DNA from: Aeropyrum pernix K1
Lineage (GTDB): Archaea; Thermoproteota; Thermoprotei_A; Sulfolobales; Acidilobaceae
Assembly (NCBI RefSeq): GCF_000011125.1
Contig: NC_000854.2
Coordinates: 1,290,001 to 1,322,000, forward strand
DNA length: 32,000 nt
Direction of reading: 5' to 3'
Shown: positions 1 through 32,000 of the stretch, piece by piece
Position numbering within the stretch: position 1 is the stretch's first letter
How the letters are laid out: every line of letters starts with the position of its first letter
Notes under the pieces: generated by a model
Databases searched by the model: none
What the model saw: the letters and a program-made list of their open reading frames with translations, nothing else
Told to the model about the DNA's origin: nothing
Made by a program: the position numbers and the translations under genes

Positions 1-2
1 AG

Positions 3-395
3 CCTGCCCTAGCCATACTGAATAAGGCGGACCTGCCGGGGGCTCGGGAAGCTGCGGAGCCAGCTGTCAAGAGGCTAGGCGAGATAGGCATCGACACCAT
101 AGTAGCCTCAGCCCTGAGGGGCGACGGCCTCGGTGAGATCGCCCCTAGGCTCTTCAGGATGCTTGATATAGTCAGGGTGTATACTAAGCAGCCTAACAAG
201 GAGCCGGATAAGGACCCCCTCGTGCTACACCGGGGCTCTACCGTGATGGACGTTGCCAAACACATTCACAAGGACCTGGTGAGGAGGTTCAAGTACGCCA
301 GGGTGTGGGGTAAGAGTGTTAAGTACCCCGGCCAGAGGGTGGGGCCGGAGCATGTTGTGGAAGACGGGGATATTGTTGAGATACATGTGAGGTGA
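3..395 (+). CDS. DRG/Obg-family GTPase, C-terminal part (5' end outside the window)
   Basis: Frame 3 is open from base 3. The translation PALAILNKADLPG... contains the GTPase G4 motif NKAD. The listed 78-aa tail (VYTKQPNKEPD..PLVLHRGSTVMDVA..IHKDL...FKYARVWGKS..YPGQRVG..H.VEDGDIVEI) looks like the TGS domain of archaeal/eukaryotic DRG proteins. Confidence 0.8.
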   Translation, partial: PALAILNKADLPGAREAAEPAVKRLGEIGIDTIVASALRGDGLGEIAPRLFRMLDIVRVYTKQPNKEPDKDPLVLHRGSTVMDVAKHIHKDLVRRFKYARVWGKSVKYPGQRVGPEHVVEDGDIVEIHVR

Positions 396-1081
396 AGTCT
401 CACATGCAGGGCTGCAGCCTACTGCCAGTCAACCCTCTCAGGGAGGCGGTTGCCATCACGGTGCTAGCAGTTTACGTGATGCTAATAGTCGTACCGGTCT
501 CGAGACTCCTCCATTCGGCCCTGGTTAGGAGGGGCGTTAGCGAGGAGTCTAGCAGGTATTATGTGAGGAAGTTCATACACGGGGCGGCCGGTGGTGTAGT
601 CGCTCTTCTGGTTCCACTGGTTTTCACCAGCCCCCTGCTGCCCACGCTAGCCGCTCTAGCGCTAGCCGCTCTACTTCTGGTCCTACACGGTAGGCTCTCT
701 TGGTTCCAGGTGTCTGGCAACATGTATGATGTCAACTTCAACATAGCCTGGGGCGCGTCCATAGCTGTTCTATGGTGTTATACCGGCGACCCCTGGACAG
801 CCGTTCTGCCAGCCCTCTTCATAAGCTTCGGAGACGCAGCCACAGGGATAGTCAGGAACATGGTGTTCGGCCACCGCACGAAACACTGGTTGGGTAACGT
901 AGCGATGGCCGCGGTTTCAGTGCCGATAGGGGTTGCTATAGCTGGCTGGATAGGACTTGTTGCGGCCCTCGTCTCCTCGGCGGTAGAGAAGTTTGAAGCT
1001 GGAGTTGTAGACGACAATGTCTTGATCGCCCTGTCATCAACCCTCGTTATACTGGCGGCGGCCGCTGTAGGCCAGCTCTAG
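392..1081 (+). CDS. Polytopic membrane protein, dolichol/polyprenol (phytol) kinase-like family
   Basis: 229-aa ORF that is almost entirely hydrophobic helices. The C-terminal half (FGDAATGIVRN..GHRTKHW..., VEKFE..VVDDNVLI) resembles the GDxxAxxxG ... E ... DDN pattern of CTP-dependent dolichol/phytol kinases. GTG 392 overlaps the upstream stop (GTGA). ATG 404 is an alternative start. Confidence 0.5.
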   Translation: MKSHMQGCSLLPVNPLREAVAITVLAVYVMLIVVPVSRLLHSALVRRGVSEESSRYYVRKFIHGAAGGVVALLVPLVFTSPLLPTLAALALAALLLVLHGRLSWFQVSGNMYDVNFNIAWGASIAVLWCYTGDPWTAVLPALFISFGDAATGIVRNMVFGHRTKHWLGNVAMAAVSVPIGVAIAGWIGLVAALVSSAVEKFEAGVVDDNVLIALSSTLVILAAAAVGQL

Positions 1082-1127
1082 GGCTGCTACCCGGCAGTCC
1101 ACACTGGTTTTGAGCAGAATGCCTGCT

Positions 1128-2042
1128 CTACCCTGTCTGCCCCCCCACTTGATGTGGTCTCCGGGAATCAACGAGAACAGCCGCTCTATGCCTTTTCCTA
1201 GCCTCTCTCATCCACTCCTCCAGCTCCACGCCCCTCATACGCCTCCACCAGTCCCTCCTCCAGCTGTAAACCCCCTGGACGTCTATAGTGTAGACTCCCA
1301 TATCCTCCCCGCTACCCAGCTTGAGCCTTACCCAACCGTCTGCAGTGGAGGCTCCTGATACCCACCACCTGTTGGCCTCATCGCCTGTCGAGGGCGGAAC
1401 TATAACGTGGCTTAGGCCTCCTCCCCGGAATGTGTAGCGTTTAGTGGATAGTGGGAAAGAGGCCATATCGACTCCCACAACTGGCGTGTAGAAGTCGAGG
1501 GCCCTGGAGAGGTTTGCCTTTATCCAGTGCCCTTCCATGCTGAACATGTATGAAGGATTGATAAACAAGTCCGCCCCTCCCAGAAAAAGCTCCAAGGCGG
1601 CCTCGGGGAAACTCCAGAAGTCGGCGCACACTGCTACTCCAAGCTTGACCCCTCCTATATCGACAACCCCGTAGTCGCCACTCCACCTGTCGAAGCCCCA
1701 GAGCCTCCTCTCAAGCCTCCCAACATACCTCTTCCTCTGCCTGTACAGAGGATACCCCTCAGGCGAGTAGATGGTTGCCGTGTTATACAGCCTCCCACCC
1801 TCTCTATAGGCTATCCCCGCCACAACGTACACTCCTGAATCGGCTACTGCATCTAGAAAACCCCTTGACTCGTGGAATGGAAAATACTCGGGGAAAACCA
1901 CTATATCCGGATCCAGGCGAGAGGCCCTCGTAACCAGTCCAGCGGCTTTGAGAGGGTTTCCAGGGTGTGAGGGATCATTGTTGACTGGCGCGGGCTGGAC
2001 GACAGCAACCCTAAGAGCCTTAGGCATAAACGACACCCGCAA
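1128..2042 (-). CDS. Carbon-nitrogen hydrolase (nitrilase superfamily)
   Basis: Glu-Lys-Cys triad contexts are present: VVFPEYF, YRQRKRYV, GVAVCADFW. ALRVAVVQ near the N-terminus is typical. The track start at 2042 is TTG. ATG 2027 (MPKALRVAVVQ) sits about 35-45 nt downstream of an AAGATAGAGTATAG TATA-like stretch and is the more likely start. About 80 aa of C-terminal extension have no recognisable motif. Confidence 0.8.
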   Translation of the reverse strand: MRVSFMPKALRVAVVQPAPVNNDPSHPGNPLKAAGLVTRASRLDPDIVVFPEYFPFHESRGFLDAVADSGVYVVAGIAYREGGRLYNTATIYSPEGYPLYRQRKRYVGRLERRLWGFDRWSGDYGVVDIGGVKLGVAVCADFWSFPEAALELFLGGADLFINPSYMFSMEGHWIKANLSRALDFYTPVVGVDMASFPLSTKRYTFRGGGLSHVIVPPSTGDEANRWWVSGASTADGWVRLKLGSGEDMGVYTIDVQGVYSWRRDWWRRMRGVELEEWMREARKRHRAAVLVDSRRPHQVGGQTG

Positions 2043-2289
2043 GCCCGGCTCTCACGCTATACTCTATCTTTACCGGCTCTTAAGCTACCCTGGACCTATG
2101 GCTTGCGTGCCGAGTGAAACGGCCTTGACAGCGAGGTGGCAGAGAGTGGTGGCTGTTTCCGATAGTCAGAGGTTATTGGCTTCAAGCTTAGAGTCTTAGA
2201 TATAACGGGGGTTTGACGAGGAATCCGGGAAACGATCCCGGGAAGGCATGTTGCCTCCGGGGATGAGTGAGGCGAACTTCTCCGACCCC

Positions 2290-2757
2290 CTAGAGGCTCT
2301 TGATGAACGTTATCCTACCGTTCACTATGACGAGATAGTAGGGCTTTGCATGTTTACCCTGTTTGGCTAGGACCTCGGCGAGGCTACGGGGCCATAGCTT
2401 CTCTATAAACTCCTCCGGCCTCCTCCACTCTAGCTGGACGAACTTGCTGCGGCTCCTCGGGTTACCCTTGTAGTTGCATGTGAAGTAGAAGAGTATCTCG
2501 TGGAAAGGCTGGTCTGTTTCTAGCACCTCCACTATATAGAGGAGCTTGTCTGGCTCAACTATGATGCCCGCCTCCTCCTTCATCTCCCTCACTAGACATA
2601 GGGGTATGCTCTCGCTATACTCAACCCTCCCCCCGGGGAACACGTAGGCCTCCTTCTTGGGATCCCACTGTACTAGGAGCCTCCCATCCTCCCTCTCTAT
2701 TATGCATCTGGCCCTCACCACCGGCGTCCTCCTGTGTCTAGGCACTAGCTCGTGCAC
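2290..2757 (-). CDS. Nudix hydrolase
   Basis: Nudix box GGRVEYSESIPLCLVREMKEEAGI matches GX5EX7REUXEEXGU. GTG start. Confidence 0.85.
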   Translation of the reverse strand: MHELVPRHRRTPVVRARCIIEREDGRLLVQWDPKKEAYVFPGGRVEYSESIPLCLVREMKEEAGIIVEPDKLLYIVEVLETDQPFHEILFYFTCNYKGNPRSRSKFVQLEWRRPEEFIEKLWPRSLAEVLAKQGKHAKPYYLVIVNGRITFIKSL

Positions 2758-2816
2758 CCCGGAGGTGGTAATATCGGGCTGTCATCTAGTTATTCTTTAA
2801 ACTCACCTACCGTCTA

Positions 2817-3155
2817 GTGGGGGACTTCCTCTTGGAGGGCCTGATATACGCGGTATTGAAGGCTATAGGCGAAAACGGTGTCCTCACTCCTGGCGACGCT
2901 GTAAGGCTGGTAAGCGCCCCGCGCTATAGAGTTCTAGCCGCGTTCCAAGTGCTGGAGGAGCTCGGGCTTGCAGAGACTATATACAGTAGGGGCAGCCATA
3001 AGGTGTTCGCCCTAACTAGCCTGGGGAGAAAGGTTCTCCTGGCAGTCGAAAACGGTTTGACCATTAGAGGGTTGCTGGAGGAGGGTGTGGAGAGGGCCTC
3101 GCCAACGCTTTCCGAGGCCTCCTCAGCCGATCAAGTGATATCATCGGGAACGTAG
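2817..3155 (+). CDS. Small winged-helix-like DNA-binding protein (putative transcription regulator)
   Basis: 112 aa. The pattern LTPGDAVRLVSAPRYRVLAAFQVLEELGLAE..(beta hairpin) SHKVFALTSLGRKVL looks like a helix-turn-helix plus wing. GTG start. Call is by pattern only. Confidence 0.4.
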   Translation: MGDFLLEGLIYAVLKAIGENGVLTPGDAVRLVSAPRYRVLAAFQVLEELGLAETIYSRGSHKVFALTSLGRKVLLAVENGLTIRGLLEEGVERASPTLSEASSADQVISSGT

Positions 3156-3511
3156 GCCGGCTTGCCCTCAAGGTTGACCACAGGTATTGCTAGCCAGCCA
3201 GGCTTCACCCTGTTACCCAGCTCCACAGCCTCCCCCTTCTCGTCGACCTTAACTAGCACGTAGGCCGGGGCACGATCCTCGCCACCCCCTAGGGGCTCGC
3301 TGTAGTAGTACACTATTGGGACACCGTATTGCTTATAGAAGTCCTTGTAAACCGTCTGCACCATGTAGAAGATCTTCTCCCCATGTTTAAACCTGTATAA
3401 AGGGCTCACAGACATCCTAGCCGCGTTAACAGAGGCCAGCCTAACGAGGTCGTTAAGGCTCGACACCTTAACAGCCACAGCCACCGGTATCTCTGGCGAG
3501 CTGCTCTCCAT
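3131..3511 (-). CDS. Hypothetical protein (no family recognised)
   Basis: 126-aa ORF with protein-like composition (YRFKHGEKIFYMVQTVYKDFYKQYGVPIVYYY...). It fills the gap between flanking genes. Its 3' end overlaps the convergent 2817-3155 gene by 25 nt. Confidence 0.5.
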   Translation of the reverse strand: MESSSPEIPVAVAVKVSSLNDLVRLASVNAARMSVSPLYRFKHGEKIFYMVQTVYKDFYKQYGVPIVYYYSEPLGGGEDRAPAYVLVKVDEKGEAVELGNRVKPGWLAIPVVNLEGKPAYVPDDIT

Positions 3512-3656
3512 ACTTCACACCGACTACTATGGAATGTTACTGGAGTACTTAGAGCTATCGTGGTCAACTGTGCCGGAGCGTTGACTAAGCGGCGAATACC
3601 CGATCTCGCATGCTATAACTCATAGAGTAGTACCGACAATTCACGGCTCTACGGGG

Positions 3657-4301
3657 GTGCTCGGTGTGCCGTCTCCCGCGGAGAAGCTGGGGCTGGTGCC
3701 AGCCTCAATGGTTGCGTCACAACTGTACTGCGAGTACAAGGTTCATCTCGACTTAGGCCGGAACCGGCCTCCAGTCCCAGGTCTTTCAAGACGTATTGCA
3801 AGAAGAGTGGTATTAGAGGAGTCTGACAAAGGTCTCGCGCGTGTTTCTGTCTACGGGGAGGTTATGGGGGTACCCATAGTAGCCAGCCCCGACTTCGCCG
3901 TGTTAGGCGGTGAGAGAGTTGTCGTGGTGGGGAAGACTGCGATAAGAGAGCCACCCCGGAGGCTGGCAGCAGATATGGTGTACCTATACCTATCAACAGT
4001 TCTTCTCGAGGAAAACGGCCTGGCTAGCGAGGGTTGTGGCATGGCTGTTGTTGTAGGCAGGAGCGAGGGTTGTTTGGAAGCTCTACTTAGAAAGGGTGTT
4101 GAGGAGGGCTTTAAACCGCGGAAGGACGGCTGCGGCATAGTCTACACGGAAGTTTACAGGCGAGCGGAGGCGGTGGGTAGGCTATATAGGCTCCTCCAAT
4201 ACTGGAGGGGCGAGCGGCCTCCCGAGCCAAGACCCTCCCCTAGCCGCTGTGCCAAATGCAGATACAAAGGCCTCTGCGAACACAGCGTTGCGACGACCTA
4301 G
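3657..4301 (+). CDS. Cas4/RecB-like PD-(D/E)XK superfamily protein with four-Cys (Fe-S type) signature, solitary
   Basis: N-terminal SQLYCEYKVHL (Cys25) plus C-terminal CAKCRYKGLC (C198-x2-C201-x5-C207). This is the 1+3 Cys arrangement of Cas4/DUF83 nucleases. A central SPDF(D79)...VVVVGK(K93) occupies the position of the D...ExK nuclease motif. GTG start. Confidence 0.6.
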   Translation: MLGVPSPAEKLGLVPASMVASQLYCEYKVHLDLGRNRPPVPGLSRRIARRVVLEESDKGLARVSVYGEVMGVPIVASPDFAVLGGERVVVVGKTAIREPPRRLAADMVYLYLSTVLLEENGLASEGCGMAVVVGRSEGCLEALLRKGVEEGFKPRKDGCGIVYTEVYRRAEAVGRLYRLLQYWRGERPPEPRPSPSRCAKCRYKGLCEHSVATT

Positions 4302-5473
4302 TCCCATTCCTCCTCCATCTCCTGCTTCCTTAGCGTGCCCGCAGACTCCGCTATTGCCTCTTCCATCCCCGGGACTTCCAGGTACTCTACATTAATCTCC
4401 GTCTCCGGGTCAAAGTACATCACCTTATCTTCCTCTATGTTGATGAATATCCTGCTGCCGGGCCTGGGCTCTACCACGGGCGGCACGATAACCTTCACCT
4501 GGCTACCGTTCACCAGCAAGGTCACTATGTTCTCGCGCCCCAGGGTCTCGACCGTATACACCTCTGCCTCCATGGACACGTAGTCGCCCAGCGGGCTTTC
4601 GGAGAGCACTGCAACCTCAGGGCGGAAGCCCAGTATAACTGAGTTGGTCTTCACAGCCGCTAGCTTCTCGGCTATACGCCTGGGCGGGCAGTAGCGCCCA
4701 CCACCTGGTAGCAGGAGGCATCTCCTGCTGCTGTCGAGGGGGACGGAGACTAGGTTGGCTGGAGGCGTGCCTATGAAGCTGGCGACGAAGACGTTCCTGG
4801 GCTTATAGTAGACATCCCAGGGTTTTCCGACCTGCTGTATAACCCCGGATGCTATGATGGCAATCCTATCTGCCATAGCCAGGGCCTCGCTCTGGTCGTG
4901 GGTCACGTATATGGCGGTTATCCCCAGTTCTTTCTGCAGCTTCTTCAGCTCACTCCTTATCTTAATCCTCAGTAGGGCGTCCAGGTTGCTCAGGGGCTCG
5001 TCGAGGAGCAGGACCTCGGGCTCCTTAACAAGAGCACGTGCCAGAGCCACCCGCTGCTGCTGCCCCCCGCTCAGCTGTGCGGGATACCTGTCTAGCAGGC
5101 CTTCTATGCCGAGCAGCTTAGCAACGCTCAATACCTTCTCCTTTATAGCCGGCTCGCCAAAGTTCCTGAGCCTAAGCGGGAAGGCTATGTTTTCATAGAC
5201 CGTCATGTGAGGGTAGAGGGCGTAGTTCTGGAACACGAGACCTATGTTCCTCTTGTTCGGAGGCAAGTCGGTGACGTCTACATCATTAAAATAAATCCTA
5301 CCCCTACTAGGCTTGTAAATCCCCGCTATCAAGTAGAGTAGAGTAGTTTTGCCGGAGCCGCTGGGGCCCAGTATGGAGACGAACTCCTTATCCTCGATAT
5401 AGAGGTTAACATCCCTAACAGCAACAACATTACCAAAAACCTTCCAAACACCCTCGAGCTTCACACTAGCCAA
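4298..5473 (-). CDS. ABC transporter ATP-binding protein, MalK/UgpC-type (sugar importer ATPase with C-terminal regulatory/TOBE-like domain)
   Basis: Walker A GPSGSGKTT, Q-loop, signature LSGGQQQRVALARAL, Walker B LLLDEPLSNLD, H-loop YVTHDQ. About 150-aa C-terminal domain. TTG start. No permease or binding-protein gene is adjacent. Confidence 0.9.
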   Translation of the reverse strand: MASVKLEGVWKVFGNVVAVRDVNLYIEDKEFVSILGPSGSGKTTLLYLIAGIYKPSRGRIYFNDVDVTDLPPNKRNIGLVFQNYALYPHMTVYENIAFPLRLRNFGEPAIKEKVLSVAKLLGIEGLLDRYPAQLSGGQQQRVALARALVKEPEVLLLDEPLSNLDALLRIKIRSELKKLQKELGITAIYVTHDQSEALAMADRIAIIASGVIQQVGKPWDVYYKPRNVFVASFIGTPPANLVSVPLDSSRRCLLLPGGGRYCPPRRIAEKLAAVKTNSVILGFRPEVAVLSESPLGDYVSMEAEVYTVETLGRENIVTLLVNGSQVKVIVPPVVEPRPGSRIFINIEEDKVMYFDPETEINVEYLEVPGMEEAIAESAGTLRKQEMEEEWD

Positions 5474-5792
5474 ACAGCAACACCCCCAGCACCAGCCCGA
5501 TGAACGCTAAACCGGTATCACGCCAAACAGGCGTGACCACCATTGCAAGGCCATTGAAACCCGCGGCAGTAGCCTTATAAATAAAGTAGTATCCGGAGGG
5601 CCAAATTTAATCTATAACATCACGCCAGCCATAACACCCGTAAAGAGGAGGAAACAGGGCTCCATAGCACCATACACCGCCTCTATCTATACCCTATACA
5701 GGAGAAACCGGTTGAAGACCGCTTCCGTACTAGGGGGCTGTAGGTCTAACAGGCGTTCCGGAACTCTGAAGCTAAGTGTTTCTGCTCTCCAG

Positions 5793-5880
5793 TGGTGCGG
5801 GGGGTGGGATTTGAACCCACGCAGGCCTACGCCATCGGGTCCTGAGCCCGACCCCTTTGGCCAGGCTCGGGCACCCCCGC
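5793..5880 (-). tRNA. tRNA-Leu (anticodon CAG), class II with long variable arm, CCA encoded
   Basis: The reverse complement reads GCGGGGGTGCCCGAGCCTGGCCAAAGGGGTCGGGCTCAGGACCCGATGGCGTAGGCCTGCGTGGGTTCAAATCCCACCCCCCGCACCA. It has a 7-bp acceptor stem GCGGGGG/CCCCCGC, anticodon stem TCGGG/CCCGA with loop CTCAGGA (CAG), a 15-nt variable arm, T arm GTGGG-TTCAAAT-CCCAC, discriminator A and CCA. Confidence 0.9.
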
Positions 5881-5910
5881 ACCGATAATCAGGATTTTTT
5901 AGACGCAGCC

Positions 5911-5916
5911 TTTAAA
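5911..5916 (-). promoter_or_regulatory. TATA-like box (TTTAAA) for the tRNA-Leu gene
   Basis: TTTAAA lies 31-36 nt upstream of the mature tRNA 5' end (5880) on the minus strand, within an AT-rich stretch. Confidence 0.4.
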
Positions 5917-6086
5917 CGCTTTGGACCCTTGTGTTCTCCACCCCCAGTTTCTTGCCTCTTCTTGCCGTTTGTTTACTTTTGGTTAACAAGGTTTTGGCAC
6001 TAAGCTGTAGGGATAGTTTTGGCTATACCATTCTTTAAACCGGGTGTATTATCGATTTTCCTTTTATGATAATACCGTTCAACTGC

Positions 6087-6129
6087 TAAAGCGGTGGTTC
6101 TTACATGAACAAAATTTGTTGCCGCTTTA
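6087..6129. promoter_or_regulatory. Inverted repeat TAAAGCGG-N27-CCGCTTTA with nested palindrome AACAAAaTTTGTT, upstream of nrdJ
   Basis: Perfect 8-bp arms at 6087-6094 and 6122-6129. The nested palindrome is at 6108-6120. All lie in the AT-rich region upstream of the RNR gene. Confidence 0.3.
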
Positions 6130-6154
6130 ACAGCGTTGGATTCGCATAACAGTA

Positions 6155-6180
6155 GCTAAACCCTCATATCTAGGTTTAGC
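6155..6180. promoter_or_regulatory. Inverted repeat GCTAAACC-N10-GGTTTAGC just upstream of the nrdJ start (candidate operator or 5' hairpin)
   Basis: Perfect 8-bp arms at 6155-6162 and 6173-6180. The spacer CTCATATCTA is a weak TATA-like element about 27 nt upstream of ATG 6197. Confidence 0.35.
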
Positions 6181-6184
6181 GGGG

Positions 6185-9136
6185 GTGTTTATTAGAATGA
6201 GTGACGAGATGGAGCTTAAGCTTATACAAGAGTCGGTCTACGAGCCTTCAAAGGAGCTTAAGGCCCGCAAGAGCCTGCTGGCAAGGATATACGGCCAGGT
6301 CGCTGATTCGCGGCGTGGCAGGGATAGGGCGCTAAACGGCGGCCTCCTAGCCCCGGTACCCGGGTGTGTTGAGGATGGAGGGCTTTGTGGCGACGACTTC
6401 GGGTTCACCTATAATGCTGTGAGGGTGCTTATGGCTAGATATATGGTTAAGGATGAGATGGGCCGGTTTCTCGAGACGCCGAGCATGGTGATGAGGAGGG
6501 TTGCCTTAGGCTTTAGGGAGAGGGTTGACCCCGACAGGCTGTATAGGCTTCTGGTGGAGCGAAGGTTCATGTTTAACTCGCCCACCCTCTTCAACATGTT
6601 TGTGGACGGTGCGAGGGGGACACTCTCAGCCTGCTATGTCACTCCTGTTTATGACGACATGGACTCTATAATGGATGCAGCCACGGTTCAGGCAAAAACC
6701 TTCAAGTGGGGCGGGGGCCAGGGCTTCAGCTTCTCCGAGCTCAGGCCCAGGTGGGACGTGGTTAGAGGGACAAGCGGCTATAGCAGCGGTCCCATGAGCT
6801 TCATGAGGCTTTACGACACGGTCACGGAGCTCGTCAAGCAAGGTGGTAAGCGTAGAGGCGCCAACATGGGTATAATGCACGTGTGGCATCCTGACATCTA
6901 CACGCCTGGCTTCGACCCTGCGGTTGCTTTGAGGAACAGCCTGCCACCGCAGGTGCAGGAGCTGATAGACGCGTTCTCCAGGATTATTAGGGAGCTGGGT
7001 GATGAGGGCTATGAGGTTCCAGGAGAGCTTGTGGAGCTGGTGGAGAGCCTATCCAGGCAGGGATGGTGGACTATAGAGGACGCCGGTTTCATCCAGGCAA
7101 AGAAGCCTCCCTTGCAGGACGCTAACCTAACCAACTTCAATATAAGCGTGGGGGCTAACGACGCGTTTATGCAGGCCGTAGTAGAGGGTGGAGACTGGTG
7201 GATGGTAAACCCGAGGTACACGGCCAGCGACAGGGCAGGCATATATAAGATACACTATAGCATATCAAAGGCCACGGGTCTTGGAAGGCTTGGCACCCTA
7301 ATAGAGAAGCACCCTTGGCTGCTTGAGAACCCCTACATCAACCTGTTTGAAGACGTGATTAGCGAGGCCCTCCCTAAGGCTCTCGAGATGCTTGAGGAGC
7401 AGGCTAGGAAGACTGGCATGCCAGCTGACCCGAGGCAGAAGAACGTTCATGCCTGGGTAGCGCCGGCCAGAGAGATTTGGAGGGAGATAGTTGAGGCTGC
7501 ATGGGGCGGCGGAGACCCTGGCCTCGTGTATTTTGACAACCACAACAAGTGGAGCCCAACACCGTGGTTGGGGGCAGTAAACGCTACAAACCCCTGCTCC
7601 GAGCAGACCCTATACCCGTTTGAGCCCTGCAACCTAGGTAGCCTTTCTGTCGACAAATATGTGGCTGGCGGCAGGTTTGACCTGGAAAGGTTTGCCAACG
7701 ATGTGGAGTTCCTTACTGAGGCCATGGATGCAGTTATAGATTTGAACAGGCATCCGGACGAGAGGCAGGATACTGCCAACAAGTTTACCCGGAAAATAGG
7801 TCTTGGTATAATGGGGCTGGCCGACGCCCTGGCAGGCCTCGGCTACCCCTACGACTCTGAGGAGGCCGTCGCGTTCACCACAATACTCATGGCGGGCCTC
7901 GAGGTATTCAGCTGGAAGCGGAGCTGGGAGATGGGTGCGAGGCTAGGCCACGCCCCCGCCTTCGAATGTAGGATGTTCGACTGGAGGAGCTTAGAGTGTA
8001 GGGAGAAGGGGAGCCCCGAGGAGCTTGCAGAACTCCACACTCCAGCCCTTGTCAAGGCTGGGATGGTGGCGAGGCTCGAGGGGGAGTGGCTGAAGGTTAG
8101 GTACCATAGCATCGATCTCAACGGCCCTGCAGCCGAGGTGTTGGAAAAGGCTTTCGGCGAAAGGTTTGAGAGAGATGGTAGTGTGAGGCTCGTCAGAAGG
8201 GATGCCCTAGACGCTGTTGCAAGGCGGGTCTTCGGCATATCGGAGGACATGGCGCTGGAAGCGCTTAACATGGGTCCGGCAGCTGTAGAGAGCCCGAGAC
8301 ACCTGCTAGCCCTAGCTGTCTACAAGCCTATGGAGGCGTGGAGGCTGCTTAGGGAGTATGGCAGGAGGCTTGGTGCGAAGGCACCCAGAAACACCGTTAC
8401 CACGACCATAGCTCCGACGGGCACAATAAGCATTCTAGCCGGCACCAGCAGCGGCATAGAGCCCTACTTCGCCCTGGTCTATAAGAGGCAGGTTGCTGTG
8501 GGCACCTTCCTTGAGGTGGTGTCGAGGTTTAGGGAGGACCTGCTCAAGGCCGCTGAGAAGCATGGAGTAGGGAGGGATGTGTTGGAGATAGTTTATGAGG
8601 AGGTTAGGAGGCATAAAGGGAGCCTGAGGTGGTCTCTCAACGTTCTAGCCGAGAAGCTTGATGGCAGGGTAGACGACGGTTTCCTGGAGGAGCTGGCAAG
8701 GCTTGCCAGGAAATACGCCACAAGCATGGACTTCCCCCTATGGTACCATCTAGCACACCAGATAGCAGCCCAGCTCTACGTAGACCAGGCTATAAGCAAG
8801 ACTGTAAACCTGCCGAGAACCGCTACGCCCGACGATGTAGAGGCGTCATACCTGGCCGCATGGCTTGGCGGGCTGAAAGGCTTCACAGTCTACAGGGACG
8901 AGAGCAAGGGCAGACAGGTCATAGTATTCGGAGCGCAGGAGGGAGGGAGAAGAGGCAGGCTATTAAGGAGGGCTCGGAAGGCTAGGATGGCGCTTCCGAG
9001 GAGGAGGCTTAACCCCAGTGAGGCTGAGCGTGATCCGAAGCTAGCCCAGGTGTTTGAGGTGAAGACTGTGGAGAGCGATGAGGGCGTGACGGTAGAGATG
9101 ACGGAGAACTCAACATGCAAGACCTGCCATCTCTAG
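6185..9136 (+). CDS. nrdJ: Ribonucleoside-diphosphate/triphosphate reductase, class II (adenosylcobalamin-dependent)
   Basis: Conserved RNR blocks: FNSPTLFN, LSACYV, KWGGGQGFSFSELRP, SGPMSFM, GGKRRGANMG, HPDI, NFNISV, and the active-site block NPCSEQTLYPFEPCNLGS. Also TIAPTGTIS, and C-terminal CKTC redox-shuttle cysteines. No R2 subunit gene is nearby. The track start GTG 6185 is less likely than ATG 6197 (MSDEMELKL). Confidence 0.9.
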   Translation: MFIRMSDEMELKLIQESVYEPSKELKARKSLLARIYGQVADSRRGRDRALNGGLLAPVPGCVEDGGLCGDDFGFTYNAVRVLMARYMVKDEMGRFLETPSMVMRRVALGFRERVDPDRLYRLLVERRFMFNSPTLFNMFVDGARGTLSACYVTPVYDDMDSIMDAATVQAKTFKWGGGQGFSFSELRPRWDVVRGTSGYSSGPMSFMRLYDTVTELVKQGGKRRGANMGIMHVWHPDIYTPGFDPAVALRNSLPPQVQELIDAFSRIIRELGDEGYEVPGELVELVESLSRQGWWTIEDAGFIQAKKPPLQDANLTNFNISVGANDAFMQAVVEGGDWWMVNPRYTASDRAGIYKIHYSISKATGLGRLGTLIEKHPWLLENPYINLFEDVISEALPKALEMLEEQARKTGMPADPRQKNVHAWVAPAREIWREIVEAAWGGGDPGLVYFDNHNKWSPTPWLGAVNATNPCSEQTLYPFEPCNLGSLSVDKYVAGGRFDLERFANDVEFLTEAMDAVIDLNRHPDERQDTANKFTRKIGLGIMGLADALAGLGYPYDSEEAVAFTTILMAGLEVFSWKRSWEMGARLGHAPAFECRMFDWRSLECREKGSPEELAELHTPALVKAGMVARLEGEWLKVRYHSIDLNGPAAEVLEKAFGERFERDGSVRLVRRDALDAVARRVFGISEDMALEALNMGPAAVESPRHLLALAVYKPMEAWRLLREYGRRLGAKAPRNTVTTTIAPTGTISILAGTSSGIEPYFALVYKRQVAVGTFLEVVSRFREDLLKAAEKHGVGRDVLEIVYEEVRRHKGSLRWSLNVLAEKLDGRVDDGFLEELARLARKYATSMDFPLWYHLAHQIAAQLYVDQAISKTVNLPRTATPDDVEASYLAAWLGGLKGFTVYRDESKGRQVIVFGAQEGGRRGRLLRRARKARMALPRRRLNPSEAERDPKLAQVFEVKTVESDEGVTVEMTENSTCKTCHL

Positions 9137-9233
9137 AGTCCACTACTTTCCCCTGCATTGCCATAAAAAGTCTTAACCCCCCTACGTAGACCATATCACC
9201 CCATCCACTGTATAAGCCATTAGGTCTCGAGGG

Positions 9234-10217
9234 GTGTCCTTGGCAGCGTCCCTGGAAAAAGCTGGCCTCGGCATCTCGGTCAGGCTACTCGAGTATACTG
9301 GTGATGGAGAGCGTATTGTCGCTGTTGCTAGTAAGGTAAGCCTCTCCCGCAGCCCGGCGGAGAGGCTGCTGGCCATAGGGGAAGATGAAGTTGAGACTTG
9401 GATACTCGAGACGTTTAGAAGGCAGCATTTCAGCCCCTGGGAGCACAGCGTCTACACATTCATGGTTGAGGGTCTCTCGAGGGTGGCTAGCCACCAGCTA
9501 GTTAGACATAGGGTTGCTAGCTACACACAACTAAGCCATAGGTATAGCGAGGGCTACCTCAGGGAGGCCGCCCTCAAGGCCTGCGAATCCATCGGCCTAG
9601 ACTGTCCATCGAAACCGGCTGAGACGGAGGGCGGGCGGAAAGCCGCATACAGGCTGTACTCTCAGGCTCTGGAGAGAGCTGCTCGAGATTTCGGGGCTAG
9701 CGAGAGGTTTGCTATAGCGGCGAAGGCCTTCGTAATACCGCCTACCATTCTGGCGAGGGGTGATGGCGGTGATGGTGTCGTGGAGGCGTATCTACGGTCT
9801 GCAGCGATATACTATAGCCTACTCTCCCGGGGGGCTAGGCGTGAGGATGCGCGGTATATCCTGCCCGATGCGCTGAGAACCAGAATCGTTGTTACTATGA
9901 ATGCACGGGAGCTTATACAGGTCTTCTTCCCCCTGAGGATGTGCACTAGAGCCCAGTGGGAGATACGCCACATAGCCTGGCTGCTATGGCGAGAGCTATC
10001 CAGGGTTCATCCAAGGCTGTTCAGGTGGGCCGGGCCCAGCTGTGTGTTAAGGGAGAACACCCTTAGGACGACGCCCGCCAGCTTATACAGCTACCTGGAG
10101 GGCGTAGAGCGGTTTACACAGCCCCGCTGCCCTGAGCTTGTTGAGAACAAGGCTATACCGGGATGCCTCAGGCAGGCGGCATCGGTGGCGCCCCCCGGAG
10201 ACGGGGAGTACGAATAA
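9234..10217 (+). CDS. thyX: Flavin-dependent thymidylate synthase ThyX (unusually long, 327 aa)
   Basis: ThyX signature RHRVASYTQLSHRY (RHRxxSxxxxSxRY). HFSPWEH lies upstream, and ARYILPDALRTRIVVTMNAREL downstream. GTG start. Confidence 0.9.
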   Translation: MSLAASLEKAGLGISVRLLEYTGDGERIVAVASKVSLSRSPAERLLAIGEDEVETWILETFRRQHFSPWEHSVYTFMVEGLSRVASHQLVRHRVASYTQLSHRYSEGYLREAALKACESIGLDCPSKPAETEGGRKAAYRLYSQALERAARDFGASERFAIAAKAFVIPPTILARGDGGDGVVEAYLRSAAIYYSLLSRGARREDARYILPDALRTRIVVTMNARELIQVFFPLRMCTRAQWEIRHIAWLLWRELSRVHPRLFRWAGPSCVLRENTLRTTPASLYSYLEGVERFTQPRCPELVENKAIPGCLRQAASVAPPGDGEYE

Positions 10218-10498
10218 CTGGGCATCGGGAAAGGGAGCCAGGAGTCTGGAGGGCTGGATGGCCGGACCCCAGAGCTCCACTCTAAACAGACCGCCGAGGC
10301 ACTCGACAGCCAGCCGGCTGTGCGGGGCAGAAACACTAAGCTGTAACTTTCTGTATCGGACTGTATCTTTCTATACCGCGTAGAGCTATTAGATAGGCTG
10401 ATGTTGAATGCCTATCTAAGCCATATCTCTTCGTTATGTAGCTCATATTGGGGAATCCCCAATAAAACTTATAAGGCTTGAAGTTTATAAATCTAACC

Positions 10499-10628
10499 CG
10501 GTGACCCCGGGGTTCCCGAGGGAAGCCCCCCAGGGGCTTCCGTAGGCGGCCCCGGGGAGACCGTGATGAACCCAGCCGTGCCCGACACAACCTGCTATAA
10601 TTTGTTACATGAAGGCACGGTTTGGGTG
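10499..10628 (+). ncRNA. Candidate structured non-coding RNA (class unknown)
   Basis: No credible ORF. A canonical TATA TTTATAAA (10484-10491) lies about 20-25 nt upstream. CCCCGGGG 10505-10512 can pair with 10550-10557, enclosing the 9-bp hairpin GGAAGCCCC-cca-GGGGCTTCC (10521-10541). GTGATGA is at 10563-10569. A helix of about 12 bp joins 10570-10582 and 10614-10627. Strand and ends are not established. Confidence 0.25.
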
Positions 10629-10660
10629 AACGGCGTTCAGCAGCGGCTACAGTATACCTC

Positions 10661-11839
10661 TCAACCTCTTGCCTCCATATAGTGGCCATACACCTTTAGT
10701 ATCTGGGGCACCACTTTTCTCCAGTCGTAGCGCTCTAGGACGATTTTCCTAGCCTCCTCGCTCATCCTCTTTCTAAGCCCGCTGTCCTGGAGTAGTGTTA
10801 TGAGGGCTTTCGCCAGCTCCTTCGATGAGCCTGGCTTGACTAGTAGCCCGGTCTTGCCGTGCTTGACCACATCTTTAAGGCCTCCCTGCCTGGAGGCTAC
10901 CACCGGGGTCCCGGAGGAGAGGGATTCTAGTGCCACTATGCCGAAGCTCTCGTTTACAATGCTAGGTACTGCAGTTACCCAGGCTGACGAGTAGAGGCTC
11001 GGCTTCTCCGACTCCGGCACAACACCCAGCATCTTAACGTTGTTTTCCAGGCCGTAGCGTGCTATCAATAGTTTTATTATGGGCTCGAACTCCCCCTTAC
11101 CGCCTATGTAGAGCTTGGCGTCTCTAATCTCGTCTACGACGTGCCTGAAGGCCCTCACTAGAACGTGCGCCCCCTTCCTCCAGACAAGCCTGCCGAGGAA
11201 TAGCACCAGGGGGTAGTCTGCCTTAGGCGTCGAAGGCTTAAACCTTTCAACGTCGACACCGTTAGGTATTATATAGCGGTCCACGCTATCTCCGACTATA
11301 CCCTCCACCATCTTGTCTGCCGCGGTGCTAACACTTATCACAGCCTGCGCATTAGGCAGGAGGTATCTAGTGGGCAATACTATAGAGGCTATCCTCCAAA
11401 GTGCGACCTTATCGTAAGCTAGGAATATGGAGTGGTTCGTGGCTATCCTGGGCAGGCCTAGATCCCGGGCCGCCTTGAGGGCTAGAAGGCTTGTTAGAGT
11501 GTAGATGTGGTGTGAATGGACCACATCGGGCTTCAGCGATTCGATCTCCCTCCTCAGGTCGGAAGGATCGGGTGGGACGAAGATTATCTCCAGGGGGAAG
11601 AGAGGCTTAACTATGTAGTGGCCCTCGGCTTCCAGATCCTTTACATCACCCTTTCCCAGCGCTCTGGACACTATGACAACATCATAGCCGAAATCCTGGA
11701 GAAGACGTGTTAAGTCTCTAACGTGCGACTGCACCCCTCCCACAGAGCTGGGGTGGAAGTCCATAACCATGACTATCCTGGACCCCCTGGGGGGAGGATC
11801 GCTGTCCAGGTCTTCCACCCTTCTGAGGCCGCCCAACAT
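10661..11839 (-). CDS. Glycosyltransferase, family 4 (GT-B fold)
   Basis: N-terminal MVMDFHPSSVGGVQSHV and the C-terminal E-x7-E region NESFGIVALESLSSGTPVVAS...GLLV are typical GT4 motifs. The true start is probably Met24/Met26 (11770 or 11764). Confidence 0.85.
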   Translation of the reverse strand: MLGGLRRVEDLDSDPPPRGSRIVMVMDFHPSSVGGVQSHVRDLTRLLQDFGYDVVIVSRALGKGDVKDLEAEGHYIVKPLFPLEIIFVPPDPSDLRREIESLKPDVVHSHHIYTLTSLLALKAARDLGLPRIATNHSIFLAYDKVALWRIASIVLPTRYLLPNAQAVISVSTAADKMVEGIVGDSVDRYIIPNGVDVERFKPSTPKADYPLVLFLGRLVWRKGAHVLVRAFRHVVDEIRDAKLYIGGKGEFEPIIKLLIARYGLENNVKMLGVVPESEKPSLYSSAWVTAVPSIVNESFGIVALESLSSGTPVVASRQGGLKDVVKHGKTGLLVKPGSSKELAKALITLLQDSGLRKRMSEEARKIVLERYDWRKVVPQILKVYGHYMEARG

Positions 11840-11946
11840 TATCCACCGTTCGACTGGGGCTTCAAGTCTAGGCCGTGGACTACCGGCTGCCCGGGGGTAA
11901 TCTTTATATTGTCAAGAGGTATTATCAAAACCCCTTAGAAGACTAT

Positions 11947-12906
11947 ATGGGGTGTTTACGTGCTTTGGCCTGCTCTAGAGCCAGGGCTAGGGCCTATTCT
12001 TCCGCGGCTAACCTAGGCCCCGGCTTCGATGCTCTAGCCGTCGCCCTGGACGCTTACTACGATGAGGTGGAGGTGAGGGTCTGCAGCGGAGGCAACAGTG
12101 TTTATGTGGATGAGGTGGAGGGCAAGTTCTCGTCGGGCGTTCTTCAAGGGCCCAACACCGCCGCAGAGGCGGTGCGAGGGCTTCTTAACATGGAGGGGGT
12201 GGAAGCTGAAGTCGGGATTAGGGTTTACAAGGGGGTCCCCCCAGGGAGGGGTTTGGGTAGCAGTGGCGCTTCGGCGGCTGCTGCAGTAGCAGCAGTATCA
12301 CATGCTCTAGCCCTGGAGGTGCCTGTGGATAGGCTGGTGTTCTATGCAGGCCTGGGCGAGAGGGCCGCGGCTGGGCAGCCCCACTTCGACAATGCCGCGG
12401 CAAGTATACTCGGTGGCCTGGCTGTAGTCGCCAGCGACGCCGCGGGCAAGCTGCGGGTGTTCAGGGTGCCTTTCAAGGCTTGGTTCGCCGTTGTGACGCC
12501 CATGAATCCGGTGCCCCAGGGCAAGACTGGCGTTATGCGTAAAGTACTCCCGGAGAACGTTAGCTTCAGAGACGCTGTGAGAAACTTCTCCAGAGCCGCT
12601 GGTATCGTAGCGGCAGCTGTCAACGGCGACCTCAAGTCCATGGGGGCTCTTATGATGTCCGACGAGATAGTCGAGCCTCGCAGGAGGAGTTACGTACCGT
12701 GCTATACCCAGGTGAGGAAAGCAGCCCTGCAAGCAGGGGCTCTAGGGTTCTCCCTCAGCGGTGCAGGACCTTCCATGATAGCCCTTGCTCCTAGCAGCGA
12801 GGCTGCCAGGGAGATAGCAGCTGCTATGGAGGAGTCATGCATATGCTGCGACAATCCGATGACCGTTGCGGCTGAGCCTGCTCCGGGAGCCTCGGTAGTG
12901 GGGTGA
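11947..12906 (+). CDS. thrB: Homoserine kinase (GHMP kinase family)
   Basis: SSAANLGPGFDALAVAL near the N-terminus and the GHMP motif PPGRGLGSSGASAAAAV. I prefer ATG 11947 to the track start GTG 11875, because TATA-like TTTATATT (11903-11910) and TATTATCAAAA lie just upstream. Confidence 0.85.
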   Translation: MGCLRALACSRARARAYSSAANLGPGFDALAVALDAYYDEVEVRVCSGGNSVYVDEVEGKFSSGVLQGPNTAAEAVRGLLNMEGVEAEVGIRVYKGVPPGRGLGSSGASAAAAVAAVSHALALEVPVDRLVFYAGLGERAAAGQPHFDNAAASILGGLAVVASDAAGKLRVFRVPFKAWFAVVTPMNPVPQGKTGVMRKVLPENVSFRDAVRNFSRAAGIVAAAVNGDLKSMGALMMSDEIVEPRRRSYVPCYTQVRKAALQAGALGFSLSGAGPSMIALAPSSEAAREIAAAMEESCICCDNPMTVAAEPAPGASVVG

Positions 12907-12912
12907 CCAGCC

Positions 12913-14082
12913 GTGGGCTGGGTTACGAGATGGGTTAGAGGGGGCTGGAGACCCTCCAAGGACCCGGTTAGAGAGCCAGTGGTGCCCCCCGTAAACGTGT
13001 CGGCAATCTATGTACACCCCCCGGGCAGCTTCGAGCGTGAGTACCCTAGGGTAGGCGACCTAAAGTACGGGCGGGAGAACAATCCCACTGTTCTGGGGTT
13101 AGAGGAGGCGCTGACAAGCCTGGAGGAGGCTAGGTGGACACTCGCTTTCAACAGCGGAATGGCGGCGCTCTCGACGCTAGTGCTCCACGAGGTGTCACGG
13201 GGGGCTAAAAAGGTTCTTCTTGAAAGGCTTACATACGGGTCTACAAGGAGTCTTCTCGAAATGCTGTCATCAATAACCGGGATTGAAGTTAGGCTTGCAG
13301 GACCTCCCTGGGAGGATCTCCTCGATCTTGTCTGCTGGGCTGATCTAATAATAGTTGAGTCGATGGCCAACCCGACGCTGAGGGTACCGCCGCTTAGCGG
13401 TATCTACAGGGAGGCTGGGAGTTGTGGTGTCAGGGTTGTGGTCGACAACACCTTTGCAACGCCTATTGCATACAGACCGCTGGAGAGGGGTGCACATTAT
13501 TCCCTGGAAAGTCTAACCAAATACATAGCCGGGCATAACGACGTCGTCGGCGGCTCCCTCTCAGGCCGTGTAGAGGAAGATCTAGAGCCTCTGTGGAACA
13601 TGAGGAAGATCCTGGGAACTATAATGCAGCCCATAGACGCCTATCTAGCATGGCGCGGTATGAAGACGCTCAAGGCTAGATTCGAAGCCCAGTCTAGAGC
13701 AGCGGTAGAAGTGGCGGAATGGCTGGAGAGCCATAGAAAGGTTAAGAAGGTCTATTATCCGGGACTCTCCAGCCATCCAGACCACGAGCTAGCGAGGAGG
13801 GAGCTGAACGGTCTCTACGGAGCCGTCGTAAGCTTCGAGATAGAAGGCGGCAGGGAGGAGGTGTTTAAACTGCTTTCTAGGCTGAAGCTGGTAACGCCGA
13901 GCCCCAGCTTCGGAGGAGTGGAGACGATAATATCCTACCCAGCCATATCCAGCCACAGCAACCTAGACCCTCTGGAGAGGAGTGAGCTAGGCGTAACTGA
14001 CGGTCTCCTGAGGCTAAGCGTCGGCCTTGAAGATGTGTCTGACATTATTGACGATCTATCGCAAGCTCTCTCGGCAATATAG
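12913..14082 (+). CDS. Cys/Met-metabolism PLP enzyme (cystathionine gamma-synthase/beta-lyase/gamma-lyase family)
   Basis: YGRENNPT, FNSGMAA, VVVDNTFATP and the PLP-lysine block SLTKYIAGHNDVVGG; C-terminal LLRLSVGLED. GTG start 6 nt after the thrB stop. Confidence 0.8.
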   Translation: MGWVTRWVRGGWRPSKDPVREPVVPPVNVSAIYVHPPGSFEREYPRVGDLKYGRENNPTVLGLEEALTSLEEARWTLAFNSGMAALSTLVLHEVSRGAKKVLLERLTYGSTRSLLEMLSSITGIEVRLAGPPWEDLLDLVCWADLIIVESMANPTLRVPPLSGIYREAGSCGVRVVVDNTFATPIAYRPLERGAHYSLESLTKYIAGHNDVVGGSLSGRVEEDLEPLWNMRKILGTIMQPIDAYLAWRGMKTLKARFEAQSRAAVEVAEWLESHRKVKKVYYPGLSSHPDHELARRELNGLYGAVVSFEIEGGREEVFKLLSRLKLVTPSPSFGGVETIISYPAISSHSNLDPLERSELGVTDGLLRLSVGLEDVSDIIDDLSQALSAI

Positions 14083-14197
14083 GCTGAGTAGACGGCTAGT
14101 GGAGTCTCAGTATCACTGTGTGAATACACCCGTATCATTTACGCTGAACCCCCTACCCAATAGACGCCTCATAAAAACAAGCGGGTGTAAACAGGGA

Positions 14198-14530
14198 ATG
14201 GCCGTTCCCATCCTCTGGAAACAGGCAGTCAGTCTCTCAGAGTTTTACAGGGAGATGGCTAAGGGCCAGAGGGATCCGTTTAAGAAGAGCATTCTAAACC
14301 TGGCCTCCATAACGCTCGAAGAACTCTCGGACGAGTTGGCTTCAGGTGCTGTGAGAGAGTCTACTAGGAAGAAGCTCATGTTTATAAGGGACATGATGAG
14401 GCACAATAACATGCCGCATTACAGTCTAGATAGGATTGTGGAAAGGCTGTCGAAGGCCGTTTGGAACGGCATCCCAGTGGGGAGCCCCAGTGGTCATGGG
14501 GGATATGAATATCTGCTGGGCCTCACGTGA
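14198..14530 (+). CDS. Hypothetical small protein (110 aa)
   Basis: The ORF track gives 14027-14530, but its first 57 codons overlap the upstream gene. ATG 14198 is preceded by ATAAAAACAA (14171-14180) at leaderless-promoter distance. No family recognised. The region looks lower in GC than its neighbours. Confidence 0.45.
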   Translation: MAVPILWKQAVSLSEFYREMAKGQRDPFKKSILNLASITLEELSDELASGAVRESTRKKLMFIRDMMRHNNMPHYSLDRIVERLSKAVWNGIPVGSPSGHGGYEYLLGLT

Positions 14531-14585
14531 GTTTGAGGCTCGGACCGCTGTACACTGTTTCCATAATAATTATCCGTTGAAGTCC

Positions 14586-15008
14586 TCATAGCCTGAGCCT
14601 CATGGCTCTCACTGACGTAACATATTCCAGGTCCTGCTTATTACAAGCTATCTTCTCCACGTCCGAAGCCTCTACGCCCAGGAGTTTGAGAAGATTCACA
14701 ACGTTATCCCTTGATAGGCTTATAATGTATGCTACGTCGAACCTGTCCACCCGCCTCAGCTCTGAGAGTTGTCTAAGGCCTAGGGATATTATCTTTACAT
14801 GTAGGGCTGGGTTGCGGATTCTAGGCGTTCCCGCTCTTCGGTCCTCTAGCATGTAGAGGTATGCTAGGGCTACTCGGCACGGGCCCGGATCCTCCTCTCC
14901 CGCATAGTACACCATCACAGGGTCCTCGCTGTCCGGCAGCGTGTCATCGGGCTGTGTGGGCGGCCGCTCCACCCTTGCTATATGGATGGGTGTGAGGGGG
15001 GTGTACAT
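14586..15008 (-). CDS. Hypothetical protein (140 aa), translationally coupled to the upstream Ubl-PRTase gene
   Basis: ATG 15008 (MYTPLTP...) lies 1 nt after the TGA (15010-15012) of the upstream gene. No motif recognised. Confidence 0.5.
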   Translation of the reverse strand: MYTPLTPIHIARVERPPTQPDDTLPDSEDPVMVYYAGEEDPGPCRVALAYLYMLEDRRAGTPRIRNPALHVKIISLGLRQLSELRRVDRFDVAYIISLSRDNVVNLLKLLGVEASDVEKIACNKQDLEYVTSVRAMRLRL

Positions 15009-15009
15009 C

Positions 15010-15828
15010 TCATATATTGTAGCCCGAGGCCTTGAGCTCCTCCTCAACCTCCCTCCTCTCCCAAGGGAACACGATCCACTTATCCAGGCTCTTGGAATAG
15101 TAGTCCGGGACTAGGTTTGTCCAGGGCTTTATATATAGTGTTGCAGTCTTTACCTGAGCTGGTAGGTAGAGGTCCACAGCCTCTATGGCATGCTGCAAAG
15201 TCAGCCCTGAGTCGCTTACATCATCCACTACCAAGACATTCCTGTCTTTAACCTCTATCACTAGAGGCTGTCTCAGGAAGGGTCTCGGCTTCCTAACGCC
15301 GACGGAGGTGTAGAGTTTAATCTCCATCACTCCTATATTCTTGACGCCTAGGGCATCGGCTAGGAGTAGTGCGGGGACGATACCGCCCCTTAGTATACCC
15401 ACAATGACGTCCGGTTCAAAACCGCTCCCAACGATCTTGTCTGCAACATCTCTCACGGCATCCTCTATATCCCTCCAGCTGAGGTGGATAAGCTCGACCC
15501 TCCTACCGCTAACCTCCTTAGAGCCCCCGTGGGTAACAGGCAGCACAACAACCTCTTCCACAACCTCGTGATCCTCGGGCAGGAGGCGGTAGTCTACACC
15601 GTCGACGAAAACTAGATAGCCCGGCTTTGGGCTTCCGTCGTTCTCAATAGCCTCCTTAAGCGCTTCAACGTGTTCAACAGCTTTTTTCAACACCTCCTTC
15701 CAGCTAAGCTCCCTACCCTCAATCTCGATAGAGTCTCTCCCCGCCCTCTCTCTAAGACCTCCGAGCAGCCTGACCCTAACCTTCCTAGTAGAGCCTGAAC
15801 CCCCGTTAGTCGAATAGCTGCTTTTCAT
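15010..15828 (-). CDS. Fusion protein: N-terminal MoaD/ThiS-like beta-grasp domain ending in Gly-Gly + C-terminal purine (xanthine/guanine-type) phosphoribosyltransferase
   Basis: Residues about 16-102, KVRVRLLGGLRERAG...SWKEVL...GYLVFVDGVDYRLL..DHEV.EEVVVLPVTHGG, follow the MoaD pattern (…N… D..L.dGDeV.hhPPvsGG). Residues about 108-272 carry GILRGGIVPALLLAD and the PRPP loop VLVVDDVSDSGLTL of type I PRTases (Gpt-like). Confidence 0.7.
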   Translation of the reverse strand: MKSSYSTNGGSGSTRKVRVRLLGGLRERAGRDSIEIEGRELSWKEVLKKAVEHVEALKEAIENDGSPKPGYLVFVDGVDYRLLPEDHEVVEEVVVLPVTHGGSKEVSGRRVELIHLSWRDIEDAVRDVADKIVGSGFEPDVIVGILRGGIVPALLLADALGVKNIGVMEIKLYTSVGVRKPRPFLRQPLVIEVKDRNVLVVDDVSDSGLTLQHAIEAVDLYLPAQVKTATLYIKPWTNLVPDYYSKSLDKWIVFPWERREVEEELKASGYNI

Positions 15829-15985
15829 ATCCTTATCCCCGCTAAGCCCGACAACTAGGTCTTATTATTATCCTATGGTTATGCCAGGCTTAATCAAGGT
15901 TGAATCCGGAACCTGTGGATGTTTGGGGTGTGGAGTGGAGGAGCCCTGGGTACCAGGGTTGTTGAACTCTGGATATTTAGAATGA

Positions 15986-16210
15986 TTATATCCTAGCCGA
16001 CGCCTCCTCGGCCTTCTTCCTCTTAGAAGCCATGTTGACGAGGTGTGTTATATAGCCTGCTATTTGGTTTCTAAGCTTCTTACTTCTATACTCTATGAGC
16101 TGTGACACGACTCTTTTATTATGCTCAAAGTCGCCTGTGAACAAGTCTGGATATTTCTCGAGAAGCTTTCTCGCCGTTCTCTTAACGAGCCTTATCCTGA
16201 CTTTACCCAT
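15986..16210 (-). CDS. rps17e: 30S ribosomal protein S17e (eS17)
   Basis: [35 protein letters not shown] is the characteristic eS17 N-terminus. 74 aa. Confidence 0.9.
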
Positions 16211-16352
16211 ACCGTGTTCCCCGGATCGTTTAGGGAGGGCTTTTGCAAGGCTTTATAGTGTTCGCTCTGCTACTATTTTTAAGGTTTTCTGTGTTTTGAA
16301 TTGGAGGAAAAACTTATATAGAAGCGTAGTAACTTAGACTTTACCGGAACTT

Positions 16353-18020
16353 ATGGTTGACCGGGTGATAGAGATGGCGATCCAGCAGCAACCTATGACG
16401 GAGCCTGTAGGAATCCCAGTTATTATACTTAAGGAGGGCACCCAGAGGTCTTACGGCCGCGAGGCTCTGAGAGCAAACATAATGGCCGTCAGGGCTATAG
16501 CTCAGATCCTGAAAACAACCTATGGTCCAAAAGGCATGGATAAAATGCTGGTTGACAGTCTAGGAGACATTACCATAACCAACAACGGTGCCACCATACT
16601 GGACAAGATGGACGTGGCGCATCCCGCCGCAAAAATGCTGGTCCAGATAAGCAAGGGCCAGGAGGATGAGGCTGGCGACGGTACCAAGACGACTGTCATA
16701 TTCGCGGGCGAGCTCCTGAAAGAGGCTGAGAAGCTTCTTGACATAAACATCCACCCCACGATAATTGTTGAGGGCTACAAGGAGGCCCTCAGGAAGGCGA
16801 GCGAGGTTATAGAGTCCATAGCGGAGCCGGTCTCCTATGACGATGTAGAGAAGCTAAAGCTAATAGCCAAGACGAGCCTCAACAGCAAGGCTGTAGCCGA
16901 GGCTAGGGACTACTTCGCCGAGCTAGCTGTCGAGGCTGTAAGGACTGTTGCGGAGAGGAGAGGTGACAGGTGGTACGTTGACCTGAACAATATTCAGATA
17001 GTGAAGAAGCATGGCGGCAGCCTGAGGGACACCAGGCTGGTCAGGGGTATAGTTCTCGACAAGGAGGTAGTCCACCCCGACATGCCTAGAAGGGTTGAGA
17101 ACGCCAGGATAGCGCTGCTAGACACTCCGCTGGAGATAGAGAAGCCTGAGATAGACCTGGAGATAAGCATAACCAGCCCTGAGCAGATAAAGGCCCTCTA
17201 CGAGAAGCAGGAGAGGATACTCCAGGAGAAGATCGAGAAGATTGCAGCCACTGGCGCTAACGTGGTGATAACCCAGAAGGGTATCGACGATGTGGCACAG
17301 CACTTCCTGGCGAAGAAGGGTATACTGGCGGTGAGGAGGGTCAAGAGGAGCGACATAGAGAAGATAGCTAGGGCGACGGGCGCCAGGATAGTGACTGACA
17401 TAGAAGATCTCAGGCCCGAGGACCTAGGCTATGCTGAGCTGGTTGAGGAGAGGAAGGTTGGAGAGGATAAGATGGTGTTCATAGAGGGCGCCAAGAACCC
17501 GAAGAGCGTGACCATACTGCTCAGGGGCGGCTTCGAGAGGCTTGTTGACGAGGCCGAGAGATCCCTCCACGACGCGCTCAGCGTGGTGGCCGACGCCATA
17601 ATGGACGGCAAGATAGTCGCTGGCGGCGGCGCTGTCGAGGCCGAGGTTGCTAAGGTGCTATACGAGTACGCATCCAAGCTGCCAGGCAAGACCCAGCTAG
17701 CCGTAGAGGCGTTTGCTAGGGCTGTAGAGGCTCTCCCGCAGGCCCTCGCCCACAACGCTGGCCACGACCCGATAGAGGTCCTAGTAAAGCTGAGGAGCGC
17801 CCATGAGAAGCCTGAGAACAAGTGGTACGGAGTCGATCTGGACACTGGTGAGATAGTGGACATGTGGAGCAGGGGAGTCCTAGAGCCTATGAGGGTTAAG
17901 CTCAACGCGCTGAAGGCCGCCACAGAGGTTGCCTCCCTGATACTGAGGATCGACGACGTCATAGCTGCTAGGAAGGAGGAAGAGGAGAAGGAGGAGAAGA
18001 GGGGCGGAGAGGAGGAGTAA
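16353..18020 (+). CDS. ths: Thermosome subunit (group II chaperonin)
   Basis: TTYGPKGMDKML, ITNDG-like ITNNGATIL, GDGTKTTV, VAGGGAVE, and a C-terminal EEEEKEEKRGGEEE tail. ATG 16374 (MAIQQQ...) is an alternative start to ATG 16353. TATA-like CTTATATAG lies near 16313. Confidence 0.95.
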   Translation: MVDRVIEMAIQQQPMTEPVGIPVIILKEGTQRSYGREALRANIMAVRAIAQILKTTYGPKGMDKMLVDSLGDITITNNGATILDKMDVAHPAAKMLVQISKGQEDEAGDGTKTTVIFAGELLKEAEKLLDINIHPTIIVEGYKEALRKASEVIESIAEPVSYDDVEKLKLIAKTSLNSKAVAEARDYFAELAVEAVRTVAERRGDRWYVDLNNIQIVKKHGGSLRDTRLVRGIVLDKEVVHPDMPRRVENARIALLDTPLEIEKPEIDLEISITSPEQIKALYEKQERILQEKIEKIAATGANVVITQKGIDDVAQHFLAKKGILAVRRVKRSDIEKIARATGARIVTDIEDLRPEDLGYAELVEERKVGEDKMVFIEGAKNPKSVTILLRGGFERLVDEAERSLHDALSVVADAIMDGKIVAGGGAVEAEVAKVLYEYASKLPGKTQLAVEAFARAVEALPQALAHNAGHDPIEVLVKLRSAHEKPENKWYGVDLDTGEIVDMWSRGVLEPMRVKLNALKAATEVASLILRIDDVIAARKEEEEKEEKRGGEEE

Positions 18021-18021
18021 A

Positions 18022-18044
18022 CCGTTAAACATTAACGGGTTTTT
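18022..18044 (+). terminator. Hairpin + T-run downstream of the thermosome gene
   Basis: CCGTTAA-aca-TTAACGG (7-bp stem), followed by gTTTTT. It starts 1 nt after the TAA stop. Confidence 0.4.
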
Positions 18045-18204
18045 AAACTATTAAGTACCTTTTCTACTTCTCCCTTCCCCTTAAACACATCCTTCCACCA
18101 CCCCCCATTATAGCAAGTCTCCTGCTTCCTCTCAACTCTCCTTATAACCGTGTCTAAGTCTAAATTAAATCCGAGTTTGGGAGTGTCCAGAGGAGGCAGG
18201 AGAG

Positions 18205-19299
18205 GTGGTCCGCGTGGATGTTGAGGAGAGGTTTAACAGAATTGCACGGAATACCGTGGAGATCGTCACCGAAGAGGAGTTGAAGGGGCTGTTGGCATCA
18301 GGAGCCAGGATTAAGGGCTACATAGGCTATGAGCCGAGCGGTGTCGCCCACATAGGCTGGCTTGTCTGGATGTACAAGGTTAAAGATCTTGTCGAGGCTG
18401 GCGTGGACTTCTCGGTTCTCGAGGCGACTTGGCACGCGTATATCAACGATAAGCTCGGGGGCGACATGGATCTCATTAGAGCTGCGGCAAGGATTGTTAG
18501 GAGGGTTATGGAGGCTGCTGGGGTTCCCGTTGAGAGGGTTAGATTCGTGGATGCTGAGGAGCTTGCCAGTGATAAGGATTACTGGGGTCTCGTCATAAGA
18601 GTTGCGAAGAGGGCTAGTCTGGCCAGGGTTAGGAGGGCTCTGACTATAATGGGTAGGAGGGCTGAGGAGGCCGAGGTTGATGCTTCGAAGCTCATCTACC
18701 CTCTCATGCAGGTTTCAGACATTTTCTACATGGACCTCGACATAGCCCTAGGGGGTATGGACCAGAGGAAGGCTCACATGCTTGCCAGGGATGTTGCCGA
18801 GAAGCTTGGCAGGAAGAAGCCTGTTGCGATACACACCCCAATAATCTCGAGCCTTCAGGGGCCGGGGAGGATGGAGGCCTCCCAGGGGGAGATAGACGAC
18901 GTGCTGGCTGAGGTCAAGATGAGCAAGTCTAAGCCGGAGACGGCTGTGTTCGTTGTTGACAGCGACGACGACATAAGGAGGAAGATAAGGAAGGCTTACT
19001 GCCCTGCAAAGCAGGTTCAGGGGAACCCGGTGCTCGAGATAGCGAGATATATACTATTTGCTAGGGACGGCTTCACCCTACGAGTCGACAGGCCAGCCAA
19101 GTATGGAGGGCCAGTGGAGTATACGAGCTATGAGGAGCTCGAGAGGGACTACACTGATGGCAGGCTGCACCCCCTAGACCTCAAGAACGCTGTGGCCGAA
19201 AGCCTGATTGAAGTAGTGAGGCCTATTAGAGGGGCGGTTCTCGGCGACCCCGCAATGAAGAGGGCGCTTGAAGCGATAGAAGGTAAGGTTACGAGATAG
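18205..19299 (+). CDS. tyrS: Tyrosyl-tRNA synthetase (archaeal type)
   Basis: Class I motifs: GYEPSGVAHIGW (HIGH-like) and KMSKSKP. YPLMQVSDI is the tyrosine-recognition block. 364 aa. GTG start. Confidence 0.9.
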   Translation: MVRVDVEERFNRIARNTVEIVTEEELKGLLASGARIKGYIGYEPSGVAHIGWLVWMYKVKDLVEAGVDFSVLEATWHAYINDKLGGDMDLIRAAARIVRRVMEAAGVPVERVRFVDAEELASDKDYWGLVIRVAKRASLARVRRALTIMGRRAEEAEVDASKLIYPLMQVSDIFYMDLDIALGGMDQRKAHMLARDVAEKLGRKKPVAIHTPIISSLQGPGRMEASQGEIDDVLAEVKMSKSKPETAVFVVDSDDDIRRKIRKAYCPAKQVQGNPVLEIARYILFARDGFTLRVDRPAKYGGPVEYTSYEELERDYTDGRLHPLDLKNAVAESLIEVVRPIRGAVLGDPAMKRALEAIEGKVTR

Positions 19300-19320
19300 C
19301 CCTGGAGGAGCCAGCCCTCT

Positions 19321-20715
19321 TTACACCCCGCATATGCAGGCCCCTAGGTCGCCTCCAAAACCCTTCTTCTTCAACTCAAGGAACTTCTCCACAAGCTCCC
19401 TATGCCCGGGCCTCTCCCTGAGTATCCTCTCTATTATACCGCCCCTCTTCATAACCTCTATCTCCCAGCTTCGAAGCGCAAAGCATAGGTAGCATCCTAT
19501 CCTGTAGAACCCTGCCTCGTAGAGCGGGTTCAGGGGTATGCCCTTCGATAGTATGTAGAGCTGTACATGGCCGCCGCTCCACAGCTTAAGGGGCGACACA
19601 ACAGGATATCCTAGCTTCTCATCGTATCTGAGGGGCGGTCTTTTGCCCCTTTTCTCAGACTCTCCATCCCTGTCTCCAGTCACTACTACGGTTTTGCCTC
19701 GGGAGACTGTTCGGAAGGCTTGCCGGAGGGCCTCCAGCTTCCTCCCGGTGCACCACCTGTACTCGGGGTCCGGCATGGGCATGCCCTCTATTAGCAGCCC
19801 CTCGTCGACGTCGGCCCTCGCATAAACTAGATCGACGCCTAGGGTGGAAGCCACCTTCTCAACATACTCGGCGTTCTCTATAAAGTCTATCCCGGTGTCG
19901 ACGTAGACTGCCTTGACAGCGTCCCTGCCGAAAGCCTCGACCGCCAGGAGAAGGGCTGCCGTAGAGTCTTTGCCGCCGCTCCACGGTACAATCACGGTGT
20001 CCACATCCTCACCCACCATCCTCAGGACCTCAGCGGAATGCTGCTCCAATACCCTCAGAATACTCCTGTTAGCCTCTACTAGGCTTTCTACATCGACGCG
20101 GACAGGCTTAACACGTCTGTAGAGCCTGCCCTGGGGGAGCGGCTTAGAATTGTCTATCACTAGCTCGCCCAGGGGCCTCGGCCCGCTGTACACCAGGTGC
20201 TTTCCACCATACATTTTGAACAGCAGCGCGGCGCCTCCTATACTCCTCTGCATGAACAAGCCTAGAACCTTAGAGCCCCTCCCGTAGACGAAGAAGCTGT
20301 CGCCCTGAGGGCTGTAGGGAAGATCCTCTACTTCAACGCTGCCAGGCCGGCGAGAGAGTATGAAGGTGGAGCCGCTCCAGTGCGTCCTAAGCCTGATCCT
20401 GGCTCTGGCGCTGTTGAGGGCTGAGTATATAGCTTCTACCCTAACGTTCCTAACCCTCGACCCCTTAACCACCGCTACCTCGGAGAAGGGGGGGAGCGCG
20501 TCTTGTAAACCCCCCATACTATTGGGGTCGAGGTCCTCCCTGCCCAGGAGGAATACAGTGAACGGCCTGGCCTCCCTCAGTATAGCCTCCTCTAGGGCAC
20601 CGCCCCTGGGGCCGCCGAGGCTCTCGACCTCTATACCCCATCCTCCCATGAACTTCTCGACGGCAGCCTTGGCAGCCTTAGCGTCCTTCCTACTCCTCGC
20701 CACTACCCTTAGCAT
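19321..20715 (-). CDS. PAPS-reductase-family PP-loop protein with an unknown ~230-aa N-terminal domain
   Basis: The C-terminal half has the PP-loop VPWSGGKDST, TGDRDGESEKR, SPLKLWSGGHV..YI, NPLYEAGFYRIGCYLCF. This is the CysH/DndC-like fold. The N-terminal half has no motif I recognise. An alternative start is Met23 (20649). Confidence 0.75.
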   Translation of the reverse strand: MLRVVARSRKDAKAAKAAVEKFMGGWGIEVESLGGPRGGALEEAILREARPFTVFLLGREDLDPNSMGGLQDALPPFSEVAVVKGSRVRNVRVEAIYSALNSARARIRLRTHWSGSTFILSRRPGSVEVEDLPYSPQGDSFFVYGRGSKVLGLFMQRSIGGAALLFKMYGGKHLVYSGPRPLGELVIDNSKPLPQGRLYRRVKPVRVDVESLVEANRSILRVLEQHSAEVLRMVGEDVDTVIVPWSGGKDSTAALLLAVEAFGRDAVKAVYVDTGIDFIENAEYVEKVASTLGVDLVYARADVDEGLLIEGMPMPDPEYRWCTGRKLEALRQAFRTVSRGKTVVVTGDRDGESEKRGKRPPLRYDEKLGYPVVSPLKLWSGGHVQLYILSKGIPLNPLYEAGFYRIGCYLCFALRSWEIEVMKRGGIIERILRERPGHRELVEKFLELKKKGFGGDLGACICGV

Positions 20716-20932
20716 GGAATTTCAGCCACCCGTAGATTAGTATTGACCCCGTGCTGATAAAAAGGGCCCCTACAATTATGGAGACTGCTATAAGAGTGTA
20801 CCTAACTATCGCTAGGAACTTTTCTACATTGGAGTCGAGTATTAGGTAGGGGTACGCAACCCCCAGGACTATGCCGACCGCGATAAATACAACCCCAGTT
20901 ACCAGGGGCCGGCTGCTCCCACCGCTCCTCAA
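20690..20932 (-). CDS. Small membrane protein (80 aa, two predicted TM helices)
   Basis: Two hydrophobic stretches (VTGVVFIAVGIVLGVAYPYLIL and LIAVSIIVGALFISTGSILIYGWL). It overlaps both flanking same-strand genes (4 nt upstream, 26 nt downstream). Confidence 0.45.
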   Translation of the reverse strand: MRSGGSSRPLVTGVVFIAVGIVLGVAYPYLILDSNVEKFLAIVRYTLIAVSIIVGALFISTGSILIYGWLKFHAKGSGEE

Positions 20933-21114
20933 GGCTTCAACACCCTATCAGCCTTTACCCTGTGAAACATGTCTCTAGCCTTATCCAGGGCCTCCTCCTC
21001 GGTGGAGGCGGCTACGTTGAACACTATACCACTCCCTTTCTCCCTAACCCTAAACCTCCTCTCCCCGAACAACACGTAAGACTCCAGGACCTCGAACTCC
21101 GGCAACTCCGGCAC
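20929..21114 (-). CDS. Hypothetical small protein (61 aa)
   Basis: ATG start with protein-like composition. There is a 4-nt overlap with the next gene. TATA-like CTATATAA (21146-21153) lies about 35 nt upstream on the minus strand. Confidence 0.4.
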   Translation of the reverse strand: MPELPEFEVLESYVLFGERRFRVREKGSGIVFNVAASTEEEALDKARDMFHRVKADRVLKP

Positions 21115-21161
21115 CTCACACCGGCTCCAGGCGGGCTCCCGAGGCCTATATAATCTTTGGG

Positions 21162-21890
21162 GTGATGGTTAATAATTTACCAGTGGAGACTGCTGTCGCA
21201 ACAGCCATACCACTAGCCCGGGGGTGCTTGGGCCTGGGCAGGACTTTGAAGAGGATACTCTGGCTTGACGGTAGGCCTTCAGCATTTAGGGTTGTTAAGC
21301 AGCATAGGGAGCTGCTAGCCCGCCAGGGCGTTGAGATAGAGGTTCCGAAGGGCGGGCCCCACCCGTCCTGGGCTGGTTGTGAGGTTGCCGTTCTACCGCC
21401 TCCGGATAGCCCTGAGAGGTCTTGGGCCGAGGGTTTTGTAGCCCCCCTGCGCTGCAGGCGGCTGGTCTCCAGCAAGGACCCCCTCAGGGCTCTCTACACC
21501 GCCCTTGCCTACCCGAGCCCCGGGTTCCTTCATGTCACTGTGGGTATAGATCCTGGTAGGATGTGTACGGCTGTTGCCCTTGCCGACGGCTTGGTGCTTT
21601 GGGAGTGGAAGGGGGGCTGTGGGGAGCTGGGCCCTGCTGTGAGGGGTGTTCTCTCCAGGATACCCCATGAGGGTAGTGCTGTATACCTGGGCTCGGGCCC
21701 AAGCTTCGAGGAGGCTGAGGAAAGCCTGGCGGCGGCTGGCCTCGGCTATAGTATAGTGGAGGAGTGGGGCTCCACGAGGTCGCCTTACGAGCCCCCTGGA
21801 GGCTTGTCCGGGCTCTTCTCTGATAAGGATATACTCGCTTCAATCACAATAGCTTACAGAGGTTTATCGAGATGGAGGATGCGAGTCTAA
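21162..21890 (+). CDS. Hypothetical protein with C-terminal RNase H-like/ASKHA-type fold motif (VGIDPG...)
   Basis: HVTVGIDPGRMCTAVALADGLVLWEW resembles the first strand and catalytic Asp of RuvC/YqgF-type nucleases, and also of actin-fold ATPases. The N-terminal ~115 aa are unassigned. The start is uncertain: GTG 21183 fits the TATA at 21146-21153 better. The 3' end overlaps the UbiD-family gene by 19 nt. Confidence 0.4.
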   Translation: MMVNNLPVETAVATAIPLARGCLGLGRTLKRILWLDGRPSAFRVVKQHRELLARQGVEIEVPKGGPHPSWAGCEVAVLPPPDSPERSWAEGFVAPLRCRRLVSSKDPLRALYTALAYPSPGFLHVTVGIDPGRMCTAVALADGLVLWEWKGGCGELGPAVRGVLSRIPHEGSAVYLGSGPSFEEAEESLAAAGLGYSIVEEWGSTRSPYEPPGGLSGLFSDKDILASITIAYRGLSRWRMRV

Positions 21891-23185
21891 AGAGCTTCCT
21901 AGAGAAGGTTGGGTACAGGGTTGTGGATAGAACGCTCTCGAGGGAATACGAGGTAGCTAGGCTGATAGCCGAGACCCAGGGGTGCGGTCCGCCCCTTCTG
22001 GCCAGGATTGAGGGTGTCAGACAGCCTGTCGCCGTTAACGTGGTGGACACCCGCGAAAAGCTCTACAAAGCCCTAGGTGTCACCGGGGATTCTGAGGCTT
22101 ACGCCAAGATAGTAGACTCGACGATGAGGCCCGGGAGGCTGGAGTACGTGGATAAGCCGCCCTTGGATGAGATGCCTGAGGGTTTCGAGGGACTTCCCGC
22201 GGCGAGGTTCTACGAGGGAGAGGCGGGCCTCTACCTCTCTTCAGGGATCGTCATCGCCTGCTATGAGGGGGTGTGTAACGCCAGCATACACAGGCTCCTT
22301 ATACTCGGCAGGGAGAGGGCAGCAATACGTATAGTCCCCCGCCACCTGTGGCACCTCTACAGGAAGGCTAGGGAGAGGGGCGAGGACCTCCCCGCCACTG
22401 TCGTAGTAGGCCTACACCCCGCCGTGCTGCTAGCCGCCGCTACTAGCCCGCCCCTGGGGGTCTTCGAGCTAGGCCTGGCGGCTGGCATGCTGGGGGGCTC
22501 CATGAAGGTCTATAGGAGCCCGGTCCACGGCAACCCCGTCCCCCTGGGTGCAGCTATGGTTGCCGATGTATGGATAACGGGAGAGCAGGTGGAGGAGGGG
22601 CCCTACGTTGACGCTCTACTCACCTACGACAGGGTTAGGAGGCAGCCTGTAGTCAGGCTCGAGGCAGCCTACATCAAGGAGGGTGAGTACACCCACACTA
22701 TAATGGGGGGGAGCCTGGAGCACGTTAATCTAATGGGCTTCCCTAGGGAGGCCAGCATATGGGAGGCTGTGAGGAGGGCTCTACCGAGAGTCAGAGCCGT
22801 CAGGCTGACGCCCGCCAGCGGTGGATGGCTGCACGCTGTGATAGCTGTAGAGAAGCAGCACGAGGGCGACGGGAAGACGGCTATAATGGCCGCGTTTGCC
22901 GCCCACCCTAGCCTCAAGCACGTGGTTGTTGTCGACAGTGACGTCGATGTTGATGACCCCATGCAGGTCGAGTGGGCCATAGCAACCCGCTTCCAGGCCG
23001 ACAAGGACCTAGTTATAATACCGAGGGCAAGAGGTTCGACCCTCGACCCGAGCGCTGCAGACGGCCTGACAGCTAAGATGGGTTTAGACGCTACTAAGCC
23101 CCTTGACGCGGGCATGGGGTACGAGAGGGGCAGGATACCGGGGTTTAAATGGGGCTCCAGGAGGTGCCACCAGCCGGGAGACTAA
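21872..23185 (+). CDS. UbiD-family (prFMN-dependent) decarboxylase; candidate trans-anhydromevalonate-5-phosphate decarboxylase
   Basis: UbiD blocks: NASIHRL, IRIVPRH, VVVGLHP, EEGPY..., and the C-terminal HVVVVDSDVDVDDPMQVEWAIATRFQADKDL...STLDPSA. 437 aa. Confidence 0.85.
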   Translation: MEDASLKSFLEKVGYRVVDRTLSREYEVARLIAETQGCGPPLLARIEGVRQPVAVNVVDTREKLYKALGVTGDSEAYAKIVDSTMRPGRLEYVDKPPLDEMPEGFEGLPAARFYEGEAGLYLSSGIVIACYEGVCNASIHRLLILGRERAAIRIVPRHLWHLYRKARERGEDLPATVVVGLHPAVLLAAATSPPLGVFELGLAAGMLGGSMKVYRSPVHGNPVPLGAAMVADVWITGEQVEEGPYVDALLTYDRVRRQPVVRLEAAYIKEGEYTHTIMGGSLEHVNLMGFPREASIWEAVRRALPRVRAVRLTPASGGWLHAVIAVEKQHEGDGKTAIMAAFAAHPSLKHVVVVDSDVDVDDPMQVEWAIATRFQADKDLVIIPRARGSTLDPSAADGLTAKMGLDATKPLDAGMGYERGRIPGFKWGSRRCHQPGD

Positions 23186-23205
23186 GACCCTGGAGGGGCT
23201 TTGGG

Positions 23206-23676
23206 ATGGCTAGGCTGTACCCCGGCCAGCCTGTTGTCGGCGTGGGGTGCCTGGTGTTCAGGGGTGGGAGGATTCTCCTGGTCAAGCGGAAGTACCCGCC
23301 GGGCAGGGGGAAGTGGAGCATACCCGGGGGGCATGTGAGGCTGGGGGAGACTCTGGAGGAGGTTGCTGCTAGGGAGCTTGAGGAGGAGACTGGCATCAAG
23401 GGGCGTCCTCTGGGGGTGGTTAACGTTGACGACGCGATAACTGTGGACGACAAGGGGGTTAGGTATCACTATGTTTTAATTACTGTCCTTCTCGAGGACC
23501 TGGGGGGCGAGCCACGAGGTGGCGATGACGCGGAAGAAGCTGGATTCTACACGCTGGACGAGGCCCTCAAACTCAACCTCACCCCATCCACCCTAGGGCT
23601 TATAGACAAGATAACCAGGGGCATGCTCTGCCTCGAAAAGCCCATCAAGCCTAGAAGGTACAGGCCTGCCGACTGA
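23206..23676 (+). CDS. Nudix hydrolase
   Basis: Nudix box GGHVRLGETLEEVAARELEEETGI. ATG 23206 (MARLYPGQPVVGVGCLVF) is preferred over the track start 23149, which overlaps the upstream gene. Confidence 0.85.
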   Translation: MARLYPGQPVVGVGCLVFRGGRILLVKRKYPPGRGKWSIPGGHVRLGETLEEVAARELEEETGIKGRPLGVVNVDDAITVDDKGVRYHYVLITVLLEDLGGEPRGGDDAEEAGFYTLDEALKLNLTPSTLGLIDKITRGMLCLEKPIKPRRYRPAD

Positions 23677-23720
23677 ATACCGGGCAACAGTATTAACCCT
23701 ACAAGACGGTAAAACCCTAG

Positions 23721-24869
23721 ATGAGGCTATGTTTTGGGGTGTGCTGCGTCGTGTACAGGTTTGTCAGTAAGACGGGTGAGGCAGCCCGACTTATAGTAGA
23801 CTACTGCATATCCGCCTCTAGGGGGGACGATGTCGCAGTATCCTTCGGCCTCCCTGCGATAGACTTTGCCAGGGCAGTGGCCCTTGAGGTCCTCTCGCGC
23901 GGGGCCTACCCCCTCCTGAACCTGAGGGACGAGTACGTCGCGGAGGCCATGTACAGGCTGGCCCCCGAAGAGCTGCTAGACTATATATCGCCTATAGACA
24001 TGTACATGCTTGAGAAAGTGGACGCCAGTATAAGCATAATAAGCCCCCTCCACACCAAGCCCCTAGCCACAGCAGACCCCGGGAAGGTGGCTAGGCGTAG
24101 CAGGGCGTCGAGGCCCCTGACGGAGCTGTTCATGAAGAGGGATGGTGAGGGCAGCCTGAGGTGGACGGTCACAGCATACCCTGCACCCAGCCTTGCGCAG
24201 GAGGCTGGTATGGGGCTGCTCGAGTTCGAGGATTTCGTTGTTAGAGCGTTGAAGCTGCATGAGGACGATCCTGTCGCTGCCTGGAAGAGGCAGGCCGAGT
24301 GGCAGGAGAAGGTGGCCGCCCTGCTCAGCAAGGCCTCCGAGCTGAGAGTGGTGTCCAGCGGCACAGACATAACGTTCAGGGTTGAAGGGAGGATATGGAT
24401 AAATGATGACGGCAAGAAGAACATGCCGGGAGGCGAGGTCTTCACAGCACCGCACGAGGACGGTGTGGAGGGAGTAGTGACGTTCGACTTCCCAGCAGTG
24501 TGGAGGGGCTTAGAGGTGGAGGGGGTGAGGCTGGAGTTCCGGGGCGGGCAGGTAGTGAAGGCCTCCGCCTCCAAGGGAGAGGAGCATCTAAGGAGAATAC
24601 TCGAGACGGACGAGGGCGCTAAGAGGCTGGGAGAACTGGCCTTCGGCCTGAACTACGATATACAGAGGCATATAAAGAACATACTCTTCGACGAGAAGAT
24701 AGGCGGCACAATGCACATGGCCCTAGGGGCGGCTTATCCCAGCACAGGAGGCAGGAACCAGTCGGCTATACACTGGGACATGGTCAAGGACCTGAGGAGA
24801 GAGTCCAGGGTCTACGCCGACGGCGACCTCATCTTCGAGAACGGCAGGTTCATAGAGGACTACCTATAA
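23721..24869 (+). CDS. Aminopeptidase, peptidase family M29 (AmpS/PepS-like)
   Basis: M29-type blocks: PGGEVFTAP, NILFDEKIGGTMHMALG, IHWDMV. The N-terminus EAARLIVDYC...GDDVAV is typical. Confidence 0.85.
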   Translation: MRLCFGVCCVVYRFVSKTGEAARLIVDYCISASRGDDVAVSFGLPAIDFARAVALEVLSRGAYPLLNLRDEYVAEAMYRLAPEELLDYISPIDMYMLEKVDASISIISPLHTKPLATADPGKVARRSRASRPLTELFMKRDGEGSLRWTVTAYPAPSLAQEAGMGLLEFEDFVVRALKLHEDDPVAAWKRQAEWQEKVAALLSKASELRVVSSGTDITFRVEGRIWINDDGKKNMPGGEVFTAPHEDGVEGVVTFDFPAVWRGLEVEGVRLEFRGGQVVKASASKGEEHLRRILETDEGAKRLGELAFGLNYDIQRHIKNILFDEKIGGTMHMALGAAYPSTGGRNQSAIHWDMVKDLRRESRVYADGDLIFENGRFIEDYL

Positions 24870-24942
24870 ATCTGCACGGGGCTCGGACGTAGGGCTGGCG
24901 TCACACCCCCCACCGGAGGAGGGTCGGGCGAAAACTCCCTCC

Positions 24943-26037
24943 TCACGGCCCTTCACTTTTAGCTTTCTCTCTTACTGCCGAAATGTCTAGCGCCGCCTCG
25001 GCTATGTCGAGGGAGTAGCCCGTTATCCTCCTCATACTATCTATTACCAGGTAGCGTAGGAGGCTCCCACCCCCCCTCAGGAACTCCTGGGCCGTCATGC
25101 TCTCCAGCCTGCTCCTGTACTCGCTCAGCACCGGTGCGATGCTGGCAGCCAGGCCTGCGTCAGCCTTTATGAGGGCTTCAACACTCTTTGAGAAGCCTTC
25201 CGCAGCCTCCATCACCAGGCTTGAAAGGCCGTTCTCAACGCTCATGCCTGCTCCTAGGCTAGCCGAGACTCTCACCGAGAGTATTGTCGCGTGATCCGCC
25301 ACCCTCTCTATGCTCTTGACGGCCAGGAAGAGGTGCACTATCTCGGCGGGGGAGTAGACGCCGAGGTCCTTGAGGGGTAGCCTGCCGCTCGAGGCCATAG
25401 TCATCTGCCTAGCCATGTAGAGGTATAGCTTGTCTACAAGCTGGTCCCTCTCGGCAACCAGGTCCAGCAAACCTCTATCCCCGTTTTCCAGCCCCCTGGC
25501 GACGTCTCTGATCATTTCCGCCGCTATCCTAGCCATCCTAGATAGGGCGCGTGAGAACTCCATGCTCCTGTGGTCGACCACAGAAACGAACACTATGTAC
25601 CCCGGACCCTCCTCGAGAACGTTGAAACCGAGTATGTTCGACTCGACTATACTCCTGATCTTAGACACAGCGTCTACACTGCCGTCGCCGAAGAGGAGGA
25701 GCACCTCGTCATAGCCGGCTAAGTATGAGGCTATAACGCTTTTGATAACGAATGACAAGTCGAGCTCCTTACCCCTCAGATCTATAACGCGCCTATCCCT
25801 CCTCGCAGGCCTCTCCGAAGCAGACGGGGCGATTTTGAGGCTGCCGTCAGGCATAACCTCCAGCGTAACCTCGCTCCCCCTGCCCAGCCTCCATGTTTCC
25901 ACCCACTCCTTAGGCAGGCTCACGATATACGTGGAGCGCCCGGTGAGCTGGATCCTCCTCTTGTAGGCAGCCCTACCGTCCAAAACACCCACCACAGTCA
26001 ATATTCTATATACTAGCCGGGAGAAACTATATAGCAC
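24943..26037 (-). CDS. AbrB/SpoVT-domain + PhoU-domain regulator (archaeal PhoU-like phosphate uptake regulator)
   Basis: The N-terminal [31 protein letters not shown] is an AbrB-type swapped-hairpin motif. The C-terminal helical repeats include the PhoU-like ERVADHA. Confidence 0.8.
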
Positions 26038-26109
26038 ACCCTTACCCGGAGGACCTCCGTCCCATATTTAAAGCTTCCGTCAATGCCTAGTAGCTTTGGG
26101 TGTAGCAGG

Positions 26110-26529
26110 ATGAGTGTCAACTATGCAACGCTGGGGGACCTCAAGAAGGGCAGTTATATAGTGATAGACGGTGAGCCCTGCAGGATAGTTGAGATGAGCA
26201 GGGCCAAGACAGGTAAGCACGGCAGCGCCAAGGCTCATGTGGTTGCCATATGCGTGTTCTCCGGCCAGAAAAAGAGTCTGGTGGCGCCGGTCGACACTAG
26301 GGTTCAGATTCCAGTTATAGAGAAGAGGCTTGGCCAGGTGCTGGCGGATATGGGGGACATGGTCCAGATAATGGACCTGGAGACCTACGATACCTTCGAG
26401 GTCGAGAAGCCTGGGGGGAACGAGGAGGAGGAGCAGCTGGCAGCCAAGCTGCAGCCAGGGGTCACCGTGGAGTACTGGCTGATAATGGGCAAGCCCAAGA
26501 TAATCAGGATAAGGAGCTCCTCCAGCTAG
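26110..26529 (+). CDS. eif5a: Translation initiation factor 5A (aIF5A)
   Basis: [34 protein letters not shown] contains the hypusine-site motif [11 protein letters not shown] 26110 is preferred over the upstream track start 26083. TATA ATATTTAAA is at 26064-26072. Confidence 0.95.
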
Positions 26530-27499
26530 CCCCGAGACCCAGCTCCTGCGCCCTCCTCCTAAACCACTCTCTAACAACAGGCCCCATAGGCCTCCCAAGA
26601 GCCCTTCTGGTTACCCTGCAGAAGCTGCACTCCCCGCCGGAGGACAGGAGGCCGCAGCTCGGGCACCTGCCTATAGAGCCCTTCGGCTTCGGGTAATCCT
26701 CAACCCTCTTTGCAAGCTTGGACACCATCTGTAGCTTTAGCCCCGGCCTCTTATCCTCGAGCTGGTTGACCGTCTCCTTCAGCTCCACCTCCATCTGCCT
26801 CCTCTCGACGAAGGGGCACTCCTCGTGCAGGAAGGGGAGGCCGGCCAGGAGGGAGTAGAGGAAGCTCTCCTTCTCGTAAACGTAGTAGAGAGGCCTCACC
26901 CTCCCCACGGCCACGCCCGGTATGCTCTCCGTCTTGACGCCGAGCTTCGATATAGCCTCTAGGTCCTGGTTGAGGAAGGACTTTAGGTTGTACACGGCTA
27001 TGTCGTCTGCGTTGTGGCCGAGGGCGACGGCATCGACGCCCAGCTCAACGGCGGCAGCGTTTATGACGTAGCGTTTAACCATGCCGCACACGCTGCACGG
27101 CGGCCTCTTAGAAGCCTTGGCAAGCTCCGGTATGCCAGCCCCCAGGACCTCATTCAAGTCAAACACTATGAGGGGCACGTCCAGCTGGCTGGCAAGCCTG
27201 ATAGAGGCTTCCCTGCTCTTCTCGGAGTACTCGTAGATGCCCAGGTGTATGTAGAGCGCGACTACGTGGAACCCGATCCTCCTTGAAAGCCTCGAGAGGA
27301 CTGCCAGCAGCGTGGAGCTGTCTTTGCCACCCGAGACTGCCGCGAGGACCCTATCCCCCTTACCAACAAGCCTGTGCCTCATTATTGCCCTCTCTACCTT
27401 GGACTCCACGAACTCGAGATAGTGGTCTCTGCATAAATACCGCCTCTGGTACCTGATATACGCCACCGCGGGGGCGCCGCAGACGCTGCACCTAGCCAC
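26504..27499 (-). CDS. ttuA: TtuA/NcsA-type tRNA 2-thiolation PP-loop ATPase
   Basis: N-terminal zinc finger CSVCG...CRDH, PP-loop [10 protein letters not shown], Fe-S ligand contexts [12 protein letters not shown] and HEECPF, and a C-terminal zinc finger CPSCG...CSFC. The GTG start overlaps the last codons of the upstream Ubl gene by 8 nt. Confidence 0.85.
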
Positions 27500-27740
27500 C
27501 GGAGAGCACCCTAACTACATCCACCGTCTCTCCAGGCGAGACGAGGTCCTCTGGCAGTAGCGGCTTCCCGTCTCTAAGCACCACAGCCACCTCCTCGTTC
27601 ATACCCAGCATCCGAAGCAGCTCGCCCGCCTTCAGCGGCCTCTCGGCCTGTATAACCCTCTCCCCACCCTCCGGCACAAGCCTAACCTTTATAGCCTGGC
27701 CGCCAGTCACACTCAAACCGTCTACACCCATTATAAACAT
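27492..27740 (-). CDS. ThiS/MoaD-like ubiquitin-fold sulfur-carrier protein with C-terminal Gly-Gly (TtuB/SAMP-like)
   Basis: 82 aa ending ...[14 protein letters not shown]-stop. It shows the ThiS pattern (…L.dGD.Vehh..h.GG). It lies directly upstream of, and overlaps, the TtuA-like gene. Confidence 0.75.
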   Translation of the reverse strand: MFIMGVDGLSVTGGQAIKVRLVPEGGERVIQAERPLKAGELLRMLGMNEEVAVVLRDGKPLLPEDLVSPGETVDVVRVLSGG

Positions 27741-27756
27741 GGTTTAGCTCTAAACC
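27741..27756. promoter_or_regulatory. Palindrome GGTTTAG-ct-CTAAACC abutting the start codon of the Ubl-ttuA operon
   Basis: Perfect 7-bp arms at 27741-27747 and 27750-27756. It shares the GGTTTAGC/CTAAACC arms with the nrdJ upstream repeat (6155-6180). Confidence 0.35.
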
Positions 27757-27772
27757 AAAGTATTAACCCCGC

Positions 27773-27780
27773 CTATATAA
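27773..27780. promoter_or_regulatory. Shared TATA box (CTATATAA) in the 51-bp divergent region between the Ubl-ttuA operon and the AcnX genes
   Basis: Its centre is about 30 nt from the in-frame TTG 27807 (+) and about 37 nt from ATG 27740 (-). The core TATATA is palindromic. Confidence 0.4.
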
Positions 27781-27791
27781 GTTAGGAGTAT

Positions 27792-29015
27792 GTGGGCTGG
27801 TGTGTATTGTACCTGACGAGGGAGGAGGAGAGGATTCTGGCCGGCGAGGAGGGCGAGGCTAGGGCGAAGGCGCTGGAGGTTATAGTGAAGGTCGGCGAGG
27901 CTGTCGGGGCCGAGAGGCTAATACCAATTAAACACGCCCACGTCTCCGGGGCAAGCTACATGACTATAGGGGATGCTGGCCTCCGCTTCCTAGCCAGACT
28001 GGCTGAGAGCGGGGCTAGGTTCAGCGTGCCAACCACAGTGAACCCCGTTAGCTACGACGTTGAAGAGCCCGGCGCTATCCCCATGACTCGTCTGAGCCCC
28101 AGGATCGTGAAGGCCCAGAGCGAGATACTAAAGGCTCTAGAAGCTATGGGCGCGGACTTGATACTGACGTGCACGCCCTACTACACCGAGGTCCCCCGGA
28201 GAGTAGGACTCAGAGAGGGGGATAGCGTGGCCTGGGGCGAGTCCAGCGCAGTGGCCTATGCAAACAGTGTTCTGGGCATACACACTAACCGCGAGGGGGG
28301 TCCCCTGGCACTGATGGCGGGCATAGCAGGGAGGACCTACTTCTACGGAGCCCACGATCCCGAGTGGAGGAAGCCTAGGGTGGCCTACAGGCTTGAAACG
28401 CCGAAGGTGCTTGACGAGACCGAGGCCGGGGTGCTCGGGGAGGTTATAGCGACGCAGCACAGGGACGAGCATCCCCCCCTCCTAGACGCCCCCCTGGGGG
28501 GTGAGGCGGCGCTCAAAGAGTTCTCCGCCGCCGTAGGCTCGGCTGGCAGCCTGGCGATGGTTCACATAACCGGGGTGACCCCCGGGGACCCTGGTGACAT
28601 GATTGAGGAGGTTGTGACTATGGACTACGGCGACCTGGCAAGGAGGATGGAGGACCTGGCTCCAGGCTTCGAACCCGACATCCTCTACGTTGGCTGCCCC
28701 CACGCCAGCATAGAGGAGCTTAGGAGGCTCTACAGGGCCCTCTCGAAGGCTGGGGAGAGGGCGGGGCGTAGGACCGTGGTCTCGATCTCGAGGAGCCTCT
28801 ACCTGCAAGCCCTCAGAGAGGGCCTGGTTGAGAAGCTAAAGGGGCTGGGTGTAAGGTTCGTGAGGGACTCCTGCCTCATAGTCAGCCCCTTCAGCAGCGG
28901 CGCCCGAGGGGTGAGGGTGGCTACCAACAGCTACAAGGCCTACTTCTACCTGTCGAAGAAGGGTGTAGAGGTGGGTCTGGCGCCTATAGAGGCTCTGCCA
29001 AAGCTGGTGTCGTAG
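27792..29015 (+). CDS. Aconitase X catalytic (large) subunit, DUF521 type; candidate phosphomevalonate dehydratase large subunit
   Basis: The N-terminus YLTREEERILAGEEGEARAKAL and IPIKHAHVSGASY are typical of AcnX/DUF521. Conserved Cys contexts are LTCTPYY, VGCPHAS, RDSCLIVSP. The track start is GTG 27792. The in-frame TTG 27807 ((M)YLTREEE...) fits the TATA box better. Confidence 0.85.
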   Translation: MGWCVLYLTREEERILAGEEGEARAKALEVIVKVGEAVGAERLIPIKHAHVSGASYMTIGDAGLRFLARLAESGARFSVPTTVNPVSYDVEEPGAIPMTRLSPRIVKAQSEILKALEAMGADLILTCTPYYTEVPRRVGLREGDSVAWGESSAVAYANSVLGIHTNREGGPLALMAGIAGRTYFYGAHDPEWRKPRVAYRLETPKVLDETEAGVLGEVIATQHRDEHPPLLDAPLGGEAALKEFSAAVGSAGSLAMVHITGVTPGDPGDMIEEVVTMDYGDLARRMEDLAPGFEPDILYVGCPHASIEELRRLYRALSKAGERAGRRTVVSISRSLYLQALREGLVEKLKGLGVRFVRDSCLIVSPFSSGARGVRVATNSYKAYFYLSKKGVEVGLAPIEALPKLVS

Positions 29016-29044
29016 AGCCGGCGCGGGAACTATGGTGGTGAGCG

Positions 29045-29443
29045 GTGGAGGTCCTCAGGTACAGGTCCAGGCCTATTGTTGGGGGGGAGGCGGAGGGGCC
29101 GGCGGTTGTTATAGATAGCCTCAGCTTCTACGGCGAGGTAGACCCGGAGACCGGGGTGACGAGCGGTGGAAAGCCGCTTGCAGGCAGGGTGGCGGCCATC
29201 AGGAGGAGCAGGGGTAGCACGGTGGGAAGCTACGTGATCTACGCCCTAAAGGAGAACGGCGTGGCACCGCTGGCCATACTCATGGAGAGGGCGGAGCCGA
29301 TAGTTATAGCCGGCTGCGTCCTAGCCGGTATACCTCTCTACGACGGCCTGCCGCCAGAGTTCTTCGAGAGGGTTAGGGACGGCTACAGGGTTAGGGTGCA
29401 TAGCGACGGGCTCGTCGAGGTCCTAGGCCCTGGCCAGCCCTAG
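29045..29443 (+). CDS. Aconitase X swivel (small) subunit, DUF126 type; candidate phosphomevalonate dehydratase small subunit
   Basis: 132 aa. IVGGEAEGPAVVIDSLSFYGEVDPETGV and GSTVGSYVIY are typical of the AcnX small subunit. It starts 29 nt downstream of the large subunit. GTG start. Confidence 0.8.
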   Translation: MEVLRYRSRPIVGGEAEGPAVVIDSLSFYGEVDPETGVTSGGKPLAGRVAAIRRSRGSTVGSYVIYALKENGVAPLAILMERAEPIVIAGCVLAGIPLYDGLPPEFFERVRDGYRVRVHSDGLVEVLGPGQP

Positions 29444-30049
29444 GGCCTCGAAAACCCTCTCCGCTATCTCACCCTGCACATCCTCTATACCTCTCTCAAC
29501 CCCTCCCCTGACGCCCTCAACCCGTATAACCTTCACGCCCCTGGCTCTGGCAAGCCTCAGGACCTCCTCGTACATGCTTTTAACGCGTTCTAGAAACTCG
29601 GGTGTCTCGAAAACCTCCCTCCTCTCTCTGGCCGTTATCCTCCTCAGGGCCACCTCGGTCGGGACATCTATGTAGACGAGGATCTCCGCCTCCGGCGCCT
29701 TCCTGTTAACCGCGTCAACCCACTCCAACCCCGAGCCGACGCCCTGGTAGGCTAGGCTGCTGTACTTGTAACGGTCGACGACGAGGACCTCGGGGCTGCC
29801 GCCGCACCTCTCCACCACGCCTAGCCGGAGCCCCCACAGCCTGTCTGCAGCGAATAGCAGGGCCATCAAGTCGCTGTCCACACCCTCTGTACTCCTCAGG
29901 AACCCTCTTATCAGCCGGCCCACAGGCCCCTCCGTGGGCTCCTTCCAGAGGCAGGACTTGACTCCCGCGCCCGCAAGCCTGGCGTGGAGCAGCCTGGAGT
30001 GTGTGGAGACTCCGGAGCCGTCTATGCCCTCAAGGGCTACTATCCTCAT
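29423..30049 (-). CDS. tmk: Thymidylate kinase-like protein with non-canonical P-loop
   Basis: MRIVALEGIDGSGVST (TMK P-loop context), DRYKYSSLAYQG (DRY/AYQ block), and an Arg-rich lid RRITARERRE. The P-loop Lys position is Val. Confidence 0.75.
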   Translation of the reverse strand: MRIVALEGIDGSGVSTHSRLLHARLAGAGVKSCLWKEPTEGPVGRLIRGFLRSTEGVDSDLMALLFAADRLWGLRLGVVERCGGSPEVLVVDRYKYSSLAYQGVGSGLEWVDAVNRKAPEAEILVYIDVPTEVALRRITARERREVFETPEFLERVKSMYEEVLRLARARGVKVIRVEGVRGGVERGIEDVQGEIAERVFEALGLARA

Positions 30050-30080
30050 AACACCCCCGCCCCCGGCTACTCCTAGGCTG

Positions 30081-31043
30081 CTAGAAGATTGGGAGGTCCT
30101 CGGGGTTTCTATAGGCTATTGCGTAGGCCCCCATTACACCCTCGTTATCCCCGAAGCTCGCATCCACAACCTCTATCCTGGACGAGAAGGGGGCGTAGGC
30201 CGCTAGATGCCTCTCTATAAGCGGCCTGAGCATCCGCCTGTTGTTCAGGTAGACTGAGCCTCCTATTATGACTGCGTCGACGTCGTAGGCAGCCTTAACC
30301 GAGGCTATACCAGCGGCCGACGCCCTGGCTATATAGTCTATAACGTGGAGCGCGAAATCGTCGCCCACGGCGGCCGCCTCAAACACCTCCCTAGCGCTCC
30401 CCACCCTCCCCTCTAACGCCGCCCTGTACAGACTAGTCTCGGGACCCCTCCAGCCTCTGGCTAGAACCGAGGAGGTCCTCGGTATCCACCTCCCCCCCGC
30501 TATCGCCTCCCAATGACCCGTGCCGCCGCACCCGCACCTCCCGCCCTCCCAGCCCATGTCGACGACTATGTGGCCCACCTCGTGGGCGTTCCCCCGGGAG
30601 CCCAGTAGGAGCCTGCCGCCGACTACGAAGCCTCCTCCCACGCCGGTGCTCATGGTTATGTACCCCAGGTCGGGTGTGCCTGCCAATCTGCCCAGCAGAT
30701 ACTCGCCCCACGCCGCCGCTACTGCGTCGTTAGCAATGGCAACCTTTGACTTGGGGAACAGCCGCTTGAGTATAGTGCTTAGACGGACTATATGCGACTT
30801 GATATTCGGGCTGCCCACTATGTAGCCCCTCCGAAGGTCCAGGGGGCCTATTGAAGCGGCCCCCACTTTCTCGACCCGCCCCCTATCGATGCCTAGCCCC
30901 TCGGCAAGGCCCTGGAGAACACGCTCTAAACCTTCCTCGGTACCGGGGTTACGCTCTCTCTTGATAGCCTCTATAACCCCTCCCCTAACTATGGCCATCC
31001 TAACCCACGTGGCACCCACGTCTACAGCAACAACCTCCGCCAC
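30081..31043 (-). CDS. glk: ROK-family sugar kinase (glucokinase/hexokinase)
   Basis: N-terminal ATP motif VVAVDVGATWVR, and the ROK/zinc block GHIVVD...CGCGGTGHWEAIAGG. The track ORF runs to 31211, but its first 56 codons lack ROK similarity. GTG 31043 gives a 320-aa, ROK-sized protein. Confidence 0.85.
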   Translation of the reverse strand: MAEVVAVDVGATWVRMAIVRGGVIEAIKRERNPGTEEGLERVLQGLAEGLGIDRGRVEKVGAASIGPLDLRRGYIVGSPNIKSHIVRLSTILKRLFPKSKVAIANDAVAAAWGEYLLGRLAGTPDLGYITMSTGVGGGFVVGGRLLLGSRGNAHEVGHIVVDMGWEGGRCGCGGTGHWEAIAGGRWIPRTSSVLARGWRGPETSLYRAALEGRVGSAREVFEAAAVGDDFALHVIDYIARASAAGIASVKAAYDVDAVIIGGSVYLNNRRMLRPLIERHLAAYAPFSSRIEVVDASFGDNEGVMGAYAIAYRNPEDLPIF

Positions 31044-31205
31044 GCCGCAACACCACCAATGTTTGTTTTGCCCGGAGATCTTTCGGGAGTAAAGCCTCTC
31101 CGCTAGGCCCCCCGGGACTCGCCGCAGCCAGCCATAGTATGTGGGGGGTCGGGTTTGTATAGGGAGGCGTTGTCTAGGGCGGTTGACCGTGTTAAATGGG
31201 CTCCT

Positions 31206-32000
31206 ATGCACGTTAGGCTGCTGGCTGTAGCCCTAAGTTTGGGGGCGCTTGAGGTCCTCACGCTGGGCACGTACAGGCTCGTCCTCGCGTCCTCGGCCCT
31301 GGCAACGGTTGTAGTTGTAGCCCGCTCTGGCATGCTCGGCGGTATCCTCGATTCTCTGAGGGGCCGTATGCATGGTGGAGGCGGGGAGGATGCGGGGGTT
31401 GGGGGCGTGAGGCTTATGGAGGTCAGGATAAGCCGGGGCGGCTTTGACGCCGCCTCCCAGGTCTCCAGGCTAATACTGTCCAGGTCTAGACAGTCTGGGT
31501 CGGAGTATATCGTGGCCTCCTCGGTGTACAGGGGCTATTCTAGGGTTGTTGTGGCGGTGGCAAACGACAGCCCTGAGGAGCTGAGGGTTGACTATGAAGT
31601 CCTATCGTCGATAATAGCGTCGAACGTGGCGGGAGTTCAGGTCATCCCTCTGGAGGCCGGCGAGGCCGGGGGGCTCGTGAGGAGGCTCTCAAAGCTTCTG
31701 GGCGTCAGAGGCTCCACGCCACCCCTCATACCGCCTCCAAGCCGGGCGGCCCCTCCAGCCGGTGGAGCCGGGCTTCTCAGGCTGGGCGTGAGGCTCGACA
31801 CGCCCACCCCCGAGCCCTTGTACCTTGAGCAGAGCGATATCGAGGGGCATATAGGCGTCTTCGGCAGTACTGGCAGCGGGAAGACCACAACCCTCGCAAC
31901 AATAGCCTGCGGCGCGGCAGAGGCGGGCCTACCAGTCGTGGTGGCTGACTGGCACGGGGAGTACCAGCGCCTAGTAGGGGGCGGGGGTTGCAGGCCTCGG
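31206..32000 (+). CDS. Membrane-anchored HerA/FtsK-like (DUF87-type) P-loop ATPase, N-terminal part (continues beyond the window)
   Basis: This ORF is not in the track because it is open-ended. ATG 31206 is in frame to base 32000 with no stop. The N-terminal hydrophobic helix is MHVRLLAVALSLGALEVLTLG... Walker A is in the HerA-like context EGHIGVFGSTGSGKTTTLA (about 31850-31900), followed by PVVVADWHGEY. Confidence 0.6.
   Translation, partial: MHVRLLAVALSLGALEVLTLGTYRLVLASSALATVVVVARSGMLGGILDSLRGRMHGGGGEDAGVGGVRLMEVRISRGGFDAASQVSRLILSRSRQSGSEYIVASSVYRGYSRVVVAVANDSPEELRVDYEVLSSIIASNVAGVQVIPLEAGEAGGLVRRLSKLLGVRGSTPPLIPPPSRAAPPAGGAGLLRLGVRLDTPTPEPLYLEQSDIEGHIGVFGSTGSGKTTTLATIACGAAEAGLPVVVADWHGEYQRLVGGGGCRPR

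Follow-up and report, generated by a model that had tools for sequence, protein, structure and literature searches.

We found that the 437-aa open reading frame with an ATG start listed in Table 1 is almost certainly the gene for anhydromevalonate phosphate decarboxylase (AMPD) in Aeropyrum pernix K1. The window, i.e. the whole stretch of DNA that was analysed, is 32 kb long, and its positions 17500-32000 show 100% DNA identity to an A. pernix assembly. The reading frame gives a full-length UbiD-family protein, which by sequence match is identical residue for residue (100%) to the A. pernix K1 entries Q9YA60, BAA81089.1 and WP_010866780.1, and Swiss-Prot names Q9YA60 "Anhydromevalonate phosphate decarboxylase". 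As the 437-aa sequence does not differ from that of APE_2078, the two are the same gene, and the AMPD gene in the window is therefore already known, Swiss-Prot-curated and previously characterised. Two observations connect the locus with the published APE tags: the upstream gene is annotated as APE_2077.1, and the published cloning primers for Ape_2089 fall on the two ends of the AcnX small-subunit ORF, with an exact match at 29047-29068 on the plus strand and one engineered mismatch at 29422-29443 on the minus strand. Thus the published AMPD locus and the window share the same neighbours, APE_2077.1 upstream and APE_2087.1/APE_2089 downstream. APE_2078 (APE_RS06980) is named trans-anhydromevalonate 5-phosphate (tAHMP) decarboxylase in papers citing Hayakawa et al. 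2018 (among them PMC8421414 and PMC8184944), and according to these citing papers the decarboxylation step of the archaeal mevalonate pathway was first discovered with this protein. The biochemical claim for APE_2078, conversion of tAHMP to isopentenyl phosphate, rests here on the Swiss-Prot naming and on these citing papers. Because this is the exact protein behind the 2018 discovery and is curated in Swiss-Prot, finding it again brings nothing new to the biology. What is of use is that a reader of the sequence only inferred the right function: the original prediction had described a 437-aa protein with UbiD blocks and proposed it as the UbiD homologue that decarboxylates tAHMP in the archaeal mevalonate route, and both statements agree with the identity and the literature naming given above.

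Table 1. Positions in the window of the AMPD gene, its two flanking genes and the AcnX pair.
Feature	Position	Strand	Remarks
APE_2077.1, conserved hypothetical	21246..21890	+	stop overlaps AMPD start by 19 nt
AMPD (APE_2078 / APE_RS06980 / Q9YA60)	21872..23185	+	UbiD domains, exact match to Q9YA60, catalytic motif
Nudix hydrolase, 156 aa	23206..23676	+	PF00293, E 3e-24; start 21 nt past AMPD stop
Phosphomevalonate dehydratase large subunit (AcnX type IIb, APE_2087.1)	27792..29015	+	PF04412 AcnX, 405.8 bits
Phosphomevalonate dehydratase small subunit (AcnX swivel domain, APE_2089)	29045..29443	+	PF01989, 88 bits

Membership in the UbiD family is well defined. The protein matches the Pfam domains UbiD_N (E 4e-07), UbiD (E 2e-38) and UbiD_C (E 8e-40), with PF20695, PF01977 and PF20696 all above their gathering scores, so that the three-domain UbiD architecture is complete, and it reaches 287.8 bits with the "UbiD family decarboxylase" model TIGR00148 (cutoff 244.85). 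The ionic motif R-Xn-E-X4-(E/D) of the family, as defined in PMC5818171, is found as R141/E242/D247 upon alignment to the furandicarboxylate decarboxylase PtHmfF and to ferulic acid decarboxylase Fdc1. Among the 88 sequences of the AMPD clade, N136, H140, R141, E199 and E242 are invariant, position 158 is His in 87, and position 247 is occupied by Asp in 83 and by Glu in the other 5. N136, H158 and E199 align with identical residues in PtHmfF; by the example of N168/H191/E233 in Fdc1 we take them to be putative ligands of the metal ions that bridge the phosphate of prenylated FMN (prFMN). All residue roles in AMPD are assigned by alignment only. A solved AMPD structure was not found, the nearest one being that of PtHmfF.

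The same PtHmfF match (6h6v, E 4e-77, 40% identity over 416 columns) could be read differently, namely as pointing to a decarboxylase of (hetero)aromatic acids (HmfF, VdcC or AroY type) that serves catabolism or detoxification instead of isoprenoid synthesis, and VdcC is indeed the second-best NCBIfam match with 179.8 bits. However, this score is far under the NF041204 cutoff of 650, neither VdcB, VdcD or hmf genes nor a UbiX/VdcB-like gene were found in the window, and the identical protein is named in Swiss-Prot and cited in the above papers as tAHMP decarboxylase. Gene context points in the same direction. An aromatic catabolic context in related genomes, which the original prediction had said would speak against an isoprenoid role, was never seen around AMPD orthologues; instead AcnX and at times UbiX genes adjoin them across many lineages of archaea. 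Of 80 other archaeal genome loci, 35 have an AcnX gene (AcnX-L) ≤200 nt from the AMPD orthologue. We therefore regard the aromatic acid decarboxylase reading as effectively refuted and give it next to no weight. A decarboxylase role in quinone biosynthesis, be it that of UbiD proper or that of the SCO4490-type enzyme in the futalosine route to menaquinone, is extremely improbable as well, since beyond UbiD family membership it can draw only on weak matches to TIGR03701 (SCO4490 type; 95.1 bits, cutoff 495.9) and NF008175 (UbiD, 4-hydroxy-3-polyprenylbenzoate decarboxylase; 86.1 bits, cutoff 788), quinone-pathway genes were not found in the window, and both the literature and the gene context favour the mevalonate pathway.

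Most archaea make their membrane-lipid precursors through the archaeal mevalonate pathway, an ATP-saving route with two defining enzymes, of which AMPD is one. In the proposed scheme, mevalonate 5-phosphate would be dehydrated to tAHMP by the AcnX-type phosphomevalonate dehydratase encoded 4.6 kb downstream, AMPD would remove the carboxyl group of tAHMP, an alpha,beta-unsaturated acid, to yield isopentenyl phosphate, an activity taken from the citing literature, and a kinase encoded elsewhere would phosphorylate isopentenyl phosphate to isopentenyl diphosphate. By analogy with Fdc1, which acts on acrylic-type acids, the double bond of tAHMP may undergo a 1,3-dipolar cycloaddition with prFMN, in which R141 would bind the carboxylate and D247 would donate the proton. 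According to the literature, AMPD depends on prFMN, which is supplied by a prFMN synthase (PMC12547664), a flavin prenyltransferase of the UbiX type.

The second enzyme of the scheme is represented by the AcnX pair. Cluster members of the large subunit are named "Phosphomevalonate dehydratase large subunit" (Q9YA51), and the annotated 402-aa start of APE_2087.1 is probably at 27807; the phosphomevalonate dehydratase enzyme has been described in PMC10040528. The pair begins 4607 nt downstream of the AMPD stop, in agreement with the originally noted distance of about 4.6 kb with unrelated genes between. These are six genes on both strands, coding for the Nudix hydrolase, an M29 peptidase, a PhoU-like protein, eIF5A, TtuA and SAMP2, and the two pathway enzymes are not part of one operon, as had also been stated. 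The further claim that the 32 kb hold no UbiX, mevalonate kinase (MVK) or isopentenyl-phosphate kinase (IPK) gene was borne out: Pfam and NCBIfam scans detected none of the three among the large ORFs of the window, and in a six-frame tblastn search queries for UbiX, IPK, IDI2 and GGPP synthase gave a best E of 0.05 within the window. The UbiX query was validated by 15 distinct UbiX/Pad1 PDB matches with E between 1.5e-60 and 9e-30. The absence of UbiX from the window is explained by its position at a distant locus of the genome, where the A. pernix partner is encoded as APE_RS05555 (PMC8184944). The sole GHMP kinase in the window (11875..12906) is a homoserine kinase with 244.9 bits for NF002288 (cutoff 194); mevalonate kinase models reach 33-34 bits only, and we rejected this gene as a mevalonate kinase. 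It is followed by a gene for a Cys/Met PLP enzyme.

Regarding the gene order in other archaea, the association of AMPD with type IIb AcnX, which spans 4.6 kb in the window, takes the form of close proximity in a good part of the other loci. The AMPD and AcnX genes are contiguous in two loci (L006, L007), and the complete order UbiX, AMPD, AcnX-L, AcnX-S was found in four (L050, L068, L079, L088). In Stetteria, IPK-like, IDI2-like and polyprenyl synthase genes are located near the AMPD orthologue. Given the 35 loci with short distances and the complete order in four, Aeropyrum carries the genes of a common operon in dispersed form. The loose AMPD-AcnX linkage and the absence of UbiX can be understood as the broken-up form of a UbiX/AMPD/AcnX-L/AcnX-S operon that survives in several other archaeal lineages, which is a minor addition to what is known of this gene.

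Both direct neighbours of AMPD lie on the same strand, and we considered that they might be functionally coupled to it. Concretely, the Nudix protein would hydrolyse DMAPP to dimethylallyl monophosphate, the substrate of UbiX, and thereby feed the supply of prFMN. E. coli NudJ, NudB, NudF and NudI are known to hydrolyse DMAPP to dimethylallyl monophosphate (PMC12359138), and the solved relatives of the Nudix protein include AtNUDX1, NudJ and a geranyl-diphosphate phosphohydrolase from rose (E 3e-12 to 2e-10). Its best solved relatives, however, are generic MutT-like proteins, which counts against such a coupling. A general linkage of Nudix and AMPD genes was rejected, as their adjacency is restricted to Aeropyrum and one relative, L008, with one further locus carrying a Nudix-like gene within 10 kb. 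The order AMPD, Nudix, M29 is shared with A. camini and L008, and the fact that the M29 peptidase gene travels with the Nudix gene suggests plain synteny. Functional coupling of the two flanking genes to AMPD therefore seems to us improbable. The upstream neighbour APE_2077.1 belongs to no Pfam or NCBIfam family, and even with the E limit for Pfam raised to 10 its family gave only a sub-threshold DUF1464 match in one orthologue. It shares 38% identity (E 2e-29) with an ORF in the same position in Acidilobus, and 16 of 88 loci carry a homologue in the vicinity of AMPD. The predicted model of APE_2077.1 has a pLDDT of 90.7, and Foldseek matches point to a predicted YqgF/RuvC-like (RNase H-like) fold.

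Among known systems, the AMPD of Methanosarcina mazei (MM_1526), which has been used together with the phosphomevalonate dehydratase (PMDh) MM_1525/MM_1524 and the prFMN synthase MM_1871 (PMC12547664), shares the pathway step and the dependence on prFMN. By description, the consecutive locus tags of AMPD and PMDh in M. mazei resemble the order AMPD, AcnX-L, AcnX-S of the 35 loci with short distances, whereas in Aeropyrum six unrelated genes over 4.6 kb separate AMPD from AcnX. PtHmfF, the 2,5-furandicarboxylate decarboxylase of Pelotomaculum thermopropionicum (PDB 6H6V/6H6X), is of the same length class of about 440 aa and has the N-x4-R, PRHLWH and EGP motifs in common with AMPD, but acts on a heteroaromatic diacid and is found in another genomic context. 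The catalytic loops differ as well, with EGPFGE in PtHmfF and EGP[FY]VD...YD.VR.QP in the AMPD clade. Fdc1 of Aspergillus niger (PDB 4ZA4) shares the R-Xn-E-X4-(E/D) motif but is distant from AMPD (E 1e-11), the alignment covering only residues 98-245. AMPD carries an Asp, D247, at the position of Fdc1 Glu282. We discarded this residue as an unusual feature of AMPD, since according to PMC5818171 some members of the family, canonical UbiD among them, naturally have Asp there, and Asp in place of Glu282 is tolerated in Fdc1.

The original prediction of a 437-aa UbiD-family protein was borne out by the ORF listing and by its Pfam UbiD domains (UbiD_N, residues 15-82; Rift-related UbiD, 106-280; UbiD_C, 286-407). 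The protein scored above the cutoff of the NCBIfam model TIGR00148 'UbiD family decarboxylase' (287.8 bits, cutoff 244.85), and far below the cutoffs of the models for VdcC (179.8 vs 650 bits), the menaquinone SCO4490-type enzyme (95.1 vs 495.9) and UbiD proper (86.1 vs 788), as well as those for the phenylphosphate carboxylase beta (74.7 vs 468.95) and alpha subunits (24.1 vs 564.6). An exact-sequence look-up identified it as BAA81089.1 / WP_010866780.1 / Swiss-Prot Q9YA60 of A. pernix K1, named 'Anhydromevalonate phosphate decarboxylase' (AMPD) in UniProt. The published locus tags are anchored in the window by three independent observations. The ORF immediately 5' bears the annotation 'hypothetical protein APE_2077.1 [Aeropyrum pernix K1]', and the UbiD gene is therefore APE_2078. 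The cloning primers for Ape_2089 (PMC10040528) map to opposite ends of the ORF for the AcnX small subunit, the forward primer at 29047-29068(+) with zero mismatches and the reverse primer at 29422-29443(-) with one, an engineered TAG-to-TAA stop change. Finally, an A. pernix sequencing-run assembly matches the window from 17500 to 32000 at 100% identity (14,501 nt), and Aeropyrum camini matches this part at ~82%.

Features of the window, with coordinates and lengths
Feature	Position	Strand	Remarks
Ribonucleotide reductase	6185-9136	+	983 aa
ThyX	9234-10217	+	
Homoserine kinase (ThrB)	11875..12906	+	mechanical ORF 343 aa, annotated 313 aa
Phosphoribosyltransferase-domain protein	15010-15828	-	272 aa
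APE_2077.1	21246 or 21228 to 21890	+	about 214-220 aa; longest ORF from 21162
AMPD (APE_2078)	21872..23185	+	ATG start; 437 aa; three Pfam UbiD domains
Nudix hydrolase	23206..23676	+	156 aa as annotated; starts 21 nt past AMPD stop; mechanical ORF 23149-23676, 175 aa
TtuA-type enzyme	26504-27499	-	
SAMP2-like gene	about 27492-27716	-	
AcnX-L	27792..29015	+	PF04412, 405.8 bits; mechanical ORF 407 aa, annotated 402 aa
AcnX-S	29045..29443	+	PF01989, 88 bits

The primary paper on the APE_2078 enzyme is Hayakawa et al. 2018 (PNAS 115:10034). PMC7976604 lists APE_2078 of Aeropyrum pernix, after Hayakawa et al. 2018, as a characterised UbiD enzyme, and the pathway with its phosphomevalonate dehydratase (PMDh) subunits Ape_2087.1 and Ape_2089 is described in PMC10040528. 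AMPD needs prenylated FMN (prFMN), the product of prFMN synthase (PMC12547664), and among mevalonate routes the one through AcnX and AMPD dominates across Archaea (PMC11052028). According to what these citing papers say of APE_2078, the function is thus already established on this very A. pernix protein. The role proposed for the UbiD homologue, decarboxylation of trans-anhydromevalonate 5-phosphate (tAHMP) in the isoprenoid route, is supported by the identity to Q9YA60 together with this literature; APE_2078 is the type AMPD enzyme, and the feature is already known.

The AcnX pair had been placed about 4.6 kb from the UbiD gene and starts 4607 nt past its stop codon; members of the AcnX-L cluster carry the name 'Phosphomevalonate dehydratase large subunit' (Q9YA51). 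In between are six genes, with both strands represented (Nudix hydrolase, M29 peptidase, a PhoU/MazE-domain protein, eIF5A, TtuA and SAMP2), so that AMPD and AcnX do not form one operon in A. pernix, just as predicted. Two of the six, encoding a TtuA-type tRNA 2-thiolation enzyme and, overlapping it, a small SAMP2-like ubiquitin-fold protein, are a sulfur-carrier pair. ORF scans with Pfam and NCBIfam, and tblastn, agreed with the further claim that the window holds no gene for the flavin prenyltransferase UbiX, mevalonate kinase or isopentenyl-phosphate kinase (IPK). Six-frame tblastn of the window with UbiX, IPK-like, IDI2-like and polyprenyl synthase queries reached E 0.05 at best; the last three queries were proteins from a Stetteria locus, and the UbiX query in a control matched 15 distinct UbiX/Pad1 PDB sequences (E 1.5e-60 to 9e-30). 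The single GHMP kinase detected among the window ORFs by the Pfam and NCBIfam scans was rejected as a mevalonate kinase, the corresponding models giving only 33-34 bits, and is a homoserine kinase (NF002288, 244.9 bits vs cutoff 194; cluster members homoserine kinase Q9YA72). For this gene (ThrB), AcnX-L and the Nudix hydrolase the shorter, annotated starts are probably the true ones.

Elsewhere in the window, the phosphoribosyltransferase domain (residues 118-257) of a 272-aa protein is preceded by an N-terminal Urm1/MoaD-like ubiquitin-fold region (18-102; NF053661 37.6 bits, below the cutoff of 70), an unusual fusion. The barrel domain of the ribonucleotide reductase takes up residues 148-903, the profile having 523 positions, and ThyX carries ~55 extra residues inside its domain; no intein/Hint match was obtained in either protein at E <= 1e-3.

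The closest solved structure to AMPD is PtHmfF (6H6V/6H6X; E 4e-77, 40% identity, 416 aligned columns), an entry confirmed in PMC8988006, and no AMPD structure was among the PDB matches to the APE_2078 sequence. The UbiD catalytic motif is defined as R-Xn-E-X4-(E/D), and Asp at the position of Fdc1 Glu282 occurs naturally, also in canonical UbiD (PMC5818171). Pairwise alignments place the AMPD motif at R141 ... E242-G-P-Y-V-D247. When the window protein was aligned with 87 orthologues from the fetched loci, N136, H140, R141, E199, E242 and G243 were invariant in all 88 sequences, position 158 was His in 87, and position 247 was Asp in 83 and Glu in five; the clade signature reads EGP[FY]VD...YD.VR.QP. 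N136, H158 and E199 are assigned as putative ligands of metal ions at the prFMN phosphate by analogy to Fdc1 N168, H191 and E233, which we take to be the ligands of the metal ions holding that phosphate. As tAHMP is an acrylic-type acid, an Fdc1-like 1,3-dipolar cycloaddition to prFMN would be the favoured mechanism.

APE_2077.1, whose 3' end shares 19 nt with the start of the AMPD gene, is a conserved hypothetical protein. Neither Pfam nor NCBIfam has a family for it, and a large protein database yielded just 15 matching protein clusters. Its AlphaFold model, built from a 13-sequence input, is confident (pLDDT 90.7, pTM 0.86), and its Foldseek matches are marginal (best E 3e-4, TM 0.42) and are all RNase H-like folds: YqgF-like domains in Tex and Spt6, MOC1 (a RuvC-type resolvase) and ribosomal protein S11. 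An invariant G-x-D-P-G motif agrees with such a fold. Of the 88 loci, 16 have a homologue close to AMPD; they belong to Aeropyrum, Acidilobaceae, Caldisphaera and some Desulfurococcales. Since TyrRS (13 loci) and a PAPS-reductase-like gene (12 loci) are likewise conserved nearby, the linkage to AMPD may reflect inherited gene order and not a functional coupling.

On the downstream side, the order AMPD, Nudix, M29 is common to A. pernix, A. camini and the locus L008 of a relative (AMPD 68% identical), where the Nudix gene and the AMPD stop overlap by 8 nt. The solved relatives of the Nudix protein are generic MutT-like proteins (best E 2e-16) and, further, the prenyl-diphosphate-hydrolysing enzymes Arabidopsis NUDX1 (AtNUDX1), rose geranyl-diphosphate phosphohydrolase and E. 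coli NudJ. In E. coli, NudJ and related enzymes convert dimethylallyl diphosphate (DMAPP) to the monophosphate (DMAP) for UbiX (PMC12359138), which makes a role in cofactor supply conceivable; we consider it very improbable. The adjacency is absent from loci other than Aeropyrum and L008, and only one further locus has a Nudix-like gene within 10 kb of AMPD.

The AMPD neighbourhood of A. camini is fully syntenic. In two metagenomic relatives (AMPD 63-65% identity) an APE_2077.1-like ORF, AMPD, AcnX-L and AcnX-S are contiguous or overlapping; in Stetteria AcnX lies beside AMPD in divergent orientation, and genes for AA_kinase (IPK-like), FMN_dh (IDI2-like) and polyprenyl synthase proteins are found at a distance of 5-7 kb; in Acidilobus AMPD is followed by TyrRS, with AcnX absent within 10 kb. 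A scan with one genome per species yielded 80 loci (39-61% identity to AMPD) covering Thermoproteota, Bathyarchaeia, Thermococci, Methanomethylicia, Nezha-, Baldr-, Hod-, Odinarchaeia and others. The original prediction had named an aromatic-catabolic neighbourhood in relatives as evidence against an isoprenoid role; no such context was seen around the AMPD orthologues in the fetched loci.

An AMPD-clade protein (41% identical, EGPFVD motif) lies at 6016-7320 of locus L066, on a contig labelled 'Candidatus Acidoferrum sp.', a bacterial genus; mis-binning or horizontal transfer could account for this. AMPD orthologues are also present in three MAGs labelled 'Sulfolobales archaeon' (L030, L032 and L035), with AcnX genes adjacent in the latter two. 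Sulfolobales use the eukaryote-type pathway (PMC10040528), and the label probably covers former Desulfurococcales lineages.

By tblastn of the window proteins against all loci, AcnX-L lies <=200 nt from the AMPD orthologue in at least 35 of the 80, a minimum given that many contigs break off nearby. A compact row, UbiX, AMPD, AcnX-L, AcnX-S, in which UbiX precedes AMPD by 5-47 nt, was found in L050 and L068 (both around locus position 10000), L079 and L088; its hosts are Baldrarchaeota, Hodarchaeota, Odinarchaeia and one Bathyarchaeia MAG. Compared with this arrangement, the layout in Aeropyrum looks like a dispersed version of the UbiX, AMPD, AcnX-L, AcnX-S operon.

What the first reader, a model, noticed from the sequence alone, without database searches (positions are those of the whole stretch)
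27792..29443. Split aconitase-X pair: candidate phosphomevalonate dehydratase of the archaeal mevalonate route
Seen: a 407-aa DUF521-type AcnX catalytic subunit and, 29 nt downstream, a 132-aa DUF126-type swivel subunit. Three conserved Cys contexts in the large subunit are plausible Fe-S ligands.

Established knowledge (from memory): two-subunit archaeal AcnX dehydrates mevalonate 5-phosphate to trans-anhydromevalonate 5-phosphate. I recall this being shown in Aeropyrum pernix in 2018. Bacterial AcnX is instead a cis-3-hydroxy-L-proline dehydratase, so the family name alone does not fix the substrate.

Inference: no proline or hydroxyproline catabolic genes are nearby, and a UbiD-family decarboxylase sits 4.6 kb upstream. 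That favours the isoprenoid role. If the organism is A. pernix, this is the known system rather than a new one.
Basis: partly seen in the sequence, partly recalled or inferred. Interest (0 to 1): 0.75.

Follow-up and report, generated by a model that had tools for sequence, protein, structure and literature searches.

The report
Known Aeropyrum pernix phosphomevalonate dehydratase genes

Summary
A 407-aa AcnX catalytic ORF (27792-29015) is followed 29 nt later by a 132-aa AcnX swivel ORF (29045-29443).

Exact-sequence look-ups show the window is Aeropyrum pernix K1. The small subunit is APE_2089 (Q9YA49). The large subunit is APE_2087.1 (Q9YA51), identical from residue 6, so the curated start is TTG 27807 (402 aa), not GTG 27792. 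Published cloning primers for Ape_2089 match the window exactly.

This heteromer has been purified, reconstituted and shown to interconvert mevalonate 5-phosphate and trans-anhydromevalonate 5-phosphate. It uses a [4Fe-4S] cluster held by Cys122, Cys297 and Cys356, the only three cysteines in the mature protein.

The UbiD ORF 4.6 kb upstream is exactly APE_2078 (Q9YA60), the next pathway enzyme, anhydromevalonate phosphate decarboxylase.

Verdict: interpretation supported, system already known, low interest.

Side observations:
- In most close relatives the decarboxylase and both dehydratase genes form one operon. Aeropyrum has six unrelated genes inserted between them.
- The convergent, overlapping "thymidylate kinase" lacks the Walker-A lysine, as do most of its closest homologues.
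- APE_2077.1 is a conserved, uncharacterised upstream neighbour of the decarboxylase.

The parts
27774..27780 (+). TATA-box-like TATATAA, 27-33 nt upstream of the TTG start. Candidate archaeal promoter for a leaderless or near-leaderless transcript.
   Evidence: Read directly from the sequence. The promoter role is inferred and there is no transcript data. It would place the GTG at 27792 upstream of, or at the very 5' end of, the mRNA, which fits the 402-aa annotation.
27807..29015 (+). Phosphomevalonate dehydratase large (catalytic) subunit, APE_2087.1 / Q9YA51, 402 aa, AcnX type IIb.
   Evidence: Pfam AcnX E 2.2e-121. 401/402 identical to BAA81098.2, the only difference being the TTG start read as Leu. 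Cluster look-up names. PDB 7cnr_A E 1.1e-68. Gene callers on other A. pernix assemblies aa.
28170..28172 (+). Cys122 codon (Cys127 in 407-aa numbering), [4Fe-4S] ligand, context LILTCTPYY.
   Evidence: Coordinates. Invariant in alignment A1. C122A loses the cluster and more than 96% of activity (PMC10040528).
28695..28697 (+). Cys297 codon (Cys302 in 407-aa numbering), [4Fe-4S] ligand, context LYVGCPHAS.
   Evidence: C297A mutant data in PMC10040528.
28872..28874 (+). Cys356 codon (Cys361 in 407-aa numbering), [4Fe-4S] ligand, context VRDSCLIVS.
   Evidence: C356A mutant data in PMC10040528.
29016..29044 (+). 29-nt intercistronic spacer containing a purine-rich GGTGGTGAG (GGTGA at 29037), a Shine-Dalgarno-like element 4-8 nt before the GTG start of the small subunit.
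   Evidence: Sequence read. The ribosome-binding role and co-transcription are inferred.
29045..29443 (+). Phosphomevalonate dehydratase small (swivel, aconitase domain-4-like) subunit, APE_2089 / Q9YA49, 132 aa.
   Evidence: Pfam AcnX_swivel E 3.7e-25. Exact match to BAA81100.1. PDB 7cnr_B E 3.3e-26. Published cloning primers match at 29047-29068 (+) and 29422-29440 (-).
21872..23185 (+). [quoted passage not shown] It catalyses the next step of the same pathway.
   Evidence: Pfam UbiD_N/UbiD/UbiD_C. TIGR00148 at 287.8 bits. Exact match to BAA81089.1 named 'Anhydromevalonate phosphate decarboxylase'. Locus tag APE_2078 cited in PMC7976604. Directly upstream of the large-subunit gene in 50 of 68 related loci.

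Best explanation
The two ORFs are the genes for phosphomevalonate dehydratase (PMDh, AcnX type IIb) of Aeropyrum pernix K1. The large subunit is APE_2087.1 (27807-29015, 402 aa) and the small subunit is APE_2089 (29045-29443, 132 aa).

Shown in the literature for this exact protein:
- The subunits form a 1:1 heteromer.
- The large subunit, equivalent to aconitase domains 1-3, holds an oxygen-labile [4Fe-4S] cluster through Cys122, Cys297 and Cys356.
- The enzyme reversibly dehydrates (R)-mevalonate 5-phosphate to trans-anhydromevalonate 5-phosphate.

Inferred by the authors from modelling on 7CNS: the fourth, non-cysteine-ligated iron binds the 3-hydroxyl of the substrate, and the small subunit plays the role of the aconitase swivel domain 4 that closes the active site.

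The product is decarboxylated by the prenylated-FMN-dependent UbiD-type enzyme APE_2078, encoded 4.6 kb upstream in the same window. That gives isopentenyl phosphate, which is then phosphorylated to isopentenyl diphosphate for archaeal membrane lipid synthesis.

Inferred here from the sequence: the pair is a bicistronic unit with a TATA-like box about 30 nt before a TTG start and a Shine-Dalgarno-like element before the second cistron.
For: Identity: the small subunit is an exact match to BAA81100.1/Q9YA49. The 407-aa ORF is an exact match to the original K1 ORF call, and the 402-aa BAA81098.2/Q9YA51 is identical from residue 6. Eight further proteins in the window are exact matches either to current K1 entries or to database sequences that cluster with K1 entries differing only at the start. 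Ape_2089 cloning primers from PMC10040528 match uniquely at 29047-29068 and 29422-29440.

Family: PF04412 E 2e-121 and PF01989 E 4e-25. The best PDB hits are both chains of type IIb 7cnr.

Ligands: there are exactly three Cys, all invariant. C122A, C297A and C356A lose the cluster and retain less than 4% activity. EPR indicates [4Fe-4S]. Km is 18.3 uM and kcat 15.2 s-1, measured in the hydration direction. The subunit ratio is 1:1 (PMC10040528).

Pathway context: AMPD is an exact match in the window. AMPD lies directly upstream in 50/68 related loci and the small subunit directly downstream in 63/75.
Against: Nothing substantive. No experiment was done here, so the functional statements rest on published work for the identical protein. 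The original 2018 PNAS paper (PMC6176645) is not in the held library, so it is cited only through later papers. Promoter, leaderless start and co-transcription are inferred from sequence only. In A. pernix the dehydratase genes are not contiguous with AMPD, unlike in most relatives.
Confidence: 0.97

Rival explanations
1. [quoted passage not shown]
For: It belongs to the same Pfam families. [quoted passage not shown] PDB type I enzymes 7d2r and 7cnp are hit at about E 1e-33.
Against: The NF051439 score is 201 bits against a cut-off of 700. The type IIb enzyme 7cnr scores twice as high as the type I enzymes. The site-C cysteine of type I enzymes (Cys510 in AtAcnX) is absent, since the protein has only three Cys and they lie at sites A, B and 1 (PMC10040528). 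No hydroxyproline or proline catabolic genes are in the window. The identical protein has demonstrated MVA5P/tAHMP activity.
Confidence: 0.01
2. The pair is a generic aconitase or homoaconitase-type (iso)citrate or isopropylmalate isomerase, as in the original 'putative aconitase, subunit' annotation and the 2003 AcnX prediction.
For: GenBank names for BAA81098 and BAA81100 still read 'putative aconitase, subunit'. There is distant similarity to the isopropylmalate/citramalate isomerase large subunit (4nqy, E 1e-3).
Against: That similarity is marginal, at 21 bits over 78 residues. The experimentally determined substrate is MVA5P (PMC10040528). Genomic linkage across relatives is with AMPD, not with TCA-cycle or leucine or lysine biosynthesis genes.
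Confidence: 0.01

Closest known systems
Aeropyrum pernix phosphomevalonate dehydratase ApPMDh (Ape_2087.1 + Ape_2089; Hayakawa et al. 2018 PNAS; Yasuno et al. 2021; Komeyama et al. 2023, PMC10040528)
   Same: Identical sequence for both subunits, the same genome, and the same neighbouring genes.
Thermococcus kodakarensis AcnX type IIb TK1249/TK1248 (PDB 7CNR, 7CNS; Watanabe et al. 2021, PMC8184944)
   Same: Two-subunit architecture, the same three Cys contexts and the same N-terminus MYLT(K/R)EEE. E 1.1e-68 for the large subunit and 3.3e-26 for the small. The literature gives 37-38% and 43-44% identity.
   Different: The crystal structures show a [3Fe-4S] cluster and no activity was demonstrated. 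ApPMDh is shown to be active with a [4Fe-4S] cluster.
[quoted passage not shown]
   Same: Same AcnX superfamily fold. The Cys at sites A and B are shared.
   Different: Type I is a single fused polypeptide with 4-1-2-3 domain order and a [2Fe-2S] cluster. It has a site-C Cys instead of site 1, a different substrate, a bacterial catabolic context and oxygen tolerance.
Classical aconitase superfamily two-subunit dehydratases (homoaconitase, isopropylmalate isomerase LeuC/LeuD)
   Same: Large plus small subunit genes in tandem, and a [4Fe-4S] cluster with three Cys ligands and one free catalytic iron.
   Different: Only marginal sequence similarity (E about 1e-3). The ligand positions are partly different. 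The enzyme performs a one-way dehydration/hydration and not an isomerisation.

Membership tests
Phosphomevalonate dehydratase (AcnX type IIb) | Large subunit carries the AcnX catalytic domain (aconitase domains 1-3 equivalent) | tested here: met
   PF04412 E 2.2e-121, covering 6-400 of 407. The precomputed domains PF28403 and PF28406 (AcnX 2nd and 3rd) are on the identical protein.
Phosphomevalonate dehydratase (AcnX type IIb) | Separate small subunit with the AcnX swivel domain, encoded next to the large subunit | tested here: met
   PF01989 E 3.7e-25. It lies 29 nt downstream on the same strand. The same arrangement is seen in 63/75 related loci.
Phosphomevalonate dehydratase (AcnX type IIb) | Three conserved Cys at sites A, B and 1 (Cys122/297/356 in ApPMDh) and no site-C Cys | tested here: met
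   The protein has exactly three Cys at 122, 297 and 356. All are invariant in A1. Site definitions are from PMC10040528.
Phosphomevalonate dehydratase (AcnX type IIb) | Closer in sequence to characterised type IIb than to type I/IIa enzymes | tested here: met
   7cnr_A scores 235.5 bits against 117-122 bits for type I. 7cnr_B scores 95 bits against 33-34 bits. The protein is sequence-identical to the founding type IIb member. No formal tree including type IIa was built.
Phosphomevalonate dehydratase (AcnX type IIb) | Catalyses MVA5P <-> trans-anhydromevalonate 5-phosphate | not testable with these tools
   Published for the identical protein: Km 18.3 uM and kcat 15.2 s-1 in the hydration direction (PMC10040528). 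First shown by Hayakawa 2018, cited.
Phosphomevalonate dehydratase (AcnX type IIb) | Genome also encodes the UbiD-type anhydromevalonate phosphate decarboxylase | tested here: met
   ORF 21872-23185 is an exact match to Q9YA60. It is contiguous with PMDh genes in 50/68 related loci.
Phosphomevalonate dehydratase (AcnX type IIb) | Genome lacks classical phospho- or diphosphomevalonate decarboxylase | not testable with these tools
   Only a 32-kb window is available. The one GHMP-family gene in it is homoserine kinase. The literature states that A. pernix uses the archaeal pathway.
[quoted passage not shown] | Passes the NCBIfam equivalog NF051439 cut-off | tested here: not met
   201.3 bits for the large subunit and 48.2 bits for the small, against a cut-off of 700.
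[quoted passage not shown] | Site-C cysteine (Cys510 of AtAcnX) ligating a [2Fe-2S] cluster | tested here: not met
   There is no fourth Cys in the protein. PMDh homologues lack site C (PMC10040528). EPR shows [4Fe-4S].
[quoted passage not shown] | Hydroxyproline or proline catabolic gene neighbourhood | tested here: not met
   The neighbours are TtuA, SAMP2, eIF5A, a PhoU-like protein, an M29 peptidase, a Nudix hydrolase, a Tmk-like protein and a ROK kinase.

The most novel reading that the evidence does not exclude
The dehydratase pair itself is the known enzyme. The only unexcluded novelty lies in its neighbours.

The thymidylate-kinase-like gene (29423-30049, minus strand) converges on the small-subunit gene and overlaps it by 21 nt. 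It stays paired with that gene in Acidilobaceae-type loci even where the large and small subunit genes have separated. It lacks the Walker-A lysine.

This gene might be functionally tied to the archaeal mevalonate pathway instead of being a dTMP kinase. For example, it might act on, or sense, a phosphorylated isoprenoid intermediate.
Probability: 0.04. Interest if true: 0.55.

Novelty: already known. Interest (0 to 1): 0.08.

Why it matters
It matters little as a discovery. This is the founding, biochemically characterised example of the enzyme that defines the archaeal (trans-anhydromevalonate phosphate) mevalonate pathway. That pathway is considered the ancestral, ATP-saving route to isoprenoid precursors, and it is already being used in metabolic engineering.

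The value of this check is in three points:
- A sequence-only reader identified the function and its caveat correctly.
- The gene start is corrected to TTG 27807.
- The genomic context is documented: Aeropyrum has a split version of an otherwise contiguous AMPD-PMDhL-PMDhS operon.

The side observations (a lysine-less Tmk-like subfamily and the uncharacterised APE_2077.1 family) are modest leads.

Tried and rejected
1. GHMP kinase at 11875-12906 as a possible mevalonate kinase. Rejected: it passes the homoserine kinase equivalogs (244.9 bits against a cut-off of 194) and scores only 34 bits on mevalonate kinase. K1 annotates it as homoserine kinase.

2. Nudix hydrolase (23206-23676) next to AMPD as a DMAPP-to-DMAP supplier for prenyl-FMN synthesis. 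There is no synteny support: it was found near these genes in only 1 of 80 loci, another Aeropyrum.

3. Tmk-like gene as a subunit of the crenarchaeal polyphosphate kinase PPK3 (PMC12995831). Rejected: it scores 24 bits to the PPK3-type structure 2plr against 75 bits to genuine Tmk 2pbr. It retains the DRY motif that rPPK3 lacks. PPK3 is reported mainly in Sulfolobaceae and Nitrososphaeraceae.

4. APE_2077.1 function. There were no Pfam, NCBIfam or PDB sequence hits. The AlphaFold model is moderate (pLDDT 70.8) and Foldseek found no real match (best TM 0.28).

5. The reverse cloning primer with its TTA stop did not match, because the native stop is TAG. It matches once the stop codon is removed.

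6. look-ups of two minus-strand proteins were mis-specified: I trimmed the start codon instead of the stop. The Tmk-like protein was redone correctly. The ROK kinase was not re-queried, so its K1 identity is untested.

7. The original 2018 paper PMC6176645 is not held. It is cited only through later papers.

8. Antisense ORFs inside the large-subunit gene (28137-28472 and 28482-28808, minus strand) have no family hits and are treated as GC-rich shadow ORFs.

9. tRNA and Rfam scans of the window found only tRNA-Leu(CAG). No RNA element is associated with the pair.

Full report
**Observation**

The window carries an ORF at 27792..29015 (+, 407 aa, GTG) and a second at 29045..29443 (+, 132 aa, GTG), 29 nt apart. 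Pfam assigns the first to AcnX (PF04412, E 2.2e-121, residues 6-400) and the second to the AcnX swivel domain (PF01989, E 3.7e-25). The two antisense ORFs inside the large gene have no family hits. The region is 62.7% G+C, so I treat them as shadow ORFs.

**Identity**

An exact-sequence look-up places both proteins in Aeropyrum pernix K1:
- The 132-aa protein is BAA81100.1 / Q9YA49, 'Phosphomevalonate dehydratase small subunit'.
- The 407-aa ORF equals the original K1 ORF call.
- The current entry BAA81098.2 / Q9YA51, 'Phosphomevalonate dehydratase large subunit', is 402 aa and identical from residue 6 onward.

Eight other proteins in the window are also exact matches, either to current K1 entries or to database sequences that cluster with K1 entries differing only at the start. 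So the window is a stretch of the K1 chromosome.

Komeyama et al. 2023 (PMC10040528) name the enzyme subunits Ape_2087.1 and Ape_2089 and print their cloning primers. The Ape_2089 forward primer core matches uniquely at 29047-29068. The reverse primer matches at 29422-29440 once its engineered TAA stop is removed, the native stop being TAG.

**Gene start**

The curated protein starts at TTG 27807. Three lines support this:
- The T. kodakarensis orthologue and all aligned homologues begin at the equivalent MYLT(R/K)EEE.
- Independent gene calls on other A. pernix assemblies give 402 aa.
- A TATATAA box lies at 27774-27780, about 30 nt upstream of the TTG. This would suit a leaderless transcript. 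The promoter role is inference only.

A GGTGGTGAG element precedes the GTG of the small subunit, consistent with an internal cistron (inference).

**Type within the AcnX family**

The best solved structures are both chains of 7cnr, the T. kodakarensis type IIb enzyme (E 1.1e-68 and 3.3e-26). [quoted passage not shown] The NCBIfam equivalog for that dehydratase is missed by a wide margin (201 against 700 bits).

The mature protein has exactly three cysteines, at 122, 297 and 356 (codons 28170, 28695 and 28872). All three are invariant across homologues down to 41% identity.

**Mechanism (from the literature on this same protein)**

- ApPMDh is a 1:1 heteromer.
- It carries an oxygen-labile [4Fe-4S] cluster, shown by EPR after dithionite reduction.
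- C122A, C297A and C356A lose the cluster and retain less than 4% activity, whereas E145A keeps 76%.
- Km is 18.3 uM and kcat 15.2 s-1 in the hydration direction.
- Modelling on 7CNS places the substrate's 3-hydroxyl on the fourth iron.
- The equilibrium favours mevalonate 5-phosphate.

**Pathway context**

The UbiD-family ORF at 21872-23185 ends 4,607 nt upstream. It is an exact match to Q9YA60, 'Anhydromevalonate phosphate decarboxylase', locus APE_2078. So two consecutive enzymes of the archaeal mevalonate pathway are in the window.

The only GHMP kinase present is homoserine kinase, not mevalonate kinase. No proline or hydroxyproline catabolic genes occur.

**Comparative context**

I fetched 80 genomic loci encoding relatives of the large subunit. 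They are the best-scoring of at least 581, so they are biased towards Thermoprotei.

- The small subunit follows directly on the same strand in 63 of the 75 loci with room.
- The decarboxylase lies directly upstream on the same strand in 50 of 68.
- Only in the window and in an Aeropyrum sp. MAG (L005) are the two separated. There, 4.6-5.8 kb holds a Nudix hydrolase, an M29 aminopeptidase, a PhoU/AbrB protein, eIF5A, TtuA and SAMP2.

Aeropyrum therefore has a split version of an otherwise contiguous AMPD-PMDhL-PMDhS operon. That MVA pathway genes usually cluster is stated in general terms in the literature.

**Side observation 1: a thymidylate-kinase-like gene without the Walker-A lysine**

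A thymidylate-kinase-like gene follows the small subunit in 27 of 68 loci. The window's copy (29423-30049, minus strand; Q9YA48, 'Putative thymidylate kinase') converges on the small-subunit gene and overlaps it by 21 nt.

Its Walker-A motif reads GIDGSGVST, so the lysine is replaced by valine. Of its 120 closest homologues, 94 have T, L, I, V or S at that position and only 19 have K. Most of the lysine-less homologues keep a DRY motif.

It passes the dTMP kinase equivalog. It is much closer to genuine Tmk structures than to the PPK3-type 2plr. It is therefore not the recently described crenarchaeal polyphosphate kinase.

In Acidilobaceae-type loci, the convergent pairing of the small-subunit gene with this Tmk-like gene persists even where the large and small subunit genes are separated. 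Its function is untested as far as I could find.

**Side observation 2: APE_2077.1**

APE_2077.1 (21162-21890) overlaps the AMPD start by 19 nt. It has no Pfam, NCBIfam or PDB sequence match.

It belongs to a narrow family, with 43 representatives in 1.84 billion proteins. In 24 of the 80 loci a relative lies upstream of AMPD or beside the Tmk-like gene. In the two Desulfurococcaceae loci examined (L041, L073), a Clp1-type P-loop kinase gene sits between it and AMPD.

A shallow-alignment AlphaFold model (pLDDT 70.8) has no convincing structural neighbour. The function is unknown. The Clp1 neighbour hints at an RNA-related role.

**Verdict**

Novelty: already known. Interest: low.

Noticed in passing
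window 29423-30049 (-): The 'thymidylate kinase' Q9YA48 converges on the PMDh small-subunit gene and overlaps it by 21 nt. It has Val in place of the Walker-A lysine (GIDGSGVST). Of its 120 closest homologues, archaeal and bacterial, 94 also lack the lysine (T/L/I/V/S), and most of these keep a DRY motif. It is not PPK3-like. The convergent pairing with the small-subunit gene is kept in Acidilobaceae-type loci (L006, L007, L008, L010, L012).
   Followed up: partly
window 21162-21890 (+): APE_2077.1 is an uncharacterised protein whose gene overlaps the AMPD start by 19 nt. It has no Pfam, NCBIfam or PDB match and belongs to a narrow family (43 representatives in 1.84 billion). Relatives lie upstream of AMPD or beside the Tmk-like gene in 24 of the 80 related loci. 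In L041 and L073 a Clp1-type kinase gene sits between it and AMPD. It contains a VGIDPG motif, and the AF2 model has no convincing structural neighbour.
   Followed up: partly
window 23186-27806; loci L005-L084: In most relatives AMPD, PMDh-L and PMDh-S are contiguous on one strand (AMPD directly upstream in 50/68 loci). In A. pernix and one Aeropyrum MAG, six unrelated genes (Nudix, M29 aminopeptidase, PhoU/AbrB, eIF5A, TtuA, SAMP2) separate AMPD from PMDh. This suggests an ancestral operon was split in this genus.
   Followed up: yes
window 27792 vs 27807; also 23149/23206, 23721, 24943-26037, 11875, 30081-31211: The longest-ORF starts overshoot the shorter gene models for several genes. PMDh-L is 407 aa against 402, Nudix 175 against 156, M29 peptidase 382 against 372, PhoU-like 364 against 346 and homoserine kinase 343 against 313 (curated K1 entries). 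The ROK kinase is 376 aa against a 320-aa gene call on another A. pernix assembly (L001).
   Followed up: partly
window 26083-26529 (+) and 26080-26598 (-): The real gene here is eIF5A on the + strand (NF003076, 187.6 bits). The longer 172-aa antisense ORF has no family hit and is probably spurious. The eIF5A 3' end overlaps the 3' end of the convergent TtuA gene (26504-27499) by 26 nt.
   Followed up: partly
window 26504-27740 (-): TtuA-type tRNA 2-thiouridine synthetase (PP-loop plus LIM domain) lies immediately downstream of a SAMP2 ubiquitin-like small modifier gene. The pair is transcribed divergently from the PMDh promoter region, with only about 66 nt between the SAMP2 start (27740) and the PMDh-L start (27807).
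   Followed up: no
window 6185-10217 (+): Deoxynucleotide-metabolism genes sit side by side: a 983-aa adenosylcobalamin-dependent ribonucleotide reductase NrdJ, followed by ThyX. The NrdJ barrel domain spans 756 residues against a 523-position profile, so about 230 extra residues are inserted. ThyX is 327 aa and is also longer than its profile. No intein domain was detected and the insertions were not examined.
   Followed up: no
L041 5597-6115 (-) and neighbouring genes: In a Desulfurococcaceae locus, CDP-archaeol synthase (CarS, PF01864) lies about 2.6 kb upstream of, and divergent from, the APE_2077.1-like/Clp1/AMPD/PMDhL/PMDhS/Tmk gene string. This links a lipid head-group activation gene loosely to the isoprenoid precursor genes.
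   Followed up: no
window 5793-5880 (-): tRNA-Leu (anticodon CAG) is the only RNA gene detected in the window by ARAGORN and Rfam.
   Followed up: yes
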